A DNA stretch of 64,000 nucleotides from an uncultured Gammaproteobacteria bacterium (GTDB lineage: Bacteria > Patescibacteriota > Microgenomatia > JAMCZE01), in NCBI GenBank assembly GCA_964609775.1, contig CAZSSJ010000001.1, positions 22,858 to 86,857 of the forward strand, in the 5' to 3' direction. Numbering within the stretch: the first letter of the stretch is position 1; the number at the start of each line of letters is the position of its first letter. The position numbers were made by a program, and so were the translations under genes. The notes below the pieces were generated by a model. It made no database searches, was not told the DNA's origin, and saw nothing but the letters and a program-made list of their open reading frames with translations. Below are positions 1 through 64,000 of the stretch, piece after piece.

Positions 1-2
1 AA

Positions 3-581
3 AGGCAACTCGGGCGGGTGGGGGAGAAAGGCTGGGATGTGTTGCACTCGGCCATTAAGAAGTCGCAGGCGATGGTCGGGCAGGCGGAACTTGAGAGTCT
101 AGAGCAAAGAGCAAAGAGTGATTTGGAGATTAAGAAGTTTGAGGAAAAATACCAGGAGGAGATTCAATTGACGGCGAGTGAAGTCCAGCAGGCGTTTCTT
201 TCGGAAGTGGCGAAGGCGTCGGGGGTGTTTAAAGACTATTTAGGAGAGCTTAAGAAAACGTCAGAAGACGAAAGCAAGGCGCTTCGGGAAGAGATGGCGG
301 CGAGGGTGGCCAAGGTGAGTGCGGCGGTTGAGGAGCAGGTGAAATTGGAGTTAAAGACGGTGGAAGAACGGTCGGTGCTGGCGATGGAAGCGGAAGTGGG
401 GGCTATGAGAACGGCTGTTGAAGAGTATAGGAAGAAGCGTTTGGAACAAATCGACAGGGATATTGTGGAGGTGGTGGAAAAGGTGGCTAAGGAGTATTTG
501 CGCAGGGAAATTCCGGTGAAAAATCAGATGGAACTGGTTTATGAAAGCCTCGAGAGAGCTAAAGAGGAAAAGTTTTTTTAG
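3..581 (+). CDS. atpF: F-type ATP synthase subunit b, C-terminal part (5' end outside window)
   Basis: Frame is open from the window edge. Long E/K/A-rich coiled coil typical of the b stalk. Lies directly upstream of the delta-alpha-gamma-beta-epsilon genes. Confidence 0.55.
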   Translation, partial: RQLGRVGEKGWDVLHSAIKKSQAMVGQAELESLEQRAKSDLEIKKFEEKYQEEIQLTASEVQQAFLSEVAKASGVFKDYLGELKKTSEDESKALREEMAARVAKVSAAVEEQVKLELKTVEERSVLAMEAEVGAMRTAVEEYRKKRLEQIDRDIVEVVEKVAKEYLRREIPVKNQMELVYESLERAKEEKFF

Positions 582-592
582 AAAGGTGAGAT

Positions 593-1003
593 GTGACTGA
601 TATTGTTAGTTCCATTTTGAGGGATTGTTACACTCGGACCGAAGCCTTGGCGAAATTGCGGGAATTGCGGGAAGCGGCTATGGATGAGGGACGGGCGGAG
701 GCGAGGCGAAAAGACGGGGAAGGAAACATTGAGGAAGAGCTGGAAACGGCGAGAGAGGAAATTGAGAAACAGGATGTCCTGACAATTTACCTCCCGGTGG
801 AGCTGTCTTTTGCCCAGATAGAGGAGCTGGGCCAAAAGGTCCGGCAGATTGTTCAGGAGGACATCCTTTTAGATCTCAGGCGGGATGAAAGACTCATTGG
901 AGGGTGCGCGCTGGCATTTAGAGGAAAATACCGGGATTTTTCCTTACGGGTGCAATTTGAGCAAGGGAGAGAATTTCTGAGGGGATTAGTTTTGAAGGAG
1001 TGA
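593..1003 (+). CDS. atpH: ATP synthase delta (OSCP)-like subunit, short form
   Basis: Sits between b and alpha. C-terminal RLIGGCALAFRGKYRDFSLRVQFE resembles the OSCP C-terminus. GTG start. Confidence 0.5.
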   Translation: MTDIVSSILRDCYTRTEALAKLRELREAAMDEGRAEARRKDGEGNIEEELETAREEIEKQDVLTIYLPVELSFAQIEELGQKVRQIVQEDILLDLRRDERLIGGCALAFRGKYRDFSLRVQFEQGREFLRGLVLKE

Positions 1004-1015
1004 GGGGAGAAGACT

Positions 1016-2554
1016 ATGGCCGGAAGTAAAAAAAAAGTTAGTGGCGAGAGCGGGGAAATTGGCTTCGTTCGGGCGGCGAAGGGTTTTTTGATTCGACTCG
1101 ACGGGTTGCCCAGTGTCAAGATTAATGACGTGATTGTGGCGGAAAGTGGAGCTTTGGCGTATGTTTCTTCGATCCTGCCGAGCTTTGTGGAAGCCTTTGT
1201 TCTTGGGGGGCAAACGGTTTCTGTGGGCGAGGCGTTTCGGCCAACGGGGCGGAGTTTGGGCCTGGCCGTCGGAGACTTTCTTCTGGGTCGAGTGGTTGGG
1301 CCGATGGGGGAAGTGCTGGACGGCTTGGGGAAGATGGATGCGGCGGGGGCGAAGGAATTTCCCCTGGAGAAGCTGGCCGTCGGAGTGGCTTACCGGGAGT
1401 TTATTACCCGGCCCCTTCTGACAGGCATTACGGTTGTGGACACCCTGTTTCCGCTGGGGATGGGCCAGAGGGAACTGGTTATTGGGGATCCGCGGTCGGG
1501 GAAGAGTTCGTTTCTGATGGAGGTGATTTTAAACCAAGCAAAGAGTGGAGTGATTTGTGTTTATGGAGCGATCGGCCGGCCGGTGACTTTCGTGCGGGGG
1601 TTTATGGATTTGATTTTGGGAAGCGGAGAGACGGCGAAAAACACGGTTATGGTGGCGAGGTTTTCGACGGACAGTGCGCCACTTGTCTCTCTGACGCCAA
1701 AGGCGGCGATGGCCGTGGGGGAATATTTTTCGGGCATGGGAAAGGACGTCCTGGTGGTTTTGGATGACATGGGGACTCACGCCAAGGCCTATCGGGAAAT
1801 GGCCCTCCTTTCGGAACGGTTTCCCGGAAGGGAGGCCTATCCAGGAGACATTTTTCATGAGCAGGCGGCGATTTTGGAGCGGGCAGGAAACTTTAATGAC
1901 CAGGGGGGAGGAGGATCGATTACGGCCTTGCCAGTGATTGAGTTGCCGACCGATGACTTTGTCAATTATATTCCGACTAATCTCATGGGGATGACCGATG
2001 GACATCTGCTGTTTAATACCAGTTTACGGGCCCAGGGGCGGCGGCCGGCGATTGACGTTTCGCTGTCTGTGTCCCGGGTGGGGGCCCAGACGCAGAACCA
2101 GACGCAAAACCGGCTGGGAATCAAAGTCAAGGAAACCCTAGCCCGGGCGGATGAGTTGTCAACTCTTGTGGGTTTTGGCGGAGAACTGCCGCCGTCGACC
2201 CAGCTGGTTATTAACCAAGGGAGTTTACTGCGCGAGTTTTTTAGTCAGCCGGGAGGGGTCAGTTTGAGTGTGGCCGAACAGATCATCCTTTTGTCTTTGC
2301 CATTTATCAGATATCTGGGAGACAAGGACCGAACCTTTGTCGGGCGAAACAAGGCGATTTTGCTCCAGGCTTTTCGGGAAGACCCGGAGCTTGTGAAATT
2401 TAGCCAAGAGGTAACTAAGCTGGCTTTTGGTGACGTCCAGGCCGGTTTAGAGAAAATTTCCGGTCGGATCAAGGAGTGGGTGGAGAAACGGTCGGGGGTT
2501 GACAGGGAGAAAGTGGAAGTGGTCGATCGGGAGACGTGGTTACCTGACATCTAA
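1016..2554 (+). CDS. atpA: ATP synthase F1 alpha subunit
   Basis: 512 aa. Walker A GDPRSGKSS, alpha-type core (LVVLDDMGTHAKAYREMALL, EAYPGDIFHEQAAILERA), operon context. Confidence 0.95.
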   Translation: MAGSKKKVSGESGEIGFVRAAKGFLIRLDGLPSVKINDVIVAESGALAYVSSILPSFVEAFVLGGQTVSVGEAFRPTGRSLGLAVGDFLLGRVVGPMGEVLDGLGKMDAAGAKEFPLEKLAVGVAYREFITRPLLTGITVVDTLFPLGMGQRELVIGDPRSGKSSFLMEVILNQAKSGVICVYGAIGRPVTFVRGFMDLILGSGETAKNTVMVARFSTDSAPLVSLTPKAAMAVGEYFSGMGKDVLVVLDDMGTHAKAYREMALLSERFPGREAYPGDIFHEQAAILERAGNFNDQGGGGSITALPVIELPTDDFVNYIPTNLMGMTDGHLLFNTSLRAQGRRPAIDVSLSVSRVGAQTQNQTQNRLGIKVKETLARADELSTLVGFGGELPPSTQLVINQGSLLREFFSQPGGVSLSVAEQIILLSLPFIRYLGDKDRTFVGRNKAILLQAFREDPELVKFSQEVTKLAFGDVQAGLEKISGRIKEWVEKRSGVDREKVEVVDRETWLPDI

Positions 2555-2641
2555 TCATCAATCATCAATCATCAATGATCAATCATCAATCATCAATCAT
2601 CAATGATCAATCATCAATCATCAATCATCAATGATCAATCT
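2553..2641. repeat. Hierarchical heptamer tandem repeat (ATCATCA x3 + ATGATCA) x3, 28-bp super-period
   Basis: Read directly. The G variants at 2577, 2605 and 2633 are exactly 28 nt apart. Fills the atpA-atpG spacer starting at the atpA stop codon. Confidence 0.9.
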
Positions 2642-2703
2642 CAAGAGTAATTTTAGCGAGGGACTTAAGCAGTCTGGGGCGGGGATTGCTGAGGAAGTGA
2701 CAG

Positions 2704-4908
<2,205 letters not shown>

Positions 4909-4909
<1 letters not shown>

Positions 4910-5036
4910 TTTGAAATTTGAAATTTGAAATTTGAATTGAATTTTTAATTTTCTAATGGCTCAAGGTTTAAAGCATTGAAAATTGAATCATTTGATATTG
5001 ATTTCAAATTGAAAATTGTAAATTTCAAATTGAACA
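4909..5036. repeat. AT-rich spacer with TTTGAAA heptamer repeats and an inverted TTCAAAT arm (long imperfect hairpin)
   Basis: Left arm aatttgaaatttgaaatttgaaatttgaa; right arm gatttcaaattgaaaattgtaaatttcaaattgaa. A related element sits at 46182-46274. Confidence 0.8.
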
Positions 5037-5306
5037 GTGGATACTTTACAAGTTCGGATAGTCTCGCCGAAAGGTGAAGTTTTTAAGGGTGAGGCGACGG
5101 CGGTGTCGTCGAGAAATTCGGTGGGAAATTTTGACATTCTTCCCCAACATGCTAATTTTGTGACTTTGGTGAGGAGCGAGAAGATTGTGGTCAGGCTAAT
5201 TTCCGGAAAGGCAGTGGAATTTAAATATGACCTGGCAATTGTGCACGCGGGTTTGGGAAAGGTGGACATTTATACCGACGTTCCGGAGGAAATGACGGCG
5301 AAGTAG
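5037..5306 (+). CDS. atpC: ATP synthase F1 epsilon subunit, beta-sandwich domain only
   Basis: 89 aa. LQVRIVSPKGEVFKGEATAVSSRNSVGNFDILPQHANFVT matches the epsilon N-domain. No C-terminal helical hairpin is encoded. Confidence 0.8.
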   Translation: MDTLQVRIVSPKGEVFKGEATAVSSRNSVGNFDILPQHANFVTLVRSEKIVVRLISGKAVEFKYDLAIVHAGLGKVDIYTDVPEEMTAK

Positions 5307-5773
5307 GTTTTGACTTCAGACGGCAAAGAGACAAGATTTTGGCTACAGGCTTCTAGGGTGGCCGGGTGAGGAGAATTGGAGACGAGGCGAGATTCTTATG
5401 ACGAGATGAAAAGACGGTTCGAAAGGTAAGTTGGCTGATGCAAATTGAGATGGTTTGATAGATGTGATATGAGCGGTTAATTTACCTTTTGTTTGAGAAT
5501 TTGAAGATCAATCTTGGCAGGGGTTGGGGTTTAGGCAAAAGAGATTGGGAAAAAGTGGTAAGAGGTCAAAGGGCCTCATGTTTGGGCAAATTTTGGGCCA
5601 GAAAGAAGGTGTTTCTCCGAAGGATTTCTTCACTATAACTTATTCTCCAGGTTTAGGAGATGACATTAAAAATTGCCGAGGCCCGAGGGGTTTTGAGAAA
5701 AAAGGAAAGCGGATCGCATAAATTTTCATCAGTAAAGTTGGATAGGAAATGAGTTCTAAGTGAATCTAGTATC

Positions 5774-5803
5774 TTGACAAATCTGGGTAAATCTCTTTAT
5801 TCT
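5774..5803 (+). promoter_or_regulatory. Candidate sigma70-type promoter for the giant gene
   Basis: TTGACA at 5774-5779, a 17-18 nt spacer, then TTATTC/TATTCT. It would give a leader of about 135 nt. Confidence 0.3.
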
Positions 5804-5945
5804 GATTATGTGAAAAGTTTTATTAGTATGTGTCACGAATTAAATTATTTAATTTGCAGCCCCACGACGCTCATGTTTGCGCCATGCACTACGTGTATGC
5901 TCGCAAGCAATCGCTTTGCGGGGCAAGGCCTGAGAAACTGCCAGA

Positions 5946-8900
5946 GTGGATAGGAACAAAGCAAAGGGAAAGTACAAGAAGCTTTTAAAGATCGGCGAGG
6001 CTGCGGCTGTTCTTGGCGTTTCCATTGACACGCTGCGCCGGTGGGACCAGGAAGGCAAGTTGAGTTCAATTAAGACCCCCGGGGGGACGAGATATTACTC
6101 CCTGGGCGATTTGCGCAAGATTAACCCTGAAGTCGGGGAGATTATCAAAACAGAAAAGCAGGAAAGGGCGTTTGACCTGACAGCTCTTTCTGAGGAGGCG
6201 AGGCGGGAATATTTGGAAAGCCCGATTGGAAGCCGGGGTGGCCAGCTTGCTCGACCAGGTCAGTCAAAGCGCATCAGTGGGGTCAGTTACCCGAGTCAGG
6301 TGGCGAAAGAAGCAGAGGCTGGGCTTCGAGCGAGAAAGCTGGCCTTGGGGGCGGCTTTGGCTGCAGTTGTTATAGGGTTGGTAGCGACTGGGGTTGTGGC
6401 GCTTCGAGGGACAGGATTGTTTAGGGGGGATTTGGTGAAGACCGGGAGTGAGAGGGAAGGTGCGGGTGAGGTTCTAGCTATTACCGCAGGGAAGAGCTTT
6501 TTGGAGATCGGGGCGGAGACGGTGTTTAAGGATCGGGTCGACTTTGGCGGTTCGGCCGACGGCTTTTCCGTTTTTGGGGGAGACACGGTGTCGCGGCGGC
6601 TGACGGTGACGGGGGCGGATGTGGCCTTAGACCAATCTCTGACGGCATCGTCTTCGCCGACGTTTGCTTCTTTGAAGCTTAGCGGGACGAGTGATCAGAT
6701 TGTGGTTGGGGGAAACGGAACGCTGACTTGGACACCAACGGCGGCGCGGACGGTGACATTTCCCGACGCGACTGGAACGGTTGTTCTGGACACGGCCACT
6801 CAAACCCTGTCAAACAAGTCACTTTCCGGATCAAGTAACACCTTCACGAACATTCCGAATTCGGCGCTGTCGAACTCGAAGATTACCATCAATGCGGGAA
6901 CAAATCTGGGAGGCGGAGGGGATGTGTCCTTGGGATCGAGTGTAACCATTGACCTGGATGACGCTATTTCCCTGACGTCGGCGACTTTTTCCGGGACGCT
7001 GGGGGTCGGGGGAACGGCTTCGGTCGGCGGGCAGATCATTCTTGACGGAGCGACCGCGGAGATTAACGCCACGAATAACCGGCCGCTGGACTTGGGGTTT
7101 GAGAACACCGGGGCGGTGCGGTTTTTGAACTCGACCAACTATGTTGACAGCAATAATAACTTGTATATCAACGGAGTGTTGGTCGCGGGGCCGACGACAC
7201 AAGGTTATTGGCAGAGGAATTCCGGGGCTTTGGCCCCGACGAATATTACGGACTCTTTGGTCGTCGGGGGGACGGCGACGGCGTCGGGAAAGTTTCAAGT
7301 CTACGGACTGTCGGCTCTTAATCCGGTGGCGAGCATTTCGGGGAGTTCATCGAAGGCCGCGTTCATCGTAGATAACACTGTTGGGGATTTGTTTACCGCT
7401 TCCTCCTCCGGCCTCAACCGTTTTGTGATTACCCAGAATGGAAATGTGGGGATTGGGACAAGCGCTCCGGCCTATAAGCTCGATGTCAACGGGTCGACGA
7501 ATATTGCTAATGGGTTGACGATTGCGGCCGGGAACTTGACTTTGACCGGGTCGCAGTCAATTGACGCGACGGGGATTTTGTCCATCGGGACTTCTAACCA
7601 AACATCGCTTCTTATCGGCCGGGTTGGGGCGCCGACGACGATCTACGGCTCGTCGGTGACGATCAGCTCGAGCACGTTTAGCTCCAATGCGGCGACGATT
7701 TCCGGGACGCTCGGCGTCGGGGGCGAAGCTTCGTTTTCGGCCAAAATTATTCTGGATTCGCCAACCTCGGAGATTAATGCCACGAACAGGCGCTATTTGG
7801 ATCTGGGGTTCATGAACACCGGCGGCGTGCGCTTTCTTAATGACACAAACTACATCACTCCGAGCGGGGATCTGTATTTAGCCGGCAGTTTGATCAGTTC
7901 CGGGACACAGGCGGGCTTCTGGCAGCGGCCGGCGAGCACCGGAGCCCTGGCCCCGATAAATATTACTGACTCACTGCTGATCGGCGGCACGGCGACAAGT
8001 TCAGCAAAATTTCAAGTCTATGGTCTCTCAGCGTTAAATCCGGTGGCGTCAATTTCGGCTTCGTCGGCAGTCGCCGGGCTCATGGTGGACAACACCGTCG
8101 GGGATTTGTTTACGGCAAGCTCATCGGGCTTAAACCGGTTTGTGATTACCCAGAATGGAAATGTGGGGATTGGGACGACGGCTCCAGTTGGACTGCTTGA
8201 TGTCGCGGCAACGGCCCCCTTCGTTATCACTTCGGCGGGCCAGGTCGGCATCGGGACGACGAGCCCGGTGGGACTTCTTCATGTTCAGGGAGCGTGTGTC
8301 ACGGGAGACACGCTGATTCGAGTCCGGCGTAGGAAGAAGAAGAAAAATGGTGACTGGGAAGATGAATGGCTTGATTTGCCAATTAAGCAGCTTAAGGCGG
8401 GGGATGAAGTGATGACACTGGATGAAAGGACGGGGGAGTTTACTACCTCAGTGGTTCGGGAACTCATGGACAAAGGGATTAAAACGACCTTTAAACTGAT
8501 GACCGCTGACGGCAAATCCATCCGGACAACAGCGGAACATCCTTATTTGGTGCAGGAAAGTGGCAGCCCGGACAGTAATTTCCTCTCTGGACTGACTTTT
8601 GCTTCAGTGAAAAAGATCTCCCAAGATTACTATTTCACTGTCTTGTCGGGCCGGAAGGTGGCTGTTAAAGCATTGGACGGCGAGATTGTGCATTTCACTA
8701 GCGAAGGGTTCTCTCATATTACTCACGAGAAGAAGAGCGAATTTGAAATAATGACGAGACTTTTTGCTCTGTCTAAAGTTTTGACGGTTCTGGAAACAGG
8801 TGTCAAAGTTTCTCAGAAAGACAGAAAGATCGTTAACGGCAAAGTTAATGATTATTGGACTTTGGAGGAAGTTGTTGAGGGCGTTTTAACTAAAGTTGTT

Positions 8901-11900
8901 GTCAGGTCGATTGAGGACGGGCCGAAGCAATTTTTGTCAGTTGTTTGGAAGGATAAGACTCCGGAAGCCACAAAAAATGTGGGGGACGTTGCCTCTCGCA
9001 TATTGCAGCGACGTGGACGAATGGTTACGTCTCAACGTAGGGCCCACGAGAAGTTTTATACCACAATTCTGGCCGATTTGTCAAGAGGGGTCTGGGGATA
9101 TAGAGGGATTTCCTTAGCGCAAGACTTAGTTTCCAAAAAGAAATGGGTTAAAGTGCGGTTTTTGAAACCCGGCATGGAGATCGCTACTTTCGGGCCTGAT
9201 GGCCGAATTTCCTGGCAGAAGATTGAGTCCATTGAGAAAGTGGGAGAGGAGCAGGTTTATGACATCGAAGTGGAAAACACTCACAATTTTGTGGCCGGGC
9301 ACTATATAGACAACACCAACCAGAGGGCCCTAATTTCACAGGAAGGAGAGATTCTACTTCGTTATCTGTCTTTTGAACAAAAGGAAGCCGAGGAACAGGG
9401 CGATCATGACCAAAGCAAAACCAATTTGGAAACGATTGAAAAATTCTGTCAGGTCAATCATGATTTTTTGCTCCAACTGTCCAAAATAACCGCCGACAGT
9501 AGACAAATTGTAGCCGAACCAATATTGCCTGTCAACACCCAGGCGTCCTTAATGGCGAAAAGTCCCAAGAGCAGTCCGGCTGCCAAGTCGATAAATAAGG
9601 AAGAAAAAATCTTGAGAACGGAAACCCTCATCGAGGAGAGTATAGAAAAGGTGGAGAACCTTGTCAATCGTTACAGGAAAGGCGAAATTCGGTTCGGTGG
9701 CATTGTGGCGCATAACACGACGGGGAAGGCATTGGTGGATCTGAACTACACCGGGACGGATCAGGCAATTTTGACAGCTTCTGTTTCGGGGACCACGAAA
9801 TTTGTCATTAACAATTCCGGTCAAGTGGGAGTGGGAACCGGAGCAAACAACAATACTTTGCTGGCGGATGTGGATTTGCGGACGCTGACGAACACGGTTC
9901 CGGTGGCTTCAATTGCCGGAAGCACGGGAGTGGCAGCCTTGGTGGTGGACAACGTTTCCGGGGATTTATTTACAGCCAGTAGTTCGGGTTTGAGTCGTTT
10001 TGTGATAGATAGGGGAGGGAATGTGGGGATTTCCTCGACGGCGCCGTCACAGAAACTGGACGTGGTTGGGGCGGTGCGGTTGGGAGCTAACGGGGGGGCC
10101 AATGACATTTTGAACACGACGGTTGGGGGAAGTGCCCCGAGCGGGGTTTTGTATTGGGGAAACAGGACGCTGTGTGACACTTCCGGCAACTGTTCGGGAG
10201 TCGGGGGGATTGTGGCCGGGAGCGGAGTCCAATATTACATTAGCAAATGGACTGATGCTTCCGGCACGACAATCGGCGATTCACTGCTGTATGACCCGGG
10301 CACGTCGGTGGGACTCAACACCACCTCGCCGGCGGCGATTTTTGACATTCGGGGCACGCAGGGAACTTCGGCTCTCTCCGGGACTTTGCCGGTGGCCAGC
10401 ATTTCCGGGAAAACAAGTTTTGCGGCGGTGGTGGTGAACAACGATTCGACGGTCGGGGACCTCTTCACGGCTTCGGCGTCGGGGTTAAGCCGGTTTGTCA
10501 TCACCAATACGGGCAACGTGGGCATTGGCACGGCACTTCCGGCCCAGTTGCTCTCGGTCGCCGGGGCGATCCAGTTAGGGAGCGGTTTGGGAGCAAATGA
10601 TGTTCTGAATACTGCTGCTGCCGGGGGGGTGCCGTCGGGACTGCTCTATTGGGGCAGCCGGGAAGTCTGTGATGCTTCGGGCAACTGCGCCGGAGTGGGC
10701 GGGCAGGTCCAGGGGACGGGAACCCAAAACTATATTACCAAGTGGAACAATGCCGGGGGAACGGCGATCGGGGATTCGCTGCTGTATGATTCCGGCTCGG
10801 CGGTGGGTCTGGGAACAACCTCGCCTTTGGGGACACTCCATGTGGTTGGGCAGTGCGTCGTCTCTGGCACAAGGATTCGGCGGCGACGCCGTCGCCGAGG
10901 CTATGGCGCCCGAGGGGCGGAAGAGTGGGTTGAGGAGGAAGTGCCAATTGAGGAGATTGAGCCGGACGATGAAATTGTGTCATTGAACGTTGAGAAGGGG
11001 CGGTTTGAGTGGCACAAGGTGGAAAAGACCCTTAATAAGGGGCTGCTTGCCGGGATGGCCCTTTCGACTTCGACGGGGAAGAGAATCGTGACCACGGGCA
11101 AACATCCATACCTGATGATCGACAAACCGGAAATTACTCAAGGGACTTTTGAGGTTGACCAATCGATTAAAGTGGAAGATTTGGGCAAGGCGACAATTGT
11201 GGGCTTTGCTTTGGGAAAACTGGCCTTTGCGGTGAAACTTCGACAACAGGACAAAAAGTTGATCCGTAGTGGTTTTCAGAAAGCCGGTAAGGAAGATCTC
11301 TTTGCTCCTTTGACCTTTGCCAATGTAGTGGTTAATCTCTTCCGGGCGGCCCAGATCTATCCGGCTAGAATCGCGCTTGATGAAGAATACACCGGCTTTT
11401 TCGGGGAGATTAAAGATATTATTAAAAAGTCCTTCCCGGATGCAGAGGTTTTTGAGACTAATCTGAAAGATTCTTCAGCTGCTCATCAAAGGGTCTGGGC
11501 GGTCAACAAAGGGAGAGCGAAAGAGGATGTCCTCTTGGTTCTTGAGGGCGGAGAATTAAAAGAAAGGCCGGGAGTTAAATCAACTCTGAGCGGAAGACCT
11601 TTGCCCCTGAATGGTTACAGGGGGACCAGTCAACCCATCGGCCTTTACTATGGTGAATTCTATCACCGAGGGGCGAATTTGTCAACCCCTTCGACAAGCT
11701 CAGGGTTGATAGCGAGAAAGACCGAGCTATCAAGGGCTCGATGGGCCAAAGCTGGAGATATTAGGGTCGGTCAGTATGTGGCGACGGAGGATGGGTTTGA
11801 GAAAGTGACGGGGATTTCTGACGCCGGCCGGGTGCTGATGTACGACCTTTCCGTTGCTAACACCCACAACTTCCTCGCCAACGGGATTGTGGCCCATAAC

Positions 11901-14900
11901 ACCGGGACGATGGCGATCGCGACGGTTTCGGGGGCGACGTCTTTTGCGGCCCTCACCGTGGATAACTCCGGCGTCGGGGATTTGTTTACGGCCAGTTCGT
12001 CTGGCTTAAACAGGTTCGTGATTACCCAGAACGGCAACGTCGGCATCGGGACGACGGCTCCAGTTGGACTGCTTGATGTCGCGGCAACGGCCCCCTTCGT
12101 TATCACTTCGGCGGGCCAGGTCGGCATCGGGACGACCTCGCCGGTGGGACTGCTGCATGTCCAGGGGGCGTGTGTGACGGGGGACACATTGTTGAAACGA
12201 CGGCGTAAGAAATGGCGGACACGCAGGTCCGCCCCTACGGAAATGGGACCGGATCCAGAAGGGGATGCTGAATCCACCAAAAAATCCGCTTACGCGGACT
12301 TGGTAAACCAGATCGGCTTGCTAAATGGCTGGCTTGATACCCTTACGGGTAATATATCAGATGGTGATGAAATTGTCAAGGATCAGATGGGCATGGACCT
12401 GCCGGGAGTTGAACCCGGTAGGCTTGGGGTATCAAGCCAGCCTAGCAAACCTGCCAGGCCCATGCCAATGAATAGTATAGCAGACGATGGTGACTATTAC
12501 TGGGAAGATGTGCGGATTGATGAAATTGAGGCGGGGGATGAAGTGATGACCCTGGATGAAAAGAGCGGGGAGTTTGTAGCCAGCACGGTTAAACAATTGA
12601 TGGTGATGGGGAATAAAAAGATCATTAAACTGACAACCGAGAGTGGAAAGACCATTCGGACAACGGAAAAACACCCTTATCTGGTCAAGGTCAAAGGAGA
12701 AAATCAGAAAACAGCCTTCGCTTTCATTGATGAAACAGGAATTACACTTGATCCCGGCCAACACCATCTTGGGGTGGGGGCTCTTAATAAAAAGGAGGAT
12801 GGTGCCTTAAAAGACACGTTTTGTCAAGGGGGAGGGAAGGTGTTTTGGCGTCAAGTTTCAACTCTCAAACCGGGAATGTTGATCGCGACAGTTGATGGCT
12901 TTGAGAAGATTATCAGGATTGAGGAACTGCCCGAGGAGATGGTTTATGACATTGAAGTGGAAAACACCCACAATTTTGTGGCCGGGCACTATGTCGACCA
13001 GGCTTCACAGACGGCGTTAAAAGCGGAGGAGGAAAAGTTTCTCTGTCTTTATCAACAAAACACGTTAACGAGAGAGTTTTCTCTTTTCGACCTTACCGAA
13101 GAAAATCCAAGCCAGAAAAAGGGCAATAAGCCCCAATCCAACTCCTATCCAGGCAGCGATATAAAATTGATCCAAAGTGGTGATCATATGTTTTCAAATA
13201 GCCAGTCTTCTAATTTGATGGCTATCCAGCTACAGAGCGTAGCAAAGATGAGGTTTGCTGTCAAGGCCAAGATGGGGTTGGACGAAGCGAATGATGCAAA
13301 AGCACCAAATATGAACCCAGTGGATAGGTTTGAGAGTATAGATGAAACTACCTTGACTTGGCTAGGGCGAATATTAAAAGAAAACTCCATTAACTTGACT
13401 TTAGACGAAGCGCTTTGTCTTATCAATAAATATGAGTCTGGGGAAATTGTTTATGGGGGCATTGTGGCGCATAACACGACGGGGAAGGCCCTGGCGAATC
13501 TGAACTACACCGGAACCGATCAGGCAATCTTTACAGCTTCTCAGGGAGGAGTGTTGAAGTTTTCTCTTAATGGCATCGGAACAGAGCATACGGCTTCGGT
13601 GGCGGGGACAACGTCTAAGGCGGCTCTGATTGTGGACAACACAATCGGGGATTTGTTCACGGCCTCGTCATCGGGCTTGGCTCGCTTTGTGATAACACAA
13701 AGCGGCAATGTGGGGATTGGGTCCGCCGCTCCCAGCGTCGCTCTGGATGTCACCGGAGCGGGGAAGACGAGTGGGGCCTTTACGGTGGGGAATAATTTGA
13801 CGGTGACGGCCGGGGGCCTCACGGTGACGGCCGGGAACATTGCCCTGACGGGGTCGCAGACGATTGACGGGACCGGGACGCTGACAATTGGCGGCACTTC
13901 GCAGACGTCGCTGGCGTTGGGGAGGAGCGGGGCGCAGACGACGATTTCCGGCGGGCCGGTGGTCGTCAACGGCGCTTCCTTTGCCTCGGCAGGGACAACG
14001 ACATTCACCGGCGGGAATGTGGGGATCGGGACGACGACGGTGACGGATTTTGCTTTGGAGATGGGCGGGAGCATCGGGCCGGTGACGACCGATCAATATG
14101 ATTTGGGGTCGGCCGCTCTCGAATGGAATAATTTGTATGTCAAAAACATTATTTCAACGGGGACGACGGCCGGATTTTGGCAGCGGGCGTCGGGGGTGCT
14201 GGCTCCGCAGAACATTACAGACTCGCTGATTATTGGCGGGACGGCAACATCCTCCGGGAAATTCCAAGTTTACGGCCTATCGGCTCTTAATCCAGTGGCG
14301 AGCATTTCCGGGTCTTCGGCAGTGGCCGCGCTTATGGTCGATAACACAGTGGGAGATTTATTTACGGCCTCATCGTCGGGACTAAATCGGTTTGTGATTA
14401 CTCAAAATGGAAATGTGGGGATTGGGAGCACGGTTCCTGTATCACGGCTTGATACAGGAGGAGGAACAATTTCACTTAATGGTGGGTGGTTGTCGAATGA
14501 TGGTGGAGCTGAAGGTGTGTTTGTTAAAACAGACGGGAATGTGGGTATCGGGACAAGTGCACCAGCCTATAGGCTTGATGTCGTCCACACCACACCGACT
14601 GCGGCAAATGGCAGTGTGTCACCAGATCAAATAGGATTGAGGGTTAACAGGGCCCACTATGTTGGGACCCCTGGACCCTACCCTAATGCTGTTTATGGCG
14701 TTTTGGGTCAAGGCCAAGCAGGTCAGGGGAGTGCCAGTGTGTCTTATTCCAATACGGTGGGTGCTAGAGGTGTGGCTGGACAAGCAATTGTCAATGTTAC
14801 GGGTGGTGCCAGTGTTACGGGTGCAAGTTCATTGTATGCGTTGAATGCTACGATTACTGCTGGAACTTTATCTAATCAATATGGATTATATGTTGAGTCG

Positions 14901-17900
14901 TTATCCGGGGCCTCCAACAATTATGGAGTTTATGTTGCTGGTAATAATTCCTCGTATTTTGGCGGCAACGTCGGCATCGGGACGACGAGCCCGGTGGGAC
15001 TGCTGCATGTCCAGGGGGCGTGCGTGACGGGGGACACCTTGTTAAAAAGACGACGGAAGCGGAAGAGCAAATATGGTGATTGGGAGGAAGACTATTGGGA
15101 AGACATTAGAATTGATGAGATCGAGGCGGGAGACGAAATATTAACTTTTGACGAAACCACTGGCGGATTTACTGCTTCTCAGGTTAGGGAGCTTATGGAT
15201 ATGGGTAAAAAGACCACGTTTAAGTTGGTAACGGAGGGCGGAAAGGAAATTCGGACGACAGCGAACCATCCTTACTTGGTCAAGTCAGCCAATACGAGTA
15301 ATTTCTTCAATGAGACTTTTAAAGTTGTGGCAGAAATTGCCAGGGCCTATTACTTTGCCACTTTAACGTCCTGGGATCCGATTGCTCCGGCCCTGAATAA
15401 TGAGAGAATAAGTATTTCTGAGGAAGGATGGCATCATCTTCATCATAAAGCCAGAAGCAGGGGAGAAATGTTGACGAGGTATTTTGCACTTCCCAAAGCG
15501 GCCGCTCTTCTTGCCAGCAAAGAAGCTCGCGTGACTTATGAACCCGGTGGGGATGGGGTCTCCGAGTTTTGGTCCCTTTATGGAACAGTTGATGATGTTC
15601 AGGTTAAGGTGGTTGTCCGATCAGTCAATAAAGGTCCGAAGTACTTTTACTCTGTCATCTGGAAGAGCGAAGTTAAAGAAGACACTAAAAAAAGAGCTGC
15701 CTCCTGCTTGTATCCGCAGTGTGGGGGAGTGATTACCCCTCAGCTCTTTAATGAGAGGATTATAGACCAGATGAGTGACTTTGTCAAGAAACGAAAGAGA
15801 GACTACCAGCTGGGCTCGTATCTCTCTGGGGAAGATTCTACTACTAAGTGGGTGAAAGTCAAACAATTAAAGCCCGGGATGGAAATTGCCACGGTGGGCG
15901 GGGATGACCAGATTTCTTGGCAGAAGATCAAATCTATTGAAAAAATCGGGGAAGAACAAGTCTTCGACATCGAAGTGGAAAACACCCACAATTTTGTGGC
16001 CAATGGGATTGTGGCGCATAACACGACGGGGAAGGCCTTGGCGAATTTGAACTATACGGGGACGGATCAGGCGATTTTCACCGCTTCGCAGGGGGGAACG
16101 TTGAAGTTTGCTTTGAATGGGACGGGGACGGATTTTACCGCCAGCGTCGCCGGGACGACTTCGAAGGCGGCTCTCATTGTGGACAACACCGTCGGGGATT
16201 TGTTTACGGCCAGCTCCAGTGGCTTAAACAGATTCGTGATTACCCAGAATGGAAATGTGGGCATTGGAATGGCGACGCCTTCTGCTACATTGGAAGTTAG
16301 AAAAGGTCCAATTCCCTCAACATTTGATTCATCTCTTGCTCTCTATTCTGCTGGTCAGTTTGTCAACACGAACACTAACTGGTATGACACGGAATTAAAT
16401 TTACTTGATACTAGGGACCAAGCTGCAGGAGTTGGCGGAAGGCTTGCTTTCGGTGGCGTTTATAGACAAGTTGGGACTACCAATGTAACAACCTTTGCGG
16501 CGATTGGCGGTTATAAAGAGAATTCTACTAGTGGTGATTATGCTGGATATCTCTCGTTTGAAACCAGACCTAACGGTGGAATTTTTACTGAACAGATGAG
16601 AGTTTCTAGTGCTGGCAACGTCGGCATCGGGACGACGAGCCCGGTGGGACTGCTGCATGTTCAGGGGGCGTGCGTGACAGGGGATACTCTGATTCGAGTA
16701 AGACGGCGCAAGAAGAAGAAGAATGGCGAGTGGGAAGATGAATGGCTGGACGTTCCCATTAAAGATATTCAAGCTGGGGACGAAGTGGCCACTCTGGACG
16801 AAAAGACGGGAGAATTCATCGTCTCCAAGGTTAAACAATTAATGAACATGGGGAGAAAAGTGGTCTTTGAACTTTTGACTGAGTCAGGAAAAGTCGTTAA
16901 AACTACAGAAAATCATCCGTATTTGGTTGACCAATCAGGGAAACAAATGGTCTCTGATCTCAGTGCTATCCAGAAGGAAACTTATGAGTTTGCTGAGAAG
17001 TTAGGAAAGAAATACTATGTGAACAACTTGGCTGGCAGGAAGGTTAAGTCTAGGGCTTTGGGCGAATTTGTCGAGTTTAGTCATTCTGGCTGGAACCATT
17101 TTGTGGAGAAAAGCCATTCAATTAATGAACTTATTACTCGATTCTTTGCTTTGCCTCGGGTGGTTACAGTTATCAGATCTAGTCCCCATGTCACTTCATA
17201 TAACATAGTCGAGAAAAAAGACATGACGATTGAATATTGGGAGTTGCAGGAAATTATTGACCATGTTCTTGTTAAAGTTCTAGTCTGCGCTGTTGATGGT
17301 GGACCGAAGTTTTTCTTGACGTGCACTTGGCTCGGGACAAAAGAGAATGAAGGGGTCAAACCAACTAAAAAAGAGCTGTCTCTCTCGCCTAGATCCCGCG
17401 AAATGCAGGACCAGTTGGGTCGACGTCGGGAACTGGTTATCCCTCAGCTCTTTAGTAGGGTGATTATACCAAAGAAAGTCAAGTGGGTCAAGGTCAAGGA
17501 TTTGACTGTAGGTGTGACTATTGCTACCAAAGATGGCTGGGAGAAAGTAGTTTCCATTAAAAAATTGGATGAACAACAAGTTTATGACATTGAAGTGGAA
17601 AACACCCACAATTTCGTGGCCAATGGGATCGTGGCGCATAACACGACGGGCAAGGCCTTGGTGGATCTGAACACCACCGGAGATCAGGCGGTCTTTACGG
17701 CTTCAGTTTCTGGAACGACGAAATTTGTGATTAACAATTCGGGGCAGGTGGGAGTAGGGACGGGGGCAAACAACAATACCCTTTTGGCGGATGTGGATTT
17801 GCGGACGCTGACAAACACTGTACCGGTGGCTTCAATTTCCGGAAGCACCGGAGTGGCAGCATTGGTGGTGGACAATGTTTCCGGCGATGTGTTTACGGCG

Positions 17901-20900
17901 TCAACTTCGGGATTGAGCCGGTTTGTGATTGACAAGAACGGAAATGTGGGGATCGGGAGTTCGGCTCCAGGATACAAACTGGATGTTTCGGGAACGGCTC
18001 ATGTCACCGGAGCAGTCACTTTAGATACGGCCCTGACGGTGGCCAATGGGGGGACGGGAGCCCAGACATTCACAGACAACGGCGTGCTCTTTGGCAACCT
18101 GACGGCCGCCATTGGAGCGACGGCCGAAGGAGCGACCGGGCAGTGCCTCATCGGGAACACCGGGAGCGCGCCATCATGGTCAGCATGTACCACGGCCTCA
18201 GGGCAGTTGTGGCAGGAAGCTTTGGGAGTGGTCGCGCCGCTGAACATCACGGATTCCCTGATTATTGGGAAGATCGCGACACCCAGCGGGGCCATTACCT
18301 CGGGCAGCATGCAGATTTACGGGGTGAACAACCTGACCCCGGTCGCCTCTATTTCGGGGGTCAGTGCGGTGGCGGCGCTCATCGTGGACAACACCGGCGG
18401 GGATGTCTTCACGGCCAGCACTTCGGGACTGACCAGATTTGTGATTGACAAGAACGGCAACGTCGGGATTGGGACAACGAGCCCGGATTATCCACTTGTA
18501 GTAGTAGGGACAGCTTCTGACGGAACACGGACACTTGAGGTAAAAAATTCAGTTGCTGGTAGTATATCTAATTTCCAAGTAACAGGTGATGGTGTCAACG
18601 CTCGCCTTATGGCGTTGTCTAGTTCGTATTCATCATCCGGGGCTTATGCTGCTGATACAGTTGTCTTAGACGACGATCAGGGTTACGCTGCTGGCCTTAC
18701 ACTACTTGCCCGTAATTCAAGTGGGTATATCCGAATGTTTACAGGCGGTTTTGATGACGGAAATGAGCGTCTGAGAATTAACAGCACTGGCAACGTCGGC
18801 ATCGGGACGACGAGTCCGGTGGGACTGCTGCATGTTCAGGGACAATGCGTCATTGCCGGAACAAAAATTAAAAGAAGAAAGAAGAAAGAAAAAAGAAGAA
18901 AGCAAGACACTGCCGGAACGGGGCCGGATCCGGTCGGCGATTGGGACTATGAAGATGTTCCCATCGAACAGATCGAACCGGATGATGAGATTCTTTCCCT
19001 AAACCAGGAAAAGGGCCAGTTTGAGTGGCACAAGGTGGAACAAACCATGAATAAAGGACTCCTGCCGGCCTTGGCTCTGACAACTTCTACTGGAAAGAGA
19101 ATTGTCACGACGGCAAAACATCCATATTTGGCGATCGATCGGCCGGAAACTACTCAAGGGACTTTTGAGGTGGATCAATCAATCAAGATCGAGAATTTGG
19201 GGGCGGCAAGCATTATAGGGTTTGCCCTGGGGAAACTAGCTTTTGCCGTTAAGCTGCCGCAGAAGGATAAGAAGATTATTCTCGCTCGTTATCAGAAGAA
19301 GAACCAAAAAGATGTTTTTGCCCATGAGACTTTTGCCCGATGTGTGGTTGCCGCCTTTAAGATTGCCCGGATTTATCCAGCGAGAATTGCTCTCGATGAA
19401 GAATACACCAGTTACTTCCGAAGAATCGAGAGCGTTATTAAGGAAAGTTTCCCTGACAGCGAGATTTTTCAAACCAACCTTAAGGATGGTTCCGCCGCCC
19501 ACAAAAAGGTCTGGGCTGTTAATAGGGGAATTTTAAGAGAGGATGCTGTTCTAAGTTTGGAATCGGGAGAATTAAAAGAAAGGCCGGGGGTTAAATCAAC
19601 CTTCAGAATGCCTTTGCCCCTGGTTGGTTACAGGGGGACCAGTCATCCACACGGCCTTTACTATGGAGAATTCTACTCCACGGAGCGGGAATTGTCAAGA
19701 GCAAAGTGGGTTAAGGCCGCGGAGGTTAGGAAAGGGATGTGTGTGGCGACGGAGGATGGTTTTGAGAAGGTCACAGGGATTTCCGATGCGGGGCAGGTGG
19801 CGATGTATGATCTGCAAATTGCCAACACTCACAATTTTGTGGCCAATGGGATTGTGGCGCATAACACGACGGGGAAGGCCCTGGTGGATCTGAACACCAC
19901 CGGGGACCAGGCGGTGTTCACCGCCAGTGTTTCCGGAAACACCAAGTTTGTGATTAACAATTCAGGACAGGTGGGAGTGGGAACCGGAGCAAACAACAAC
20001 ACGCTGCTGGCCGATGTGGATTTGCGGACGCTGACAAACACGGTTCCGGTGGCTTCAATTGCCGGGAGCACGGGGGTGGCGGCTCTGGTTGTGGACAATA
20101 CAGCCGGGGATCTTTTCACCGCCTCGTCAAGTGGGCTATCAAGATTTGTGATTGACAAGAACGGGAATGTGGGGATTGGGACGGCGGCGCCGACGGCTCT
20201 GGTGTCTTTAGCTAACTCGAACTATACGACGCAAAACATGTTGAACGTGGCGGGGACGTCGACAGGGTTGACGACCGGGTCACTGGCGAGTTTTGACTGG
20301 AGTCCGACGGACTGGTCGACCTCGAGCGGGAATTTGGTGAATATTAATCTTGGCAGTTTGGCCGACACGACGGGAAACATCTTTAATATTTCCGATGACG
20401 GCAGCTCGATCTTCTCGGTTTCGCCGCAGCAGATTGTCAACTCGTTGCCAACGTCATTTAATGCCGCCGGAGATGTGGCGATTGCCTATGACATTAATTT
20501 CACCAATCCGACGGCATCATACATTAAATCTGCTGCACCCATGTATTTGCAGGCAGGGGAGCTATTTAATTCCTCGGATTTGACGTTGAAGACCTTTAAC
20601 AAAGGCTTGATTGTTCTGGATCCAGATGAAGCGGTCACAATTGATGGGGCGGCTTCTGTGTCGGGGCAGCTCATGGTCGGCAGTACGACAGCGGCGCCGG
20701 CGCAGTTTGGCAAGTTCTATGTGACGGACTCTAACACGGCCACTTCTTCAGCCTTCATTGAAAACACTAACACAGCTGCAGCAATTTCGGGTTTGGTCAT
20801 TAAGCTGGGGAGTACGACCCTGGACACCACCTCGCATTTTGTTAATTTTCTTGATTTGAACGGCAAGATGATTGGCAACATTCGGGCAGCTAACACGACA

Positions 20901-21923
20901 ACGGTTGCTTATCAGACAAGCGGAATTGCGGATTTTGGGGAATGGATGAAAGTTTCTTCGGATTTGACTAATTTGTCTAATTGGACCAATTTGGTTTCTC
21001 CGGGGACGATTGTTTGTCAAAGCGCGGATGGGGTGGAGCCCTGCGAGGCGAGTGAGTCGGCGAGGATGGCGGGGGTGACTTCTGACACGACGGCGTTTTT
21101 GGGAGGAGAGGAGAAAGACGGAAGCGTGGTTGTCGGAATGTTGGGACAAATTCGAGTGAAGATCGCAACGGACTCAGCGCAAATTGAGCCGGGTGACGCG
21201 ATTGGGGTGGCGATCGCCGGTTTGGGAAAGAAAATTACGTCACGGGGATATGTGGTCGGCCGGGCGATGGAATCATGGTCCTCCGGACAAGAGAAAGTCT
21301 TAGTTTATGTCAACCCCGGTTACTTTGAGGGCCCCGAGTCGCAGCTGGCGTCGAAACTCTCGGTGGATGAGATTCAGGAACAGGTGGCGTCGATCAGTGC
21401 AAATTTGACTAATTTGTCTAATTGGTCCAATTTGAACAGCGACGAATTTGCGACGGTTTCGGGAAACCTGAAAGTTTTGGGAATGACGGAGCTTTCCAAC
21501 ACGACGATTGGCGGGTCGCTCACTGTGGGACTGGTCCATGTTGATGATTTGCTGGGCGATGTTTCCGGTTTGAATGGGAGTTTGAGTTTGCAAAACGGGA
21601 TGCTGACAATTAGTCAAATTGGACAAATTGGTCAAATTGGGGTTAACGGCGATTTGACAGTTTCCGGGGAGTTGACGGCGAAGAAGATTAACGTGCCGAC
21701 GGGAGTGGCTGGGGCCTCGGCGGGCAAGGCGACGATTCTTGCTGGACAAAGCGAAATTGAGATTACGACCAGCGCGCTTAGTGCTAATTCCTTGATTTTT
21801 GCGACACCGGAAGACGTGCCGGTGGCCGTCTCGACGACCAAGACAGCGACAGACAAGTTTAAGATCAAACTGGACTCCCCTGCGGGGGCAAACATCAAAA
21901 TTAATTGGTGGATAATCAATTAG
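5946..21923 (+). CDS. Giant repetitive surface protein (5,325-aa precursor; 3,069 aa after removal of six inteins)
   Basis: Single uninterrupted ORF with a GTG start. Many ...DLFTASSSGLNRFVITQNGNVGIGT... repeats. C-terminal ...GMLGQIRVKIATDSAQIEPGDAIG... module. Confidence 0.9.
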   Translation: MDRNKAKGKYKKLLKIGEAAAVLGVSIDTLRRWDQEGKLSSIKTPGGTRYYSLGDLRKINPEVGEIIKTEKQERAFDLTALSEEARREYLESPIGSRGGQLARPGQSKRISGVSYPSQVAKEAEAGLRARKLALGAALAAVVIGLVATGVVALRGTGLFRGDLVKTGSEREGAGEVLAITAGKSFLEIGAETVFKDRVDFGGSADGFSVFGGDTVSRRLTVTGADVALDQSLTASSSPTFASLKLSGTSDQIVVGGNGTLTWTPTAARTVTFPDATGTVVLDTATQTLSNKSLSGSSNTFTNIPNSALSNSKITINAGTNLGGGGDVSLGSSVTIDLDDAISLTSATFSGTLGVGGTASVGGQIILDGATAEINATNNRPLDLGFENTGAVRFLNSTNYVDSNNNLYINGVLVAGPTTQGYWQRNSGALAPTNITDSLVVGGTATASGKFQVYGLSALNPVASISGSSSKAAFIVDNTVGDLFTASSSGLNRFVITQNGNVGIGTSAPAYKLDVNGSTNIANGLTIAAGNLTLTGSQSIDATGILSIGTSNQTSLLIGRVGAPTTIYGSSVTISSSTFSSNAATISGTLGVGGEASFSAKIILDSPTSEINATNRRYLDLGFMNTGGVRFLNDTNYITPSGDLYLAGSLISSGTQAGFWQRPASTGALAPINITDSLLIGGTATSSAKFQVYGLSALNPVASISASSAVAGLMVDNTVGDLFTASSSGLNRFVITQNGNVGIGTTAPVGLLDVAATAPFVITSAGQVGIGTTSPVGLLHVQGACVTGDTLIRVRRRKKKKNGDWEDEWLDLPIKQLKAGDEVMTLDERTGEFTTSVVRELMDKGIKTTFKLMTADGKSIRTTAEHPYLVQESGSPDSNFLSGLTFASVKKISQDYYFTVLSGRKVAVKALDGEIVHFTSEGFSHITHEKKSEFEIMTRLFALSKVLTVLETGVKVSQKDRKIVNGKVNDYWTLEEVVEGVLTKVVVRSIEDGPKQFLSVVWKDKTPEATKNVGDVASRILQRRGRMVTSQRRAHEKFYTTILADLSRGVWGYRGISLAQDLVSKKKWVKVRFLKPGMEIATFGPDGRISWQKIESIEKVGEEQVYDIEVENTHNFVAGHYIDNTNQRALISQEGEILLRYLSFEQKEAEEQGDHDQSKTNLETIEKFCQVNHDFLLQLSKITADSRQIVAEPILPVNTQASLMAKSPKSSPAAKSINKEEKILRTETLIEESIEKVENLVNRYRKGEIRFGGIVAHNTTGKALVDLNYTGTDQAILTASVSGTTKFVINNSGQVGVGTGANNNTLLADVDLRTLTNTVPVASIAGSTGVAALVVDNVSGDLFTASSSGLSRFVIDRGGNVGISSTAPSQKLDVVGAVRLGANGGANDILNTTVGGSAPSGVLYWGNRTLCDTSGNCSGVGGIVAGSGVQYYISKWTDASGTTIGDSLLYDPGTSVGLNTTSPAAIFDIRGTQGTSALSGTLPVASISGKTSFAAVVVNNDSTVGDLFTASASGLSRFVITNTGNVGIGTALPAQLLSVAGAIQLGSGLGANDVLNTAAAGGVPSGLLYWGSREVCDASGNCAGVGGQVQGTGTQNYITKWNNAGGTAIGDSLLYDSGSAVGLGTTSPLGTLHVVGQCVVSGTRIRRRRRRRGYGARGAEEWVEEEVPIEEIEPDDEIVSLNVEKGRFEWHKVEKTLNKGLLAGMALSTSTGKRIVTTGKHPYLMIDKPEITQGTFEVDQSIKVEDLGKATIVGFALGKLAFAVKLRQQDKKLIRSGFQKAGKEDLFAPLTFANVVVNLFRAAQIYPARIALDEEYTGFFGEIKDIIKKSFPDAEVFETNLKDSSAAHQRVWAVNKGRAKEDVLLVLEGGELKERPGVKSTLSGRPLPLNGYRGTSQPIGLYYGEFYHRGANLSTPSTSSGLIARKTELSRARWAKAGDIRVGQYVATEDGFEKVTGISDAGRVLMYDLSVANTHNFLANGIVAHNTGTMAIATVSGATSFAALTVDNSGVGDLFTASSSGLNRFVITQNGNVGIGTTAPVGLLDVAATAPFVITSAGQVGIGTTSPVGLLHVQGACVTGDTLLKRRRKKWRTRRSAPTEMGPDPEGDAESTKKSAYADLVNQIGLLNGWLDTLTGNISDGDEIVKDQMGMDLPGVEPGRLGVSSQPSKPARPMPMNSIADDGDYYWEDVRIDEIEAGDEVMTLDEKSGEFVASTVKQLMVMGNKKIIKLTTESGKTIRTTEKHPYLVKVKGENQKTAFAFIDETGITLDPGQHHLGVGALNKKEDGALKDTFCQGGGKVFWRQVSTLKPGMLIATVDGFEKIIRIEELPEEMVYDIEVENTHNFVAGHYVDQASQTALKAEEEKFLCLYQQNTLTREFSLFDLTEENPSQKKGNKPQSNSYPGSDIKLIQSGDHMFSNSQSSNLMAIQLQSVAKMRFAVKAKMGLDEANDAKAPNMNPVDRFESIDETTLTWLGRILKENSINLTLDEALCLINKYESGEIVYGGIVAHNTTGKALANLNYTGTDQAIFTASQGGVLKFSLNGIGTEHTASVAGTTSKAALIVDNTIGDLFTASSSGLARFVITQSGNVGIGSAAPSVALDVTGAGKTSGAFTVGNNLTVTAGGLTVTAGNIALTGSQTIDGTGTLTIGGTSQTSLALGRSGAQTTISGGPVVVNGASFASAGTTTFTGGNVGIGTTTVTDFALEMGGSIGPVTTDQYDLGSAALEWNNLYVKNIISTGTTAGFWQRASGVLAPQNITDSLIIGGTATSSGKFQVYGLSALNPVASISGSSAVAALMVDNTVGDLFTASSSGLNRFVITQNGNVGIGSTVPVSRLDTGGGTISLNGGWLSNDGGAEGVFVKTDGNVGIGTSAPAYRLDVVHTTPTAANGSVSPDQIGLRVNRAHYVGTPGPYPNAVYGVLGQGQAGQGSASVSYSNTVGARGVAGQAIVNVTGGASVTGASSLYALNATITAGTLSNQYGLYVESLSGASNNYGVYVAGNNSSYFGGNVGIGTTSPVGLLHVQGACVTGDTLLKRRRKRKSKYGDWEEDYWEDIRIDEIEAGDEILTFDETTGGFTASQVRELMDMGKKTTFKLVTEGGKEIRTTANHPYLVKSANTSNFFNETFKVVAEIARAYYFATLTSWDPIAPALNNERISISEEGWHHLHHKARSRGEMLTRYFALPKAAALLASKEARVTYEPGGDGVSEFWSLYGTVDDVQVKVVVRSVNKGPKYFYSVIWKSEVKEDTKKRAASCLYPQCGGVITPQLFNERIIDQMSDFVKKRKRDYQLGSYLSGEDSTTKWVKVKQLKPGMEIATVGGDDQISWQKIKSIEKIGEEQVFDIEVENTHNFVANGIVAHNTTGKALANLNYTGTDQAIFTASQGGTLKFALNGTGTDFTASVAGTTSKAALIVDNTVGDLFTASSSGLNRFVITQNGNVGIGMATPSATLEVRKGPIPSTFDSSLALYSAGQFVNTNTNWYDTELNLLDTRDQAAGVGGRLAFGGVYRQVGTTNVTTFAAIGGYKENSTSGDYAGYLSFETRPNGGIFTEQMRVSSAGNVGIGTTSPVGLLHVQGACVTGDTLIRVRRRKKKKNGEWEDEWLDVPIKDIQAGDEVATLDEKTGEFIVSKVKQLMNMGRKVVFELLTESGKVVKTTENHPYLVDQSGKQMVSDLSAIQKETYEFAEKLGKKYYVNNLAGRKVKSRALGEFVEFSHSGWNHFVEKSHSINELITRFFALPRVVTVIRSSPHVTSYNIVEKKDMTIEYWELQEIIDHVLVKVLVCAVDGGPKFFLTCTWLGTKENEGVKPTKKELSLSPRSREMQDQLGRRRELVIPQLFSRVIIPKKVKWVKVKDLTVGVTIATKDGWEKVVSIKKLDEQQVYDIEVENTHNFVANGIVAHNTTGKALVDLNTTGDQAVFTASVSGTTKFVINNSGQVGVGTGANNNTLLADVDLRTLTNTVPVASISGSTGVAALVVDNVSGDVFTASTSGLSRFVIDKNGNVGIGSSAPGYKLDVSGTAHVTGAVTLDTALTVANGGTGAQTFTDNGVLFGNLTAAIGATAEGATGQCLIGNTGSAPSWSACTTASGQLWQEALGVVAPLNITDSLIIGKIATPSGAITSGSMQIYGVNNLTPVASISGVSAVAALIVDNTGGDVFTASTSGLTRFVIDKNGNVGIGTTSPDYPLVVVGTASDGTRTLEVKNSVAGSISNFQVTGDGVNARLMALSSSYSSSGAYAADTVVLDDDQGYAAGLTLLARNSSGYIRMFTGGFDDGNERLRINSTGNVGIGTTSPVGLLHVQGQCVIAGTKIKRRKKKEKRRKQDTAGTGPDPVGDWDYEDVPIEQIEPDDEILSLNQEKGQFEWHKVEQTMNKGLLPALALTTSTGKRIVTTAKHPYLAIDRPETTQGTFEVDQSIKIENLGAASIIGFALGKLAFAVKLPQKDKKIILARYQKKNQKDVFAHETFARCVVAAFKIARIYPARIALDEEYTSYFRRIESVIKESFPDSEIFQTNLKDGSAAHKKVWAVNRGILREDAVLSLESGELKERPGVKSTFRMPLPLVGYRGTSHPHGLYYGEFYSTERELSRAKWVKAAEVRKGMCVATEDGFEKVTGISDAGQVAMYDLQIANTHNFVANGIVAHNTTGKALVDLNTTGDQAVFTASVSGNTKFVINNSGQVGVGTGANNNTLLADVDLRTLTNTVPVASIAGSTGVAALVVDNTAGDLFTASSSGLSRFVIDKNGNVGIGTAAPTALVSLANSNYTTQNMLNVAGTSTGLTTGSLASFDWSPTDWSTSSGNLVNINLGSLADTTGNIFNISDDGSSIFSVSPQQIVNSLPTSFNAAGDVAIAYDINFTNPTASYIKSAAPMYLQAGELFNSSDLTLKTFNKGLIVLDPDEAVTIDGAASVSGQLMVGSTTAAPAQFGKFYVTDSNTATSSAFIENTNTAAAISGLVIKLGSTTLDTTSHFVNFLDLNGKMIGNIRAANTTTVAYQTSGIADFGEWMKVSSDLTNLSNWTNLVSPGTIVCQSADGVEPCEASESARMAGVTSDTTAFLGGEEKDGSVVVGMLGQIRVKIATDSAQIEPGDAIGVAIAGLGKKITSRGYVVGRAMESWSSGQEKVLVYVNPGYFEGPESQLASKLSVDEIQEQVASISANLTNLSNWSNLNSDEFATVSGNLKVLGMTELSNTTIGGSLTVGLVHVDDLLGDVSGLNGSLSLQNGMLTISQIGQIGQIGVNGDLTVSGELTAKKINVPTGVAGASAGKATILAGQSEIEITTSALSANSLIFATPEDVPVAVSTTKTATDKFKIKLDSPAGANIKINWWIIN
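5982..6404 (+). other. N-terminal MerR/excisionase-type HTH (aa 13-58) plus a single TM helix (aa 132-153) of the giant protein
   Basis: LLKIGEAAAVLGVSIDTLRRWDQEGKLSSIKTPGGTRYY matches the HTH_17/MerR pattern. LALGAALAAVVIGLVATGVVAL is a hydrophobic span. Confidence 0.6.
8295..9716 (+). mobile_element. Intein 1 (474 aa): class-A insert plus a 133-aa insertion between blocks F and G
   Basis: Starts CVTGDTLI after LHVQGA. Block B TTAEHPYLV, block F VYDIEVENTHNFVAG, ends GGIVAHN followed by Thr. Confidence 0.85.
10854..11900 (+). mobile_element. Intein 2 (349 aa): class-B insert
   Basis: Starts CVVSGTRI after LHVVGQ. Block B TTGKHPYLM, block F MYDLSVANTHNFLA, ends NGIVAHN followed by Thr. Confidence 0.85.
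12171..13475 (+). mobile_element. Intein 3 (435 aa): about 100-aa insertion after block A and a 157-aa insertion between blocks F and G
   Basis: Starts CVTGDTLL. Block B TTEKHPYLV, block F VYDIEVENTHNFVAG, ends GGIVAHN followed by Thr. Confidence 0.85.
15021..16022 (+). mobile_element. Intein 4 (334 aa): class-A insert
   Basis: Starts CVTGDTLL. Block B TTANHPYLV, block F VFDIEVENTHNFVA, ends NGIVAHN followed by Thr. Confidence 0.85.
16671..17642 (+). mobile_element. Intein 5 (324 aa): class-A insert
   Basis: Starts CVTGDTLI. Block B TTENHPYLV, block F VYDIEVENTHNFVA, ends NGIVAHN followed by Thr. Confidence 0.85.
18846..19865 (+). mobile_element. Intein 6 (340 aa): class-B insert
   Basis: Starts CVIAGTKI after LHVQGQ. 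Block B TTAKHPYLA, block F MYDLQIANTHNFVA, ends NGIVAHN followed by Thr. Confidence 0.85.
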
Positions 21924-21971
21924 GCTGGCTTGCCCTGAGCTTGTCGAAGGGTGGATTGTGAATTAACGAAA

Positions 21972-24900
21972 ATGAAACAAATTAGACGGATTAGACTAAT
22001 TGGTCTAATTAGGCCAATTTGGGCAAAAAAATTAGGGATTTTTTTGCTCTCGGCGACGATTATCGTCGCCGGACTGCTCGTTTTCTGGGTGAACAGGAAC
22101 GGGGGGAAGGTCGAGGCGGCGTGGTTTGATGATTCCTGGGGCTACCGGCAGATTATAACTCTCACCAATAACGGGTCGACGCAGACGGATTATCAGGTGC
22201 AGGTGGTGGTGGGGACGGGCGATCTTATTGCCGCGGGGAAGATGCAATCTGACTGCAATGATTTGCGGTTTACGGATCTTTCCGGAAAGGTCCTTTCCTA
22301 TTGGACGGAATATTGCCGGTCAGGGGCGGGGAAAAATTCCTCGGTTTGGGTGACGATTCCCACCCTGACAACGACACCGGCACCTATATATATGTATTAC
22401 GGAAACCCGTCTGCGGCAACGGCGAGCACGTTTCGGTCTTTGCCGACGGGGATTAATTTGGGGGATGGGGCCGATGGGGCGGCGACTGTTTCGGGGACGG
22501 TGAACTTTAATTCGACGACGATTTCCGGACGGACGGAGGCTGATGGAGTCAATCCGGCGTCAACGGTGCTGACGGCGCTGGGGAGCACGACGATTACGGC
22601 GACGGCTGCGGCGGGGCTTTCCGTCGGGGATGAGGTTTTGATTATTAATCTTCAGGGGACGACTTCTGATTACGGAAATGTGGGAAAGTATGAAACGGCA
22701 AGGGTGACGGCGATTAATGGAGCTGTTTTAACTCTTAACCATCCTCTTGTTAATGCCTATGATGGGACGACACAAAAAATCATGGTCCAGCGGGTGCCGA
22801 ACTATTCGAGCGTGACGGTGTGCACGGGCAGCGCCGATCCGGTGGCCGGGTGTGCTTCGGCAGGAACGTTGAATCCTGCATCGTGGTCGAGCGGAAACGG
22901 GACAGGAGGGGTGGTCATGCTACGGGCCACGGGGACGGTGAATGTGGCGGCGTCGGGGAGCATTTCTGGAGCAGGTTTAGGTTATGCGGGAGGGGCGGGA
23001 GGCCCGGCGGGAGCAAAGGGCGGATATGGGGGAGACAGCTATGATGGGGATAATCCGCGAGGCGGATGTGCGGATTCAAGCTGTACGGCCGGGGTGGGTG
23101 GCGGGAAATCTGGGTCGGCGACCGGAGCTTCGCCAAATAGCGGTGGAACCCGCGGTGGAGGCGGCGGAGGGGGATCTGACGGGGCGACTAACGGGACTGG
23201 CGGCGGGGCGGCCGGAGGCGGCGGGGGTTATGGCGGAGGCGGAGGCGGAGGCGGAGCCAATGGTGATGGCTATGTGGCTCTTCCAAGCACTGCGAATGGA
23301 GGAACGGGCGGAAGTGGAGGCTCAACAGGAACTTCTGCGGGTGGTGGAGGAGGGGGTTGCCGGGACAATGATGGTGATAACACAGCCGGGGCCAACGGGG
23401 GAAATGCCGGCAGTGCCGGGTCAAATGGTAGTGCGAGCTGTTCGGGGACGGCAGGCACGGGGGGCGAAGTAGGGTCGGGAGCAACGAGCGGAAGCGGGGG
23501 CGGAGGGGCTGGAGGAGGTCTTGGTTCGGGCGGCGGGGGCGGAGGCGGAGGAACGTATGGCACGGCGGCTTTGACGACAATTTTTTTGGGAAGCGGCGGC
23601 GGGGGCGGTGGAGGGACAACAGCAGGAGTGGACTTTGCCGGAGCAGCCGGGGCGGCAGGCGGAGGAATCGTTTACATCAGTGCCGGGACAGTGACAGTCG
23701 CCGGGGCAGCTTCGGCCAACGGAGCCGATGGGACCACTCCTGACGCGCAAACTGGCAGTGGGGGGGCCGGGGCCGGAGGATCAGTTTTTATTTCAGGAGC
23801 CACAGTGACGCTGGGGAGCAGCTTAGTTTCAGCAACCGGAGGAGCTGCAGGTGCAGCTGATCAGGCAATCGCCGGATCCGGCGGAGGCGGAGTAGGACGG
23901 ATTGCGGTGAATTATTCAACGAGCACCGGTTCGACTAATCCTTCAGCTGGATCCACCTCCACATTGCCGGTCGCCGGGTCGCCATCGACGGAAGAAAAAG
24001 GCAACGGGCCGGTGGCTTTCTGGCACCTTGACGACGGCCAGGGAACAGTAGCCCAAGATTCAACGACGAATGGAAATGCTGGGACACTTTCGGGAACAAC
24101 TCTGCCCAGCTGGCAGACGGAGGACTTGTGCGTTTCGGGCAAGTGTCTCTATTTTAATGGGATTACTTCCAATGTGACGGCGGGGACAGTGAATGCGGTG
24201 CAAACCGTGTCTTTCTGGGTCAGGCCGGCGAGTGTTTCGGCCTCACTGGTGCAGTTGGCAAGCGGGGTCGATGTTAAAGCGGCTTCAGGAGTAGTCGGGA
24301 CTGACGGCTTTACTGCACCGACGATCTATGTCAACGGGGCCAAGGTGACAGGCAGCTCGGCGACGCCGTTTGCAGCCAGTCAATGGAATTTTGTGACGGT
24401 GACGACGGGGACAGGGATTACAGCAAATGCCATTACCTTGGGGAAAATGCAGACGGGAGTGTTAAACGGGTTTTTGGATGAAGTGAAACTCTATCACTAT
24501 GCCCGGAGTGCGGCGCAGGTGAAGGCAGATTATGCCAATTCGGGAATTAATAAAGGGACGGGAAGTGTTCTGGGGGCGGATCCGGATCAAGTGAATCGGA
24601 CGTTATCAAATGGGCTAGTTGGGTATTGGAAGATGGATGAAAGCGGGGCTGGTAGCTGCACAGGCGGAGCCAATGACAGCTGCGATTCATCCGGCAACGG
24701 CAATGACGGCAACTGGGTTAATCAAGCAGCGAACACGGGAGGAAAGTTCGGTAATGGAGTTATCTTTGACGGCGTCAATGACACGGTCGATGTGGCCCAA
24801 TCCAGCAGTCTTAATGGAGTAACCGATGACATTACCGTCTCGGCCTGGATCAAAACCACCGCTACAGGCGGGGGTCTGACCGACAATACATTTATCAGCA

Positions 24901-27900
24901 AAGAGACAGCGGGTTGCGGTTCAGGCTATAGCGACTGGTTTATCCATTTATTAAACGGCACCGTCAAGTTCTGGACATCCGGATCAGAGTGTACGGCCGT
25001 GGCATCCAATGCCACAGTCAATGACGGCAGTTGGCATCTCGTGACCGTGACACGAAAAAGATCAGACGGCAATCATATTATCTATATTGACGGGCAGTAT
25101 GATACTTCAAAAATCGGAAATACCGGTTCAATCGGCAACGCGGAAGATCTTTATTTCGGAACCATAAACGGAACGGCATCAGACTATACCGGTAGTCTCG
25201 ACGAAGTCCGGATCTATAACCGTGTCCTGTCTCCTGCCGAAGTCTCCATTCTTTACCAGTTTGCCGCCGGGCCGGTGGGGTATTGGAAGATGGAGGAAGG
25301 GGCGGGAACAACGGCCGCGGATTCCAGCGGCAATGGCTATACCACGGCGGCATTTACGGGAAACACCGCTTGGACAGCGGGGAAATTTGGCAAAGGGCTG
25401 ACCTTTGACGGAGACGGAGATTACGCCAGCATTACGGATGCTTCCGGAGTAAAGATTGATCTTGGGGCAACGACCGATTCATATACAGTCTCCGGGTGGG
25501 CAAAGACGTCGACCGATGGTTCGGGTAATGCCACGATCGTGGAGAAAAATGATGGATCTGGAGCCTATCCGTTTAGCTTGTATCTGAATTCTTCGGAACA
25601 TGCCTGTTTTCAGATTTCCGACGGGACCAATGCGCCTTCGGCCTGCGGATCGACGGCTTTGAGTGATGGCGCTTGGCATTATCTCACGGGCGTGCGGGAT
25701 GTTGGAGCAGACAAGGTCTATATTTATGTTGACGGGGTGCAGATCAATTCGGCGACGGATTCGACCACGGCCACAGCGGCCAATGGCGATGACACATCAA
25801 TCGGAAACGGCGGAACCTCTTATACAACGAATGATTTTACCGGACAAATTGACGAGGTGAGGATTTACAACTATTCGCGCAGCCCAAAACAAATTATAGA
25901 AGACTTAAATGTCGGGCACCCGACTGGGGGAAGTCCAATCGGCACAGCACATGGCTACTGGAAATTTGATGATGGGCGGGGAACGACAGCTTATGATTCC
26001 GGGGCCAGCCCGAATAATGGAGTTCTAACCAGTATGAACTTAGTGACCTCAGTTGGTATTTCCGGCTGGAACCCGAATGGGAAGTTTAATAAGGCATTAT
26101 CGTTTGACGGGAGCAATGATAACGTGGACTTCGGGGATCTTTCCTACACTGAAGGTGCTTCCAGTTTAAGCTGGAGTTTTTGGGTTAATCCGAATTCGGT
26201 CGCGGCGACGAAGTGTTTGTGGTGTAAATATAATAATGCGGCAACAGAGCGGTCGTGGGCGATTGAAAGCGGAACAACTAATGCTTCGGCGATTAGGGCC
26301 ACGCTGCCAACGAGCACGACGGAAGCGGATGGCACAACATACGGAGAAACACCGACCGGACAACTTAGTGTCGGAGTTTGGACCCACGTGGCAGTGGTCT
26401 ATGACGGAAATGCTTCAGGTAATTTGAACCGGCTGAAGATATATATTAATGGTGTTAAGCAGAATCTGGCTTTTGCCGGGACGATTCCGGCAACGACTCA
26501 GGCCACCACTTCCACGGCTAACGCTGGCGAAAGCTCCGATGGAGCCAGAAATTTTTCAGGCACACTTGATGAGATGAAGATCTACGGCGGGGCGCTGACA
26601 GAGGCTGAAGTGAAGTTGGATTATAACCGAGGGTCGGCAATTTCTTTGGGAGTTTTGGGAACTTCGACGGCCGACGGGAAGACCGCGTCAAGTTCGGCTG
26701 GGTCGGCTTATTGCCTGCCGGGAGATACCACAACGTGTAACCCGCCGGTGGCGGAGTGGCCTTATGAAGAAGGCCAGGGGACGAGCGTGGCTGACACGAG
26801 CGGAAACAACAACACGATGACTCTAAGCGCCGCCAGTCAATGGACGCATGGAGTCATCGGTCGCGGCATCACCTTCAACGGCACGAGCGACACGGCTGAT
26901 TACGGAGATGTGAATAATAAATTTGACAGCGTGACCAAGCTCACGGTGACGGCTTGGTTTAAGAAACCAAGCGTCGGGGGAAAAGTTTATATTGCCACGA
27001 AGGGCAGCGGCGCCAACGCGACACGTTTTGAACTGTCGGCTTTAACTGATGGTTTGATCTATTTTGTTGTCAGAAACGGGGTGTTATCGACAGCGTCCAC
27101 ATATAGCAATGACACGAATTGGCACCATGTGGCGCTGGTTTTTGATGGGACCCAAACGGGCAATGCCAATCGGTTGAAGGGGTTTATTGATGGCACGGCG
27201 CGCGCTCTGACTTTCTCAAACACTGTTCCGAGCTCGACGGGAAACTATGGCACCGCGAAGCTTTATTCCGGCTATCATGAATGGTTTAACCTGTATTCGG
27301 CCGGATATGTTGACCAGATGCGGGTTTTTGATTACCCCTTGACAGCGGCTCAAGTGGCCAACAACTATAACCGCGGCCTGCCTGCATCCTGGTGGAAGTT
27401 TGATGAGTGTCAGGGAACGGTAGCCAATGACTCAATCGCAACCATATCGGGTACGCTAAACGGTGGGACACCGGGAGACTGTAATACCGCAAGTACTGCC
27501 TGGGCCAATGGAAAAACAGGAAAGTTTAATTACTCATTAAAATTTGGCACTACACCCGATCTTACTACAGTGACTTCGACCAGTACGTATCCTTTTAGCC
27601 AAGTCAGCAGCCCTCCGGTATCATGGGGCGGATGGTTTTATCCGACTAGTTCGGTAAACAGTCAGGCATTTATCGATAAAAAGGATCAATTCCGGCTTTA
27701 CACCGACGGATCCGGAAATGCAATCTGCGGGGTGGCAACGGCTGCCGGATCCTACACCGATGCCTCATCGGTGACAGCTCCGATAACCTTAAATACCTGG
27801 AATCATGTACTTTGCACTTATGATGGTACCACTAGCTTGAAAACCTATGTAAATGGAATATTAAAAAATACTTCAACCATCTCTGTCGATATGTTTCTCA

Positions 27901-28067
27901 CGACAACCACATTGTATGTAGGCCAACTCAATGACGCTTCTAACCAGTTTACAGGCCAGGCAGATGATATAAAAATATGGGCATATTCTTTGACTGCTTA
28001 CCAGGTGCGGATGGAGTTTAACCAAAGCAGTGCTGTTAGGTTTGGGCCTAGTTCCGGGGCTCCCTGA
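21972..28067 (+). CDS. Large membrane-anchored DUF2341 / Gly-rich / multi-LamG (concanavalin-like) protein
   Basis: The ORF opens at 21951 (GTG), but the ATG at 21972 gives MKQIRR...LGIFLLSATIIVAGLLVFWV. DUF2341-like WGYRQIITL...DLRFTD...VWVTIP...IYMYYGN. Many LamG repeats ending ...DEVRIYNR.LS..EV. Confidence 0.85.
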   Translation: MKQIRRIRLIGLIRPIWAKKLGIFLLSATIIVAGLLVFWVNRNGGKVEAAWFDDSWGYRQIITLTNNGSTQTDYQVQVVVGTGDLIAAGKMQSDCNDLRFTDLSGKVLSYWTEYCRSGAGKNSSVWVTIPTLTTTPAPIYMYYGNPSAATASTFRSLPTGINLGDGADGAATVSGTVNFNSTTISGRTEADGVNPASTVLTALGSTTITATAAAGLSVGDEVLIINLQGTTSDYGNVGKYETARVTAINGAVLTLNHPLVNAYDGTTQKIMVQRVPNYSSVTVCTGSADPVAGCASAGTLNPASWSSGNGTGGVVMLRATGTVNVAASGSISGAGLGYAGGAGGPAGAKGGYGGDSYDGDNPRGGCADSSCTAGVGGGKSGSATGASPNSGGTRGGGGGGGSDGATNGTGGGAAGGGGGYGGGGGGGGANGDGYVALPSTANGGTGGSGGSTGTSAGGGGGGCRDNDGDNTAGANGGNAGSAGSNGSASCSGTAGTGGEVGSGATSGSGGGGAGGGLGSGGGGGGGGTYGTAALTTIFLGSGGGGGGGTTAGVDFAGAAGAAGGGIVYISAGTVTVAGAASANGADGTTPDAQTGSGGAGAGGSVFISGATVTLGSSLVSATGGAAGAADQAIAGSGGGGVGRIAVNYSTSTGSTNPSAGSTSTLPVAGSPSTEEKGNGPVAFWHLDDGQGTVAQDSTTNGNAGTLSGTTLPSWQTEDLCVSGKCLYFNGITSNVTAGTVNAVQTVSFWVRPASVSASLVQLASGVDVKAASGVVGTDGFTAPTIYVNGAKVTGSSATPFAASQWNFVTVTTGTGITANAITLGKMQTGVLNGFLDEVKLYHYARSAAQVKADYANSGINKGTGSVLGADPDQVNRTLSNGLVGYWKMDESGAGSCTGGANDSCDSSGNGNDGNWVNQAANTGGKFGNGVIFDGVNDTVDVAQSSSLNGVTDDITVSAWIKTTATGGGLTDNTFISKETAGCGSGYSDWFIHLLNGTVKFWTSGSECTAVASNATVNDGSWHLVTVTRKRSDGNHIIYIDGQYDTSKIGNTGSIGNAEDLYFGTINGTASDYTGSLDEVRIYNRVLSPAEVSILYQFAAGPVGYWKMEEGAGTTAADSSGNGYTTAAFTGNTAWTAGKFGKGLTFDGDGDYASITDASGVKIDLGATTDSYTVSGWAKTSTDGSGNATIVEKNDGSGAYPFSLYLNSSEHACFQISDGTNAPSACGSTALSDGAWHYLTGVRDVGADKVYIYVDGVQINSATDSTTATAANGDDTSIGNGGTSYTTNDFTGQIDEVRIYNYSRSPKQIIEDLNVGHPTGGSPIGTAHGYWKFDDGRGTTAYDSGASPNNGVLTSMNLVTSVGISGWNPNGKFNKALSFDGSNDNVDFGDLSYTEGASSLSWSFWVNPNSVAATKCLWCKYNNAATERSWAIESGTTNASAIRATLPTSTTEADGTTYGETPTGQLSVGVWTHVAVVYDGNASGNLNRLKIYINGVKQNLAFAGTIPATTQATTSTANAGESSDGARNFSGTLDEMKIYGGALTEAEVKLDYNRGSAISLGVLGTSTADGKTASSSAGSAYCLPGDTTTCNPPVAEWPYEEGQGTSVADTSGNNNTMTLSAASQWTHGVIGRGITFNGTSDTADYGDVNNKFDSVTKLTVTAWFKKPSVGGKVYIATKGSGANATRFELSALTDGLIYFVVRNGVLSTASTYSNDTNWHHVALVFDGTQTGNANRLKGFIDGTARALTFSNTVPSSTGNYGTAKLYSGYHEWFNLYSAGYVDQMRVFDYPLTAAQVANNYNRGLPASWWKFDECQGTVANDSIATISGTLNGGTPGDCNTASTAWANGKTGKFNYSLKFGTTPDLTTVTSTSTYPFSQVSSPPVSWGGWFYPTSSVNSQAFIDKKDQFRLYTDGSGNAICGVATAAGSYTDASSVTAPITLNTWNHVLCTYDGTTSLKTYVNGILKNTSTISVDMFLTTTTLYVGQLNDASNQFTGQADDIKIWAYSLTAYQVRMEFNQSSAVRFGPSSGAP

Positions 28068-28151
28068 CCATAGTGAAAGCGAGCTTTGGTTGCGGTCCTC
28101 GCACGCTCGACAGCTGAGGGTGAATGTTGTTTTCAGCTCGCGGCTGCGGGC

Positions 28152-28202
28152 CTAAACCAAGGAAGCGCAGTTAGATTTGGACCCAATACGGGGGCGCCTT
28201 AA
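28152..28202 (+). pseudogene. Orphan 3' remnant of a LamG-type gene (LNQGSAVRFGPNTGAP-stop)
   Basis: Translates to the same tail as the true C-terminus at 28020-28067 (FNQSSAVRFGPSSGAP), with mostly synonymous differences and a TAA stop. Confidence 0.6.
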
Positions 28203-29320
28203 GTTAGAAATTCAGAAAAGTTTTCTTTGGTGACCGGGGTCCAGGTGGAGTTAGGATAGGTTTGACGCCAGGTCACTGGAGGAGAGTTTCTGCTCTTTTG
28301 CCATTTGATTTCAAAGGCGTTAAGAGTTCCTTGGGATTCTTCAATATAGTCGATTTCTTGTTTAGACCAGGTTCTCCAGAAATAAGTGTTTGGGGTTAAA
28401 CCGAGATTGCCGTTTCTTTTGAATCTTTCGGTGATAAGGAAATTTTCCCAGAGGGCGCCAGTATCGGAGCGCAGTGCAAGAGGGTTAAAGTTGTTGATGA
28501 TTGCATTTCTGATGCCGGTGTCCCAGAAGTATATCTTCCGAGATTTGTTAATTTCTTTTCTTAGGTTCCTTGAGAGTGGAGGAAGACGGAATATCACAAA
28601 AGCCAACTCAAGAAGTCTCGTGTAGGAAGAGATAGTTTCCTTGTCTACCTCGAGAAGGTTGGCCAGCTCGGTGAAATGGACCTCGCTGCCAATTTGGAGA
28701 GCGAGGGCTTGCAGAAGCTTTTCTAAAAGCTCTGGTGCTTTTAGTTGACGGTATTCTAAGGAATCTTTATAAAGGTAGTTTTTGTAGATCGATTTGATGG
28801 TTTCCTCGGCGGACTGCCCTCCCAGGCTGACAATTTCCGGGTAGGAACCATAGATCATTCTTGTTTCTAGAAGTCTAGCTGTTTCGATTTGGTCAGGATA
28901 GATTTCGGCCAGTGAGAGCGGGCTGAGGATAAACTCATAAGTGCGGCCGGTTAAGGGCTCCTTAATTTTATTGGAAAGATCGAAAGAGCTGCTACCCGTG
29001 GCAATTACTTGCAGCTTGGGGGCGTTATCGACAAGGAGTTTGAGGGTTAGTCCGATGTTTAGCACTCTTTGGGCTTCGTCGATGATGACGAGTTTGTTTT
29101 TGCCGATTAAGCTTTTGAGTTCAGAGGAGGTTTTGTCCGTGAGAGCTCTTCTTACATCTGGTTCGTCACAGTTTAAATAAGAACTTTCTTCGGGGAATTT
29201 CTTCTTAATCTCTTGGACTAGAGTGGTTTTGCCCACCCGTCGCGGGCCGTAAATTATGATTACCTTTCCTCTAAAGAGGTGGTCTTCAATTCGTGGCTGG
29301 ATTGATCTCTTAAATAGCAT
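28199..29320 (-). CDS. AAA_14/DUF4143-family ATPase
   Basis: 373 aa. Walker A GPRRVGKTT, Walker B LVIIDEAQ, C-terminal DUF4143-like region. Confidence 0.75.
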   Translation of the reverse strand: MLFKRSIQPRIEDHLFRGKVIIIYGPRRVGKTTLVQEIKKKFPEESSYLNCDEPDVRRALTDKTSSELKSLIGKNKLVIIDEAQRVLNIGLTLKLLVDNAPKLQVIATGSSSFDLSNKIKEPLTGRTYEFILSPLSLAEIYPDQIETARLLETRMIYGSYPEIVSLGGQSAEETIKSIYKNYLYKDSLEYRQLKAPELLEKLLQALALQIGSEVHFTELANLLEVDKETISSYTRLLELAFVIFRLPPLSRNLRKEINKSRKIYFWDTGIRNAIINNFNPLALRSDTGALWENFLITERFKRNGNLGLTPNTYFWRTWSKQEIDYIEESQGTLNAFEIKWQKSRNSPPVTWRQTYPNSTWTPVTKENFSEFLT

Positions 29321-29343
29321 GATTTCGGTGGTTTTACTCTCCT

Positions 29344-29372
29344 AAATTACTATAATTTAGGCGGTTTGTCAA
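29344..29372 (-). promoter_or_regulatory. Candidate promoter of the ATPase gene
   Basis: Minus strand reads TTGACA-N17-TAATTT, followed by AGGAGAG and then the ATG at 29320. Confidence 0.4.
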
Positions 29373-29393
29373 GGACCAAGAAAGTCTCGCCTT

Positions 29394-29507
29394 GGTCCTG
29401 CTCCAGAGGTGAAGGTGTGGAACTATGCCTTGACCCCATATCAAGTGAGGACTGAATATAACCAATCGGGTGCAGTGAGATTTGGCCCAACAACTGGTGC
29501 TCCCTAG
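29394..29507 (+). pseudogene. Orphan 3' remnant of a LamG-type gene (GPAPEVKVWNYALTPYQVRTEYNQSGAVRFGPTTGAP-stop)
   Basis: Aligns with GQADDIKIWAYSLTAYQVRMEFNQSSAVRFGPSSGAP at the end of the 2,038-aa gene. TAG stop and no upstream gene body. Confidence 0.7.
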
Positions 29508-29521
29508 ATTGTTGGGATGCC

Positions 29522-29555
29522 TTTCCTGAGGGGTGGTCTCGGGAAGAAATTTTTC
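29522..29555 (+). terminator. Hairpin plus T-run downstream of the LamG remnant
   Basis: TTCCTGAG-gggtggt-CTCGGGAA stem-loop followed by gaaattttt. A homologous hairpin is at 49114-49140. Confidence 0.5.
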
Positions 29556-29618
29556 TCTCTTGACAGGGCTAGTTGGGCCTGTCATTCTTAATTAAATAAG
29601 CAGCCTGGAGTTGTTCTC

Positions 29619-32600
29619 TTGAAAAAACATCTAAGCTTAATCATCTTCTTTGTCTTCATCTTTTCAGGCTTTTTCGTGTTTGCGCCGGCGCCGCTTTGGG
29701 CTTCCGGGGCGACCTATTATGTGGCGACTTCCGGCAGTGACACTAATTCCGGCACGCAAAGTGCGCCCTGGGCCACGCTCCAAAAAGCCCTCGGGAGCAT
29801 TTCCTCCGGCGACATGGTCATCATCCGCGGAGGCATCTATCGTCAGCCCGGCAGCATGATTGGCTACCCCTACAAATCCTTCGGCCCAGCCGGAACGGCG
29901 GGCAATTTGACCACCTTCAAATCTTATCCCGGAGAACGAGTTATCATCACCGGTCCAAACAACGACCTTATCCAAATTGCCGTTGCCGACTATGTTCGGA
30001 TTGACAGCCTCTGGTTTGGCGGGGATTATGTCACCGGTATCAAAGGTCCGGTGTTTCAAATTTCCGGCGTCGGCAAAGAAATTGTCAACAACACCTTTTT
30101 CAATTGGCCCTCGGGCCCGCTGATGGGTTGGGGAGAAAACGTCCTTTTTCAAGGAAATCGGCTCGTCAACACCGGCCGGGATGTGCACACCGCGGGAACC
30201 TATTTCTCTTCGGGATATGCGACTGACGGAAAGTTGTCTAATCACATCATTGCTGACCACAACATCTACATTGGCAACAACATTTCCGCCGGTTATGGCT
30301 TCCAGTTTTGGCATGGCGGCAAGTCCATGATCGCGACCCGAAACTTTGTGGCCGGTCATTCCTGGGGGAGCGCCATAGACGGAGACAGCCAGCTGTGGGC
30401 TAATAATTTTTATTGGAAGCAAACCGGAAAAGATTCAGACATTGACACCGTCATTAATCCCTATGGTCCTCTGTCCGGTGGTTCTAATCAAAAGTATATC
30501 AATAATATCTTTGGGCCCTCCGCCTGGTTTTATTATGCTAACGCCTGGAAAGCCACTCAGGCAGAAATCGATACCAAACTATCTAATAATGCTTTCACTG
30601 ACGATCCCTCCTATCTGCCGGGATCCGGTGGTCCCACCTGTAAAAAGCCCTGCGGAGTAAGTCCATACGTCTTTCATCAAGGGCAAGAAAGTGCGGAAAT
30701 TGGTATCAGTGCGGCAGCTCTGGATAAGGCAGTTGGGACAATCAGTCAGGCTTTTCTAAACCCGCTGGACACTATCTATAGCGACACCACGGTTGAATCA
30801 AGTTTTCAACAGATTCGCTCGGCGCAAGTTCCAACCACGAGCCCCCTATACCGTAAAGGACTGCCTTGGTTCGGACAAGCCATCGACATTGGCTGGAACG
30901 TTCCGGCGCCAGCCTCCGTTTGCGACTATTGGGCCGCTTTCACCAAGCTTGGTCTCAAGCACTATGATAAATACGGTAGTGTTCTTCCTGACTATTCCTG
31001 CACTAGTCCTACACCACCTCCGCCGCCACCGCCACCACCGCCGCCGTCGACAGTGACGGGCGACGTTAATGGTGACGGCAAGGTTGATTTTGCCGACCTC
31101 CAAGCCCTGCTCTTAAACATCCTGGGGACAGTCACGGCGCAACTTGATCTCATTGTCGATGGCAAAATTAATTCGTTGGACTTTGCCGTTTCCTCGGGAG
31201 AAATCATTAATGCTAATCCGCCGCCGCCCGGCGACACTCAAGCTCCAGTCACTGTCATCACCGCGCCAGCTGGTGGTCAAACGGTCAGTGGGACTTTTTC
31301 CGTCGTGGCGAGCGCGACGGATAACGTCGGGGTGACAAAAGTGGAGTTCTATATTGACGGGGCGATTAAAAACACTGACACGGGTGTTCCCTACGGATTT
31401 AATCTGGACACGACCCAACTGACTAATGCCGCGCACACGGTTTATTCCAAGGCCTATGACGCTGCCGGCAACGTAGGGAGCTCATCAAGCATCACTTTCA
31501 CGGTCAGCAACACCGCCCCGCCGCCCCAAACCATGACTTTGAATTTGTCCTCGTATTTTGGCGGCTCGGGTGAAGACAGTGCTCGCGACGTGGTCACCGA
31601 TTCCCAAGGCAATGCCTACGTGGTGGGCGGCCTGGGATCAGCAACGATCCAGACAACCCAAACTTTTAAAAAAACCGGTACCTGCGCTGTTTCCTGGACG
31701 GGTAACGGCGGCAAGGACATGGACGCCTATGTCATGAAAATCAGCCCGACTAACCAGCTTGTCTGGTCAACCAGGATCGGCGGGCCGTGCTATGACCGGT
31801 CGTATGGCGTGGAGCTCGATTCCTCGGGAAACATCTACTTGACCGGCCGGGCCGGGCCGAATTTCCCCACGACCAGCGGGACTTTCCAGCCGGGTTTCTA
31901 CGGCTTTAATTCCGGCAGCGCCTATGGTGAGCAGAACGCTTTTGTGGCCAAAGTTTCCCCAACGGGAGCTCTTGTTTGGGCGAGCTACGTCGGCTCGACA
32001 GACGGCAACCGGGACATCGCCGTTGACGGCAGTGGGGATGTCTATATTGGCACCGGCTTTAATTCGGCGACGCAAAAGCCACTAAGCGGGCTTGCCTGGT
32101 TTAGCTCGGCCATTAGCAAGGCTTTTCAAGTGGTGAACAATCGCGGTTTTGAGGGCTTGATTGTCAAAATTAAGTCTGACGGGTCGCAGGTGGTGTGGGC
32201 CAGTTTCTACGGCGGCACGGGTAATGAGGGAGCCACGCCGTCAATCAGAGTGGATAGGAACGGCTACGTTTATTACCTCACCAACACAACTTCGACTAAT
32301 CTGCCCGTAAAAAACGCTTTCAAATCGACTCTCGGGGGGACGATCGACATGGCCCTCGTTAAATTCCATTTTGACTCGGGGGTGGGGAAACTGGTCACCG
32401 ACTATTCGACCTATTTTGGCGGCAGTGATGTCGAGTTTACCGAAACCCACGGTCTGGCCGTGGACGTATCGGGAAACGCCTATATAGCCGCGACCACCAA
32501 ATCTACGAACCTGACGACGACCACGGGGGCTTACCAACGAACCTATGGCGGCTCAGGGGGAAGCGGAAACTATCCGGGGGACGGCTTTGTGGCGAAATTT

Positions 32601-32993
32601 TCCCCCACGGGGACACTTCTTTCGGCCACCTATCTGGGGGGGTCCTCAGGGGAGGGCCTGGAGGGCACGGCCCTTGATTCTTCGGGTAATGTCTTTGTCT
32701 CGGGGGCGACCTATTCAACAAACTTCCCGACGAGTTCCGGAGCCTTTCAAACAAGTAATAAGGGCAGAGCTGACGTTTTTGCGGCGAAACTTTCGCCGGA
32801 TCTCAAAAGTCTTCTTTTCAGCACCTACCTGGGCGGCACGGGCGATGACCTGGGTCGGTCAGCAACGGTCGATTCTGCGGGCAACTTCCTGGTGGTGGGA
32901 CTCGAATATTCTTCCAATTTGCCGACGAAAAGTGCTTTCCAGATAACCTATGGGGGAGCCGGGGATGAGTTAATTTCTAAATTTGGTCCTTAA
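29619..32993 (+). CDS. Secreted multidomain protein: right-handed beta-helix, poly-Pro linker, dockerin-like module, Ig-like domain, SBBP beta-propeller repeats
   Basis: TTG start after GGAG, then a signal peptide. YYVATSGSDTNSGTQSAPWATLQKA is a beta-helix N-cap. DVNGDGKVDFAD and DLIVDGKINSLD are dockerin-like. Repeats of the DSSGN.Y..G....NFPT..GAFQ type. Confidence 0.75.
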   Translation: MKKHLSLIIFFVFIFSGFFVFAPAPLWASGATYYVATSGSDTNSGTQSAPWATLQKALGSISSGDMVIIRGGIYRQPGSMIGYPYKSFGPAGTAGNLTTFKSYPGERVIITGPNNDLIQIAVADYVRIDSLWFGGDYVTGIKGPVFQISGVGKEIVNNTFFNWPSGPLMGWGENVLFQGNRLVNTGRDVHTAGTYFSSGYATDGKLSNHIIADHNIYIGNNISAGYGFQFWHGGKSMIATRNFVAGHSWGSAIDGDSQLWANNFYWKQTGKDSDIDTVINPYGPLSGGSNQKYINNIFGPSAWFYYANAWKATQAEIDTKLSNNAFTDDPSYLPGSGGPTCKKPCGVSPYVFHQGQESAEIGISAAALDKAVGTISQAFLNPLDTIYSDTTVESSFQQIRSAQVPTTSPLYRKGLPWFGQAIDIGWNVPAPASVCDYWAAFTKLGLKHYDKYGSVLPDYSCTSPTPPPPPPPPPPPSTVTGDVNGDGKVDFADLQALLLNILGTVTAQLDLIVDGKINSLDFAVSSGEIINANPPPPGDTQAPVTVITAPAGGQTVSGTFSVVASATDNVGVTKVEFYIDGAIKNTDTGVPYGFNLDTTQLTNAAHTVYSKAYDAAGNVGSSSSITFTVSNTAPPPQTMTLNLSSYFGGSGEDSARDVVTDSQGNAYVVGGLGSATIQTTQTFKKTGTCAVSWTGNGGKDMDAYVMKISPTNQLVWSTRIGGPCYDRSYGVELDSSGNIYLTGRAGPNFPTTSGTFQPGFYGFNSGSAYGEQNAFVAKVSPTGALVWASYVGSTDGNRDIAVDGSGDVYIGTGFNSATQKPLSGLAWFSSAISKAFQVVNNRGFEGLIVKIKSDGSQVVWASFYGGTGNEGATPSIRVDRNGYVYYLTNTTSTNLPVKNAFKSTLGGTIDMALVKFHFDSGVGKLVTDYSTYFGGSDVEFTETHGLAVDVSGNAYIAATTKSTNLTTTTGAYQRTYGGSGGSGNYPGDGFVAKFSPTGTLLSATYLGGSSGEGLEGTALDSSGNVFVSGATYSTNFPTSSGAFQTSNKGRADVFAAKLSPDLKSLLFSTYLGGTGDDLGRSATVDSAGNFLVVGLEYSSNLPTKSAFQITYGGAGDELISKFGP

Positions 32994-32997
32994 ATCT

Positions 32998-34257
32998 ATG
33001 ATAAATTTAACTATGCCACAAATGCCAGAGCGCTTTTCCAGGTCCGGAGTTATTCCGATTAAACTTGTTATTCTCCTTTTATTGCTGGCGCTGCCGCTGC
33101 TGCTTCTGGCGTTGAACTCGAAGACGAATCTTTTAGGCCTGGCTGGAGCTTCGGCCAACCTGGCAGTCTATCCGGCCACCCAAGCTAATGTGGTCGTCGG
33201 GGACCCCGTCTCTTTCACTGTTTCGCTGACGACCGGTGGGGCCAGCGTCCGGGGAGCGGACGTGATCATTAACTACGACAAGACAAAGTTGGCTCTGGTG
33301 GACATTACGCCCAATGACGCTTCCTTTAAAACCTTTGGCCCGCAAACCGCCGGGGGAGTCTTCGATGCTTCTCGGGTTATCAGTGTGGCCAGTCAAAGCG
33401 GCCGGATTGAGTTTAGCTCTTTGGCCTTTGATCCGTCGCAATCAGGTAACGGTCAGCAAGGCTTGACGGCGCTTTTTAACGGCACGACGACGCTAGTCAA
33501 TCTCAAGTTCCTGGCGCTCTCCGCCGGCAGCAATATTCCCCTGACTTTTGGCTACACCGCCAGCAGCACGACCGATTCGAATGTGGCTCTGGACGGCGGC
33601 CAGGACGTCTTGGGCTCGGTCACAAACGCCGCGATTACGATTGTCAATCCCACGGTCCAAGATAGCCAGGCTCCAACAACAGCGGTGACGACGCCAACGG
33701 CCGACCAAACAGTGGCCGGGACGGTGATCCTTGCCGCCACAGCCACAGACAACGTGGGGGTGACAAAAGTGGAGTTTGTCCTGGACGGAGCGGTCAGGGG
33801 TTCGGACACCACTTCTCCCTACACTCTTTCCTGGGACTCAAAGACGGTTTCGGACGGCAGCCACTCCGTCCTGACCAAAGCCTATGACGCGGCCGGCAAT
33901 GTGGGCACTTCGCCAGCTATTAGCTTTAAAGTGGTTAACACGGTTGTGAGCAAGACGATGAGAGTGAGCCAGATTGTTTATGAAGTCCGCGGCCAAAAGC
34001 TTGATGATGGGGTTCTGGTTGTCGATGCGGCCGGCAAGGGGCTGGGCGGAGCCCTGGTTTCCCGAACGGTGACTAACGAGGCCCAGACTCTGACCTATAA
34101 ACTCTCTTCCAAAACGGCGACTAACGGTTGGACCGGCTCAACCATCACCAAAAAAGCCGCCCCGGGGTGCTATTCGGAGAAAATCACCGCCGTCACTCTC
34201 TCCGGCTACACCTTTGATGGTGTTACTCCGCAAAACCAATATTGCACCAAGAGGTAG
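32998..34257 (+). CDS. Secreted cohesin-like plus Ig-like domain protein
   Basis: The ORF opens at 32983; ATGs occur at 32998 and 33013. TM/signal IKLVILLLLLALPLLLLAL. VVVGDPVSFTVSL..GASVRGADVIINYDKTKLALVDI resembles a cohesin. The Ig-like DNVGVTKVEFVLDG is shared with neighbouring genes. Confidence 0.6.
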   Translation: MINLTMPQMPERFSRSGVIPIKLVILLLLLALPLLLLALNSKTNLLGLAGASANLAVYPATQANVVVGDPVSFTVSLTTGGASVRGADVIINYDKTKLALVDITPNDASFKTFGPQTAGGVFDASRVISVASQSGRIEFSSLAFDPSQSGNGQQGLTALFNGTTTLVNLKFLALSAGSNIPLTFGYTASSTTDSNVALDGGQDVLGSVTNAAITIVNPTVQDSQAPTTAVTTPTADQTVAGTVILAATATDNVGVTKVEFVLDGAVRGSDTTSPYTLSWDSKTVSDGSHSVLTKAYDAAGNVGTSPAISFKVVNTVVSKTMRVSQIVYEVRGQKLDDGVLVVDAAGKGLGGALVSRTVTNEAQTLTYKLSSKTATNGWTGSTITKKAAPGCYSEKITAVTLSGYTFDGVTPQNQYCTKR

Positions 34258-34273
34258 AAAGTTAGCCTATGAT

Positions 34274-36073
34274 ATGAGGCAAGAGAGAGCCTTTAGAAAG
34301 AGATTGTTTTGGAGGCGGGGTTTGACTTCAGTTCTGGCGCCGGTGGCTCTTTTTTTGGTTTTGATTCTGGGAGTGGTGGCGATTAATTTCGGGCTGAATT
34401 CATCAACGAGTCCGGAGCCACGAGCCGACGGAGGGACAAATGTCGTTGTGACCGGAACAGTGCAGCGGTCGCCATGGCTGCGGCTGCGGAAACCGGACTA
34501 TCGGCTGGTCAAGACGGATAATGGCAAGGACTACTATTTGACCACGACCAGCACGGGAATTAATCTCCGGACCTATGAGGGGAAAAAAGTCGTTGTGACA
34601 GGGACGGAGACAACGACGGCTAAGTGGGGGCTGACGCTGTTTGTCAAGGACATTAAGGTGTTTGTGGCCCCGCCGCCACCATATCCGGCGCAGAAGAAGG
34701 TGGACACCTCAAAGACGGTGATGTATCAAGTGTGGTTGAATTATTACGCCCAGAATGTCTCCGAGGATCAGCCGTCGATGGTGGTGTTTGAGAATGCGGC
34801 CCGGAGGTTGCCGGACCTGGCGAAGATGGGCGTGACCACAATTCAGCTTTCGCCGGTGCACCCGTTTTTGTCAGGGACGACCATTGGGTCGCCATATGGT
34901 TCACGGGACTACTATGACGTCAATCCGGGTTATGCCGGGTTCACAAATCCACAAACCGATCCGGGAACGAAAAGTGAGCGGATCGCCGCCTTTAAAAAAT
35001 ATGTTGAGGCGGCCCACGGTCAGGGGATGAAGGTGATCATGGACTGTGTCTATCACAGCACCGATGCCCGCAATGTTCTGGTGGCGGCGTATCCGGAATA
35101 TTACAAACATAATGCCGACGGCCGTTTTGTCCAGAATCAATACGGGTTTTATGTTTTGGACTACGCTCAATCCGAGCTTGTCGACTATATGATTTCGATG
35201 GTGAAATACTGGAAACAGACGGTGGGAGTGGACGGGTGTCGGGCGGACGTGGCGACGATGGTGCCGCTTGCTTTCTGGGCAGCCTTAAATAACGAGATGA
35301 AAAAGATTGATCCCGGGTGGCTCATGATTGCGGAAACGACAGCAAATCTGGTTTCGTATAGCGGGCCGTACAGCGGTCCGGGATATAAGGGGGAAACGTA
35401 TGACAAGATCTATGGTTTTGACGGGATATATGGGGTGACTTATATGCTGGCTTCACGGGCGATTCTTAACGGAAGTCGCATGGCTGATGTCCTGGAGACG
35501 GCCTGGGAGTTTCCGCAAAACGGCACGGCAGCGGTTCCGGGAGGAATTTTTTACCGGTCGGTGGACAATCATGATCAGCGGCCAAGAGCAACGCTTCTGG
35601 CTGGAGGGAATGCCGGGATGGTGGCTTCGGTGGCGGTCAACTTGACGCTTGACGGGATTCCGTTTATTTTTAATGGCCAGGAGATCGGGGATGTGGCGCC
35701 GACGAGCATTGCGGTTCAAAGATTTATTTCCTGGAGTCATCCGCTTGCACCCCAGAATGGAGAGGCTTTTGAGAAACTGATTTCACTTCGACGAAATCGT
35801 CCGGCTTTAAACAGCGGGACGACAGTTTGGCTTGATAATTCAAATCCGGCAGGAGTTGTGTCGTATGTCAGGCAGAGCGGGAGTGACCGGGTGTTGGTGG
35901 TGGCGAATCTTTCGGGGACAGACTGGAGCGGAACGGTGAGCGGAACAACGGGAGCAAGCCTTAGTGGCCAGGGAAAAGATCTCATCTCCGGTCTGAGCGT
36001 GTCTTCGGCGGTTAACAACGTGATGACGCTTTCACTCCCGGCCTATTCTTATGTTGTTATCCAAATTCAGTAG
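34274..36073 (+). CDS. Alpha-amylase family (GH13) glycosidase with N-terminal TM anchor
   Basis: GVDGCRADVATMVP (region II), IAETT, DNHDQ. The ORF opens at 34214, but the ATG at 34274 precedes the TM helix. Confidence 0.8.
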   Translation: MRQERAFRKRLFWRRGLTSVLAPVALFLVLILGVVAINFGLNSSTSPEPRADGGTNVVVTGTVQRSPWLRLRKPDYRLVKTDNGKDYYLTTTSTGINLRTYEGKKVVVTGTETTTAKWGLTLFVKDIKVFVAPPPPYPAQKKVDTSKTVMYQVWLNYYAQNVSEDQPSMVVFENAARRLPDLAKMGVTTIQLSPVHPFLSGTTIGSPYGSRDYYDVNPGYAGFTNPQTDPGTKSERIAAFKKYVEAAHGQGMKVIMDCVYHSTDARNVLVAAYPEYYKHNADGRFVQNQYGFYVLDYAQSELVDYMISMVKYWKQTVGVDGCRADVATMVPLAFWAALNNEMKKIDPGWLMIAETTANLVSYSGPYSGPGYKGETYDKIYGFDGIYGVTYMLASRAILNGSRMADVLETAWEFPQNGTAAVPGGIFYRSVDNHDQRPRATLLAGGNAGMVASVAVNLTLDGIPFIFNGQEIGDVAPTSIAVQRFISWSHPLAPQNGEAFEKLISLRRNRPALNSGTTVWLDNSNPAGVVSYVRQSGSDRVLVVANLSGTDWSGTVSGTTGASLSGQGKDLISGLSVSSAVNNVMTLSLPAYSYVVIQIQ

Positions 36074-36306
36074 AATTTTTCGGGTTCAGACGGGATGGCA
36101 AAAGTTGAATTTGAGTTTAAACAATTAAATTTCCTTTATTCTTCTGCCTCTGCTCCTTTAAGATATGTTTGGTTTTTTGATTCCTCTGCTGACGCTGCTG
36201 TTTGTTTTGACCGCACGTTCTGGGCGAGACGGACAGATTGTGAAGACGGTGACGCCGGCGGTGGTGATGATTTTTCTTTTGGCTTCGGGAGGTGAGAGCG
36301 GGAAAC

Positions 36307-36335
36307 TTGACTCCATCCAAATTTTTTGCTAATAT
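36307..36335 (+). promoter_or_regulatory. Candidate promoter of the second ATPase gene
   Basis: TTGACT-N17-TAATAT, then a 22-nt leader containing TTGACtgtgGTCAA before the ATG at 36358. Confidence 0.45.
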
Positions 36336-36357
36336 TCCTTGACTGTGGTCAAAACAG

Positions 36358-37566
36358 ATGCAAGCCTTAATTGAAACCTACCATCGTTTACTTTCGGAAA
36401 TAGTACCGTCCTACTGGCGCCGGTTCTATGACGAGTTTGTCATGGATAGCCGGATGGTCGGCATTGTTGGGGCAAGAGGGGTGGGAAAGACCACGTTTCT
36501 TGTTAGCTATCTGCGGGAACACTACGGCGGTTCGGACAGGTCACTCTACGTCTCGGCGGACAACCTCTATTTTGTGGAGCATACTTTGATTGAAGTGGCG
36601 GATCAATTTGTCAAGGACTTCGCCGGGGAGATTTTGTGCATTGACGAGATTCACCGCTATAGGAATTGGAATCAGGAACTGAAAAATATTTACGACTCCT
36701 ACCCTAAACTGTCAGTAATATTTTCAGGGAGTTCGAGTGTTGATCTGGTGAAAGGGAAGTATGATCTATCCCGCCGGGCTAACTTGAAAACGATGTATGG
36801 CTTTTCCTTCCGGGAATATCTGGAGGTTTGGGAGAAAGCTAAATACCCGATTCTGACGCTGGCGGAAATTCGCACTAATCACACGATGTATGCTCAGGAA
36901 TTAATGAAGACGCCAAAAATCCTTGGTTATCTGAAACAGTATCTTAAGGGAGGTTACTACCCGACGTTTTTGGAAATGGGGAGCTACGGCGCCTATCAAA
37001 GCAGCCTGCGGGGGATTATTGACAAGATTATCTTTGAAGATATCAGTAGTTTTTATTCTTTAAATACCTCTAATTTGGACACTCTTAAGAAGATAATTTA
37101 TTTCTTTGGGACTGCCCAGCCCGGGACTGTTAACATCAACCGCCTGGCCGGAAGTTTAAAGAAGGACTATACCACAATTGCGGAGTATGTGCAGATTTTA
37201 AGAGATACCGGACTTCTTCGTTTTCTCCGGCGGAACAAACAAGGCCATGCTTTAGTGCGGGATGCAGAAAAGATTTATCTGGACAATCCGAATCTCCTTT
37301 ACGCTGTTAATCAGGAGGTAGGGAAGGAGCCACTGGTTGGAGTTTCGCGGGAGCTCTTTGTGATTGGCAGTTTGGAAAACGCAGACTACCACGTGTTTTT
37401 TTCTGAGGCGGCGGACGTTGAATGCGACGGGCACCTTTTTGAGATTGGGGGGAAGAACAAAACCGCCTCGCAGTTGAAAGGGAAAGAAGGATATTTAATT
37501 AGTGATGATGTCCTTGTTGGCGACTCCAGAACCATTCCCCTTTATTTGTTTGGGTTTTTGTCTTAA
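36358..37566 (+). CDS. AAA_14/DUF4143-family ATPase (second copy)
   Basis: 402 aa. Walker A GARGVGKTT, Walker B ILCIDEIH, DUF4143-like C-terminus. Confidence 0.75.
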   Translation: MQALIETYHRLLSEIVPSYWRRFYDEFVMDSRMVGIVGARGVGKTTFLVSYLREHYGGSDRSLYVSADNLYFVEHTLIEVADQFVKDFAGEILCIDEIHRYRNWNQELKNIYDSYPKLSVIFSGSSSVDLVKGKYDLSRRANLKTMYGFSFREYLEVWEKAKYPILTLAEIRTNHTMYAQELMKTPKILGYLKQYLKGGYYPTFLEMGSYGAYQSSLRGIIDKIIFEDISSFYSLNTSNLDTLKKIIYFFGTAQPGTVNINRLAGSLKKDYTTIAEYVQILRDTGLLRFLRRNKQGHALVRDAEKIYLDNPNLLYAVNQEVGKEPLVGVSRELFVIGSLENADYHVFFSEAADVECDGHLFEIGGKNKTASQLKGKEGYLISDDVLVGDSRTIPLYLFGFLS

Positions 37567-37621
37567 TCGGTGGTTGATTTTTCAACTGGGGGTTTTTGTT
37601 TGGCCTCGAAAGATGAGGATT

Positions 37622-37670
37622 GGGAAATGAAAATGTTCCATGAGTTGCGATCGCGTTTTATGGAACAAAA
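37622..37670. repeat. Palindromic element copy 1 (GGGAAATG..ATGTTCCATG..GCGATCGC..TTATGGAACA)
   Basis: The 8-bp arms TGTTCCAT and ATGGAACA flank a central GCGATCGC. Lies between two convergent gene ends. Confidence 0.8.
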
Positions 37671-37736
37671 ATGCAAGATACAGAGTGGGGAAGTTGAGGA
37701 AAAAATTACCTTGTTGGCACTAGTGTGCAAGTTGGG

Positions 37737-38414
37737 TTATTTTAGGATTTGGGGTCTTAAGCTTCGGGCGAGGGATTCATAGAATTTCTCCATGGCTTTT
37801 TGGTCAAAGGGGACGAGCATTTTGGGAAGATTCGTTATTTCCGCGGCCTTGAGGAAGCTTTGGGCCGTTTTAATAGTGTCTGTGGTGACGACGAATTTTT
37901 GGTCAGCACTGGTGAGGAGATCGGCTGCTGTCCAGTTTGTTTCTTTGATAATTAAGTAGAGGTCGACGTAATCTCGTTCACGGGCTTTGGTGCGGATCGT
38001 GTGGATCTTGTTGACGGCAATGTCGTAGAGGCTATCAATTTCGAGGCCGCGCCACCTGATTCCCGGTTTTAGACGGTTGAAGGAGTAGTGGTTAAAGTCG
38101 ACCTTGAAACGGCTGTTGTCAGGGTAGCGGAAGAAATATGTGTAGAAACCAAGGTCGTCATCGACGCTAACGTGACGGTATTCGAGGATACTTTGATTCC
38201 TTTTGATCCATTCAGTAACACGGTCGCCATTAAAGGAGCGATCGGTGAAGAAATCCAAATCGTAGGATTCCCGGTGGTGGAGGTACCAGCTGGCCAGACC
38301 GGTGCCGCCGCTTAAGTAGAAGTTATCGAGGAGATATTTTTCCTGAAGTACCAGGTCCAGAAATTGCTTCTGTCGAAGGCTAAGTCCTTCTCCTTGCGCC
38401 AGGGTTTGTTCCAT
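37737..38414 (-). CDS. Nucleotidyltransferase AbiEii/AbiGii-toxin-like protein (copy 1)
   Basis: FYLSGGTGLASWYLHHRESYDLDFF NTase motif. Paralog of 39317-39991. Confidence 0.6.
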   Translation of the reverse strand: MEQTLAQGEGLSLRQKQFLDLVLQEKYLLDNFYLSGGTGLASWYLHHRESYDLDFFTDRSFNGDRVTEWIKRNQSILEYRHVSVDDDLGFYTYFFRYPDNSRFKVDFNHYSFNRLKPGIRWRGLEIDSLYDIAVNKIHTIRTKARERDYVDLYLIIKETNWTAADLLTSADQKFVVTTDTIKTAQSFLKAAEITNLPKMLVPFDQKAMEKFYESLARSLRPQILK

Positions 38415-38608
38415 AGGTAGAATTCTAGCACCTTTTTCTTGTCAGGATTGAGACGATCTTTGATTTTGAACCAGGCTTTCCGGAGCTCCTTTTCCTCGAT
38501 TTTTTCGCCCTCAAGGCCATAGTTTATACGCTGGACCAAGCGCCAGAGTTTATATTCTTTAGGATGGTTTTTTTTTAAGGCTTCCTCGTCAGTGTTCCAA
38601 TTGATCAT
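38312..38608 (-). CDS. Small partner protein of AbiEii-like copy 1 (possible antitoxin)
   Basis: MINWNTDEEALKK..YKLWRLVQRINYGLEGEK is a paralog of 39123-39389. Overlaps the NTase ORF by 103 nt. TATAAT-N7-ATG. Confidence 0.55.
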   Translation of the reverse strand: MINWNTDEEALKKNHPKEYKLWRLVQRINYGLEGEKIEEKELRKAWFKIKDRLNPDKKKVLEFYLWNKPWRKEKDLAFDRSNFWTWYFRKNISSITST

Positions 38609-38719
38609 TAAATAGATTATACCTCTTAAGGAAAAGCGGGGAGGGAGGGGCGGATTTGGCAGGAAGGTTGTCGCAGCAATCTGCCGTGTGGCAGTCTGTC
38701 GGCCCAGGGAAAGAGAGCT

Positions 38720-39004
38720 TCAGGTTGCTATGATGGTTGATTTGCGACCAAAGTCGTCTTGCCAGATTTTGAGTTTTTGCCCTTTCGGATAGTGTGTCGT
38801 CACATCATTTCTTGAGTCTGGATATAGTTGGCTGACATTAAATCCTTCGCCTGGTGCCAGGGAAATGATTTCAAGTGGACTTTGTGCATCGGAAGATAAT
38901 TCCCACTTTTTTTCTCCTTGAGACAGTTCCCGGGGAAAACGGAATTTGGGTAACAGGCCTCCTTCTGGATGCCAAAAATTGTCATACTCTATCTTACAGG
39001 TCAT
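38720..39004 (-). CDS. Small hypothetical protein A (94 aa) behind the shared promoter module
   Basis: ATG lies 6 nt after the GAGAAT of the module. No family recognised. Confidence 0.5.
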   Translation of the reverse strand: MTCKIEYDNFWHPEGGLLPKFRFPRELSQGEKKWELSSDAQSPLEIISLAPGEGFNVSQLYPDSRNDVTTHYPKGQKLKIWQDDFGRKSTIIAT

Positions 39005-39039
39005 AGCCTTATTCTCTCTCTCTCTGCTTAATTTGTCAA
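39005..39039 (-). promoter_or_regulatory. Shared promoter module, copy A: TTGACA-N17[(GA)n]-GAGAAT-N6-ATG
   Basis: Minus strand reads TTGACAAATTAAGCAGAGAGAGAGAGAATAAGGCTATG. Confidence 0.6.
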
Positions 39040-39122
39040 GCTACGCTTGACAAAACCAGCCCCGGCGTTTTTTGTCGAGTTTGGGAGGGGCGGGTGAGCC
39101 TGATTTATGGTAAAATATGCTT

Positions 39123-39389
39123 ATGCTTAACTGGTCCACTGACGAAAAAGCCTTCAAGAAAAAAGACCCTAAGGGCTACAAATTGTGGAGGTTAACTCAG
39201 CTCATAAACTTCGGTCTTGACGGGGAAAAACTGTCGGAAAAAGAAGTCAGAAAAGCCTGGCCGAAGATCAAGGACAGGCTCGATCCCTACAAGGGCCGTT
39301 TGCTGGAGTTTCTTATATGGGGAAAACAATACTCACTCCCAAACAATATCAGTTTCTGGAACTGGCCGCTGCCGACCCAAAAATCGTAG
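39123..39389 (+). CDS. Small partner protein of AbiEii-like copy 2
   Basis: MLNWSTDEKAFKK..YKLWRLTQLINFGLDGEK. TAAAAT (39111-39116)-N6-ATG at 39123; the track ORF starts at 39117. Confidence 0.55.
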   Translation: MLNWSTDEKAFKKKDPKGYKLWRLTQLINFGLDGEKLSEKEVRKAWPKIKDRLDPYKGRLLEFLIWGKQYSLPNNISFWNWPLPTQKS

Positions 39390-39991
39390 CGAATTTCTAT
39401 CTCACTGGCGGCACGGCTCTGTCAGAATTTTATCTCCACCACCGCCTCTCTGAAGACATCGATCTTTTTTGCCCGAAAGAAGAAGTCGATCAAAAATTCG
39501 TAGAAATTTTCCTCAAAAAAATCTCACCAAAGATGGCAATCCAATATCTCCGCCCGACCGTATTCTTGGGTCTTGTCAGTTACAAATTGGTCTTCACGGA
39601 CAAAACAGAATTGAAAGTAGATTTTAACTATTACCCTTTCCTCCAAATCGATAGTGGTACCAAATTTAATAATCTGAGTGTCGACAGCCTTTATGATATT
39701 GCGGCAAACAAACTGCACACTCTTTTTATGAGACCACGATCGCGCGATTACGTGGATCTTTATTTTATTCTCCAGCAAGAAAATTATCCGTTAGAAAAGC
39801 TGATAATCGACGCCAAAATCAAGTTCGACTGGCACATTGATAACACGACTCTCGCCAGTCAATTCTCAAGAGTGCAAGATTTAGTTTCAACCGATTTACC
39901 AAAAATGCTCGTTCCTTTTGATCAAGAAAAGATGGAAAAATTTTTTCTTGATCTGGCGAAATCGCTCAAAGGAAAGATATTTAAAGAGTGA
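39317..39991 (+). CDS. Nucleotidyltransferase AbiEii/AbiGii-toxin-like protein (copy 2)
   Basis: FYLTGGTALSEFYLHHRLSEDIDLF. Overlaps the partner ORF by 73 nt. Confidence 0.6.
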   Translation: MGKTILTPKQYQFLELAAADPKIVANFYLTGGTALSEFYLHHRLSEDIDLFCPKEEVDQKFVEIFLKKISPKMAIQYLRPTVFLGLVSYKLVFTDKTELKVDFNYYPFLQIDSGTKFNNLSVDSLYDIAANKLHTLFMRPRSRDYVDLYFILQQENYPLEKLIIDAKIKFDWHIDNTTLASQFSRVQDLVSTDLPKMLVPFDQEKMEKFFLDLAKSLKGKIFKE

Positions 39992-40045
39992 GCAGGGTTG
40001 GGGCAAATTGCTTCGGAAAGCAGGGGCAGGTGGCTGACAGACACC

Positions 40046-40291
40046 TTAATAATTATCAAGAATTTTTTTGGCCTTTATTTTTCGTTTTTCTGCTTCTGGA
40101 CTGATTTTTAATTTTTGGTCGAATGGCGCTTTTTGGTAGTAGGGATGGCTGTATTTTGGAGTTTTGCTAAATTTCTCTGGCACGTTCTTCCAGCCACATG
40201 TAAGAAGTACTCTCGTCGCTGGACGCGGTTTGATTGGTTTTATTAAGTGAAGAGATTGTTCAGACACCCCTTCAGACACCCCTTCAGACAC
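40046..40291 (-). CDS. Small hypothetical protein B (81 aa), GTG start, N-terminal (SEGV)n from a 12-bp tandem repeat
   Basis: GAGAAT-N6-GTG. An ATG 2 nt upstream opens only a 16-codon frame. No family recognised. Confidence 0.35.
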   Translation of the reverse strand: MSEGVSEGVSEQSLHLIKPIKPRPATRVLLTCGWKNVPEKFSKTPKYSHPYYQKAPFDQKLKISPEAEKRKIKAKKILDNY

Positions 40292-40336
40292 ATGTTTATT
40301 CTCTCTCTCTCTCTCTCTCTCTGCTTAATTTGTCAA
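40292..40336 (-). promoter_or_regulatory. Shared promoter module, copy B: spacer 27 nt, (TC)11 on the plus strand
   Basis: TTGACAAATTAAGC + long (AG)n + GAGAAT. Confidence 0.5.
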
Positions 40337-40375
40337 GTTGGGACTGGCTGGGAATCGGAGGAAGGAAATCGCATC

Positions 40376-40404
40376 TTGACATCATTGCATCTTGATGAGA
40401 AAAT
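40376..40404 (+). promoter_or_regulatory. vapBC promoter giving a leaderless mRNA
   Basis: TTGACA-N17-GAAAAT-N6-ATG(40411). Confidence 0.55.
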
Positions 40405-40410
40405 GTGGGT

Positions 40411-40665
40411 ATGAACACAGTCAGAACGACGATTTCGCTGGAGGCGGATTTACACCGGCAAGTTTTGGCACAGGCCAACAACCTGGGCTTGTCCATGAGC
40501 GAAGTTGTTAACAAGCGACTGATGAATCCTAACTTCGGGAAGAGCCGGGCCCAGATTGAGGAAAAAATTGCTGAGGACCGGCGCTTTTTCAGGCAGTTGT
40601 CTCACAAGGGAAGAAAAGTTGATTTAGTTAAGGCTTTGAGAGAGGACCGGGACCGTGACAGTTGA
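40411..40665 (+). CDS. vapB: RHH/CopG-type antitoxin
   Basis: MNTVRTTISLEADLHRQVLAQANNLGLSMSEVVNKRL. Directly precedes and overlaps a PIN gene. The track ORF starts at 40405. Confidence 0.7.
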   Translation: MNTVRTTISLEADLHRQVLAQANNLGLSMSEVVNKRLMNPNFGKSRAQIEEKIAEDRRFFRQLSHKGRKVDLVKALREDRDRDS

Positions 40666-41074
40666 CAGGTTTGTCATTGACGCCAGCGTGGTTTTGGAAT
40701 GGGTGGAAACGAAAGAGTCGCCTCAAAAACAGAGGGCGCTTGGTCTCTATGAGCGGCTGGTGAAAGGTGAGGTGGCTTTTTCGGCGCCTTCATTTCTTCT
40801 GGTTGAGGTCATTAATGTGCTTTATTGGAAGAAAAGAAACACGGTTGAGGAGATCAGAGACTTTGTTGACCGGGTCAAGACTTCGGGGATTAATTTTGTT
40901 GACGGCGCGTTTTCAGCTGACGCCAGTGATGAGCTTCTGGATGCAGTTGGAAAGCATGAGATTACAGCCTATGACGCACAGTATGTGATTCTGGCAAAGA
41001 AGCTGGGAGTGAAGCTCCTGACGTTTGATGAGAAGTTGTTGGGGATTAAAGAAGTGGGTGCGGGGGAATGGTAG
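40655..41074 (+). CDS. vapC: PIN-domain toxin
   Basis: FVIDASVVLEW ... ITAYDAQYVILAKKLGVKLLTFDEKL. Confidence 0.8.
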   Translation: MTVDRFVIDASVVLEWVETKESPQKQRALGLYERLVKGEVAFSAPSFLLVEVINVLYWKKRNTVEEIRDFVDRVKTSGINFVDGAFSADASDELLDAVGKHEITAYDAQYVILAKKLGVKLLTFDEKLLGIKEVGAGEW

Positions 41075-41080
41075 AGAGAC

Positions 41081-41473
41081 CTACCATATTTCCTGTGGTC
41101 CATATTCCTGGTCGAAATCTTTTTGAGCTAAGCGAACATATTTCTCTTCGGTAATCTGCCAAGAGGTGCCGTCTCCCTTTGGATCCCATTCGGTGCGTAA
41201 TAGAACAGTGTTTGGTGTGCGGGTTTTCCAGCGAGATTCGCGAATGTCCGGCCTTTTTGTTCGAACCGCTTCATCATATTCATCGTATTTTCGACCCGTT
41301 AGTCCTATTCTTTCTTGAGCTAATCGACGGCCTTCTTCAGTCCAAGGACGAAATTCAATTCTCCTTCCTTGTTGGCCAGGTCCAAAACCAAGATTTGGAT
41401 GGAGAAAATAATCAAGTTCTATTTTATCCTGCTCAAATAGAGCTTGTGTCTCCGGCGATTGATTTACGGACAT
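41081..41473 (-). CDS. Small hypothetical protein C (130 aa), intact paralog of G
   Basis: Shares EGRRLAQERIGLTGRKY and TPNTVLLRTEWDPKGD with 48494-48877. Its stop is 6 nt from the vapC stop. Confidence 0.6.
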   Translation of the reverse strand: MSVNQSPETQALFEQDKIELDYFLHPNLGFGPGQQGRRIEFRPWTEEGRRLAQERIGLTGRKYDEYDEAVRTKRPDIRESRWKTRTPNTVLLRTEWDPKGDGTSWQITEEKYVRLAQKDFDQEYGPQEIW

Positions 41474-41508
41474 GGCCTTATTCTCTCTCTCTCTTCCTAA
41501 AAAGTCAA
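41474..41508 (-). promoter_or_regulatory. Shared promoter module, copy C (TTGACT variant): spacer 17, N6, ATG
   Basis: TTGACTTTTTAGGAAGAGAGAGAGAGAATAAGGCCATG. Confidence 0.6.
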
Positions 41509-41597
41509 ATTTGGTTGGGCCGGAAAAGTGGTCGTGTCTTATTTATGCGATCGCATTTTTAAGAAGTCAGTTGGTTGATAAGAGAAGATAGGATAAA

Positions 41598-41626
41598 TTG
41601 ACATTATTAATTGATTCGACTATAAT
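41598..41626 (+). promoter_or_regulatory. Consensus promoter of the wHTH/NTase pair
   Basis: TTGACA-N17-TATAAT, then a leader with AAGAGG before the ATG at 41647. Confidence 0.6.
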
Positions 41627-41646
41627 CGAAAAGAGGCATAAAACAT

Positions 41647-42234
41647 ATGAAGAAAATCGAACTCATTTGGCGGGAGATTCTAGAGAACGGACAGAAAGAT
41701 CCCGTTTTTGAACAGAAGGAGCTGGCGTCAAGACTGGGATTGTCCACGAGCACGGTTTTTGCGGCGCTTGAGCCATTGAGAGCAATTGGAGCGGTAACGG
41801 TTGGCGGCCGGGGGTTTCGGTTGACTAATTTTTCCAAAGTGCTCTTCTTTTGGGCGACGCATCGAAATTTGGCCAAAGATATCGTTTACAAAACGAGGGT
41901 TGATCTGCCAATGGTCGAAATTGAGGGCCTGGTTGACAACGAAACGATTTACGGGGCATATAGTGCCGGCCGCAGGCTTCTGGGGCAGGCTCCGGCTGAC
42001 TATGACAAAGTCTATCTTTATGCCTCAAAAACAGACAATTTGATCAGGAGATTTCCGAGGGCGGGGGGGGCAGCCAACGTTTTTGTCCTGCAGGCTGATC
42101 CGGGCTTGCCGGCTTTTGGCAAAATGACCCCGGTGTCGCAGACGTTTGTTGATTTGTGGAATTTGCCGGACTGGTTTGCGCAGGATTTTTTGGAGGCTTT
42201 AAAGGAGAAATTTTATGGCGGATTATTATCATGA
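41647..42234 (+). CDS. Winged-HTH protein (AbiEi/MarR-like; candidate antitoxin or regulator)
   Basis: QKELASRLGLSTSTVFAALEPLRAIGAV HTH. Overlaps the downstream NTase-fold gene by 20 nt. Confidence 0.5.
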   Translation: MKKIELIWREILENGQKDPVFEQKELASRLGLSTSTVFAALEPLRAIGAVTVGGRGFRLTNFSKVLFFWATHRNLAKDIVYKTRVDLPMVEIEGLVDNETIYGAYSAGRRLLGQAPADYDKVYLYASKTDNLIRRFPRAGGAANVFVLQADPGLPAFGKMTPVSQTFVDLWNLPDWFAQDFLEALKEKFYGGLLS

Positions 42235-42826
42235 TTTAGTGACTGACAAGAGTTGGAAGACTTTGCAGGAACTTAAGAGCCAGGTGGATTTTGTGCTCAT
42301 CGGCGGGTGGGCGGTTTATTTATATACAAAAGCTTTGAAGTCGAAAGACATTGACATTATTGTCAATTTTGACCAACTGGACAGATTAAGGAGTCAATTT
42401 GAGGTCGTCAAAAATGAGCGGTTGAAGAAATATGAAGCGAGGCGCGAGGAAGTCCAGATTGATGTCTATTTGCCGCACTTCAGCGAAATTGGAGTGCCCA
42501 TTGAGGAGGTTGTCAAAAGGGTCGTTTCCCGGGAGACGTTTGTGGTTCCGGTGCCGGAGGCGCTTCTCATTTTGAAGCAGTTTATTTTGGGGCAGAGGGG
42601 GCTGTCGGCCAAGGGCCAAAAAGACCGACTGGACATCTTGTCGATCCTCCTTTCGGTTGAGGTGAACTTTAGGGAATATCGCAAATTAACGCAGGCGTGG
42701 GGCTTGACTTCTTTTCCTTCGGAGCTGGCGGAACTTGTTTCGACAACGGTCAGAATTCCGGAGCTATCGGTTGATGAGTATCAATGGTCGAAGGTGAAAA
42801 AGAAGGTTTTGAACTTGGTGGCTTAG
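42215..42826 (+). CDS. Nucleotidyltransferase-fold protein (candidate toxin partner)
   Basis: LIGGWAVYLY...SKDIDIIV matches the G[GS]-x-D.D minimal NTase motif. Confidence 0.5.
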   Translation: MADYYHDLVTDKSWKTLQELKSQVDFVLIGGWAVYLYTKALKSKDIDIIVNFDQLDRLRSQFEVVKNERLKKYEARREEVQIDVYLPHFSEIGVPIEEVVKRVVSRETFVVPVPEALLILKQFILGQRGLSAKGQKDRLDILSILLSVEVNFREYRKLTQAWGLTSFPSELAELVSTTVRIPELSVDEYQWSKVKKKVLNLVA

Positions 42827-42888
42827 CGTCGGGTTTTTAGTTGTCTCCCGTGTTTAGATTTGTGGTCCGAGAGCTTGAGAATATGACA

Positions 42889-43344
42889 TTAGTTTTGAGG
42901 TTGGAGCATTTTGATGAGACTGCCTAGTCTTGCTGCTTGATCTTCGCCGATCGTTGATGCAGTCTGGGCTGCACCGAGGAATTCTTCACGTAGAAATTGT
43001 CTTTCAGGGTTCCTTCCTAGGGCTACTGCGTCCTTTCCCTCTGCTGAGGCCGCGCTTTCGAGCCATTTTGCCTGGTCTATTTTCAGATAATTTATTGCTT
43101 TTTGCCTGGCAGCCGGGTCGTTGTTTTTTAATCCCGTGGCAATCTGTTCGATTACTGCGCGGCCAGCTTCGTACATGGCCCGGATTTCCCCTTGATCATC
43201 GCCCCAACCCTCGCCTGCTTTTTCAGCCGCCTCAAGCTCATGCTCAAAGTAGGTTATCGGATTAGCGTAGATTTCGTTCGATTCGGCTTCGTACCAATGA
43301 GGGAATCTGCCAGTTTGAGTTGTTTTTTCTGTTCTGTCAGCCAT
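42889..43344 (-). CDS. Small hypothetical protein D (151 aa from the ATG at 43344)
   Basis: GGAGGT lies 7 nt upstream of the ATG. The track ORF starts at a TTG at 43359. No family recognised. Confidence 0.5.
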   Translation of the reverse strand: MADRTEKTTQTGRFPHWYEAESNEIYANPITYFEHELEAAEKAGEGWGDDQGEIRAMYEAGRAVIEQIATGLKNNDPAARQKAINYLKIDQAKWLESAASAEGKDAVALGRNPERQFLREEFLGAAQTASTIGEDQAARLGSLIKMLQPQN

Positions 43345-43395
43345 TTGAATTACCTCCAAGGTCTATTGTCTCTCTCTCTCTTCCTAAAAAGTCAA
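43345..43395 (-). promoter_or_regulatory. Shared promoter module, copy D (TTGACT variant): spacer 19, -10 GACAAT, SD-containing leader
   Basis: TTGACTTTTTAGGAAGAGAGAGAGAGACAATAGACCTTGGAGGTAATTCAAATG. Confidence 0.55.
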
Positions 43396-43440
43396 ATTTT
43401 GGCTTTGCGTTTTGGCTACGAAGTTGATATACTCTGAGAA

Positions 43441-43716
43441 ATGCAAACTACGCTTCTTAACTACCGAATCATTGTTGAGCCCGACAGCCAAACTGGAACA
43501 GGCAAGCTTGGATACACAGCCTATGCACCCACCTTGGGAGTGGCTGATGATGGAAAGACAATTGAAGAGGCAATTAAAAATGTTCGGGGCGCAATTGAAG
43601 CATTTGTGGAAAGTTTGATCGTTGATGGGCAACCAGTGCCAACAGACCGAGTGGAGCAAGATCTTGTGGCGACGGCACAAATTTCGGTTAACGGCCCGGT
43701 TCAATTCGCTTTTTAA
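43441..43716 (+). CDS. hicB: HicB-family antitoxin
   Basis: YRIIVEPDSQTGTGKLGYTAYAPTLGVADDGKTIEEAIKNVRGAIEAFVESL. TATACT-N7-ATG. Confidence 0.75.
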   Translation: MQTTLLNYRIIVEPDSQTGTGKLGYTAYAPTLGVADDGKTIEEAIKNVRGAIEAFVESLIVDGQPVPTDRVEQDLVATAQISVNGPVQFAF

Positions 43717-43937
43717 TGCCTGAGATTCCTCAAATTAAACCTCGGAATGTGGAAAAAGTGCTACTGAAAAGAGGTTTTGTCGGCCGGACAACAAAAAGCA
43801 GTCATGTTGTTTTTGTTCATAAGGATGGCAGGCGCACAGTTGTTCCGGTTCACAATAAACCGGTGAGCACAGGAACTCTTCGGGCAATCCTTCGCCAGGC
43901 AAAGATTTCCGTGGAGGAGTTTTTGGAGGAAGTTTAA
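43716..43937 (+). CDS. hicA: HicA-family mRNA interferase toxin
   Basis: KPRNVEKVLLKRGFVGRTTKSSHVVFVHKDGRRTVVPVHNKPVSTGTLRAILRQAKI. Confidence 0.8.
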   Translation: MPEIPQIKPRNVEKVLLKRGFVGRTTKSSHVVFVHKDGRRTVVPVHNKPVSTGTLRAILRQAKISVEEFLEEV

Positions 43938-44374
43938 TTGGGAGATGGGGTTTCTGGTGGACTTGAGAACTTTTCTAGTTGTTTTGCTAGAGCCCTGAAA
44001 CCTGACAAAAACCATGTCTCGCCTTCATCCTCACTTTTTTTTGGTTCGAGACCGTACTCTTCAGACATTGCGTTGACAACTCCTGAGAAGTCGTTCAGGG
44101 TCTGAGCAGTTCTGAGGGCGTCTTGCCACAACTGTATACCTTGTTCCGCTGCCGCATACATTGCTGGGTCGTCTTGTGGATCTACACGGTTCCTGATTAT
44201 TAGCTCATTATTGAGTCTTGTTTGGGCGAGCAGAATTGCATCCTGCCGAGCTTTTCGGTCGGATACCGATTTTCCAACATATCTGTTTCTAAACTCAGCT
44301 GGTAGTCTGTTTTCCAGAACTGCCCAAGCTTTCCTGGGATTAAAGTTCTCTTCAACATTATTTTTTTCTGACAT
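43934..44374 (-). CDS. Small hypothetical protein E (146 aa)
   Basis: The ATG follows GAGAAT-N7. Its 3' end overlaps the hicA stop by 4 nt. No family recognised. Confidence 0.5.
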   Translation of the reverse strand: MSEKNNVEENFNPRKAWAVLENRLPAEFRNRYVGKSVSDRKARQDAILLAQTRLNNELIIRNRVDPQDDPAMYAAAEQGIQLWQDALRTAQTLNDFSGVVNAMSEEYGLEPKKSEDEGETWFLSGFRALAKQLEKFSSPPETPSPN

Positions 44375-44420
44375 TTGTTTTATTCTCTCTCTCTCTCTCT
44401 CTCTCTGCTTAATTTGTCAA
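44375..44420 (-). promoter_or_regulatory. Shared promoter module, copy E: spacer 27 nt, (TC)11
   Basis: TTGACAAATTAAGC + (AG)n + GAGAATAAAACAAATG. Confidence 0.5.
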
Positions 44421-44455
44421 GCTTGGACAATCCAGAATGGCCCAGGAGAATTTTA

Positions 44456-44496
44456 GGGAAAATGTTCGATGTTTTGTGATCGCGTTTTATGGAACA
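44456..44496. repeat. Palindromic element copy 2 (left arm and core each degenerate by one base)
   Basis: GGGAAAATGTTCGATGTTTTGTGATCGCGTTTTATGGAACA. Sits between the ruvB stop and module E. Confidence 0.75.
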
Positions 44497-44577
44497 AAAT
44501 GTTGGGTGGGAGAACGGCGTGGATTTTGTGTCAATCTGGACGAGAGGTTTCTTGGGGCAGTAGCAGTGGTGGGGATG

Positions 44578-45612
44578 TCAGAGAAGTTTTTCCTGGCCGG
44601 CACTGACTGGCGGGGTTTTGCCGAGGTGGAAATAGGCAGCCGGAGTGGTCATCCGGCCGCGGGGGGTACGTTTGACAAAACCGATCTGCATCAGATAGGG
44701 TTCGACAACTTCTTGAAGGGTGCCGATGTCTTCAGAAAGAGTGGCGGCAAGGGTTTCCAGGCCAACCGGGCCGCCACCGAATTTGTCGATGATGGCCAGG
44801 AGAAAGCGGCGGTCGGAGTCGTCGAGGCCCAGAGGATCAACTTCCAGAATGTCCAAAGCCCTGGTGAGCATTTCGGAGGTGACGGTGCCGGTGCCATGGA
44901 CTTGAGAATAGTCGCGGACCCGTTTCAGGAGCTTGAGGGCAATTCGGGGAGTGCCCCGGGCGCGCTTGGCCAGCTCCAGAGCAGCCCCTTGGGCAATGGG
45001 CAGATCAAGCTTCACCGCGGCTTTCTTAGCAATTTCCGTCAAGTCTTCCGGACTATAAAAAGAGAGCCGGTGGGTGATGCCGAAACGGTCGCGAAGAGGG
45101 GCGGAGATTAAGCCAATGCGGGTCGTGGCGCCGACGATGGTGATGTGGGGAAGTTCCAGGCGAAGGGTTCGGGCGGAGGGACCCTTACCCACGACAATGT
45201 CGAGGGCGAAGTCCTCCATGGCCGGATAGAGCGTCTCTTCAACAACTTTGCTCAGGCGGTGAATTTCGTCAATGAAAAGAATGTCGCCCGGTTCGAGATT
45301 GGTGAGGATTGAGGCCAGATCACCGGCCCGTTCGATGGCCGGTCCGGAGGTGACGCGAATGTTGGTGCCCATTTCCCGGGCAATTAAATGGGAAAGGGTG
45401 GTTTTTCCCAAGCCCGGAGGTCCGTAGAGCAGAGTGTGCTCCATGGGTTCGGAGCGTTTTTTGGCGGCGGAAAGGCCGATTTGAAGAGATTGCTTGACTT
45501 TCTCCTGGCCGATGAATTCATCCCAGGCGGCAGCCCGAAGGGAGTTGAAAAGTTTTTCCTCGTCGGGACTTTTTTCGCTGAGGTCTTTAGATCCTGGATC
45601 GGCTTTTTTCAT
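44578..45612 (-). CDS. ruvB: Holliday junction branch-migration ATPase RuvB
   Basis: [23 protein letters not shown], full-length RuvB-like sequence. Confidence 0.95.
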
Positions 45613-46181
45613 TTGAGTTTAGAGAGAGATTTTAAAGCAAAACGGATCTGGTCTTCAATGGCGATTGTTTCCGGGGGAAGGTTTTTGGTTGCTTGCCGGG
45701 CTTCGGAAGGTGAATAGCCCATGGATTCTAAAGCGTCGAGAAGTTCGGAAGTGGCGGAACCGCCCGTGAGATCGAGGTCGGAAAGGCTGCCCAGTTTGGA
45801 TTTTAATTCAATGATGATTTTCTGAGCGTTTTTTTTGCCCAGGCGGGGGACAAGGGTGAAGAAAGTCTCATCGGCTTTAATGATGGCCTGTTTAACCGGA
45901 TCAACACCTTTGTCCAGGACAAGGAGAGCGGTCCGTGGGCCAATCCCGGAGACACTAAGAAGCATTTTAAAGAGGTTTAAACCTTCGGTGTTTGGGAAGC
46001 CAAAGAGGTCAAGGGCGTCTTCGCGGACGTGGGTGTGAATGTGCAGGTCAAGCGGCTCGCCAAGGGAAAGCCTTGAGAGAATTGAGGAGGGAAGAAAGAC
46101 ATGATAGCCCACGCCGCCAACCAGAAGAGTGACAGAATCAAAGTTTTTTTGTTTAACCGAGCCTTGAAGAAAACTGATCAT
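45609..46181 (-). CDS. ruvA: Holliday junction DNA helicase subunit RuvA
   Basis: MISFLQGSV...GVGYHVF...[10 protein letters not shown]. Overlaps ruvB by 4 nt. Confidence 0.9.
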
Positions 46182-46274
46182 TGATTAATTTGAAATTTGA
46201 AATTTTAAATTTGAAATCAATTTTCAATTTAAAATGTTTCAATTTCAAAACCAGACATTTTTAAAACCCGTACA
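46182..46274. repeat. AT-rich TTTGAAA/TTCAAAT palindromic spacer (same family as 4909-5036)
   Basis: aatttgaaatttgaaattttaaatttgaaat faces attttcaatttaaaatgtttcaatttcaaaa. Confidence 0.8.
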
Positions 46275-46763
46275 TTATTTTTGAGCGAGGCGCATTTTGT
46301 AACTAAATGAATGAGTGATGGCGACGGCCAGAGCGTCGGCGGCGTCGTCGGGCCTCGGAACGGTCTTTAAATTCAGAACTGATTTTACCATCATTTGGAT
46401 CTGATATTTATCGGCCCGGCCGTAGCCTGTCAGAGCCTGTTTAATTTGAAGAGGGGTGTAGGAATGGAGAGACAGACTTTTGAGTTGGGCGCAGAGGAGA
46501 ACAATGCCGCGAGACTGGCCGACAGCCAGAGCGGTTTTGGCGTTGGCGGCAAAAAATAGCTCCTCGACAGCCAGGGTGTGGGGGTGATGGGTGGTGATGA
46601 GTTTTTCCAGAAAGCGAAAAATGATTTCCAGACGCTCCTCTTCGGGGAGGTGGGCGGCGGTTTCCTGACAGCCGAAATCGATGAGATCAAGCCTGCCTTG
46701 ATCATCTTTAATGAGCCCCCAACCGAGGCGGGCAAAACCGGGATCAATGCCCAAAATTTTCAT
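46275..46763 (-). CDS. ruvC: Crossover junction endodeoxyribonuclease RuvC
   Basis: MKILGIDPGFARLGWGLI..., RuvC length and motifs. Confidence 0.9.
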   Translation of the reverse strand: MKILGIDPGFARLGWGLIKDDQGRLDLIDFGCQETAAHLPEEERLEIIFRFLEKLITTHHPHTLAVEELFFAANAKTALAVGQSRGIVLLCAQLKSLSLHSYTPLQIKQALTGYGRADKYQIQMMVKSVLNLKTVPRPDDAADALAVAITHSFSYKMRLAQK

Positions 46764-46775
46764 AGGGCTATTATA
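46764..46775 (-). promoter_or_regulatory. Perfect -10 box placing the ruvC ATG at the predicted transcription start (leaderless)
   Basis: Minus strand reads TATAAT-agccct-ATG. No SD is possible in 6 nt. Confidence 0.45.
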
Positions 46776-46825
46776 TGTCAGTTTGCAGGAAAGACCGGGC
46801 GACGGGATGAAGCAGAAGAAGTGGC

Positions 46826-47104
46826 TTAAGTTTTTAAGCAGTTGGCGTTTTGCTGGAGGGTCCTCTCACTTATTCTTGAGATTGAAGATAGGCTAGCTCC
46901 CCCTTCCGTGCTGCCGAATCCCCCACAAGAGATTGCTTCAGGACTGGTTTCCTTAAATAGGGGGCAGCTTAGGCAGTATCTTCGGAACAGCTCTGACGGA
47001 CCGAAGAATTCAGGGTCTTCATAGGACACTATTAGCAGAAAGCCGGCATAGTCACTGGTCGGGGAGTATCGTATTGTTGCTTCAGGCTGCTCGACTTCTA
47101 ACAT
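46826..47104 (-). CDS. Small hypothetical protein F (92 aa)
   Basis: The ATG follows GAGAAT-N7 of the module. No family recognised. Confidence 0.45.
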   Translation of the reverse strand: MLEVEQPEATIRYSPTSDYAGFLLIVSYEDPEFFGPSELFRRYCLSCPLFKETSPEAISCGGFGSTEGGASLSSISRISERTLQQNANCLKT

Positions 47105-47140
47105 GGCCTTTATTCTCTCTCTCTCTGCTTAATTTGTCAA
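47105..47140 (-). promoter_or_regulatory. Shared promoter module, copy F: spacer 17, N7, ATG
   Basis: TTGACAAATTAAGCAGAGAGAGAGAGAATAAAGGCCATG. Confidence 0.6.
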
Positions 47141-47164
47141 GTTGGGACAGTTCAATGAGTCTTT

Positions 47165-47205
47165 GGGGAAATGTTCCATGGAATGCGATCGCGTTTTATG
47201 GAACA
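47165..47205. repeat. Palindromic element copy 3 (best-preserved)
   Basis: GGGGAAATGTTCCATGGAATGCGATCGCGTTTTATGGAACA, in the divergent region between gene F and fic. Confidence 0.8.
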
Positions 47206-47291
47206 GGGGGTTGATTTTTGACGGCAGTCAAAATTTGTATTGGGAACAAAATCTTATATAATCTAATATAGTCGCTATATGAGATTTAACT

Positions 47292-48365
47292 ATGGCTGAT
47301 ATTAATCGATTTGACCAGCGGCTGGAGAATTTGCCGTCAGGAATTTGGGCTAGGGTTGCCCGGATTGATGAGCTGAAGGGGAGGTTTGTGGCGGGAGCAG
47401 AGCTTGGGCCGCAAGCTTTAAAGGGGCTCCGAAGATCGGTTCTGGTGACTTCTTCCGGAGCCTCGACCCGGATTGAGGGAGCCAAACTTTCTGATGAGGA
47501 CGTGGAGAAAATGATGCGGGGCATTGATATTGTGAAGTTTGCTAACCGGGACAAACAAGAGGTCCAAGGCTACTTTGAGCTGTTACAAAATGTGTTTGCT
47601 TCCTGGGAGGATTTGAGTCTTTCAGAAGGAACGATCAAACATTTTCACCAAGAGCTTCTGAAGTACGTGGAGAAGGACAAGTTACATCGGGGAGAGTATA
47701 AGCACGACGAGAACAAAGTGGAAATGATCAACGAGGCAGGGGAGTCGGTTGGATTGTTGTTTGATACGACTCCAGCTTACCTTACACCAAAAGAAATGCT
47801 CGAGCTCGTGGAGTGGACACAAGGGGCACTTGAAGAGAAAAGATTCCACACCCTGCTCATTATTGGAAATTTCCTGGTGGAGTTTCTCAATATTCACCCG
47901 TTTACTGACGGAAACGGCCGTTTGTCACGGATCTTAACCAATGTGCTTCTTGTTAAGGCAGGCTACGCATTTATGCCTTATGTTTCACACGAGAAGCTTG
48001 TTGAGGGCAATAAGCCAGATTACTATCTGGCCTTAAGAAGTAGCCAGCGAACTTTTAAGGCACCCGGGGAGACGGTTGTTCCTTGGCTGGATTTCTTTCT
48101 CGCAGTTCTTCTTAAACAGGCGCAGACGGCAGTCGATTTACTCTCGGCGGCCACTATTGAACGGACGCTGTCAACAAAACAAATAGTTGTTTGGCAATAC
48201 CTTCAATCGAAGGAGGAGGCTACTCCGGGAGAGGTTGCCAGTCAAACGGGAGTGCCCCGGCCAACAGTTAATCAGGCCTTGGGTAAACTGGTGCGGCTCA
48301 AAATGGTTGAAAAGATTGGTTTGGGCCGGGCGACGAGATACCGGAAGCAAAGGCGAGAAATATAA
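47292..48365 (+). CDS. fic: Fic/DOC family protein with C-terminal wHTH
   Basis: Fic motif HPFTDGNGRLSR. C-terminal ...EVASQTGVPRPTVNQALGKLV. Confidence 0.85.
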   Translation: MADINRFDQRLENLPSGIWARVARIDELKGRFVAGAELGPQALKGLRRSVLVTSSGASTRIEGAKLSDEDVEKMMRGIDIVKFANRDKQEVQGYFELLQNVFASWEDLSLSEGTIKHFHQELLKYVEKDKLHRGEYKHDENKVEMINEAGESVGLLFDTTPAYLTPKEMLELVEWTQGALEEKRFHTLLIIGNFLVEFLNIHPFTDGNGRLSRILTNVLLVKAGYAFMPYVSHEKLVEGNKPDYYLALRSSQRTFKAPGETVVPWLDFFLAVLLKQAQTAVDLLSAATIERTLSTKQIVVWQYLQSKEEATPGEVASQTGVPRPTVNQALGKLVRLKMVEKIGLGRATRYRKQRREI

Positions 48366-48493
48366 TCCCCTCGTGTTAGACTGATTGGGGTTCGAGTTTT
48401 GAATGAAAGCTTGGGGTGAGGCTTCTGATTTTTGATGAGAAGTTGTTGGGGATTAGGGATGTGACTGTGGAGAAGCTCCCGGATTGATCAGAG

Positions 48494-48877
48494 CTATTTA
48501 GGTTCGTGGCGGGAATATTCTTCCTCGAAGTCTTCAGGTGGGAGCCGGACATATCTTTCTTCTTTCGTCGGCCAAGTGTCGTCTCCTTTTGGATCCCATT
48601 CTGTCCGTCGCAGGACCACGTTTGGGGTGCAGGTTTCCAGAACAGACTTGCGGGCGAGGCCAAATTCTTGGTCAAAAGTTACTTCCTGGTATTTTCGGCC
48701 GGTTAGACCTATTCTTTCTTGGGCAAGTTGACGCCCTTCCGAAGTGTGAGGAGTAAAGTCCACCCACTTGCCTGCTTGGGTAGGTCCAAGTCCTAGCTCG
48801 GCGGTTAGGAACTATTCCAGGCGACCTTTGTCGTCTTTAATTTGTTGTTCATTTCTTTCTTGAGAGATTGCAGACAT
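48494..48877 (-). pseudogene. Small gene G, paralog of C, interrupted by an in-frame TAG at 48812-48814
   Basis: From the ATG at 48877: MSAISQERNEQQIKDDKGRLE-stop-FLTAELGLGPTQAGKWVDFTPHTSEGRQLAQERIGLTGRKY... The stop aligns with the Tyr of ...IELDYFLHPNLGFGP in C. Confidence 0.6.
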
Positions 48878-48912
48878 GGCTTTATTCTCTCCCTCTCTTC
48901 CTAAAAAGTCAA
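48878..48912 (-). promoter_or_regulatory. Shared promoter module, copy G (TTGACT variant, interrupted GA tract): spacer 17, N6
   Basis: TTGACTTTTTAGGAAGAGAGGGAGAGAATAAAGCCATG. Confidence 0.55.
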
Positions 48913-48936
48913 ATTTGGACAGTCCGGGAGGGTTCT

Positions 48937-48976
48937 GGGGAAATGTTCAATGAAACGCGATCGCGAGTGTGGAACG
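48937..48976. repeat. Palindromic element copy 4 (degenerate)
   Basis: GGGGAAATGTTCAATGAAACGCGATCGCGAGTGTGGAACG. Confidence 0.7.
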
Positions 48977-49044
48977 ACTGTCGAACTTGGGTGGAGAGAT
49001 GAGAAAAGTGACACAAATTGCGCTAGTGTGAATTTTGTGTCAAT

Positions 49045-49140
49045 TTGGAGTGAGTTAATTTAACCGTATTGGGGTACGGATCTGGAGGGCCATCAGGTAG
49101 GTTGCTGCGACGACCTTCCTGAGGAGTGGTCTCAGGAGGG
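49045..49140 (+). pseudogene. Decayed LamG 3' remnant plus conserved hairpin
   Basis: About 80% identity by eye between 49098-49140 and 29505-29546, including tag-(a/g)ttg.tg...TTCCTGAGG.GTGGTCTC.GGA. The upstream gagttaatttaacc resembles gagtttaacc of the true gene end. Confidence 0.45.
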
Positions 49141-49194
49141 CTGCTGGTACTGGCAGTTGGGTTTGCAAGGCGAGGGTGTAGAGTCTCTGTTTTA

Positions 49195-50262
49195 TTATTT
49201 GAGAAGACTCTCTTGATAGAGAGGGCTTTCTACAACCTGCTTCCAGGCGGCAACAGCGTTTGGTGATGATTGGAGACGATAATCGCGGCCGGAACCATCC
49301 CTTGAGTTAAACCAGACAGCTACTTTAACCTTCGGGAGCTTTTCAGGGATCGTTGTGAGAAATCCCTGTTTTATCCAATTCGCCTGAGCCATCGGATCAT
49401 CGGGATTTGCCATTGCACCAACTTCCCAAAGAATCATCGGACGAGAAGAAAAGCCAGTAACAAAGTCATAGGTGGATTTGAACTCATCTTCGAGCGACCG
49501 CCAATTATTTTGAGCATTGCTGTAGCCGTCTAAGGCGACCCAGTCAACATAGTTGTCGCCGGGATAGAGCTCTTTAAAGATGCCTCCATACGTATTCAAG
49601 TTGTCATCGCTAAGGACACTGGCGCACCAAACAAACTGGACATTAGTGGCTTTTTCCCGGCGAAAAATGTCGACAATGTGCTTCCAGGCGGCGACAAAAT
49701 CTGCCGGATTGGTGTTGCCATTGACACTATAGCCCCACGGATACCAAGTGCCATCCATTTCGTGGAGAAAACGAAGAATGAAGGGATAATGGTAGGCGGC
49801 CGCGTCTTTGGCAAATTGAGTAATATATTGGTCATGTCGGCCGGAGGCAATTGCCTTCCAAGAATAATCTGTTTGGTTAATGGCTTGTTGCCGATCTGGA
49901 TAGGCCTCTATTGACCCTTTTGACGGACTCCAGGTTATTCCGGGCATAATACCCCGGGTTCGGAATTCATCGAGCATCGGAGGGTAAAATGGAATGTAGC
50001 TTCCGTCTAAGCGTTTCCACGTGGTTGGCTGCCAGGCAAAAGCGGGTTTTCTGCCAGCCTCTTTAATGTACCTGTCGATATTATCTCCCGAAGTATCTTT
50101 TTGGGGTTGATAGATTCCTAGGGCTATCCCCGAGGAAGGAATGATCGGAGACTGATCATTACGAAGTTCCGACAAATTGGGGGAGCGAAAAAGCCTCGGC
50201 AGCTGTGAAAGGACCAGAATACCGGCGACCGTGATTATGGCAACCAATAAGTATTTGTGCAT
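49195..50262 (-). CDS. Secreted GH26-like glycoside hydrolase
   Basis: N-terminal TM/signal. YPFILRFLHEMDGTWYPWGY, YPGDNYVDWVALDGYS, ILWEVGA. Confidence 0.6.
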   Translation of the reverse strand: MHKYLLVAIITVAGILVLSQLPRLFRSPNLSELRNDQSPIIPSSGIALGIYQPQKDTSGDNIDRYIKEAGRKPAFAWQPTTWKRLDGSYIPFYPPMLDEFRTRGIMPGITWSPSKGSIEAYPDRQQAINQTDYSWKAIASGRHDQYITQFAKDAAAYHYPFILRFLHEMDGTWYPWGYSVNGNTNPADFVAAWKHIVDIFRREKATNVQFVWCASVLSDDNLNTYGGIFKELYPGDNYVDWVALDGYSNAQNNWRSLEDEFKSTYDFVTGFSSRPMILWEVGAMANPDDPMAQANWIKQGFLTTIPEKLPKVKVAVWFNSRDGSGRDYRLQSSPNAVAAWKQVVESPLYQESLLK

Positions 50263-50299
50263 GTTTTAGTTATTGAGTGTTTATATTAAAATAATTGGT

Positions 50300-53257
50300 T
50301 TAATTGACAAAGACGGTGATGGAGTTGGTGGCAGATTTACCTGAGGAGTCAGTGACCTTGGCGGTGACGAGGTATTGGCCGCTCGGGACGGATGAGCCGA
50401 GAGTGACAGAACAGGAGTAGGGAAAAGTGGTGTCGGTGCATTTCAGACTATCTTTAACATAGAACTCAACTTTGGTCACAGGAAGGCTGCTTTCAACCTG
50501 GGTAGTGGCAGTGGTGTTTTTCTTGACGAGACTGCCGTTTGTGGGCGAGTTGATCTTGATGGTCAGGATCGAAGCGGTCGGGTCGAGTGAGGTGGCGGGA
50601 CTTCTGGTTGGGCTTTCGGATGGAGGAGTTGGTGCGGGGTTTGATGAGAGCGCCACAACGGGAGTGGGAGCCGAGGCGGTGGGGGCGAGGGAGTTAAAAA
50701 GATTTCCTTGATAGAGAGGGCTGGCGACCACCTGTTTCCAGGCGTTAAGAGAATTTTGGGAAGAATCAACTGCATAGTTCACTGTTTTTCTGTCATTAAT
50801 GGAGTTGAACCAGTTGACCATCTTAACATCGGGAAATAGTTGCGGAATAGTAGTTAAAAATCCCTGGGTAATCCAGTTGGCTTTAGCCATCGAGTCTTTG
50901 GGATCTTCCGACGCTCCAACTTCATAAAAAGCCATCCGCCGGTGGGTAAAAGTTTTTAAGAATTGGTAAGCAGGTTGAAAGTCATCCTGAAGAGAACGCT
51001 TGGTCGATGCCGGATTGCTATAACCATCCAGAGCGATCCAATCAACATAGTCGTCTCCGGGATAAAGTTGCTTAAGAACGTCTTTGTATTGATCAATCCG
51101 GCTGGGAGTCAGGACACTGGCAGCCCAGCACCAGGCAAACTGGACATTAGTGGCTCCTTCTTTCCTGAAGATATCTACGACGTGTTTCCAGGCGGCAACA
51201 AAATCAGCGGGATTTGTGTTTCCATTGACTGAATATCCCCACGGGTACCAATTGCCATCCATTTCCGCAAACACTCGTACAATAAAAGGATAGTGATAGG
51301 CGGCAGCATCTTTGGCAACCTGGGTGATATACGCATCATGCATCCCTGAGTTGATTGCTTGCCAAGAAAAATCCGGCTGATTTTCATTCAGTGCCGATCC
51401 CTTTGATGCATCCCAGTTTAAGCCGGGCATAATTCCCCTTGTCCGGAACTGGTCCAGGAGACGAGGATCAAATTGCTGATAGGCGCCGGTATTGGGGTTC
51501 TGCCATTTAACCGAAAACCAGGCAAAAGCAGGCTTCCTGCCAACCTCTTTAGTGTATTGGTCTACGGCAGTGCCGTGACCGAAGGGGTCTGCGGCCGGTT
51601 GATAGACACCGAGGGATATGCCATTGGAGCCGGTTGGAGAGGGGCGGCACCAGCCTTCGGCTGGTTCGGGCAGAAGACAGGCGGGCTTGGAATCAAGGCA
51701 AGCGGGGCGGGGTTTACAAGTTGTTGGAGGTGGTGGGAGGGGATTTGTCTGTTGAGGTTCGACAAAGACGGGTGATTTGGTCAGTTGGATAGTATTGGTG
51801 CTGATAGTGCTTTCTTTGCCGGTCACATCGGTGACTTGGGCACCGGTGAAGGGCAGGGTGACGGTGGCATTATCGCTTTCAGACCAGAGAATGTAGATGT
51901 CCTTGCCATGATTAGAGAATTCATAGGCCCGGACATTGCTTCCCAAAGAAAGTTTTTGCTGGAAAGAACCGTCCGTGAGCTTATCTGAGATGACTTTAAA
52001 GGCGGCGGCGGCGGGGCGGGGGGTGCCGGAATTGTCAATTAAGCCGACGTGGGCTTCACTGATGGCGAAATCGGTCATGGTCCAGTAGACAAACCGGTCA
52101 ACTTTTCCAGCAAAGCCAATGACCATTTTCCGGACCAGTTCCCGGGCGTGCTCGTCTGGGTCGTAGCCCTTTCCCGGGGCGCCGCGCCAGCCGTACCAGG
52201 CTTCCCACCAGGAAATCGGCTTGTCGTCGCCGACGCCTTTAAGGCTGGTGTGCAGATATTCCAGGACTTTTTCCAGGTTCTGCCAGGGAGCGCCGTTGTG
52301 GATTTGGAGCTTGTCAATATATTTATGATTGGCAAAAATGTTGTTTTCCCAGGCAATGGTGTCCTGAACACCCGGGGCAGCGAGGGTTTGTTTAAGCTCG
52401 TCGATGGTATTAAAGTGAACTGTTTGGCCGGCTTTCTCCTGATGAGCGGTATAGGAGTTGGCGAAGTCGAGGGCTTCCTGGTTGCGGCCTTCGTTCACAA
52501 GCCAGTTGGCCGTTAAATAGCCCAGACCTTCATAGGACATGCCGGCGTCGGTGACGACGGCGTTGGGGTCGGCGGCGTGGACAGCTTTGGAGGCATTTTG
52601 CAACAGTTTGGTATAGTCTTCCCGGCTGGCGCCCCAATTGCCTGGCCAGTGAGCCTCGTTTTCGACGGAATAGTGGGTGATTTTGCCTTTATAGTGTTTG
52701 GTCACTTCGTAGACAAATTTATAGTAGTCGTCCCAGTTTTTTGGGGGCATGGAGTGATTGCCGGAGAGCTTGATGTCCGGCGGGAAGGGCTGAGTGGCCC
52801 AGGAGGCATTGGAAACAAGGTGGACCATGATTTCCTGGCCGCAACTTTCGTAGCTGTCGACCCAATTGTCAAACTGTTTCCAGACCCACTGATTACGGTT
52901 AACGGGTTGAATGCGGGCCCAGGAGAGGACGAGCCAGTTGACAGTCGAACCGTTGGTTGTGAGAGTTTCACAAAATTTGTCTTTTTGACTGCCGAGGGCT
53001 TGATCGATGGGGGCTCCAGTGCCTATCAGGAGGCCGGTCCTTGGCGGCTGGCTTTTGCCCACTCCGGGTTTAGTCGGAAAGATAGAGTTAGATCTAATAG
53101 CTTCCTCAACGTTTGAGGCGAGGTTTTTAGCTGCTTGGGTTATTTTAGTGACTTCCTGGCGGATCTGGGGACTTTGTTTGTAGGCAGTGAGACCCAGCAG
53201 GGTGGTGGCGGCAAGGATTATTGGTATGAAGATGAAGGCGAAGCCAGATTGTTTCAT
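50300..53257 (-). CDS. Secreted multidomain glycosidase: TIM-barrel GH (GH5/39-like), GH26-like domain, Pro/Ser linker, Ig-like domain
   Basis: HYSVENEAHWPGNW is a NE acid/base-like motif. The second half is a paralog of 49195-50262 (YPFIVRVFAEMDGNWYPWGY). C-terminal VEFYVKD...VTAKVTDSSGKSATNSITVFV. Confidence 0.65.
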   Translation of the reverse strand: MKQSGFAFIFIPIILAATTLLGLTAYKQSPQIRQEVTKITQAAKNLASNVEEAIRSNSIFPTKPGVGKSQPPRTGLLIGTGAPIDQALGSQKDKFCETLTTNGSTVNWLVLSWARIQPVNRNQWVWKQFDNWVDSYESCGQEIMVHLVSNASWATQPFPPDIKLSGNHSMPPKNWDDYYKFVYEVTKHYKGKITHYSVENEAHWPGNWGASREDYTKLLQNASKAVHAADPNAVVTDAGMSYEGLGYLTANWLVNEGRNQEALDFANSYTAHQEKAGQTVHFNTIDELKQTLAAPGVQDTIAWENNIFANHKYIDKLQIHNGAPWQNLEKVLEYLHTSLKGVGDDKPISWWEAWYGWRGAPGKGYDPDEHARELVRKMVIGFAGKVDRFVYWTMTDFAISEAHVGLIDNSGTPRPAAAAFKVISDKLTDGSFQQKLSLGSNVRAYEFSNHGKDIYILWSESDNATVTLPFTGAQVTDVTGKESTISTNTIQLTKSPVFVEPQQTNPLPPPPTTCKPRPACLDSKPACLLPEPAEGWCRPSPTGSNGISLGVYQPAADPFGHGTAVDQYTKEVGRKPAFAWFSVKWQNPNTGAYQQFDPRLLDQFRTRGIMPGLNWDASKGSALNENQPDFSWQAINSGMHDAYITQVAKDAAAYHYPFIVRVFAEMDGNWYPWGYSVNGNTNPADFVAAWKHVVDIFRKEGATNVQFAWCWAASVLTPSRIDQYKDVLKQLYPGDDYVDWIALDGYSNPASTKRSLQDDFQPAYQFLKTFTHRRMAFYEVGASEDPKDSMAKANWITQGFLTTIPQLFPDVKMVNWFNSINDRKTVNYAVDSSQNSLNAWKQVVASPLYQGNLFNSLAPTASAPTPVVALSSNPAPTPPSESPTRSPATSLDPTASILTIKINSPTNGSLVKKNTTATTQVESSLPVTKVEFYVKDSLKCTDTTFPYSCSVTLGSSVPSGQYLVTAKVTDSSGKSATNSITVFVN

Positions 53258-53301
53258 TGGGGATTAATGTCAGTCGAGTTTAAGGCAGAAAGCCTTGGTT
53301 G

Positions 53302-54333
53302 TCAATCTAAGATTTCTTCATCCGGTTCGTTAGCCTGTTTTTGGAGTAGAGGGAAATCGACAGTGGTGACGGCGTTTTTCGTGATGGGAAAGAGACCGGG
53401 ACTCACAGCAATGAAACCCTTGGGGGCCGAGGGGGACCACTTCTTCAAAAGTAGCTGCTTCCCACTTTTGCAGTAGAAATAGTTATTGCCAGTGGGGATT
53501 TTGACCGGGCGGTTGATGCCGGCACAGGTCTCAAATTTAAAGCCTGCCGGGATGAGCGGTTTTTTAATTTTATAGTCGCCGGTAGGAATTTCCCCAAAAG
53601 AGTAGTTTTCTTTGCCGGTGTTTTTTCCGGAATCAAGGATGGCGACTAGTGTGTTTGCGCCAGAGTCGACTTTAGTCAGAGTTAAACTGGCTTTTTTGAC
53701 CGAGGGTTCGACGGACTCGGCGTTTTTTCTGGCGTTGTGGTCGGTTTCGTCGTCATGCCAGATGTAGCCTGTCAGGGGGCCTTTGTCCGAGGCGGTTTGG
53801 ATTTTTTCGACCTGGATTTCGCAGGTGGAGTTGTTTTGAGCGGAGGGGTACCAGAGACTCGCGTTAGTGCCGCAGGTAGTTTTAGAGACCTTCCAATTCG
53901 AGGGAAGGTTAGTGCTGCCGGTTTCAGGGCAACTCGTACAAAGAGTGATTTGGTAGCCGGCGCCAGTTGTTGAGTCAGACCAGGTGGCACAGCCGGCGCC
54001 GTTGCAGGCGGAAGGACTGTAGGTTTGGACACGGCCTTTTTGGCAGACCGGGTCGGAGCAGGAGGCGTTGCAGCCGGTTGGACAAGCGGACATGAAGGTG
54101 GCGCGGACACTCACTTGGCTGGGGTATTTCTGGCCAGTGGCCCGGTCTTTTATTTTAATCGTCAGCGGGTTTCCGAAGGGTGGTGGCGGGGGGGGCGGGG
54201 GGGGGGGGGGGGGGCGGGCTTTGCTCGTAGCCGGAACAAAGCAAGGGAGCCGTGTTGCTGCAGTAGGAGTTGTAGTCCGAATAGGCAGGCTTGATGAGTC
54301 CGGAAGTGAGGCAAGTTTTGACGTCCGGAACAC
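53302..54333 (-). CDS. Cys-rich / SdrD-B (CnaB-like) domain region; probably the C-terminal part of the upstream M64-like gene
   Basis: Its first 40 residues are low-complexity and read the alternate frame of 54155-55594. Real-looking sequence starts after the shared poly-Pro (FGNPLTIKIKDRATG...). GYIWHDDETDHN...YSFGEIPTGDYKIK. Confidence 0.5.
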   Translation of the reverse strand: MFRTSKLASLPDSSSLPIRTTTPTAATRLPCFVPATSKARPPPPPPPPPPPPFGNPLTIKIKDRATGQKYPSQVSVRATFMSACPTGCNASCSDPVCQKGRVQTYSPSACNGAGCATWSDSTTGAGYQITLCTSCPETGSTNLPSNWKVSKTTCGTNASLWYPSAQNNSTCEIQVEKIQTASDKGPLTGYIWHDDETDHNARKNAESVEPSVKKASLTLTKVDSGANTLVAILDSGKNTGKENYSFGEIPTGDYKIKKPLIPAGFKFETCAGINRPVKIPTGNNYFYCKSGKQLLLKKWSPSAPKGFIAVSPGLFPITKNAVTTVDFPLLQKQANEPDEEILD

Positions 54334-55594
54334 ACCAGTTGGTGGTCCAGACGTAAGAGGAATCTCCGATCATGGGAGTCCCCGAGGGAATTGGGGCGAA
54401 GAGATTGATGGCGCCACGCATGGCGGGCTCGTCAACGGGGTCAAGGTGATAACCGGATTCTGACCAGAGTGTCTCCATAATGCAGCTGCCAGAGGTGGAT
54501 TTGTAACGGTTGGTGTAGGTGCAGATGGTGTAGCAGTTTGTTCCGGGGATTCCTGACCATTTGCCACAAGCAGAAGAGGTATCACAGTTTGCGTGAATGT
54601 TTCGGTTGGGGTTGGTTTCAATTTTGTTGTAATCATATTCATCATTTAAGTTTCCGATGCCATGACCTAATTCATGATAGAGGGTAAGTCCGGGAAAAGG
54701 CAGATTTGATTGTGATCGTGACATGAGGGCATACTTGATTGGCGGATAATAGGACCAGCCAATCTTGTCGTCGATGCCTTCAAGAATAACAATGAAGTCG
54801 TAGTTGGTTTGGGAAGCGATGTTGTAGATTAAAGCACTGTCGCAATCAAGATTTTCAGCGTTATTAAAACTGTTACACAAGATTTGATCGTTGTGGATTT
54901 TCGCGAATCTGATTTTTGATCGATATTCGTTCCAAGGTGACTGAGCCAGGAGGAAGTTAGTCATACTGCTAACGTCCGCATCAAATAGGTCAAAGTCGGA
55001 ATAGCGGTCGCTTATAAAGGTAAGGTCAAGGTAACCGTCAGAGGAAAGACCCGACTGGGGAGCCGGAGTGTTAGATGACTTGACAACATAACTTTTTTTA
55101 AGGATTGCCGATTGAATCTTTAGGCTGTCTAAGACTTGGGTCTTTTTTGGCTGGCTATGGCGAATTTGGATTGTAGCGCCCGTTTGGTAAGGGAAAGAGA
55201 TTACCACTCGGGGCTCGGAAAAAATCTTATCCTGTCTATTGATTTGTTTTTTTTCAGAAGCGAAAGTTTCGATGGCGAGACTGTCAGTAAATTTAATGCT
55301 TGCTTTCCAGGTGGTTTTTCCGTTTAAAACTTGTTCGATTTCATCAGTTTCACTGTCAGTTTTTTGGTTTGGCAAGTAGGGGGTATAGCCATTGTTGGCG
55401 AGGGCTTTTTGAATGGAGATTTTGCCGGTGGTGGGGTTTTTGGTTAAGACGAGGATGAGGTTGGTGTCTGCTTTGAGGCCAGTAGCTTTGTCTTGGAGAC
55501 GGGTTTGTTGGGTGACAATAAATAGAGTTGCACCTAGGAGGGGGAGGAGGAGAAGGACGAGAGTGAGGCTGAGGGTGGCGGCACCTTTTTTCAT
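54155..55594 (-). CDS. Secreted M64 (IgA-peptidase-like) zinc metalloprotease, truncated by a frame change in the poly-C tract
   Basis: Signal peptide. HELGHGIGNLNDEYDY matches the M64-type HExxHxxxxLxDEY. Ends 15 codons after the poly-Pro. Confidence 0.65.
   Translation of the reverse strand: MKKGAATLSLTLVLLLLPLLGATLFIVTQQTRLQDKATGLKADTNLILVLTKNPTTGKISIQKALANNGYTPYLPNQKTDSETDEIEQVLNGKTTWKASIKFTDSLAIETFASEKKQINRQDKIFSEPRVVISFPYQTGATIQIRHSQPKKTQVLDSLKIQSAILKKSYVVKSSNTPAPQSGLSSDGYLDLTFISDRYSDFDLFDADVSSMTNFLLAQSPWNEYRSKIRFAKIHNDQILCNSFNNAENLDCDSALIYNIASQTNYDFIVILEGIDDKIGWSYYPPIKYALMSRSQSNLPFPGLTLYHELGHGIGNLNDEYDYNKIETNPNRNIHANCDTSSACGKWSGIPGTNCYTICTYTNRYKSTSGSCIMETLWSESGYHLDPVDEPAMRGAINLFAPIPSGTPMIGDSSYVWTTNWCVPDVKTCLTSGLIKPAYSDYNSYCSNTAPLLCSGYEQSPPPPPPPAPPATTLRKPADD
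54188..54218. repeat. G8-C-G18-C-G3 homopolymer tract (poly-Pro codons on the minus strand)
   Basis: Read directly: G run 54188-54195 and G run 54197-54214. Confidence 0.95.
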
Positions 55595-55651
55595 GGGTAT
55601 AGTTATAGTATTTAGATTATTACTCCCACAAGGCCTGTCAAGGGTTCAGGA

Positions 55652-55794
55652 TTGACAGTAAGATGGCCGACTAGTAAGATTAGACCGTATGAATGGTCGT
55701 GTTTTGCTTTTGGCTCTCCTTCAAAGCTCGCAATAGCGGGGAAGGTTTGTTGGCAAAACACATCTTAATCCCGCAAAAGGCGGGATTTTTTGTT
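55652..55794 (+). promoter_or_regulatory. Promoter plus structured ~110-nt transcript ending in an intrinsic terminator (cis-leader of the 4HB-leuS operon, or a small RNA)
   Basis: TTGACA(55652)-N17-TAAGAT(55675). 9-bp stem GTGTTTTGC(55699)/GCAAAACAC(55753). Inner CTCGC-aata-GCGGG hairpin. No plus-strand gene lies upstream. Confidence 0.45.
55767..55794 (+). terminator. Rho-independent terminator
   Basis: AATCCCGC-aaaag-GCGGGATT followed by TTTTGTT, 12 nt before the ATG at 55806. Confidence 0.7.
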
Positions 55795-55805
55795 AGGATT
55801 AGCCT

Positions 55806-56408
55806 ATGGATCAGGAAAATTGGGGGAATCAGGGAGATCAGTTTAAGAAAGCGGGCTACCAGTATCTGTTGGCTTGGAAAATAACTGTTCCCATTTATGA
55901 TTACACTGTCATTTTTTGCAGGAAGTATCGCAGATTGCTCTCTTCTGAGCGGACTTATGACCAGATGGTGCAGGCGGCCAGAAGCGGGACACAAAATGTT
56001 CCGGAGGGAAATCAACAGGCAAGTCTTGAAGGCTACATCAAATTGACTGGTGTTAACAAAGCCTCATTGGAGGAACTATTGAGGGATTTCCTGGCGTTTG
56101 CCAGACAGAATCAGATTCCAATTTGGTCAAAGGAAAGGTGTGTCAGGGAAATTAGGGAAATTGGGGAGATCTGGGGGATTCTTAAAAATAATAAAACGCT
56201 CCCTGACGATCCCAATTTCCCGAATTTCCCTGACAAATTGGAGATCGGCGTCAATTTAATGATAACATTGGTCCATCAAGCAATTTTTCTTCAAGGGAAA
56301 TTAAAGGAGTCTTTGGAGAAAAAGTTCATCGAGGAAGGTGGTTTTAGAGAGAACTTGTTTAGAAAGAGAATGGACTGGCGAAGGAGGCAGAATGGACAGG
56401 AAGTATGA
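55806..56408 (+). CDS. Four-helix-bundle protein (23S rRNA IVS / Avd-like family) with C-terminal suffix domain
   Basis: YQYLLAWKITVPIYDYTVIFCRKY...TYDQMVQAARSGTQNVPEG...ASLEELLRDF matches the family pattern from memory. Confidence 0.55.
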   Translation: MDQENWGNQGDQFKKAGYQYLLAWKITVPIYDYTVIFCRKYRRLLSSERTYDQMVQAARSGTQNVPEGNQQASLEGYIKLTGVNKASLEELLRDFLAFARQNQIPIWSKERCVREIREIGEIWGILKNNKTLPDDPNFPNFPDKLEIGVNLMITLVHQAIFLQGKLKESLEKKFIEEGGFRENLFRKRMDWRRRQNGQEV

Positions 56409-58977
56409 ACCGGCAGAGATAGAGAAGAAGTGGCCCTCCTTCGCCAAGGCTTCGGACGGGCAAGCAGGACGTTATAACCATCGGGAGATTGAGCATAAGT
56501 GGCAGGAGGTGTGGGAAAAAGAGAAACTATATCTAACTCCAAAACCTGATGCCGAGCATCCGAAGAGATACATTTTGGATATGTTTCCCTACCCGTCGGG
56601 GGCGGGACTTCATGTTGGGCATATGGAAGGCTACGTGGCCACGGATGTTATTGTCAGATACCTGCGGATGAAGGGGCTTTCGGTTCTTCACCCGATGGGC
56701 TGGGACGCGTTTGGCCTGCCGGCCGAGAATTATGCGATTAAAGAAGGAATTGCCCCTGATAAGTCGACGCACGAGAATATCAAGAATTTTAAGTATCAGC
56801 TTCAACTTTTGGGACTGTCTTATGATTGGTCCAAAGAAATAGATACATCTAGCCCGAAGTATTACAAATGGACACAGTGGTTGTTTACGCTGCTGTTTAA
56901 AAAGGGCTTAGCCTATAAAAAGAAAGCGCCGGCGAATTGGTGCCCCAAGGACGAAACGGTGCTGGCCAACGAGCAGGTGGTTGATGGGAAATGCGAACGG
57001 TGCGGGACGGCGGTAGTGCAAAAGGAATTGGAGCAGTGGTTTTTTAAGATTACGGATTATGCGGATAAGCTGATTTCCGGTCTGGACAAAGTCGATTGGC
57101 CGGAATCGACCAAGACGCAGCAGGTTAACTGGATTGGGAAGAAAGAGGGCATCGAAATTACTTATGAGGTGGTAGGTGTTCCTGACGAAATTACTGTTTT
57201 TACGACTGCTCCGGTTAACTTTGGGATGACCTTTTTGGTTTTAGGACCAGAACACCATTTCGTCCAGAAAATTATTTCTGGTGAAATTAAGATTTCTTCT
57301 GAGACTCAAAAAGAAGTTAAGGATTATGTTGAGGCGGCGGGTAAAAAGACAGAACTGGAGAGGATCGCTGCGGGTAGGGAGAAGACAGGGGTGTTTACCA
57401 CTTTATATGCAATTAACTCCATTAATGGTAAAAAAGTGCCGATTTATGTGACTGATTTTGTTTTAGGGCATGTGGGTACTGGTGCGGTTCAAGGTTGCCC
57501 GGCGCATGATCTTAAAGACTTTCAGTTTGCAAAGAAGTTTAACTTGCCGATCGTTAGAGTTGTTGAGGGTCCCGATGGTGATGCTGGACCGGTAGAGAGA
57601 GAAGATCAGATTATTGAAAAGGGAATGCGGGGTACATTTATTAATTCAGAGTTTTTGAACGGCTTGAGTTTTGAGGGAGGACTGCAAAAGACGATGGACT
57701 ATTTTGTTGAAAAAGGCGTTGGTAGGAGGGTGGTGACCTATCACATTCGGGATTGGCTGATTTCGAGGCAGAGATATTGGGGGTGCCCGATCCCGATGGT
57801 GTTTTGCGAAAAAGACAGCTGGCAGCCTGTTCCTGATTCAGAACTACCTATTTTGTTACCAACTGATATAGATTTTCGACCGACCGGGGAATCACCGATT
57901 GCCAGATCAGGGTCTTTCCAAAAAGGGGTAAGGTGCCCGGTTTGCGGGGAGGCAGCCAAGCGGGAGGTAGACACCATGGACACTTACGTCGACTCCTCAT
58001 GGTATTTTTACCGCTTTGTAGATCCGGATAATAACAAAAAATTCGCTTCGAAGAAGGCTCTCGAAACATGGATGCCGGTGGACATTTATGTTGGCGGCGG
58101 GCATGTGGTCCAGCACCTGCTGTTTGCCCGATTCTTCCACAAAGTTCTCGTCGATGCAGGATATATTAAGGGTGATGGCGCTGGTGAGCCTTTCCTAAAG
58201 CTTAGAGCGCCGGGATGGATTTTGGGCCCGGACTCTCGCAAGATGAGCAAGCGCTGGGCGAACGTTATCACTCCGGAGGAAGTGGTTGCCAAACATGGAG
58301 CGGACACGATGCGGATGTATGAGATGTTTATGGCGCCGTTTGAAGTCGATAAACCGTGGAATGTCAACTCGGTGGCTGGGGTGCAGCGCTTTTTGAGCCG
58401 AATTTACGGTTTGTTTGAAAGATCTTATCAGTTGAAGGACGCAGTTGCTGGCGAAGCAATGGCTCGTGAGATTAATAAATTGGTTTTTAAGGTCGGCAAA
58501 GATATTGAGGGTTTCAAGTTCAATACGGCAGTGGCTGCCATGATGGAGTTTGTGAATCAGGTACAGGCAGGATTGAAGACGAAGGAGCAGGGTGAAGGAA
58601 GCTACACCTGGAGAGTGGTTTGGGAGAAGTTTCTGACCGTTTTGGCGCCGTTTGCGCCGCATTTGGCGGAGGAGCTGTGGTCCCACTTCGCCAAGGCTTC
58701 GCGGGACAAGCATGGATATGTTTCTGTCCATCAGCAGTCGTGGCCGGAGGTTGATGAGAAATATCTGGGCCAGGAAAGCAGGACGATCGTGGTGTCGATT
58801 AATGGCAAGGCGAGAGCGACATTGAAAATGAGCAATGGGCAATCCTCAATGAGCAATAGCCAGGAGGAGGTTGAGAAGTTGGCGAGAGGAGATCAGAATG
58901 TGGCGAAGTGGCTGGAAGGGAAAGAGGTTAAGAAAGTGGTCTACGTACCAGGCAAGATTGTCAACTTCGTCGTTTAA
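56392..58977 (+). CDS. leuS: Leucine--tRNA ligase
   Basis: FPYPSGAGLHVGHMEGY (HIGH region), KMSKRW (KMSKS). ATG at 56392 after GAAGGAGG; the track ORF opens at 56338. Confidence 0.95.
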   Translation: MDRKYEPAEIEKKWPSFAKASDGQAGRYNHREIEHKWQEVWEKEKLYLTPKPDAEHPKRYILDMFPYPSGAGLHVGHMEGYVATDVIVRYLRMKGLSVLHPMGWDAFGLPAENYAIKEGIAPDKSTHENIKNFKYQLQLLGLSYDWSKEIDTSSPKYYKWTQWLFTLLFKKGLAYKKKAPANWCPKDETVLANEQVVDGKCERCGTAVVQKELEQWFFKITDYADKLISGLDKVDWPESTKTQQVNWIGKKEGIEITYEVVGVPDEITVFTTAPVNFGMTFLVLGPEHHFVQKIISGEIKISSETQKEVKDYVEAAGKKTELERIAAGREKTGVFTTLYAINSINGKKVPIYVTDFVLGHVGTGAVQGCPAHDLKDFQFAKKFNLPIVRVVEGPDGDAGPVEREDQIIEKGMRGTFINSEFLNGLSFEGGLQKTMDYFVEKGVGRRVVTYHIRDWLISRQRYWGCPIPMVFCEKDSWQPVPDSELPILLPTDIDFRPTGESPIARSGSFQKGVRCPVCGEAAKREVDTMDTYVDSSWYFYRFVDPDNNKKFASKKALETWMPVDIYVGGGHVVQHLLFARFFHKVLVDAGYIKGDGAGEPFLKLRAPGWILGPDSRKMSKRWANVITPEEVVAKHGADTMRMYEMFMAPFEVDKPWNVNSVAGVQRFLSRIYGLFERSYQLKDAVAGEAMAREINKLVFKVGKDIEGFKFNTAVAAMMEFVNQVQAGLKTKEQGEGSYTWRVVWEKFLTVLAPFAPHLAEELWSHFAKASRDKHGYVSVHQQSWPEVDEKYLGQESRTIVVSINGKARATLKMSNGQSSMSNSQEEVEKLARGDQNVAKWLEGKEVKKVVYVPGKIVNFVV

Positions 58978-59026
58978 CCGTTTTTATCTGTGTAAAATGA
59001 ATTCAGAAGATAATGAGTTAAGATCT

Positions 59027-59344
59027 TTATCCCTTAGGTTTTATTTTGGGCTTCAGATTTGTATCTAAGTTGAGCTTTGAGAGAATTTCGTTTATGCCTT
59101 CGTCTCCTGGATGAAAATGTTTCCAACCATCATCTCGAGTGTATCCTCTCTCAGACCCGGTTCCGCGGCTTGCGAGTCTGATATAGAATACCGTTTCACT
59201 GTTGTCGTATAAAGTTAAACTGCCAGACCAGATTCCATCGCCACCGGCAAAAGCACGACTAGGATCAAGAGCAATCATATCTGCGTGGTTTAAAGAAACA
59301 GTTCTCACGATAGTTGGACGATCTTTTTGGTCTGGATCTTTCAT
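59027..59344 (-). CDS. Small hypothetical protein H (105 aa)
   Basis: The ATG follows GAGAAT-N7 of the module. Divergent from phd-relE. No family recognised. Confidence 0.5.
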   Translation of the reverse strand: MKDPDQKDRPTIVRTVSLNHADMIALDPSRAFAGGDGIWSGSLTLYDNSETVFYIRLASRGTGSERGYTRDDGWKHFHPGDEGINEILSKLNLDTNLKPKIKPKG

Positions 59345-59378
59345 TTCGCCTATTCTCTCTCTCTGCTTCTTTTGTCAA
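59345..59378 (-). promoter_or_regulatory. Shared promoter module, copy H: spacer 15, N7, ATG
   Basis: TTGACAAAAGAAGCAGAGAGAGAGAATAGGCGAAATG. Like copy A, it is followed upstream by the palindrome TTGTCAAGC-nnn-GCTTGACAA. Confidence 0.55.
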
Positions 59379-59468
59379 GCCCAGCTTGACAAAACTAGCC
59401 CTGGCGTTATTTGTCAAGTCCGGGCGGGCTGGAGATGGAGTGGCTGGAGATGGAGAGTAAATGCAATA

Positions 59469-59497
59469 TTGACAAAGCGTACGGTTTGACGTACGAT
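59469..59497 (+). promoter_or_regulatory. phd-relE promoter giving a leaderless mRNA
   Basis: TTGACA-N17-TACGAT-N6-ATG(59504). Confidence 0.55.
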
Positions 59498-59503
59498 TGT
59501 GGT

Positions 59504-59788
59504 ATGAATACGACGACTTTACCCCAAAATTTGACCGTGAGTCAGGCTCGTGCGAATCTTTATGATTTGATTGAAGAAGTGGGTTCGAAGTTGCGTCGAT
59601 TTGTCATTTCTCACAAGGGAAGGCCGACGGCGGTGGTGATGCCTGTGGAGGATTTGGAAAGTTGGGACGAAACGTTGGAGATTATGGCGAACAAGAAGTT
59701 GATGAGGTCTATTAAAAAGGCTCAAAGGGAATATGGGCGCGGTGAGGCAATTAGTTTTGAGGAAGTCAAGAAAAAATTGGGTATATGA
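59504..59788 (+). CDS. phd: Phd/YefM-family antitoxin
   Basis: LTVSQARANLYDLIEEVGSKLRRFVISHKGRPTAVVMPVEDLESWDETLEI. The track ORF opens at 59411. Confidence 0.8.
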   Translation: MNTTTLPQNLTVSQARANLYDLIEEVGSKLRRFVISHKGRPTAVVMPVEDLESWDETLEIMANKKLMRSIKKAQREYGRGEAISFEEVKKKLGI

Positions 59789-60036
59789 GACTTCAGTTTT
59801 CAAAAGATGCCCTAAAACAACTGGAAAAGATATCCCGAAACGAGGCTAAAAAGATTACCAGGAAACTGGAACAACTCGAAACTGAGCCCCTCGTTGGCAA
59901 GAAACTGGCTGGGGAGCTAGCCGATCAGTTTTCACTGCGAGCCTGGCCTTACAGAATCATTTATCAGGTTTATCCGAAAGCACAGACTGTGTTGATAATA
60001 CACATTGAGCATCGGCAGGGAGTTTACAAAAATTGA
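59785..60036 (+). CDS. relE: RelE/ParE-family toxin
   Basis: 83 aa. ...LRAWPYRIIYQVYPKAQTVLIIHIEHRQGVY. 4-nt overlap with phd. Confidence 0.8.
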   Translation: MRLQFSKDALKQLEKISRNEAKKITRKLEQLETEPLVGKKLAGELADQFSLRAWPYRIIYQVYPKAQTVLIIHIEHRQGVYKN

Positions 60037-60796
60037 GCTGTTTTGCGATCTTGTGAGGGGGTTGATTTTCTTACATCGGGGTGTTACTTCTAATTTGGTG
60101 ACTAATCCACAAGATGTTCACAAGTCCGGGGATGCGGGAAATGTTTCGCCCTTGCAATTTACGACGCAGTTGCCGCGGTTAATGCCGCTTGGAGTGGCGG
60201 CTCTGGGAATTTTGCTGATCGGCGTAGGGATTTTTTGGGAATACTTCAAAACGCATCAGAATCCATCAAGTAAAAATAGCAGTCAAAAGTTAGTTGTTGG
60301 GGAGGAAGGAATGGTGGCAAGTGTGGCGGGAGTGAAAAACCAAGTGAAAGGAAGAACAATCTTTGTTGATGTCTCTGGGGCTGTGGAAAAACCTCAAGTT
60401 GTGGAAGTGCCATATGATTCCCGCGTAAAGGATGTGCTTATTGCCGCAGGTGGTTTGACCCCGAAAGCTGACCGAAATTATGTATCTAAGTCAATCAATT
60501 TAGCTCAGAAGGTTCAAGATGGCACGAAGATCTATGTTCCGGCTCAGGGCGAGATGGTCTCTGTTTCAGCGCCTCAAGTCTCAGGGAATTCAGGGCAATT
60601 AGGGATACAGGGAAATTTAATAAACATTAATGAAGCAAGTGAGTCAGAACTCGATTCATTGCCGGGAGTGGGGCCGGTGACGGCGCAGAAGATAATTTCA
60701 GGCAGGCCCTATCAGGAGGTGTCGGAACTGGTGAGTAAGAAGATTGTTAATCAGTCGGTTTTTGACAAAATCAGGGATAAGGTCGCAGCCTATTAG
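60005..60796 (+). CDS. comEA: ComEA-like DNA-binding competence protein (TM, SLBB-like domain, tandem HhH)
   Basis: INEASESELDSLPGVGPVTAQKIISGRPYQEVSELV. The start is uncertain: the track ORF overlaps relE, and internal GTG/ATG candidates lie at 60099-60182. Confidence 0.75.
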   Translation: MSIGREFTKIELFCDLVRGLIFLHRGVTSNLVTNPQDVHKSGDAGNVSPLQFTTQLPRLMPLGVAALGILLIGVGIFWEYFKTHQNPSSKNSSQKLVVGEEGMVASVAGVKNQVKGRTIFVDVSGAVEKPQVVEVPYDSRVKDVLIAAGGLTPKADRNYVSKSINLAQKVQDGTKIYVPAQGEMVSVSAPQVSGNSGQLGIQGNLININEASESELDSLPGVGPVTAQKIISGRPYQEVSELVSKKIVNQSVFDKIRDKVAAY

Positions 60797-60801
60797 CTTT
60801 C

Positions 60802-62037
60802 ATGAATATTAAGAAGACTTGGATAGGACTTCTTCTCGTTCTCGGGCTGCGGTTTGGCCAGTATTATTATCAGCTGCCGGAAAGGGTCGGCGGGGAAGTA
60901 GTGACGATCCGAGGAGTGTTAGGAAGTGAGCCGGCCCAGGCGAATGGGCGGCAAACCTTGAGCCTGGATGGGCTGTATGTTTCCGTGCGGACGCCGCCGG
61001 AATTTCATTATGGTGACGAGGTGATGGTCGAAGGCAAACTGTTGTGTTACGATACCTTCAGATGTATTAGAGGACGGATTGAGCGAGCAAGAGTGAGTTT
61101 AGTGGCACAAGATCAAGGCGGGCTTTTGGGGAGGTGGGGCTACCTGGCGAGGATGAAGTTTCAGGACGTCTACTTTGGCTCTTTGAAAAGAGAAGAAGCC
61201 AATCTTTTATCCGGGGTCCTTGTGGGGAGCATCGGTTTAGACAGGACCTTTAAAGAGAAGCTGGCGAATGTGGGTTTGACTCACGTCGTGGCGGCCTCAG
61301 GAATGAATTTGACATTGTTTGTAGGGTTTTTGATCGGTTTTTTCAAGTATTTTCACTGGAGTAGACCTTTGTCGGCGGTATTTTCGATCGGAGCTGTTGT
61401 CTTGTATGCGATAATTGCCGGATTTGCTCCGGCGATTGTCCGAGCCGGACTGATGGTGGGAGGGGTTTTGATCGGGTTGAGTCTGGGGAGAAAAGGAGGG
61501 GGTTGGTGGGGGTTGGTAATGGCTGGGTATTTAATGCTATGGGTTGATCCGAGACTAATAGTCGACTTCAGTTTTTTGTTGTCCTTTGCCTCAATGATGG
61601 GCCAGATTGTTCTTAGCACTTGGAAGATTCATTTGCCAAATGTTTTTAAGTGGCTGGCTGAGAATATTTTGCAAAGTGTTATGGCGATTGTGTTCACTCT
61701 GCCGATAATCATCATCGGGTTTGCCCGATTTTCACTCATTTCCATGATTTCGAACCTCCTGGTTTTGTGGACAATTGAACCACTGATGATTCTGGGGGGT
61801 CTGGCTGGAATCGTTGGTCTGGTTTTGCCGGAACTTGCTAAACTCATTTTAATTCCCGCAGGAGTTCTTCTTGATTACTTCCTTTCTGTCGTAAAAATTC
61901 TCGGAACGGGTGAAAATTTCCTTTTAAGGGTCTCCGGGTTCAACGGGCTTATGGCCGTCGGTTACTATTTAATCCTTGCTGGTGTGTATTACTACTTAAT
62001 GTACTATAAAACCCCAAAGCATACCAATAAGGTGTAA
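60802..62037 (+). CDS. comEC: ComEC/Rec2-family competence channel (membrane domain only)
   Basis: Polytopic membrane protein. GLTHVVAASGMNLTLF motif. Confidence 0.8.
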   Translation: MNIKKTWIGLLLVLGLRFGQYYYQLPERVGGEVVTIRGVLGSEPAQANGRQTLSLDGLYVSVRTPPEFHYGDEVMVEGKLLCYDTFRCIRGRIERARVSLVAQDQGGLLGRWGYLARMKFQDVYFGSLKREEANLLSGVLVGSIGLDRTFKEKLANVGLTHVVAASGMNLTLFVGFLIGFFKYFHWSRPLSAVFSIGAVVLYAIIAGFAPAIVRAGLMVGGVLIGLSLGRKGGGWWGLVMAGYLMLWVDPRLIVDFSFLLSFASMMGQIVLSTWKIHLPNVFKWLAENILQSVMAIVFTLPIIIIGFARFSLISMISNLLVLWTIEPLMILGGLAGIVGLVLPELAKLILIPAGVLLDYFLSVVKILGTGENFLLRVSGFNGLMAVGYYLILAGVYYYLMYYKTPKHTNKV

Positions 62038-62134
62038 TGTTCTATCCTTGGCGTCGGAACAGGAGTCTGGCGCTGCCGAGAGAAATCCCCGGCACTTGGG
62101 CAGGAAGTCATGTAAAAAGGCACTGCTGGTCAGG

Positions 62135-62163
62135 TTGGATTAGAGAGAAAGGAGTTATATAAT
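62135..62163 (+). promoter_or_regulatory. Candidate promoter upstream of the YerC-like gene
   Basis: TTGGAT-N17-TATAAT. 7 nt downstream is an ATG opening a 6-codon mini-ORF (MNKVQV). Confidence 0.45.
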
Positions 62164-62249
62164 CGAAACGATGAACAAAGTTCAAGTTTAAGGCCAGCTC
62201 GTCGAGCCGCATGATTAAAGTTGCGAAGTAGTGTGTTACACTTATAGAT

Positions 62250-62265
62250 GATGAATCGATTGATC
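62250..62265. promoter_or_regulatory. Operator-like palindrome, copy 1 (one mismatch)
   Basis: GATGAATCGATTGATC, 24 nt upstream of the TTG at 62289. Confidence 0.45.
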
Positions 62266-62288
62266 GTCGGTTTCTGTATCACTAGCAT

Positions 62289-62753
62289 TTGAAAAGTATG
62301 CCCCAGGTTAGCAGAAGGTTGATTTCGAATTTATTACAGCAAAAGATGAATCAGGTTTTGTGGAACGGCCTGACGAAACTTGACAGCAAGGATTTTGTAG
62401 CTGAGTTTTTGAATGACATTTTGACTTCGACTGAAAGGGTCATGATGACTAAGAGGCTGGCAATGGCGGTGCTTTTGCTTCGAGGTTGGGACCAGGAGGC
62501 GATTAGCTCATATCTTAAAGTTTCAACCTCGACGGTGAGGGGAGTCAAGAAGGTTTTGAAACACGGTGGTGATGGTTACCGGAAGATTGTAGCCAGAATT
62601 GAGAGAGATAAGGAGTGGGAGAAGATAAAATTGGACCTTGGTCAGGCACTGGAGGAAATCGTTGCCGGAAGGGTTGGGGCTAATTGGAAAACGAGTAAAT
62701 CAGCAGTGGCTCGCAAGTATCGGGAACTGAGGGAAAAGAAGAAAGTTTTGTAG
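62289..62753 (+). CDS. TrpR-like YerC/YecD-family regulator
   Basis: FLNDILTSTERVMMTKRLAMAVLLLRGWDQEAISSYLKVSTSTVRGV. TTG start, or the ATG at 62298. Confidence 0.6.
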   Translation: MKSMPQVSRRLISNLLQQKMNQVLWNGLTKLDSKDFVAEFLNDILTSTERVMMTKRLAMAVLLLRGWDQEAISSYLKVSTSTVRGVKKVLKHGGDGYRKIVARIERDKEWEKIKLDLGQALEEIVAGRVGANWKTSKSAVARKYRELREKKKVL

Positions 62754-62780
62754 GTGATTCTTTTTGATCTACATAACGCT

Positions 62781-62796
62781 GATGAATCGATTCATC
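62781..62796. promoter_or_regulatory. Operator-like perfect 16-bp palindrome, copy 2
   Basis: GATGAATCGATTCATC, 9 nt upstream of the cupin ATG at 62805. Confidence 0.5.
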
Positions 62797-62804
62797 ATTC
62801 ATTA

Positions 62805-63140
62805 ATGTATCAGATTACATCTGTGAAGCAAGTAAAAAGATCGGAAGCTAAGGTGAGTAAAGTTACTGATGCTTGTTTTGCCGTTGAGTATCCGTTGATG
62901 GATAAGCCAATCCATGGGGCGGTAATTGAGATTTCGGGACGATATCCTGACATTGGATTCAGCCGGAATGAGGTGTGTATTGAGCTGGCTTACGTCATTT
63001 CCGGTAGGGGAAAACTGGGTTGACGTGGCGGGGCAATTGAGTTTAACGCGGGAGACCAACTGGTGATTGAGCCGGGGGAGGACTTTAAAGAACCCGTCGA
63101 TCGAAATATTTTTGTGATGATTATATGGCAGAAATGGTAA
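62805..63140 (+). pseudogene. Cupin-fold protein gene with an in-frame TGA at 63021-63023
   Basis: ...IELAYVISGRGKLG-TGA-RGGAIEFNAGDQLVIEPGEDF... The same frame continues 38 codons to the TAA at 63138. Confidence 0.5.
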
Positions 63141-64000
63141 AAAAGATAGAAGTTTCTTATCACTTGAAAGAGGAGATTGCTAAGGCGGCGAATGGTTTAT
63201 TTGAGGGCCTGAACCTCACTCCTGAGCAGGTTTTTTTGGAGCATCCCGGGAGCGAAGACCACGGTGACTATTCAACAAATGTGGCGTTGCAGCTGGCTAA
63301 AACGATAGGGGCTAGGGGCGAGGGGCTAGCAGCTAGTCGTTTTTCATCGAGGGAGATGGCGGAGAAAATTGTCGGGGTTTTCAAACAAAGTGTATCAGAG
63401 AGTGCATCAAAGGATGTCAAAAAAGAAGGAGAGCCCCACTCTGCTAAAGCTTCGTTAGGGGCGCTCTTTGAGCGATTTGAGGTTGCAGGACCTGGGTTTA
63501 TTAATTTTTGGTTGACGAAAGAGTTTTTGGTTGGGGAAGTTGGGGAGATCCATGAGAAAAATGAGGGATATGGGGGAAATGAGGAATATGGGGGGAAGCG
63601 GATTATGGTCGAGTTTGCCCACCCGAACACGCATAAGGAAATGCACATTGGCCACATGCGGACACTCATTACTGGTGAAGCATTGTCGAGAATTCTTCAG
63701 GCGTCGGGTGCCAAAATCTTTCGGGCGAACTATCAAGGAGACATTGGTCCGCACGTAGCTAAGGCAATCTGGGGAACAAAGCTCGTTTTGGCTGAAAGGA
63801 AGATGAACTTCGATCAGGCTGAAAAACTGTCTCTTAAAGAAAAGGCTCATCTTCTGGGTCAGGGGTATGTTCGGGGCAATCAGGAGTACGAAACCCATAA
63901 GGAAGAAATTGATCAGTTAAACAGCAAAATCTATCATAAGGATCCTGAAATCGTGCCAGTTTATGAAAGAACAAGAAAATGGAGTTTAGACTATTATAAG
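63125..64000 (+). CDS. argS: Arginine--tRNA ligase, N-terminal 292 codons (continues past the window)
   Basis: My own translation of frame 2; absent from the track because no stop is reached. ...FEVAGPGFINFWL...MVEFAHPNTHKEMHIGHMRTLITGEAL...ANYQGDIGPHVAKAIWG. Confidence 0.85.
   Translation, partial: MAEMVKKIEVSYHLKEEIAKAANGLFEGLNLTPEQVFLEHPGSEDHGDYSTNVALQLAKTIGARGEGLAASRFSSREMAEKIVGVFKQSVSESASKDVKKEGEPHSAKASLGALFERFEVAGPGFINFWLTKEFLVGEVGEIHEKNEGYGGNEEYGGKRIMVEFAHPNTHKEMHIGHMRTLITGEALSRILQASGAKIFRANYQGDIGPHVAKAIWGTKLVLAERKMNFDQAEKLSLKEKAHLLGQGYVRGNQEYETHKEEIDQLNSKIYHKDPEIVPVYERTRKWSLDYYK

Follow-up and report, generated by a model that had tools for sequence, protein, structure and literature searches.

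The window analyzed here, a 64,000-nt stretch from an uncultured groundwater Microgenomates/Gottesmanbacteria bacterium, carries a giant gene interrupted by six intein elements (Table 1). An earlier note on this DNA had described a single 5,325-codon gene with six inteins totaling 2,256 aa, and this is confirmed: the host protein without them is 3,069 aa long, in extein segments of 783, 379, 90, 515, 216, 401 and 685 aa, exactly the sizes claimed. The host is also, as the note had held, a repetitive envelope protein rather than a replication enzyme, more specifically a membrane-anchored fiber. A MerR-type helix-turn-helix at the N-terminus precedes the one predicted transmembrane helix, from which we infer that the helix-turn-helix lies inside the membrane and the fiber with its inteins outside. 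The weak Peptidase_G2-like stretch of the last extein has a tail-spike flavor.

Table 1. Features of the intein-bearing gene (positions in the window).
Feature	Positions	Strand	Basis
Host gene, 5,325-codon precursor	5946..21923	+	Single open ORF; same 5,325-aa gene in five other assemblies
MerR-type helix-turn-helix, host protein N-terminus, aa 13-58	5982..6119	+	PF00376 E 3.5e-12, PF13411, HTH_17
Sole predicted transmembrane helix, aa 132-153	6339..6404	+	19-aa mean Kyte-Doolittle hydropathy >1.8, no other such stretch
Site 1 N-extein flank, conserved (GQVGIGTTSPVGLLHVQGA)	8238..8294	+	83-100% nt identity to same 57 nt at sites 3-6
Intein 1, 474 aa, Hint + LPD3-like nested domain + block F-G insertion	8295..9716	+	PF14890 54.6 bits; splicing residues
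Intein 1 nested class A (LPD3-like) domain	8550..9143	+	PF18798 E 6.4e-4, below cutoff; tblastn E 5e-22 to intein 5 domain
Intein 1 insertion, block F (NTHNFVA) to block G (GIVAHN), 134 aa	9297..9698	+	Alignment
Site 1 C-extein flank, conserved (TTGKALVDLN)	9717..9746	+	87-93% nt identity to sites 3-6
Intein 2, 349 aa, Hint + RNase H-fold nested domain	10854..11900	+	PF14890 57.5 bits; 69% aa identity to intein 6
Intein 2 nested class B (RNase H-fold) domain	11118..11684	+	67% identical to intein 6 domain; D...DxE...H conserved
Site 3 N-extein flank, conserved	12114..12170	+	Flank comparison among sites
Intein 3, 435 aa, Hint + post-block-A insertion + remnant nested domain + F-G insertion	12171..13475	+	PF14890 52.4 bits; alignment; residues
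Intein 3 insertion of ~90 aa, directly past block A/polybasic tract	12213..12494 (bounds approximate)	+	Alignment gap versus other five
Intein 3 54-aa remnant of DUF3800-like nested domain (FAFIDETGI...)	12684..12845	+	Resembles full domain in P0004, P0040, L006
Intein 3 block F-G insertion, 158 aa	12984..13457	+	Alignment; homology to intein 1 insertion
Site 3 C-extein flank, conserved	13476..13505	+	Flank comparison among sites
Site 4 N-extein flank, conserved	14964..15020	+	Flank comparison among sites
Intein 4, 334 aa, Hint + LPD3-like nested domain	15021..16022	+	PF14890 77.1 bits
Intein 4 nested class A domain	15279..15848	+	tblastn E 3e-9 to intein 5 domain; alignment
Site 4 C-extein flank, conserved	16023..16052	+	Flank comparison among sites
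Site 5 N-extein flank, conserved	16614..16670	+	Flank comparison among sites
Intein 5, 324 aa, Hint + LPD3-like nested domain	16671..17642	+	
Intein 5 nested class A domain	16926..17483	+	42 relatives; invariant H, R, W
Site 5 C-extein flank, conserved	17643..17672	+	Flank comparison among sites
Site 6 N-extein flank, conserved	18789..18845	+	Flank comparison among sites
Intein 6, 340 aa, Hint + RNase H-fold nested domain	18846..19865	+	
Intein 6 nested class B domain (RNase H-like fold)	19131..19706	+	
Site 6 C-extein flank, conserved	19866..19895	+	Flank comparison among sites
Weak Peptidase_G2/intramolecular-chaperone-like stretch, last extein	20868..21110	+	PF11962 E 1.1e-3, below cutoff

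Assemblies of short metagenome reads break at repeats of this kind; L004 has recurrent frame breaks, and P0001 and L001 have alternative joins. The chance that collapsed or chimerically joined repeats placed six inteins in one gene artificially is nonetheless negligible, as this 5,325-aa ORF was recovered in five further assemblies, built from different samples by different pipelines and differing by 0-1 nt over its first 8,964 nt, and the six inteins, 26-69% identical in pairwise comparison, are too divergent to be collapsed copies. One variant assembly has an altered repeat length in extein 1.

All six elements carry the residues of protein splicing. As the earlier note had read them, each starts with Cys after LHV(Q/V)G(A/Q) and has a TxxH block B (TT..HPYL), a block F of the form (V/M)(Y/F)D(I/L).(V/I)(E/A)NTHNF, and a C-terminal GIVAHN supplying the penultimate His and terminal Asn; the first C-extein residue is Thr at all six sites and in 34/34 full-length relatives. 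In intein 1 the splicing residues are C1, T79, H82, D323, H330, the terminal HN and +1 T. The Hint-profile searches proposed in that note grouped all six with inteins, not with BIL or pretoxin-HINT domains. PF14890 (Intein_splicing) matched every element at 52-77 bits against a 35.8-bit cutoff (E 7e-14 to 1.6e-21), far beyond chance. TIGR01443 was likewise above cutoff in 6/6, TIGR01445 was above cutoff in inteins 1, 3, 4 and 5 with no report for 2 and 6, and the elements conform to the Hint horseshoe fold. The pretoxin-HINT profile PF07591 fell below its 27.7-bit cutoff in five of the six and was weaker than PF14890 throughout, including intein 5 (34.2 versus 75.3 bits). Judged by these sequence features, the six elements are genuine class 1 inteins, with splicing itself predicted.

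In a rival reading the Hint domains would not splice but would cut the precursor autoproteolytically into seven fiber pieces, in a BIL- or pretoxin-HINT-like manner. We regard this as highly improbable: every element scores higher with the intein profile than with PT-HINT, a +1 Thr, which serves ligation alone, is kept in 6/6 here and in 34/34 family members, and joining the exteins gives back a module that intein-free homologues have without a break. The size and nested domains of the elements are also unlike those of BIL domains, which reportedly (Amitai 2003, Dassa 2004) are compact, typically lack a C-flanking nucleophile and nested domains, and mainly cleave. A BIL assignment was rejected on the +1 Thr (6/6), the sizes of 324-474 aa, the nested domains and the better match to the intein profile. 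The elements do share one trait with BIL domains (types A and B), Hint-fold domains of bacterial proteins that are variable, not conserved, and often secreted or exposed at the surface (PMC7765530), in that they sit in a repetitive surface fiber, yet their insertion point is the fiber's most conserved motif. Pretoxin-HINT domains (PF07591) are likewise found in large surface or secreted proteins in combination with variable nuclease-type domains, but they precede a C-terminal toxin and free it by cleavage. In the present gene the Hint domain itself encloses the variable domain, and host sequence runs on at either side of it with a junction that can be restored. This assignment was rejected because PF07591 is below cutoff in 5/6 and each element is followed by hundreds of further host residues.

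No LAGLIDADG or HNH endonuclease was found in any of the six inteins with Pfam or NCBIfam (E <= 0.1-1). The nested domains are of other kinds: RNase H-fold (class B) in inteins 2 and 6, LPD3-like (class A) in 1, 4 and 5, and a DUF3800-like remnant in 3. The class B domains fit the RNase H-like core (beta-beta-beta-alpha-beta-alpha-beta), including acidic, putatively catalytic residues in strand 1, strand 4 and a following helix, share a conserved D...DxE...H in inteins 2 and 6, and are under strong purifying selection (dN 0.24 versus dS 2.9); the RNase H fold does not count among the established classes of homing endonuclease (PMC7765530). The class A domain is probably a distant relative of LPD3 (PF18798), a domain found in polyvalent proteins of phages and plasmids (Iyer et al. 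2017) that has no assigned function (PMC5512222). Against a cutoff of 27 bits, PF18798 scored 20.3 bits in intein 1 and 15.9 in intein 5 with no match in intein 4, and it matched 5/16 homologues (best E 1.1e-6). The intein 5 domain has 42 relatives among 1.84 billion representatives, including the polyvalent-type giants P0097 and P0103, with H, R and W invariant in the alignment; a PDB search with this domain gave no fold match. In the literature searched we found no earlier report of an LPD3-like domain inside an intein. We tentatively propose that RNase H-fold and LPD3-like domains may be new classes of intein homing endonucleases, an assignment we hold with slightly more doubt than conviction.

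Two further kinds of insertion had escaped the earlier note, one of about 90 aa after block A in intein 3, with analogous insertions in L003, L004 and L008, and one between blocks F and G in inteins 1 and 3. The block F-G insertions are homologous to each other (E 1.5e-6); that of intein 1 has no Pfam match and only a sub-significant PHROGs match to a family of unknown function (E 0.0055). We know of no precedent for a large insertion at that position, and because of these 134-158 aa the activity of inteins 1 and 3 is less certain. The label "canonical" given to the elements in the earlier note holds for their splicing chemistry, but not for their lack of a classical homing endonuclease or for the atypical block F-G insertion of these two.

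We compared the insertion sites with one another and with uninterrupted genes. The note had placed all six inteins at one repeated motif, and LHV(Q/V)G(A/Q) indeed precedes each of them, but the upstream GNVGIGT is present at sites 4-6 only, with GQVGIGT at sites 1 and 3 and SAVGLGT at site 2. The intein 2 flanks are unlike those of the other five sites (just 37-57% identity). Across the family, LHVxG(Q/A)-T was found in 37/40 occupied cases versus 18/99 empty copies with His at -5, and the insertion point is the most conserved and most repeated motif of these fibers. Intein-free alleles in related genes, which the note had suggested seeking, were found in the same fiber module: L063, L067, L068 and L074 read ...HVxG(A/T/K).TTGKAL... 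uninterrupted in ORFs without an intein HMM match, and P0108 and P0155 are further intein-free homologues that are contiguous across the predicted splice junction. At the six sites themselves we saw no presence/absence polymorphism, all recovered gene copies being near-identical. A defined target, occupied and empty alleles, and discordance between intein and flank are all found, as in homing inteins.

An unbootstrapped neighbor-joining tree of 139 columns divided the six inteins into two or three lineages, {1,4,5}, {2,6} and {3}, each with relatives in other genomes, which argues for independent invasions as well as intragenic spread; at least two, probably three, lineages appear to have invaded this gene. 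Spread between paralogous sites, as the earlier note had suggested, is supported, but independent invasions have to be added, and the pattern is family-wide rather than specific to this gene. A rather unlikely alternative is that multiplicity arose mainly from segmental duplication of extein-intein cassettes with later homogenization of the short flanks by gene conversion, endonuclease-driven homing having no part in it today and the nested domains being passengers or decaying. The extein is rich in repeats, among them duplicated blocks of 210-330 nt that lie beside inteins and are 70-100% identical, and a repeat length in extein 1 changed in the variant assembly; low-complexity linkers replace the nested domain in many relatives, intein 3 keeps only a remnant, and the near-identical population copies give no sign of ongoing mobility. 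However, the duplicated extein blocks (1-3, 3-4 and 5-6) pair inteins of different lineages or classes, and the closest inteins, 2 and 6, sit in unrelated flanks. Flank dS, computed on only 29 codons, is 0.14-0.38, versus at least 0.85 and mostly saturated for the inteins. The Hint part of intein 4 is 86% identical to an intein of another organism (L006), above any intein in its own gene, and the purifying selection on class B also speaks against passengers. Together these results fit repeated invasion of paralogous targets, not whole-cassette duplication, with homing as the inferred mechanism of spread.

About 25 Patescibacteria genomes have the same intein family after GNVGIGTTxPxxxLHVxGQ, often with several inteins per gene, as in L005 (five) and L004 (nine or more, degenerate). 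This is apparently an undescribed family of candidate-phyla-radiation bacteria, in which insertion at the repeated motif is routine and not peculiar to this gene. Across the family, cargo domains are interchanged on a constant Hint scaffold: relatives also have NYN and DUF3800-like nested domains, many members elsewhere have a low-complexity linker in their place, and 25/34 have a polybasic Arg/Lys-rich tract after block A.

The reading we favor, and consider probable, is that class 1 inteins of a selfish Patescibacteria family occupy a giant membrane-anchored, tail-fiber-like protein, with nested-domain-driven mobility. After translation, an N-S acyl shift at Cys1 would open self-excision, trans-esterification would follow on the +1 Thr, and the terminal Asn would then cyclize. 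Rejoining the fiber modules would give the 3,069-aa protein with junctions (...LHVQGA-TTGKAL...) matching uninterrupted fiber genes and a predicted junction peptide ...GLLHVQGATTGK.... The elements target one variant of the GNVGIGT motif, LHVxG(Q/A)-T. As each gene has many copies of it and many genes contain it, several lineages could settle in paralogous copies, with spread inside the gene within {2,6} and {1,4,5}. Mobility would most likely be driven by the nested domains, swapped between closely related Hint scaffolds. The predicted export of the host region is awkward for an endonuclease that needs DNA and raises the question of where splicing happens.

That predicted location outside the membrane also bears on a co-option scenario, in which splicing on or outside the cell would free inteins whose nuclease-like cargo and Arg/Lys-rich tract serve as effectors in the episymbiont's dealings with its host, or would gate fiber maturation. 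The cargo is typical of conflict systems (LPD3 of phage and plasmid polyvalent proteins, NYN, RNase H-like), and the polybasic tract and the swapping of cargo on a constant scaffold point the same way. We give this scenario little likelihood, since strict target specificity, the decay of cargo in many copies and intein/host discordance form a classic selfish homing signature and the topology is predicted only. Taken further, the Hint scaffold would serve the episymbiont as a device for delivering and releasing interchangeable nuclease-type cargo with its poly-Arg/Lys tract, a kind of "polymorphic effector" system. This is a speculative idea with an outside chance of being right, and less likely than the milder one that the RNase H-fold and LPD3-like domains are new homing endonuclease classes.

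Selfish inteins in such a fiber would differ from well-known examples in several ways. Canonical class 1 inteins (such as the NpuDnaB mini-intein, PDB 4o1r, and the endonuclease-containing PI-PfuI and PI-SceI) have replication enzymes as hosts, whereas these occupy a repetitive structural fiber, predicted to be exported, rather than a nucleic-acid or ATP enzyme, and have RNase H-fold, LPD3-like, NYN or DUF3800-like nested domains in place of LAGLIDADG or HNH, a polybasic tract after block A and, in some members, the large block F-G insertion. Multi-intein genes are known, with four sites in haloarchaeal MCM, four in Trichodesmium ribonucleotide reductase and five in Anaeramoeba Prp8, and the Anaeramoeba inteins show signs of having spread within the gene and between paralogues (PMC10643990, PMC10710043). 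In those enzymes each intein occupies a different, non-repeated site of an essential protein, whereas the six described here share one repeated motif and exceed the maximum of five stated in PMC10710043.

The surface-fibre gene of the window is a single unbroken open reading frame of 5,325 codons (5946-21923, plus strand), in which a script located six elements that start with Cys after ...LHV(Q/V)G(A/Q) and end with ...GIVAHN followed by Thr. All intein and extein figures of the earlier note proved correct: these inteins, numbered 5' to 3', account for 6,768 of the 15,978 nt of the gene, and their removal leaves exteins (host segments) of 783, 379, 90, 515, 216, 401 and 685 aa, 3,069 aa in sum. 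As the six are only 26-69% identical in pairwise comparison, collapsed repeats can be ruled out.

Features of the fibre gene, its predicted spliced product and neighbouring genes
Feature	Position	Strand	Detail
Intein 1	8295-9716	+	474 aa
Intein 2	10854-11900	+	349 aa
Intein 3	12171-13475	+	435 aa
Intein 4	15021-16022	+	334 aa
Intein 5	16671-17642	+	324 aa
Intein 6	18846-19865	+	340 aa
MerR-type HTH	N-terminus of spliced protein		E 3.5e-12
Single hydrophobic helix	aa 132-153 of spliced protein		
Surface protein, five Laminin_G_3 + DUF2341	21951-28067		2,038 aa; directly downstream of fibre gene
AAA_14 + DUF4143 ATPase gene	28199-29320	-	flanks surface-protein cluster
Surface protein, SBBP beta-propeller repeats, Big_7, dockerin	29619-32993		1,124 aa
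Surface protein, Big_7 + weak cohesin match	32983-34257		424 aa
AAA_14 + DUF4143 ATPase gene	36358-37566	+	flanks surface-protein cluster
Fic/DOC domain protein fused to C-terminal winged-helix (TrmB/MarR-like) domain	47292-48365	+	

Two NCBI MAGs and three ENA samples, five assemblies in all, also yield a 5,325-aa call for the fibre gene, and its first 8,964 nt show 0-1 nt differences across them. In a sixth assembly the sole difference is extra repeat sequence in extein 1. We retrieved the related assemblies via atpD, and they represent the same population as the window; no occupancy polymorphism was seen at the six sites among these copies from one population, which are therefore uninformative on this point. 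No relatives came up in a metagenome scan that used the gene-specific N-terminus as query. Within the repetitive extein 1, window positions 7412-7554 are divergent in L001, an independent assembly of the same population (ENA ERZ28564264 scaffold_216) that carries 173 extra nt there and in which the gene call is split into 551 and 4,832 aa; the discrepancy reflects either repeat-length variation or an assembly difference. In P0001, a 283-aa fragment, the C-terminal half of intein 5 (99% identical) runs into the extein that in the window comes after intein 1, as judged against window positions 17200-17642 and 9717-10100; this is either an assembly chimera or a recombinant allele that arose via the shared module downstream.

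The six inteins belong to a Patescibacteria family inserted at LHVxG(Q/A)↓T, a sub-variant of the GNVGIGT motif of fibres. A search with intein 5 returned 59 matches, nearly all from Patescibacteria, with the junctions ...GNVGIGTTxPxxxLHVxGQ↓CVTGDT..RRRRK... on the N side and ...GIVAHN↓TY(I/L)xGNVGIGTT... on the C side. A genome scan with an alignment of three sequences as query gave 50 loci, and HMMs of the N- and C-terminal splicing regions placed the family at the GNVGIGT-type site in ~25 genomes, with hosts including Blackburn-, Davies-, Yanofsky-, Shapiro-, Beckwith-, Pace- and Saccharibacteria. L025-L051 contain ordinary inteins of GyrB, UvrD-like and polymerase genes, and we rejected them as family members. 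Within intein-bearing ORFs, His occupies position -5 in 37 of 40 occupied motif copies versus 18 of 99 empty ones (Fisher p = 1e-16), the -1 residue is Gln in 31 of the 40 occupied copies, and Thr directly follows the intein in all 34 full-length family members.

Multiple copies per ORF recur in L002 (3), L008 (4), L011 (2) and L005 (5 copies in one ORF of >5,135 aa), and a frame-broken chain in L004 holds 9 or more. The latter copies lie in six overlapping ORFs (L004:3557-19963; Ca. Daviesbacteria, JACPKL010000001.1), and the frame breaks coincide in four cases of five, lying in a loop insertion after '...RRRRKRRTMDDGEIEDGDLK'; the chain could be a decaying multi-intein gene, a repeat misassembly or something systematic. 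The family is not strictly limited to the GNVGIGT motif, since in P0045, P0046 and P0051 it occupies a second type of site just after a PF13884 domain (...VLSVVPGVDSQ↓CVTGDTRLRRRKKK...) and P0064 is a member in an unrelated 3,223-aa protein. As for phage as a vector, a scan of viral contigs yielded three loci only, all ordinary inteins of other genes; this is weak evidence of absence because the scan used only two peptide patterns.

Intein-free alleles, which the earlier note had left to comparison with related genomes, were found in both protein and DNA searches. The module is uninterrupted in P0108 from Amesbacteria (...GNVGIGTTSPVGKLEVSGAVVGKALAIFNETGDQ...) and in the fragment P0155 (...SGGVTGKALAILNQTGNQDILTASTSGTTKFVINN...). 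A degenerate DNA pattern for H-V-x-G-x-T-T-G-K-A-L gave 12 matches, 4 of them in frame; empty sites read ...FHVAGA.TTGKALAIFNETGDQNILTASASGTT... in L067 (a 322-aa ORF on a contig of 1,070 nt), ...LHVDGT.TTGKAL... in L063 and L068, and ...FHVNGK.TTGKALAILNETGNQ... in L074, the last three lying in fibre ORFs of 1,363-2,897 aa. None of these four loci had a match to the intein HMMs. For the window gene, the splice product is predicted to read ...LHVQGA.TTGKALVDLNTTGDQAVFTASVSGTT..., with the spliced-junction DNA predicted as ...CATGTTCAGGGGGCG↓ACGACGGGCAAGGCC...; the product thus corresponds to a sequence that is naturally contiguous in the read-through alleles.

The inteins and their surroundings tell discordant histories. 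Five sites (1, 3, 4, 5 and 6) share their near flanks, with 83-100% identity over the 57 nt before the intein and 87-93% over the 30 nt after it. Identity is only 35-75% across the opening 60 nt of the inteins themselves and drops to random level farther out in the flanks. The flanks of site 2 differ from those of the other five. Flank dS is 0.14-0.38 (from 29 codons only) versus 0.85 to saturated for the inteins. A neighbour-joining tree of 139 splicing-domain columns, built without bootstrap, gave three groups, {1,4,5}, {2,6} and {3}, of which the first takes in an intein of another organism (L006, 86% identical to intein 4), the second neighbours inteins of L011 and L005, and the third neighbours L003. 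Longer extein duplications (sites 1-3 upstream, ~210 nt; 3-4 downstream, ~240 nt; 5-6 downstream, ~330 nt) couple inteins of different lineages, and inteins 2 and 6, the nearest pair (69%), have flanks that are unrelated. GC3 is lower in the inteins (0.47-0.55) than in the adjacent exteins (0.50-0.77) at all sites. L005 likewise combines mixed lineages with within-gene twins. Together, the flank and intein divergence, the tree, the extein duplications and GC3 argue against a simple duplication of extein-intein cassettes and for two or three intein lineages that would have repeatedly invaded pre-existing paralogous targets, with some within-gene spread. Gene conversion maintaining the uniformity of the flanks is a partial alternative. 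Spread between paralogous sites, as the earlier note had suggested, is supported but refined to repeated invasion by two or three lineages, for which we infer homing.

The domain classes typical of inteins are LAGLIDADG and HNH (PMC7765530); Pfam and NCBIfam profile searches detected neither in any of the six, and we therefore rejected classical homing endonucleases as the nested domains. Inteins 1, 4 and 5 contain a domain of ~190 aa in which His, Arg and Trp residues are invariant. An exhaustive search of 1.84 billion representatives gave only 42 relatives of it: nested in inteins of other fibre giants, standing alone as proteins of 130-200 aa, inserted in LeuRS that lacks a Hint (splicing) domain, or within polyvalent-type giants. 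Pfam LPD3, which has no assigned function (PMC5512222), matches this domain weakly in the window and with E 1e-6 in relatives, and a model of the LPD3-like domain had no PDB match. The direct insert in LeuRS of other organisms (P0082, P0090) may be an in-frame mobile insertion of the domain itself or a degraded intein; tblastn detected no LPD3-like copy in the window's own LeuRS (56338-58977). Inteins 2 and 6 nest an RNase H-fold domain, and in intein 3 a DUF3800-like domain, present intact in P0004, P0040 and L006, is reduced to a 54-aa remnant. Weak IscB and RRXRR matches in intein 3 (E 0.075-0.09) were dismissed as noise. NYN domains are nested in relatives, and in L006 a DUF3800-like cargo rides on a Hint domain 86% identical to that of intein 4, indicating that cargo is swapped on a constant scaffold. 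Many relatives have low-complexity linkers in place of a nested domain, which looks like decay.

All six inteins carry a run of 8-11 Arg/Lys within residues 7-22, and at least five are present there in 25 of 34 relatives. Between block F (NTHNFVA) and block G (GIVAHN), inteins 1 and 3 carry insertions of 134-158 aa that are homologous to each other, a variant also seen in L002, L003, L004, L008, L010, L017, L030 and L039; insertions at this position are, to our knowledge, without precedent. In intein 3, roughly 90 further residues are inserted behind the polybasic tract. We weighed 'GHYIDN↓T' as an alternative C-terminal splice site of intein 1 and rejected it because its Asn-Thr is unconserved in the homologous insertions of L003, L004, L008, L017 and L039.

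In predicted chemistry and in fold the six elements are ordinary class 1 inteins, and their +1 nucleophile, size and profile scores do not fit the BIL or PT-HINT classes. In textbook cases, inteins occupy conserved positions in enzymes of replication, repair and nucleotide metabolism, and it is these functions that are usually invoked to explain them. Compared with known class 1 inteins, those described here differ in their host, a repetitive and probably exported fibre, in their target, a repeated structural motif, and in number per gene, nested domains and insertions. The gene holds six, versus five in Anaeramoeba Prp8, itself above an earlier maximum of four (PMC10710043). CPR fibre inteins, and NYN, RNase H or LPD3 domains nested in inteins, are undescribed in the literature searched, which covered few subscription journals; a prior description of the family in such journals is possible. 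That an intein family occupies a conserved structural repeat in giant surface fibres supports the view that a conserved, hard-to-mutate target matters, not host function, and the repetition of the motif lets one gene gather a record copy number. The RNase H-fold, LPD3-like, NYN and DUF3800-like domains, all on one Hint scaffold, are candidate new intein-associated nucleases, and compact Thr+1 inteins that tolerate large loop insertions are of interest in protein engineering. Where and how six inteins would leave a probably exported 5,325-aa protein of an ultra-small bacterium is a puzzle.

The source genome is cellular, the window also encoding F-type ATP synthase subunits, LeuRS, RuvB, ComEA and ComEC. 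Its RuvB is identical to KKU92043.1 and OGG19396.1, and the source lineage is Microgenomates / Ca. Gottesmanbacteria, Rifle aquifer. Beyond its hydrophobic helix, the spliced protein consists of ~2,900 residues of Gly/Thr/Ser/Val-rich repeats with interspersed GNVGIGT motifs, with a weak Peptidase_G2 intramolecular-chaperone-like match near the C-terminal end. One 188-aa junction query gave 1,282 matches to this repeat family, mostly without inteins, and some of its proteins bear the endosialidase-chaperone domain PF13884, which gives the family a tail-fibre character. The HTH-TM-fibre plan is common to other CPR giants (P0066, P0085, P0091), and the topology predicted from sequence would place the fibre, and hence its inteins, outside the membrane. 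At 5946-6404 the plan is ToxR-like, with an N-terminal MerR-type HTH and one TM helix followed by thousands of predicted extracellular residues, hinting that surface fibre and transcription may be linked.

We found no inteins in the three large surface proteins downstream (21951-34257), two of which, of 1,124 and 424 aa, may form a dockerin/cohesin pair. Elsewhere, P0040 is a Laminin_G_3 protein with an intein of the same family. GC skew across the window (1-64000) is positive in nearly all 2-kb windows, with a maximum of +0.38, and its cumulative curve rises near-monotonically whatever the gene orientation; one paper reportedly describes an unusual strand composition disparity in a Microgenomates genome.

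What the first reader, a model, noticed from the sequence alone, without database searches (positions are those of the whole stretch)
8172..8260. 89-nt perfect DNA repeat ahead of inteins 1 and 3, and near-identical N-extein junction DNA at all six sites
8172-8260 is identical to 12048-12136 (constant offset of 3,876 nt). It encodes ...GTTAPVGLLDVAATAPFVITSAGQVGIGTT just before both inteins. The last ~50 nt before every intein (ggcaacgtcggcatcgggacgacgagcccggtgggactgctgcatgt.caggg) are nearly invariant, whereas other GNVGIGT repeats in the gene have diverged. This points to recent gene conversion or co-transfer of flanking extein DNA with the intein, which is the expected footprint of homing.
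Basis: seen in the sequence. Interest (0 to 1): 0.5.

Follow-up and report, generated by a model that had tools for sequence, protein, structure and literature searches.

The report
Gene-conversion patches flanking six inteins
The 89-base perfect repeat and the near-identical DNA beside five of the six inteins in this giant surface-protein gene are real, but they look like short patches of DNA copied between repeated parts of the gene, not like the trace of a recent intein jump.

Summary
Observation: mostly confirmed. 8172-8260 equals 12048-12136 exactly (89 nt). It is far longer than chance allows inside a 240-nt paralogous stretch that is 87% identical (P<5e-6). The ~57 nt before inteins 1, 3, 4, 5 and 6 are near-identical (NG86 dS median 0.25). 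Other repeats of the gene have dS of about 1.2. The HINT halves of the inteins range from 0.75 (I1-I3) to saturated. "All six sites" is wrong: the intein 2 flank is unrelated DNA (28/54 nt).

Interpretation: partly supported. Gene conversion fits. A recent homing footprint does not:
- The inteins next to near-identical flanks are old and differ in type.
- The 89-nt tract stops 34 nt short of the intein, and those 34 nt hold 8 differences.
- Inteins 2 and 6 are the same type but have unrelated flanks.
- The identity islands run into the intein 3' ends of different intein types.

Other multi-intein Patescibacteria genes show similar patches at varying places.

Context: the inteins belong to a widespread Patescibacteria family. 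It sits at one position of the GNVGIGTTSP..LHV.G repeat of tail-fibre-like proteins and carries nuclease-like inserts that are not classical homing endonucleases. Homing may explain where the inteins sit. It does not explain this repeat.

The parts
5946..21923 (+). Host gene, 5325 aa. It has an N-terminal MerR-type HTH, a hydrophobic (putative membrane-spanning) stretch, a long GNVGIGT-repeat 'tail-fibre-like' body, and a weak C-terminal Peptidase_G2 intramolecular-chaperone-like hit. Six in-frame inteins interrupt it.
   Evidence: Single open frame. Pfam MerR/HTH_17 at aa 13-58 and Peptidase_G2 (E 7e-5, below cut-off) near the C-terminus. The membrane-spanning reading of the hydrophobic stretch is my own reading of the translation, not a prediction tool result.
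8172..8260 (+). Copy 1 of the 89-nt perfect repeat. It lies in the N-extein upstream of intein 1 and ends 34 nt before the intein.
   Evidence: Exact identity to 12048-12136. Run-length permutation P<5e-6.
12048..12136 (+). Copy 2 of the 89-nt perfect repeat. It lies in the N-extein upstream of intein 3 and ends 34 nt before the intein.
8096..8335 (+). 240-nt paralogous segment, 87% identical to 11972-12211, that contains the perfect tract. It has 12 mismatches in the 76 nt upstream of the tract (11 at third codon positions, the twelfth a synonymous CGG/AGG). It has 8 mismatches in the 34 nt between the tract and the intein, and 12 more in the first 41 nt of the intein.
   Evidence: the repeat finder family D9; mismatch map.
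8238..8294 (+). N-extein junction unit of intein 1 (GQVGIGTTSPVGLLHVQGA).
12114..12170 (+). N-extein junction unit of intein 3 (GQVGIGTTSPVGLLHVQGA).
14964..15020 (+). N-extein junction unit of intein 4 (GNVGIGTTSPVGLLHVQGA). 56/57 nt identical to that of intein 5.
16614..16670 (+). N-extein junction unit of intein 5.
18789..18845 (+). N-extein junction unit of intein 6 (…LHVQGQ).
10797..10853 (+). N-extein junction unit of intein 2 (SAVGLGTTSPLGTLHVVGQ). Same motif, unrelated DNA (28/54 nt). This is the exception to 'all six'.
8295..9716 (+). Intein 1 (474 aa). Type A insert, plus a ~160-aa insertion between THNFVA and GGIVAHN.
   Evidence: Pfam Intein_splicing E 1.4e-14; alignment.
10854..11900 (+). 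Intein 2 (349 aa). Type B insert (RNase H-like fold).
   Evidence: Pfam; alignments.
12171..13475 (+). Intein 3 (435 aa). No central insert. It has an N-terminal ~85-aa insertion and the same kind of C-terminal insertion as intein 1.
15021..16022 (+). Intein 4 (334 aa). Type A insert.
16671..17642 (+). [not shown]
18846..19865 (+). [not shown]
9702..9730 (+). C-junction identity island at intein 1 (last 15 nt of the intein plus the first 14 nt of the C-extein).
13461..13489 (+). C-junction identity island at intein 3.
15987..16037 (+). C-junction identity island at intein 4. 51 nt exact to 19830-19880 (intein 6, a different intein type).
17628..17656 (+). C-junction island at intein 5 (2 mismatches to the others).
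19830..19880 (+). C-junction identity island at intein 6.

Best explanation
The 89-nt perfect repeat, the ~57-nt near-identical N-extein units and the ~30-50-nt islands across the C-junctions are short tracts of intragenic (ectopic) gene conversion. In other words, the paralogous 'repeat unit + intein' modules of one very repetitive gene evolve in concert.

Shown:
- The modules themselves are old. Intein bodies have saturated synonymous divergence and carry different insert domains.
- Only short patches at the most conserved motifs are near-identical: GNVGIGTTSPVGLLHVQGA, HNFVANGIVAHN and TTGKAL.
- Their boundaries do not respect the intein/extein border on the C side.
- On the N side the patches stop where intein homology collapses.

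Inferred:
- The patches arise by RecA-type short-patch repair between misaligned paralogous modules.
- They persist because near-identical segments keep converting one another, while segments that have diverged past the homology threshold (intein interiors, the other repeats) cannot.
- The intein 1 and intein 3 modules are older segmental duplicates. They share a flank architecture found nowhere else in the gene and a C-terminal intein insertion, with dS 0.75. A later conversion event of at least 89 nt overwrote part of their flank.

The patches are not the co-conversion tract of a recent homing event among these six inteins.
For: - Significant perfect run inside diverged paralogous DNA: 0/89 mismatches, against 12/76 upstream and 8/34 downstream.
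- Flank dS is 0.06-0.44. The HINT halves of the inteins range from dS 0.75 (I1-I3) to not computable, and other extein repeats have median 1.2. Same-codon fractions: 0.83 for the flank, 0.37-0.63 for most intein segments (up to 0.72 in the short C-terminal HINT segment), 0.47 for other repeats, 0.35 by chance.
- Adjacent segments group the sites differently. N-flank: {4,5} closest. Intein type: {1,4,5}, {2,6}, {3}. C-extein module: {1,5,6}, {3,4}.
- Exact tracts also lie inside inteins and across C-junctions of different intein types: 51 nt I4/I6 and 35 nt I3/I5; the 29-mer.
- I2 and I6 are the same intein type with unrelated flanks.
- This DNA is not conserved across genomes. A 44-nt flank pattern with 8 free positions has 0 hits in 185,579 species genomes and in 241 million metagenome records.
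- Other multi-intein genes of the same family show the same kind of patch at varying places. L039: flank 18/19 same codons against intein 0.37. L079: last 12 intein codons 12/12 and C-flank 20/20, but N-flank 4/10. L007: intein 5' ends 0.9 with flanks 0.47-0.68. L002 and L017: none.
- No RNA-structure signal (z -1.2 to +0.3) and no Rfam family.
Against: - The other strongly conserved peptide repeat of the gene (36 codons, 11 copies) is not homogenised (dS 1.2). Conserved protein sequence alone therefore does not explain why the junction units are. Something made the junction units near-identical more recently. That could be module spread linked to intein insertion.
- Intein presence correlates perfectly with the 'LHV' variant of the unit (6/6, against 0 of 10 other units). 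This is what a site-specific homing process would leave.
- No read-level or population data could be examined, so the direction, age and frequency of conversion events are inferred from one assembled sequence.
Confidence: 0.6

Rival explanations
1. Homing-site explanation. The five near-identical flanks are the DNA target of the intein-encoded nuclease(s), with or without a short co-conversion tract. Five different inteins of one target specificity each invaded a near-identical empty unit recently, from donors outside this window (other genes of the genome or other cells). The flanks therefore look young while the inteins, drawn from an old and diverse pool, look old.
For: - All six 'LHV' units of the protein are occupied, and none of the 10 other GNVGIG units is.
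- Across 77 loci, 68 of 94 LH[VI].G. units are followed by an intein.
- The family sits at the same position of the same motif in many Patescibacteria genomes.
- An unoccupied homologous site exists in L058...KLHVDGT-TTGKALTILN.
- The inserts look like nucleases. Type B has an RNase H-like fold with invariant D/E/D/H. Relatives carry NYN domains.
- Junction units use a codon haplotype distinct from intein-free units.
Against: - It needs five separate recent invasions by five diverged inteins into one gene.
- It does not explain identity islands that include the intein's own last 15-36 nt between different intein types.
- It does not explain the 89-nt tract, which lies 34 nt away from the junction.
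- I2 shows that the family tolerates an unrelated flank DNA.
- No classical homing endonuclease domain was found.
- In other genomes the flanks of same-gene inteins are often not homogenised.
Confidence: 0.22
2. Remnants of tandem or segmental duplication of whole modules (flank + intein + flank). The junction DNA is then kept by selection at the nucleotide level, for example an RNA structure, a protein-binding site, or codon choice needed for co-translational folding at the splice junction.
For: - The I1 and I3 modules do look like old duplicates. They share a unique flank architecture and a C-terminal intein insertion, and have the lowest intein dS, 0.75.
- The junction units are rich in G or C at third codon positions, by my reading of the sequences shown.
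Against: - Folding energies of the flank and junction RNAs are not unusual (z -1.24, -1.19, +0.31, -0.95), and there is no Rfam match.
- The DNA is not conserved in any other genome or metagenome searched. Relatives encode the same peptide with other codons.
- Duplication alone predicts equal divergence of flank and intein, which is not seen.
Confidence: 0.08
3. Assembly artefact. Short-read assembly of a repetitive gene produced chimeric joins or copied consensus sequence between repeats.
For: - Most related contigs in public data are short or broken.
- The Daviesbacteria homologue changes frame several times inside inteins.
- P0001, a protein-level assembly from SRR3989338, joins the extein after intein 5 to the extein after intein 1.
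Against: - A 15,978-nt frame stays open across all six inteins. The stretches read directly contain no N.
- Every intein has matching N and C halves.
- An 89-nt repeat is shorter than common reads and large assembly k-mers (my inference). Each copy is embedded in unique, diverged sequence on both sides.
- A chimeric join could swap contexts but would not create the repeat.
- Independent data (P0001) reproduce the C-half of intein 5 and its C-junction at 99% identity.
Confidence: 0.05

Closest known systems
Intragenic / ectopic gene conversion (concerted evolution) between repeats of bacterial surface-protein genes
   Same: Short perfect tracts lie inside diverged paralogous repeats. The genealogies are mosaic. 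Homogeneity is seen within a gene, not between genomes.
   Different: Here the homogenised patches cluster at the borders of inserted inteins rather than across the repeat family as a whole. The other conserved repeat of the gene is not homogenised.
Co-conversion of flanking exon or extein markers during homing of inteins and group I introns (discussed for the haloarchaeal MCM inteins in PMC10643990, which also cites SegG-mediated co-conversion in phage T4)
   Same: Near-identical DNA directly abuts the insertion point on the N side, together with a short stretch of the C-extein.
   Different: The neighbouring inteins are not copies of one another. The longest tract is detached from the junction. 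The islands include intein-internal DNA shared by different intein types.
Class 1 inteins with a nested homing endonuclease (e.g. PI-SceI, PI-PfuI) inserted at conserved sites of conserved proteins (PMC2814812)
   Different: The host is a repetitive, variable surface protein, so one gene offers many target sites (six occupied here; at least 7 in locus L007). The inserts are not LAGLIDADG or HNH. They are RNase H-like, an unassigned alpha+beta domain with a weak LPD3 hit, or NYN in relatives. A K/R-rich loop follows block A.
Bacterial intein-like (BIL) domains in hypervariable surface proteins (Amitai et al. 2003, as cited in PMC2814812)
   Different: These elements keep all intein nucleophiles, including the +1 Thr. 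They sit at one fixed position of a conserved motif, and the exteins are contiguous in an intein-free homologue. BILs are reported in non-conserved regions (PMC2814812).

Membership tests
Gene-conversion tract between paralogous repeats | A run of identity significantly longer than expected from the divergence of the surrounding paralogous alignment | tested here: met
   89 matches in a row with 32 mismatches in 240 nt: 0 of 200,000 permutations. Third positions only: P 1.2e-4.
Gene-conversion tract between paralogous repeats | Adjacent segments support different relationships among the copies (a mosaic) | tested here: met
   The N-flank, the intein type and the C-extein module each group the six sites differently. 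Exact tracts join different intein types.
Gene-conversion tract between paralogous repeats | Homogeneity is specific to the gene or genome and not conserved across lineages | tested here: met
   0 hits for the flank DNA pattern in genome and metagenome collections. Relatives use other codons and other flank peptides.
Co-conversion tract left by recent homing | The tract is contiguous with the insertion point | tested here: not met
   The 89-nt tract ends 34 nt before the intein, with 8 mismatches in between. The shorter ~57-nt units do abut the junction.
Co-conversion tract left by recent homing | The mobile element next to the tract is as similar between copies as the tract is | tested here: not met
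   I4/I5: flank 56/57 nt, but 51% aa identity over the first 110 intein residues, 62% in the C-terminal HINT segment, and dS not computable. I1/I3: dS 0.75. The insert domains differ.
Co-conversion tract left by recent homing | The element encodes an active site-specific DNA endonuclease | tested here: inconclusive
   [not shown]
Class 1 intein | HINT fold | tested here: met
   [not shown]
Class 1 intein | Catalytic residues: Cys/Ser1, block B TxxH, C-terminal His-Asn, and +1 Cys/Ser/Thr | tested here: met
   All six start with Cys, contain TT..HPY, end in VAHN and are followed by Thr.
Class 1 intein | The exteins are contiguous in an intein-free homologue (insertion, not a domain of the host) | tested here: met
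   L058 encodes ...KLHVDGT-TTGKALTILNETG... without an intein. L028, L030 and L054 have HN|TTGKAL....
Class 1 intein | Protein splicing actually occurs | not testable with these tools
   Needs expression and mass spectrometry or a gel assay.
Bacterial intein-like (BIL) domain | Lacks the +1 nucleophile and/or sits in non-conserved regions of the host | tested here: not met
   +1 Thr is present at all six. The insertion is at one fixed position of the most conserved motif.

The most novel reading that the evidence does not exclude
This would be an undescribed intein family of Patescibacteria that specialises on a peptide repeat (GNVGIGTTSP..LHV.G|T) of giant tail-fibre-like surface proteins. 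One gene then offers many target sites and can accumulate six or more inteins. The inteins carry interchangeable nuclease-like cargo (RNase H-like, NYN, an LPD3-like alpha+beta domain) in place of classical homing endonucleases. Under this reading the junction homogeneity seen here is maintained by breaks that these nucleases make at or near their own target motif, which drives local conversion between modules. The repeat would then be an indirect product of intein mobility after all.
Probability: 0.2. Interest if true: 0.7.

Novelty: new variant of a known kind. Interest (0 to 1): 0.4.

Why it matters
The repeat itself is ordinary. It is a short gene-conversion tract in a repetitive gene, and it should not be cited as evidence of recent intein homing.

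What matters is the setting.
- Inteins are normally found at conserved sites of conserved, mostly informational proteins (PMC2814812).
- Here one intein family repeatedly occupies a repeat motif of a variable surface protein. Six copies sit in one gene, and they carry non-classical nuclease-like inserts.
- Comparable multi-intein genes exist in many Patescibacteria genomes.
- I found no paper describing this in the searchable library.

Such genes give a natural system in which intein spread, intein divergence and extein conversion can be compared site by site within a single gene.

Tried and rejected
- RNA-level function of the conserved DNA. Folding z-scores for the flank, the 89-nt tract and the C-junction were unremarkable and there was no Rfam hit. 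Rejected.
- Minus-strand ORFs overlapping the repeat (11771-12280, 6831-7298). No Pfam hits. Treated as spurious.
- Cross-genome conservation of the flank DNA. The exact-pattern scans of genome contigs and metagenome contigs found nothing. The source population therefore could not be examined, and no intein-free allele of this very gene was found.
- DNA for P0001, the 99% identical fragment. It is not on record. It comes from a protein-level assembly of SRR3989338, so its apparent recombinant join cannot be told apart from a chimera.
- Daviesbacteria locus L001/L007 as a clean comparison. It shifts frame inside inteins, so it was used only with caution.
- Phage origin of the gene. The neighbours are ATP synthase subunits, LamG, dockerin/cohesin and amylase genes, so this looks chromosomal.
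- Literature searches for a prior description of this intein family (intein + CPR / Patescibacteria / NYN / tail fiber). Nothing relevant turned up.
Full report
**1. What is there**

The finding lies in a single 15,978-nt open frame (5946-21923, + strand, 5325 aa).
- The protein starts with a MerR-type HTH followed by a hydrophobic stretch.
- It continues as a long repetitive body built around the motif ...VDNTVGDLFTASSSGLNRFVITQNGNVGIGT...
- It ends with a weak Peptidase_G2 intramolecular-chaperone-like hit. This makes it a tail-fibre-like surface protein.
- The neighbours are ATP synthase subunits upstream and LamG, dockerin/cohesin and amylase genes downstream. The context is chromosomal, not phage.

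Six inteins interrupt the gene: 8295-9716, 10854-11900, 12171-13475, 15021-16022, 16671-17642 and 18846-19865.
- All six pass the Pfam Intein_splicing cut-off.
- All begin with Cys, contain TT..HPY, end in VAHN and are followed by Thr.

**2. The observation**

- 8172-8260 is identical to 12048-12136, and the match cannot be extended by one base. It is the longest exact repeat in the two large genes.
- It sits inside a 240-nt ungapped paralogous stretch (8096-8335 vs 11972-12211) with 32 mismatches. Twelve are in the 76 nt upstream, none in the 89 nt, and eight in the 34 nt between the tract and the intein start.
- A run this long never occurred in 200,000 permutations. With third codon positions only, P = 1.2e-4.
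- So the repeat is real and non-random, but it is not 'just before' the inteins.

The second claim, nearly invariant DNA before every intein, holds for five sites.
- The 19 codons GNVGIGTTSPVGLLHVQG[A/Q] of I1, I3, I4, I5 and I6 share 46-56 of 57 nt.
- I4, I5 and I6 match a 47-mer with 0, 0 and 1 mismatches.
- Intein 2 has the same motif at the protein level (SAVGLGTTSPLGTLHVVGQ) but only 28/54 identical nt, and a different C-extein.

**3. Is the junction DNA special within the gene?**

Yes.

| Segment | Same-codon fraction among identical residues | NG86 dS |
|---|---|---|
| N-flank, 19 codons, five sites | 0.83 (149/180) | median 0.25, range 0.06-0.44 |
| Last 12 intein codons | 0.77 | not computed |
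| First 10 C-extein codons | 0.80 | not computed |
| Other conserved repeat, 36 codons, 11 copies | 0.47 | median 1.2; 12 of 55 pairs saturated |
| Intein HINT halves | mostly 0.37-0.63 | 0.75 for I1-I3; otherwise 1.5 or more, or not computable |
| Expected from codon usage | 0.35 | n/a |

- The heptad G(N/Q)VGIGT next to an intein always uses ggc aac/cag gtc ggc atc ggg acg (64/64). Intein-free heptads mostly use gga aat gtg ggg att ggg.
ATTGTGGCGCATAAC|ACGACGGGGAAGGC is exact at I1, I3, I4 and I6, with two mismatches at I5. I4 and I6 share 51 exact nt across the junction.

**4. Why this is not the footprint of a recent homing event among these copies**

Homing copies the intein together with its flanks, so flank and intein should be equally similar. 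They are not.
- **The inteins fall into three types**. I1, I4 and I5 carry one insert (type A). I2 and I6 carry another (type B). I3 has none but has an N-terminal insertion. I1 and I3 share a ~160-aa insertion between THNFVA and GGIVAHN.
- **Near-identical flanks border diverged inteins.** I4 and I5 have flanks differing at 1 of 57 nt. Yet they are 51% identical over their first 110 residues, 62% in the C-terminal HINT segment and 27% in the insert, with saturated dS.
- **I2 and I6 are the same type** (66-74% aa identity) yet share 1 of 13 flank codons. I6 shares its flank with inteins of other types.
- **The three partitions disagree.** N-flank: {4,5} closest. Intein type: {1,4,5}, {2,6}, {3}. 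C-extein module: {1,5,6}, {3,4}.
- **Exact tracts also lie within inteins** (35 nt, I3/I5) and include the last 15-36 nt of inteins of different types. That DNA cannot belong to an empty target site.
- **The 89-nt tract is detached from the junction**.

Together these features describe a mosaic made by short-patch gene conversion between paralogous modules. The I1 and I3 modules look like older segmental duplicates: they share a flank architecture found nowhere else in the gene, and their intein dS is 0.75. A later patch overwrote part of their flank.

**5. Other explanations tested**

- **RNA structure.** Folding energies of the flank, the 89-nt tract and the C-junction are ordinary (z -1.24, -1.19, +0.31, -0.95). 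There is no Rfam match.
- **DNA-level constraint shared by the family.** A 44-nt flank pattern with eight free positions has no hit in 185,579 species genomes or 241 million metagenome records. Relatives encode the motif with other codons.
- **Assembly artefact.** It cannot be excluded without reads. However, the frame stays open across all six inteins, each intein has matching halves, and both copies of the repeat are embedded in unique diverged sequence. An independent fragment (P0001, SRR3989338) reproduces the C-half of I5 and its junction at 99% identity. That fragment then switches to the extein that follows I1. It comes from a protein-level assembly, so this may be a chimera.

**6. Comparison with related genes**

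The intein family is abundant in Patescibacteria.
- 133 protein hits, and 370 confirmed matches among GTDB species representatives.
- It almost always lies between ...GNVGIGTTSPxxKLHVxGQ and TY(I/L)xGNVGIGT... or TTGKAL....
- Multi-intein genes are common. L007 has seven N-junctions. L058 is a 5641-aa open frame with at least five inteins. L078 and L079 are open frames of 3787 and 3278 aa with three and four inteins.

Applying the same flank-versus-intein comparison gives patches whose location varies.

| Locus | Result |
|---|---|
| L039, one pair | flank 18/19 same codons; intein 0.37 |
| L079, one pair | last 12 intein codons 12/12 and C-flank 20/20; N-flank 4/10 |
| L078 | C-flanks 0.81-0.88; N-flanks 0.58-0.68 |
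| L007 | intein 5' ends 0.9; flanks 0.47-0.68 |
| L002, L017 | no homogenisation |

This is what stochastic conversion between modules predicts. It is not what a fixed functional DNA element predicts.

**7. What speaks for a link to intein mobility**

- All six 'LHV' tripeptides of the 5325-aa protein are intein-adjacent. Ten other GNVGIG units (LDV, LSV, LEV, LVV and similar) are intein-free.
- Across the 77 fetched loci, 68 of 94 LH[VI].G. units are followed by an intein.
- L058 contains an unoccupied homologue of the site used here...KLHVDGT-TTGKALTILN. L028, L030 and L054 have an intein in front of TTGKAL.
- Relatives carry NYN domains in the same slot.
- The type A insert has only a sub-threshold LPD3 hit and no fold match.
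- Site-specific spread is therefore plausible for the family. It may explain why the junction units became near-identical more recently than the other repeats. The present data cannot show this, and the repeat by itself is not evidence for it.

**8. Verdict**

- Best explanation: short-tract intragenic gene conversion (confidence 0.6).
- Main rival: independent recent invasions of a conserved target from unseen donors (0.22).
- The repeat is an ordinary phenomenon. The setting is an apparently undescribed, repeat-targeting intein family with non-classical inserts, six to a gene, and that is the more interesting part. No paper on it was found.
[quoted passage not shown] Multi-intein interference has been studied for four sites in haloarchaeal MCM (PMC10643990).

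Noticed in passing
window 9702-9730, 13461-13489, 16008-16036, 17628-17656, 19851-19879; also 15987-16037 vs 19830-19880: A second DNA identity island spans the C-junction: the last 15-36 nt of the intein plus the first ~15 nt of the C-extein. It is exact at four sites and is shared by different intein types (51 nt between I4 and I6).
   Followed up: yes
[not shown]
   Followed up: partly
[not shown]
   Followed up: partly
window 9282-9716 and 12969-13475; 12200-12500: Inteins 1 and 3 carry a ~160-aa insertion between the THNFVA strand and the final GGIVAHN strand (27% identical to each other). Intein 3 also has a ~85-aa insertion after the K/R-rich loop. Neither has a family assignment. Relatives L001/L004 show a similar '...DDIEYGGIVAHN' ending.
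   Followed up: no
window, first ~20 codons of every intein (e.g. 8316-8345, 10875-10900, 18870-18910): A run of 6-12 Arg/Lys follows block A (CVTGDTLIRVRRRKKKKNG...). It is present in most members of the family in other genomes. Its purpose is unknown; nucleic-acid binding is one possibility.
   Followed up: no
window 5946-21923 (protein positions 778, 1631, 2070, 3020, 3570, 4295): Every 'LHV' tripeptide of the 5325-aa protein is followed five residues later by an intein. The ten other GNVGIG units, with D/S/E/V in place of H, have none.
   Followed up: yes
L058 15403-15500 (Patescibacteria MAG, contig JBMORX010000010.1): This is an unoccupied homologue of the insertion site used in the window: ...GNVGIGTTSPLTKLHVDGT-TTGKALTILNETG... 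It lies in a 5641-aa open frame that carries at least five inteins elsewhere.
   Followed up: partly
P0001 (SRR3989338, protein-level assembly): A 283-aa fragment is 99% identical to the C-half of intein 5 and its downstream extein. It then switches to the extein that follows intein 1, at VDNVSG|DLFTASSSGLSRFVIDRGG. It is either a natural recombinant in a related population or an assembly chimera.
   Followed up: partly
L001/L007 and L004/L010 (Candidatus Daviesbacteria GCA_016187035.1): The homologous MerR-HTH giant gene has at least seven inteins, and a second locus has several more. The reading frame changes several times inside inteins, which suggests either pseudogenisation or mis-assembly. 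Within each locus the flanks share one peptide (SPLANLHVVGQ against SPAGALHVVGQ).
   Followed up: partly
window 12033-12056: The intein-free GNVGIGTT unit 27 codons upstream of intein 3 carries the 'junction' codon haplotype (ggcaacgtcggcatcgggacgacg). Its paralogue upstream of intein 1 (8157-8180) carries the 'intein-free' haplotype. This looks like a further conversion patch bordering the 89-nt tract.
   Followed up: partly
window 21951-28067: The next gene encodes a 2038-aa protein with five Laminin_G_3 (concanavalin-like) domains and a DUF2341 domain. It has no GNVGIG repeats and no inteins.
   Followed up: no

What the first reader, a model, noticed from the sequence alone, without database searches (positions are those of the whole stretch)
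5982..6404. Cytoplasmic MerR/excisionase-type HTH fused through one TM helix to a multi-kilodalton extracellular repeat protein
The giant ORF begins with a typical HTH_17/MerR-like DNA-binding helix-turn-helix (IGEAAAVLGVSIDTLRRWDQEGKL...GGTRYY). About 70 residues of linker follow, then a single hydrophobic span, then thousands of residues of fibre-like repeats. The topology resembles a membrane-tethered transcription factor whose sensor is the surface fibre itself. Alternatively the HTH tethers DNA at the membrane.
Basis: partly seen in the sequence, partly recalled or inferred. Interest (0 to 1): 0.5.

Follow-up and report, generated by a model that had tools for sequence, protein, structure and literature searches.

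The report
Giant surface fibre with DNA-binding anchor
A 5,325-residue surface-fibre protein of an uncultured ultra-small (Patescibacteria/CPR) bacterium really does begin with a cytoplasmic DNA-binding domain tied to it by one membrane helix. This design is conserved in dozens of related genomes, and the domain's probable binding sites sit in the gene's own promoter, so the fibre probably controls its own gene from the membrane.

Summary
ORF 5946-21923 (+) starts with a MerR-type winged HTH (aa 13-60; Pfam E=1.4e-13). A ~70-aa disordered linker follows, then one TM helix (aa 132-153), then ~5,170 extracytoplasmic residues.

The fusion is neither an artefact nor a mis-called start. At least 44 species-level genomes, mostly Ca. 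Daviesbacteria/Microgenomates, plus many metagenome contigs keep HTH-linker-TM-giant body. The HTH codons show purifying selection.

The HTH is closest in sequence and fold to BldC, which binds direct repeats head-to-tail. Its DNA-contact residues are invariant here.

Orthologue promoters carry a cassette, TTGACA-AATCTATGCA-AATCTATGTA, that fills the 18-bp spacer. A DNA-only search for the cassette returned only these genes. The same 10-mer, in tandem, precedes unrelated soluble proteins that share only this HTH. Relatives with a different HTH lack it. The window keeps the tandem at 5780-5799, its best-scoring pair.

Best reading: a membrane-tethered, BldC-like autoregulator that also holds its own locus at the membrane. 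A sensor role for the fibre is untested.

By-product: the body carries six intein domains, which make up 42% of the ORF.

The parts
5774..5803 (+). sigma-70-type promoter of the giant gene: -35 TTGACA (5774-5779), 18-bp spacer, -10 TATTCT (5798-5803)
   Evidence: Consensus scan, 10 of 12 matches. It is homologous in position and sequence to the TTGACA-AATCT... promoters of 39 orthologues.
5780..5799 (+). Two direct 10-bp repeats, AATCTGGGTA and AATCTCTTTA, filling the promoter spacer. Candidate operator for the gene's own HTH.
   Evidence: A matrix built only from orthologue promoters ranks this pair first of ~128,000 positions in the window (20.9, next independent 11.9). The single sites rank 3rd and 36th. 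The score of 20.8 exceeds the maximum of 210 background windows, 12.4.
5810..5945 (+). 5' leader (inferred). It contains TTTGC..GCAA palindromes at 5877-5889 and 5915-5926, and GGCCTGAGAA (5927-5936) nine bases before the start codon.
   Evidence: The leader is homologous to those of the closest ectodomain relatives L100, L101 and L103, with the same GGCCTGAGAA-N9-start spacing in L100. Folding energy is not above shuffles (z=0.04). No Rfam family matches.
5946..5948 (+). GTG start codon
   Evidence: First start codon after the in-frame stop at 5931-5933. Orthologues start 10-25 codons before the HTH. The spacing to the conserved leader element matches L100.
5982..6125 (+). Cytoplasmic BldC-like (MerR-type) winged helix-turn-helix, aa 13-60
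   Evidence: Pfam MerR E=1.4e-13. pLDDT 85-90. PDB sequence search gives BldC 6AMK/6AMA as best hits. Foldseek gives BldC with TM 0.79-0.84, rmsd 1.0-1.2 A and 40% identity. Residues K15, I16, A19, L23-V25, T29-W33, G37, K38, G47 and R49 are invariant in the 8-sequence alignment A1. Codon-position entropy is 25.0/14.8/54.6.
6126..6338 (+). Low-complexity cytoplasmic linker, aa 61-131
   Evidence: pLDDT below 50. Unalignable and variable in length in orthologues: median 68 aa, range 27-170.
6339..6404 (+). Single transmembrane helix, aa 132-153 (LALGAALAAVVIGLVATGVVAL); signal-anchor with the N-terminus inside
   Evidence: Only strong hydropathy peak in the protein. The N-side flank has more K/R than the C-side flank in 29 of 43 family members and fewer in 6.
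6405..21920 (+). Extracytoplasmic body: tail-fibre-like repeats (..GNVGIGTTSP..L.V.G..) interrupted by six inteins. The predicted spliced product of the whole ORF is 3,069 aa.
   Evidence: Sequence reading. The conserved fibre base (VLAIT..FLEI..) is shared with orthologues. Full-length relatives carry Peptidase_S74 or Peptidase_G2.
8295..9716 (+). Intein 1 (aa 784-1257)
   Evidence: PF14890, 54.6 bits (cut-off 35.8). Cys1, TxxH, C-terminal HN and Thr+1 are present.
10854..11900 (+). Intein 2 (aa 1637-1985)
   Evidence: PF14890, 57.5 bits. Same catalytic residues.
12171..13475 (+). Intein 3 (aa 2076-2510)
   Evidence: PF14890, 52.4 bits.
15021..16022 (+). Intein 4 (aa 3026-3359)
   Evidence: PF14890, 77.1 bits.
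16671..17642 (+). Intein 5 (aa 3576-3899)
   Evidence: PF14890, 75.3 bits.
18846..19865 (+). Intein 6 (aa 4301-4640)
   Evidence: PF14890, 54.4 bits.
20868..21110 (+). Weak match to the tail-fibre intramolecular-chaperone autocleavage domain (Peptidase_G2)
   Evidence: E=7.1e-5, 22.8 bits, below the 25-bit cut-off. The relatives P0071 and P0073 have Peptidase_S74, and P0069 has a faint Peptidase_G2 match.

Best explanation
Architecture. The gene encodes a bitopic membrane protein with its N-terminus in the cytoplasm. It has a BldC-type, MerR-like winged HTH with no dimerisation or effector domain, a ~70-residue flexible tether, one TM helix, and a very long tail-fibre-like ectodomain. The ectodomain is probably trimeric. 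Six intein domains interrupt it and presumably splice out.

Mechanism. The HTH most likely binds 10-bp sites of consensus AATCTATG(C/T)A that lie as direct repeats one helical turn apart inside the 18-bp spacer of the gene's own promoter (window 5780-5799). Binding would be head-to-tail, as in BldC. The surface fibre would then be its own membrane-anchored transcription factor. The number of fibres already in the membrane would feed back on transcription of this 16-kb gene. Repression is the likelier direction, because the sites cover the core promoter and, in most orthologues, also the first ~40 transcribed bases. Occupancy would also hold the locus at the membrane, where the product must be inserted.

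Shown by computation: the architecture, the topology bias, conservation of the fusion, purifying selection on the HTH, similarity to BldC including its contact residues, and the exclusive association of this HTH subfamily with the 10-mer.

Inferred: actual binding, the sign of regulation, locus tethering, and trimerisation.
For: 1. The fusion is real.
- A query with only the post-TM region retrieves homologues that carry MerR/HTH_17 at their N-termini.
- 44 loci from species-representative genomes have an HTH at aa ~22-58, one TM helix at aa ~100-250, and bodies of up to more than 3,600 aa.
- HTH codons vary mostly at the third position (entropy 25.0/14.8/54.6), and 62% of codon differences are synonymous.

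2. The HTH is of a DNA-binding type.
- The best solved relatives by sequence and by fold are BldC-DNA complexes.
- BldC contact residues T27, R30, W31 and R47, and the wing glycines G44-G45, correspond to T29, R32, W33, R49 and G46-G47. T29, R32, W33, G47 and R49 are invariant in alignment A1.

3. A cognate cis-element exists.
- 107 of 168 10-mer hits in 643 kb of orthologous loci lie in the 300 nt upstream of the gene, which is 2% of the sequence.
- They have a fixed layout: two direct copies in the spacer, then a further copy and an inverted copy in the leader.
- A metagenome scan with the 26-nt promoter cassette alone gave 17 loci. Of the 16 with downstream sequence, 15 are followed within 60-145 nt by an HTH-bearing ORF of this family, almost all with a TM helix where enough sequence is present. 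The 16th appears to be a frameshifted copy.

4. The site tracks the HTH, not the rest of the protein.
- Soluble 239-245-aa HTH proteins with an HATPase-like C-terminal part, from other CPR phyla, share only the LGVSIDTLRRW-type HTH. They carry 2-3 direct copies of the same 10-mer (read as TGCATAGATT) 30-90 nt upstream.
- Five giants with a different MerR-like N-domain score at background, -1.6 to 7.2 against a background maximum of 12.4.
- 38 of 44 canonical-HTH giants score above 15, and the window scores 20.8.
- The window's ectodomain and leader are closest to the variant-HTH group. Yet it has the canonical HTH and the tandem.

5. Topology: positive-inside bias in 29 of 43 members against 6.

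6. Precedent: transmembrane regulators capture their target loci at the membrane (PMC9977878), and BldC binds direct repeats one helical turn apart (PMC5859096).
Against: - There is no binding experiment.
- The window's two sites keep AATCT....TA but differ from the consensus at positions 6-8. The window also lacks the third and inverted copies seen in the Daviesbacteria leaders.
- BldC K26 and H46 are not conserved (D28 and T48 here).
- Promoter and HTH are adjacent and could be co-inherited, so part of the association may be phylogenetic. The variant-HTH contrast rests on five loci.
- Two loci with an apparently canonical first HTH (L036, L077) lack a good tandem.
- A soluble paralogue with the same HTH, encoded elsewhere in the genome, could be the real regulator of these sites. 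Only 64 kb of this genome is visible.
- The sign of regulation is unknown.
- An HTH-less isoform from an internal start cannot be excluded. TTG 6213 has AGGAGG 15-20 nt upstream.
Confidence: 0.62

Rival explanations
1. The 10-mer sites are controlled by a separate soluble regulator of the same HTH subfamily, such as the 239-aa HTH plus HATPase-like proteins. The giant's HTH is then a membrane-bound competitor or decoy, or it binds other targets such as a regulon or the chromosome at large, in the manner of a RacA-like anchor.
For: Soluble proteins with the same HTH and the same upstream 10-mer are widespread in CPR. A stand-alone 78-aa HTH_17 gene lies 2.6 kb upstream of the orthologue in L001. 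RacA, a MerR-like wHTH, anchors DNA to the cell pole (fold hit 5i44; PMC5859096).
Against: No second HTH of this type occurs in the 64-kb window. The cassette is found only at HTH-TM-fibre genes when searched by DNA alone. In the loci examined the soluble genes carry their own copies rather than sharing the giants' promoter. The tandem disappears when the giant's own HTH is replaced by the variant type.
Confidence: 0.15
2. The HTH is released. The intact protein is inactive, and damage, shedding or host contact of the fibre triggers cleavage near or in the membrane. The freed HTH then acts as a soluble regulator, as in RIP-type signalling (Notch, RsgI, RseA). This is the closest version of the reader's 'the fibre is the sensor'.
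For: The architecture is compatible: a cytoplasmic DNA-binding domain, a flexible linker, one TM helix and a huge exposed ectodomain. The ectodomain contains autoprocessing modules, namely the inteins and a weak IMC match.
Against: No site-2 protease or other partner lies in the window. No conserved cleavage motif is evident in the linker or TM helix, which are not conserved in sequence. The tail-anchored HTH-TM proteins have almost no ectodomain to sense with.
Confidence: 0.1
3. The HTH does not bind DNA in this context. It is a cytoplasmic protein-interaction or anchoring module, as the HTH of RodZ binds MreB (recalled from memory, not checked here), or a handle for targeting and assembly of the giant protein.
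For: HTH folds are reused for protein contacts in some bitopic proteins. The window's sites are degenerate.
Against: The BldC DNA-contact residues are invariant across the family. A specific 10-mer tracks this HTH across three unrelated protein architectures. Some members carry 2-8 tandem HTHs, which suits repeated DNA sites.
Confidence: 0.08
4. Artefact. The HTH belongs to a separate small gene fused to the fibre gene by an assembly or sequencing error, or translation really starts at or after the linker.
For: The start codon is GTG with a weak Shine-Dalgarno sequence. There is no Met before residue 623. An internal TTG at 6213 follows AGGAGG.
Against: The same continuous ORF occurs in more than 60 independent assemblies. 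Most orthologues use ATG 10-25 codons before the HTH. The HTH is under purifying selection in this frame. No stop or frameshift lies between the HTH and the TM helix. The conserved leader element sits at the same distance from the start as in L100.
Confidence: 0.03

Closest known systems
BldC of Streptomyces (founder of the BldC family of MerR-like regulators; PDB 6AMK, 6AMA; PMC5859096)
   Same: It is the best sequence and fold match. It is a wHTH only, with no coiled-coil dimerisation helix and no effector domain. The contact residues T27, R30, W31 and R47 are conserved. BldC binds direct repeats spaced one helical turn apart as head-to-tail multimers (per-protomer consensus AATTxxxx(C)). 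The candidate sites here are direct 10-mers, AATCTATG(C/T)A, at 10-bp spacing.
   Different: BldC is a free 68-residue cytoplasmic protein that controls a developmental regulon. Here the domain is the N-terminus of a 5,325-residue membrane protein, sometimes duplicated, with up to 8 copies in P0065. Its sites are at its own promoter. K26 and H46 of BldC are not conserved. Binding has not been tested.
ToxR-like transmembrane transcription regulators (ToxR, TcpP, CadC, VtrA/VtrB; PMC9977878, PMC6320335, PMC11856585)
   Same: The layout is the same: N-terminal cytoplasmic DNA-binding domain, linker, one TM helix, extracytoplasmic C-terminal part. These proteins act on DNA while membrane-bound and capture target loci at the membrane, linking to transertion.
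   Different: Their DNA-binding domain is an OmpR/PhoB-type winged helix rather than MerR/BldC-type (family type recalled from memory). Their outer domains are small ligand sensors, not a structural fibre more than 3,000 residues long (recalled from memory). They regulate other genes in response to signals. Here the only target identified is the gene's own promoter, and no signal is known.
RacA of Bacillus subtilis (PDB 5i44)
   Same: A MerR-like wHTH (fold hit) used to fasten DNA to the cell envelope rather than as a classical regulator (PMC5859096 discussion).
   Different: RacA is soluble and binds a GC-rich site as a symmetric dimer. It reaches the membrane through DivIVA (recalled from memory). 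It has no TM helix and no ectodomain.
Phage tail fibres and tailspikes with a C-terminal intramolecular chaperone (Peptidase_S74 / Peptidase_G2)
   Same: The glycine- and threonine-rich fibre repeats are similar. Full-length relatives have Peptidase_S74. The window has a sub-threshold Peptidase_G2 match.
   Different: This is a cellular, membrane-anchored protein in a chromosomal housekeeping neighbourhood, next to the atp operon. The window's own match is below the cut-off, and trimerisation is inferred.
Inteins and bacterial intein-like (BIL) domains
   Same: All six inserts pass Pfam Intein_splicing and have Cys1, block-B TxxH, a terminal HN and a Thr+1 nucleophile, which is the full class-1 intein set. 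Like BILs, they sit in a variable surface protein (PMC7765530).
   Different: Inteins are strongly biased to replication and repair proteins (PMC4760082 abstract). No homing endonuclease domain was found. Six in one protein exceeds the maxima quoted in PMC10710043, which are four previously and five in Anaeramoeba Prp8. All six sit at the same position of a repeated module.

Membership tests
MerR/HTH_17 superfamily of winged HTH domains | Significant match to PF00376, PF13411 or PF12728 above the curated cut-offs | tested here: met
   50.8 bits against 28.2, 36.2 against 21.6, and 29.7 against 27.
Classical MerR regulators | Long antiparallel coiled-coil dimerisation helix after the wHTH | tested here: not met
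   The MerR_1 match covers only profile positions 2-45 of 69. AlphaFold shows short helices and then a disordered linker. The best structural matches are the helix-less BldC chains.
Classical MerR regulators | C-terminal effector-binding domain | tested here: not met
   No such domain. The linker leads straight into the TM helix.
Classical MerR regulators | Palindromic operator inside an over-long (19-20 bp) promoter spacer | tested here: not met
   The spacer is 18 bp and holds two direct repeats, not a palindrome.
BldC family | MerR-like wHTH that lacks dimerisation and effector domains, with a BldC-like fold | tested here: met
   Foldseek TM 0.79-0.84, rmsd 1.0-1.2 A, 40% identity to 6AMK/6AMA. 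phmmer E about 1e-4.
BldC family | Conservation of the DNA-contacting residues (T27, R30, W31, R47; also K26, H46) | tested here: inconclusive
   T29, R32, W33 and R49 are conserved and invariant in alignment A1. The K26 and H46 equivalents are D28 and T48.
BldC family | Cooperative head-to-tail binding to direct repeats about one helical turn apart | not testable with these tools
   Candidate sites with exactly this geometry exist. Binding needs EMSA, footprinting or a structure.
BldC family | Small free-standing cytoplasmic protein | tested here: not met
   The domain is the N-terminus of a 5,325-aa membrane protein.
ToxR-like transmembrane transcription regulators | N-in bitopic layout: cytoplasmic DNA-binding domain, one TM helix, extracytoplasmic C-terminal part | tested here: met
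   A single TM helix and a positive-inside bias in 29 of 43 members against 6. This is a prediction only.
ToxR-like transmembrane transcription regulators | OmpR/PhoB-type winged-helix DNA-binding domain | tested here: not met
   The domain is MerR/BldC-type.
ToxR-like transmembrane transcription regulators | Regulates transcription while membrane-bound | not testable with these tools
   Inferred only from the site location in the core promoter.
Inteins (class 1) | Hint fold with Cys/Ser1, block-B TxxH, C-terminal His-Asn and a +1 Cys/Ser/Thr | tested here: met
   All six have C1, TT..HP..VAHN and T+1. PF14890 scores are 52-77 bits against a cut-off of 35.8.
Inteins (class 1) | Protein splicing that yields ligated exteins | not testable with these tools
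   Needs expression and mass spectrometry. BIL-like cleavage without ligation is not excluded.
Inteins (class 1) | Homing endonuclease domain (optional; present in full-size inteins) | tested here: not met
   No LAGLIDADG, HNH or GIY-YIG hit at E<=0.1. There are only weak LPD3 matches in inteins 1 and 5.
Tail-fibre proteins with an intramolecular chaperone | C-terminal Peptidase_S74 or Peptidase_G2 autocleaving chaperone domain | tested here: inconclusive
   Window: Peptidase_G2 at 22.8 bits, below the 25-bit cut-off. Relatives P0071 and P0073 have Peptidase_S74 on record.

The most novel reading that the evidence does not exclude
The HTH would act in cis and co-translationally. It is the first part of the chain to leave the ribosome, about 5,300 codons before termination. 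On a coupled transcript it could seize the direct repeats in its own promoter at once. When the TM helix is then inserted, the gene itself would be fastened to the translocon. Each fibre would shut off and membrane-tether the gene copy that made it, giving one burst of transcription per fibre together with obligatory transertion of a 16-kb message. Later loss, cleavage or pulling of the fibre during host contact would free the promoter, acting as a Notch-like counter of intact fibres. HTH(n)-TM anchors would then be a general patescibacterial way of wiring surface structures directly to their genes.
Probability: 0.2. Interest if true: 0.85.

Novelty: new variant of a known kind. Interest (0 to 1): 0.68.

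Why it matters
Patescibacteria (CPR) are a large, almost uncultured part of bacterial diversity. They are thought to live attached to other cells, and their giant surface proteins are prime candidates for that contact. How those proteins are regulated is unknown.

This work identifies a conserved design in which the structural protein carries its own DNA-binding domain on the cytoplasmic side, together with a defined 10-bp candidate operator. That makes a concrete and inexpensive test possible: EMSA or DAP-seq with 70 residues and a 50-bp probe.

If the binding is confirmed, three things follow:
- The BldC mode of direct-repeat binding would extend beyond actinobacteria.
- A MerR-type class would join the membrane-bound transcription factors.
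- It would be a natural case for studying the coupling of transcription, translation and membrane insertion.

My two literature searches on this architecture found no description of it. Database records simply call these proteins 'MerR family transcriptional regulator, partial'.

The six intein domains in one exported protein are of independent interest to the intein field.

Tried and rejected
The array at 21978-22023 consists of ATTAGAC repeats that encode the N-terminus of the next ORF. It is absent from the top matrix hits. Rejected as a target.
- Consensus 10-mer in the window. The exact AATCTATGCA is not enriched with up to 2 mismatches (33 hits against 46 expected). Only the position-weighted tandem test finds the promoter pair.
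- Structured RNA in the window leader. The folding z-score is 0.04 and no Rfam family matches anywhere in the window.
- Start-codon hairpin in orthologues. RNAalifold gives only five invariant or G-U pairs and no compensatory change. The hairpin is plausible but unproven.
- Scattered 10-mer hits far from the gene in the loci. Those examined are single copies, mostly inside coding regions such as atp genes. They give no evidence of a regulon.
- Literature. Two searches for a description of the architecture found nothing relevant.
- Homing endonuclease in the inteins. None was found.
- Site-2 protease or another signalling partner near the gene. None is present in the window.
- Separate-gene or wrong-start artefact. 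Rejected on the comparative and codon evidence.
- TCGTGA as the site of the variant N-domain. L099 has four copies at a 10-nt period and L100 has one, but L101 and L103 have none and L102 has one upstream of its -35. These loci instead share TTTGC-N5-GCAAA palindromes in the leader. The idea is left open.
Full report
**1. What is there**

The window carries one ORF from GTG 5946 to 21923 on the + strand, 5,325 codons long. An in-frame TGA lies at 5931-5933, so GTG 5946 is the first possible start. No Met occurs before residue 623.

Residues 13-60 match Pfam MerR (E=1.4e-13), MerR_1 and HTH_17, all above their curated cut-offs. AlphaFold gives a confident strand-helix-helix-wing-helix for residues 11-60 (pLDDT 85-90). 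Residues 69-124 are disordered, and a long helix spans 123-155.

The only strong hydrophobic segment of the whole protein is aa 132-153.

The neighbourhood is chromosomal housekeeping typical of Patescibacteria:
- ATP synthase alpha, gamma, beta and epsilon lie directly upstream.
- A second giant surface protein (DUF2341 plus five LamG domains) lies directly downstream.
- Further on come dockerin/cohesin-like proteins, RuvABC, LeuRS and ComEA/ComEC.

**2. Is the fusion real?**

I searched with the post-TM part only (aa 149-500). This returned homologues from Ca. Daviesbacteria, Microgenomates and 'Patescibacteria group' whose own N-termini carry MerR/HTH_17, followed by a TM helix and the same VLA.T...FLE.N.DT.ING fibre base.

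A scan of one genome per species found 558 relatives. Of the 80 loci kept, 44 have an ORF with the HTH at aa ~22-58, a single TM helix at aa ~100-250 and a long body. Complete ORFs run from 656 to 3,440 aa. Several exceed 3,600 aa where the fetched DNA ends. Nearly all start at an ATG 10-25 codons before the HTH.

Across 44 distinct HTH coding segments, column entropy by codon position is 25.0/14.8/54.6, and 62% of codon differences are synonymous. The HTH is therefore translated in this frame and is under purifying selection.

The conserved leader element GGCCTGAGAA sits nine bases before the start codon both here and in the relative L100. Synteny with the atp operon recurs in orthologues.

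The 'sequencing error' and 'downstream start' refutations fail. A minor HTH-less isoform from TTG 6213 cannot be excluded.

**3. Topology**

The N-side flank of the TM helix has more Lys/Arg than the C-side flank in 29 of 43 family members, and fewer in 6. This is consistent with the HTH lying in the cytoplasm and the body outside. The tether has a median length of 68 residues (range 27-170) and is not conserved in sequence.

**4. What kind of HTH?**

The best solved relatives by sequence are the BldC-DNA complexes 6AMK and 6AMA. By fold the answer is the same: TM-score 0.79-0.84, rmsd 1.0-1.2 A over 47 residues, 40% identity. RacA, SoxR and CarH follow.

BldC is a MerR-like wHTH without a dimerisation helix or effector domain. 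It binds direct repeats one helical turn apart as head-to-tail multimers, with a per-protomer consensus of AATTxxxx(C) (PMC5859096).

BldC contact residues T27, R30, W31 and R47 align with T29, R32, W33 and R49 here, and these are invariant in alignment A1. The K26 and H46 equivalents differ (D28, T48).

The domain fails the tests for a classical MerR regulator: it has no coiled coil, no effector domain and no palindromic operator in a 19-20-bp spacer.

**5. A dedicated cis-element**

The upstream regions of the orthologues share a striking cassette. It reads cTTGACA-AATCTATGCA-AATCTATGTA-cgatgg, that is, two direct 10-mers filling an 18-bp spacer. Usually GAATCTATGCA-N12-13-TGCATAGATTT follows in the early leader.

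- In 643 kb of loci, 107 of 168 10-mer hits (up to 1 mismatch) fall in the 300 nt upstream of the gene, which is 2% of the sequence. The distant hits I examined are single copies, mostly inside coding regions.
- A metagenome scan with the 26-nt promoter cassette alone used no protein information. It gave 17 loci, 16 of which have downstream sequence. In 15 of these an HTH-bearing ORF of this family begins 60-145 nt downstream, almost all with a TM helix where enough sequence is present. The 16th appears to be a frameshifted copy.

**6. The site follows the HTH, not the protein**

Three lines of evidence point the same way.

- *Shared only with the HTH.* Soluble 239-245-aa proteins of other CPR phyla (HTH plus an HATPase-like part, judged by eye) share only the LGVSIDTLRRW-type HTH with the giants. 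They have two or three direct copies of the very same 10-mer, read as TGCATAGATT at about 21 bp centre to centre, 30-90 nt upstream of their start codons. Three of eleven small tail-anchored HTH-TM genes have an exact copy.
- *Absent when the HTH differs.* The window's closest ectodomain relatives are P0029, P0030, P0069, P0071 and P0073. They share the fibre base, and the full-length ones P0069, P0071 and P0073 also share the NWW(I/V)(I/V)N C-terminus; L100, L101 and L103 share a homologous leader. They carry a different MerR-like N-domain (..ANRIRYWSTIGLIPH..), recorded as a weak MerR_1 match. Their promoters score at background for the tandem, -1.6 to 7.2. Background across 210 windows has a median of 2.6 and a maximum of 12.4.
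- *Present with the canonical HTH.* 38 of 44 canonical-HTH giants score above 15, and the window scores 20.8. Four of the six low-scoring canonical loci have diverged wings or recognition helices.

**7. The window itself**

A matrix built only from orthologue promoters was scanned over all ~128,000 positions of the window. The best tandem pair is 5780-5799 (AATCTGGGTA AATCTCTTTA), immediately after the TTGACA at 5774 and ending in the -10 TATTCT. It scores 20.9, and the next independent pair scores 11.9. The single sites rank 3rd and 36th.

The window has no other HTH of this type. Its sites are degenerate at positions 6-8, and it lacks the downstream copies. For this particular gene the case therefore rests on the tandem plus the family-wide pattern.

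**8. Mechanism proposed**

The fibre is probably its own membrane-tethered, BldC-like regulator. HTHs of fibres already in the membrane reach the nucleoid on a flexible tether and occupy the direct repeats in the core promoter.

The fibres are probably clustered as trimers. This is suggested by the Peptidase_S74/G2 chaperone domains in relatives and by a sub-threshold match here.

Repression is the more likely outcome, because the sites cover the spacer, overlap the -10 and, in most orthologues, lie in the first ~40 transcribed bases. A MerR/BldC-style activating distortion of an 18-bp spacer cannot be excluded.

Occupancy would also hold the locus at the membrane, where a 16-kb message must be translated and its product inserted. 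This resembles what was shown for VtrA/VtrB (PMC9977878).

Members with two HTHs, and one with eight HTHs before the TM helix (P0065), fit multi-site DNA binding.

None of this has been tested biochemically. I put 0.62 on 'binds the repeats in its own promoter and autoregulates'.

**9. Rivals**

- A soluble paralogue is the real regulator, and the giant's HTH competes with it or has other targets (0.15).
- The HTH is released by regulated proteolysis, which is the 'sensor' version (0.10). There is no supporting partner gene or conserved cleavage motif.
- The HTH is a protein-interaction module (0.08). The conserved DNA-contact residues and the tracking 10-mer argue against this.
- Artefact (0.03).

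**10. Comparison and novelty**

The protein works like a ToxR-type transmembrane regulator in layout and like BldC in its DNA-binding module. It is a full member of neither. It has the wrong DNA-binding class for the first, and it is not free-standing for the second.

Public records label these proteins 'MerR family transcriptional regulator, partial'. My two literature searches on this architecture found no description of it.

I rate it a new variant of a known kind. It is widespread in Patescibacteria, and it comes with a defined candidate operator.

**11. By-product**

The body contains six intein domains: aa 784-1257, 1637-1985, 2076-2510, 3026-3359, 3576-3899 and 4301-4640. Together they are 2,256 aa, or 42% of the ORF.

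- Each passes Pfam Intein_splicing.
- Each has Cys1, TxxH, a terminal HN and Thr+1.
- Each is inserted at the same point of a fibre repeat (..LHV(Q/V)G(A/Q)|C ... HN|T(T)GKAL..).
- They are 26-67% identical to one another.
- No endonuclease domain was detected.

A 2023 survey quotes four inteins per protein as the previous maximum and five in Anaeramoeba Prp8 (PMC10710043). Inteins are otherwise concentrated in replication proteins (PMC4760082 abstract).

Whether these domains splice or merely cleave, as BIL domains do, and whether this happens before or after export, remains open.

Noticed in passing
window 8295-9716, 10854-11900, 12171-13475, 15021-16022, 16671-17642, 18846-19865 (+): Six complete intein domains lie in one ORF, all at the same position of a fibre repeat. 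Each has Cys1, TxxH, HN and Thr+1. They are 26-67% identical to one another and no homing endonuclease was found. They make up 42% of the ORF, and the predicted spliced product is 3,069 aa. This exceeds the per-protein maxima quoted in PMC10710043 (four, and five in Anaeramoeba Prp8), and the host is an exported surface protein rather than a replication enzyme. Orthologues also carry inteins (P0034, P0063, P0068, P0080; L025 has three HN+T/S/C motifs).
   Followed up: partly
window 8325-8345 and the equivalent place in each intein (for example aa 794-800, RRRKKKK): Every intein has a run of 6-10 Arg/Lys right after its first beta-strand (CVTGDTLIRVRRRKKKKNGDWEDEW...). A strongly basic tract is odd in a chain that must cross the membrane. 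It is unexplained.
   Followed up: no
window 5877-5889 and 5915-5926; L100 830-851; L101, L102 and L103 leaders: The window's 5' leader shares small TTTGC-N3-6-GCAA(A) palindromes and the element (G)CCTGAGA(A/G)AC with the leaders of the variant-HTH relatives. These could be an operator for the variant MerR domain, or RNA hairpins.
   Followed up: partly
orthologous loci, for example L007:9974-10025, L009:9979-10030, L024:9967-10015: A conserved GCAGACGGA lies 10-35 nt before the ATG. It pairs with CCGTCTG, or in a shifted register GGACAA pairs with TTGTCC, just after the ATG. The start codon therefore sits in a hairpin loop. RNAalifold found no compensatory changes. The element is not recognisable in the window.
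   Followed up: partly
L006 about 10605-10640; L019 about 10347-10382; L037 about 10320-10342 (also L008, L003, L042): In a subgroup of orthologues, mostly those with two HTHs, the promoter 10-mer recurs inside the coding region just before the TM segment. It appears as 1-3 copies of AAAATCTATGCA at 12-nt spacing and encodes (K)IYA repeats, always with the codons ATC TAT GCA. This suggests an intragenic operator or roadblock.
   Followed up: partly
P0065 (623 aa); P0095, P0113, P0122, P0186; P0070, P0081, P0082, P0097, P0108: Proteins with tandem arrays of this HTH exist. P0065 has eight HTHs followed by a TM helix. Several soluble proteins of 240-320 aa showed four matched stretches in the representative search (four HTHs confirmed by reading for P0095, P0113 and P0122; P0186 was not read). 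Several giants have two HTHs before the TM helix. P0102 (5,281 aa) couples HTH-TM to a different, Kelch-like repeat body (judged by eye).
   Followed up: no
L051, L057, L064, L068, L070, L071, L073, L074, L075 (Woesebacteria and others): Small proteins of 209-263 aa consist of the same HTH, a ~130-aa low-complexity linker and a C-terminal TM helix ending in ..SPIP. The HTH-tether-TM unit therefore also exists without any ectodomain.
   Followed up: partly
L052, L053, L054, L056, L063, L065, L066, L067, L076, L078, L079: Soluble 239-245-aa HTH plus HATPase-like genes of Parcubacteria, Saccharibacteria and others have 2-3 direct TGCATAGATT copies (N10-11 spacers) overlapping their putative -35 region. 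This looks like a widespread autoregulated family. Three cyanobacterial homologues (L047, L055, L062) have (C/T)CTAG(A/G)TT in the same place.
   Followed up: partly
window 21978-22023: ATTAGAC direct and inverted repeats (aaATTAGACggATTAGACtaattgGTCTAATtagg) lie inside the first 25 codons of the next giant ORF, where they encode QIRRIRLIGLIRPIW. They are unrelated to the AATCTATGCA matrix and their meaning is unknown.
   Followed up: partly
window 21951-28067, 29619-32993, 32983-34257 (+): A cluster of further surface proteins follows the giant gene: a 2,038-aa protein with DUF2341 and five LamG domains and an N-terminal TM helix, then dockerin/Big_7/SBBP and cohesin-like/Big_7 proteins. This looks like a surface-structure island next to the atp operon.
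   Followed up: no
window 21903-21920 (C-terminus ..KINWWIIN): The last residues (F/I)(N/D/K)W(W/F/V)(I/V)(I/V/L)(N/D/E) are conserved at the C-termini of many otherwise divergent giant fibre proteins (P0062, P0069-P0073, P0081, P0102 and others). This may be a sorting or anchoring signal.
   Followed up: no
L099 1300-1343: Upstream of the variant-HTH gene P0029, four copies of nGTCGTGAnn lie at an exact 10-nt period and end at the ATG. L100 has TTCGTGAAAA in its promoter spacer. Of the other variant loci, L101 and L103 have no TCGTGA and L102 has one copy upstream of its -35.
   Followed up: partly
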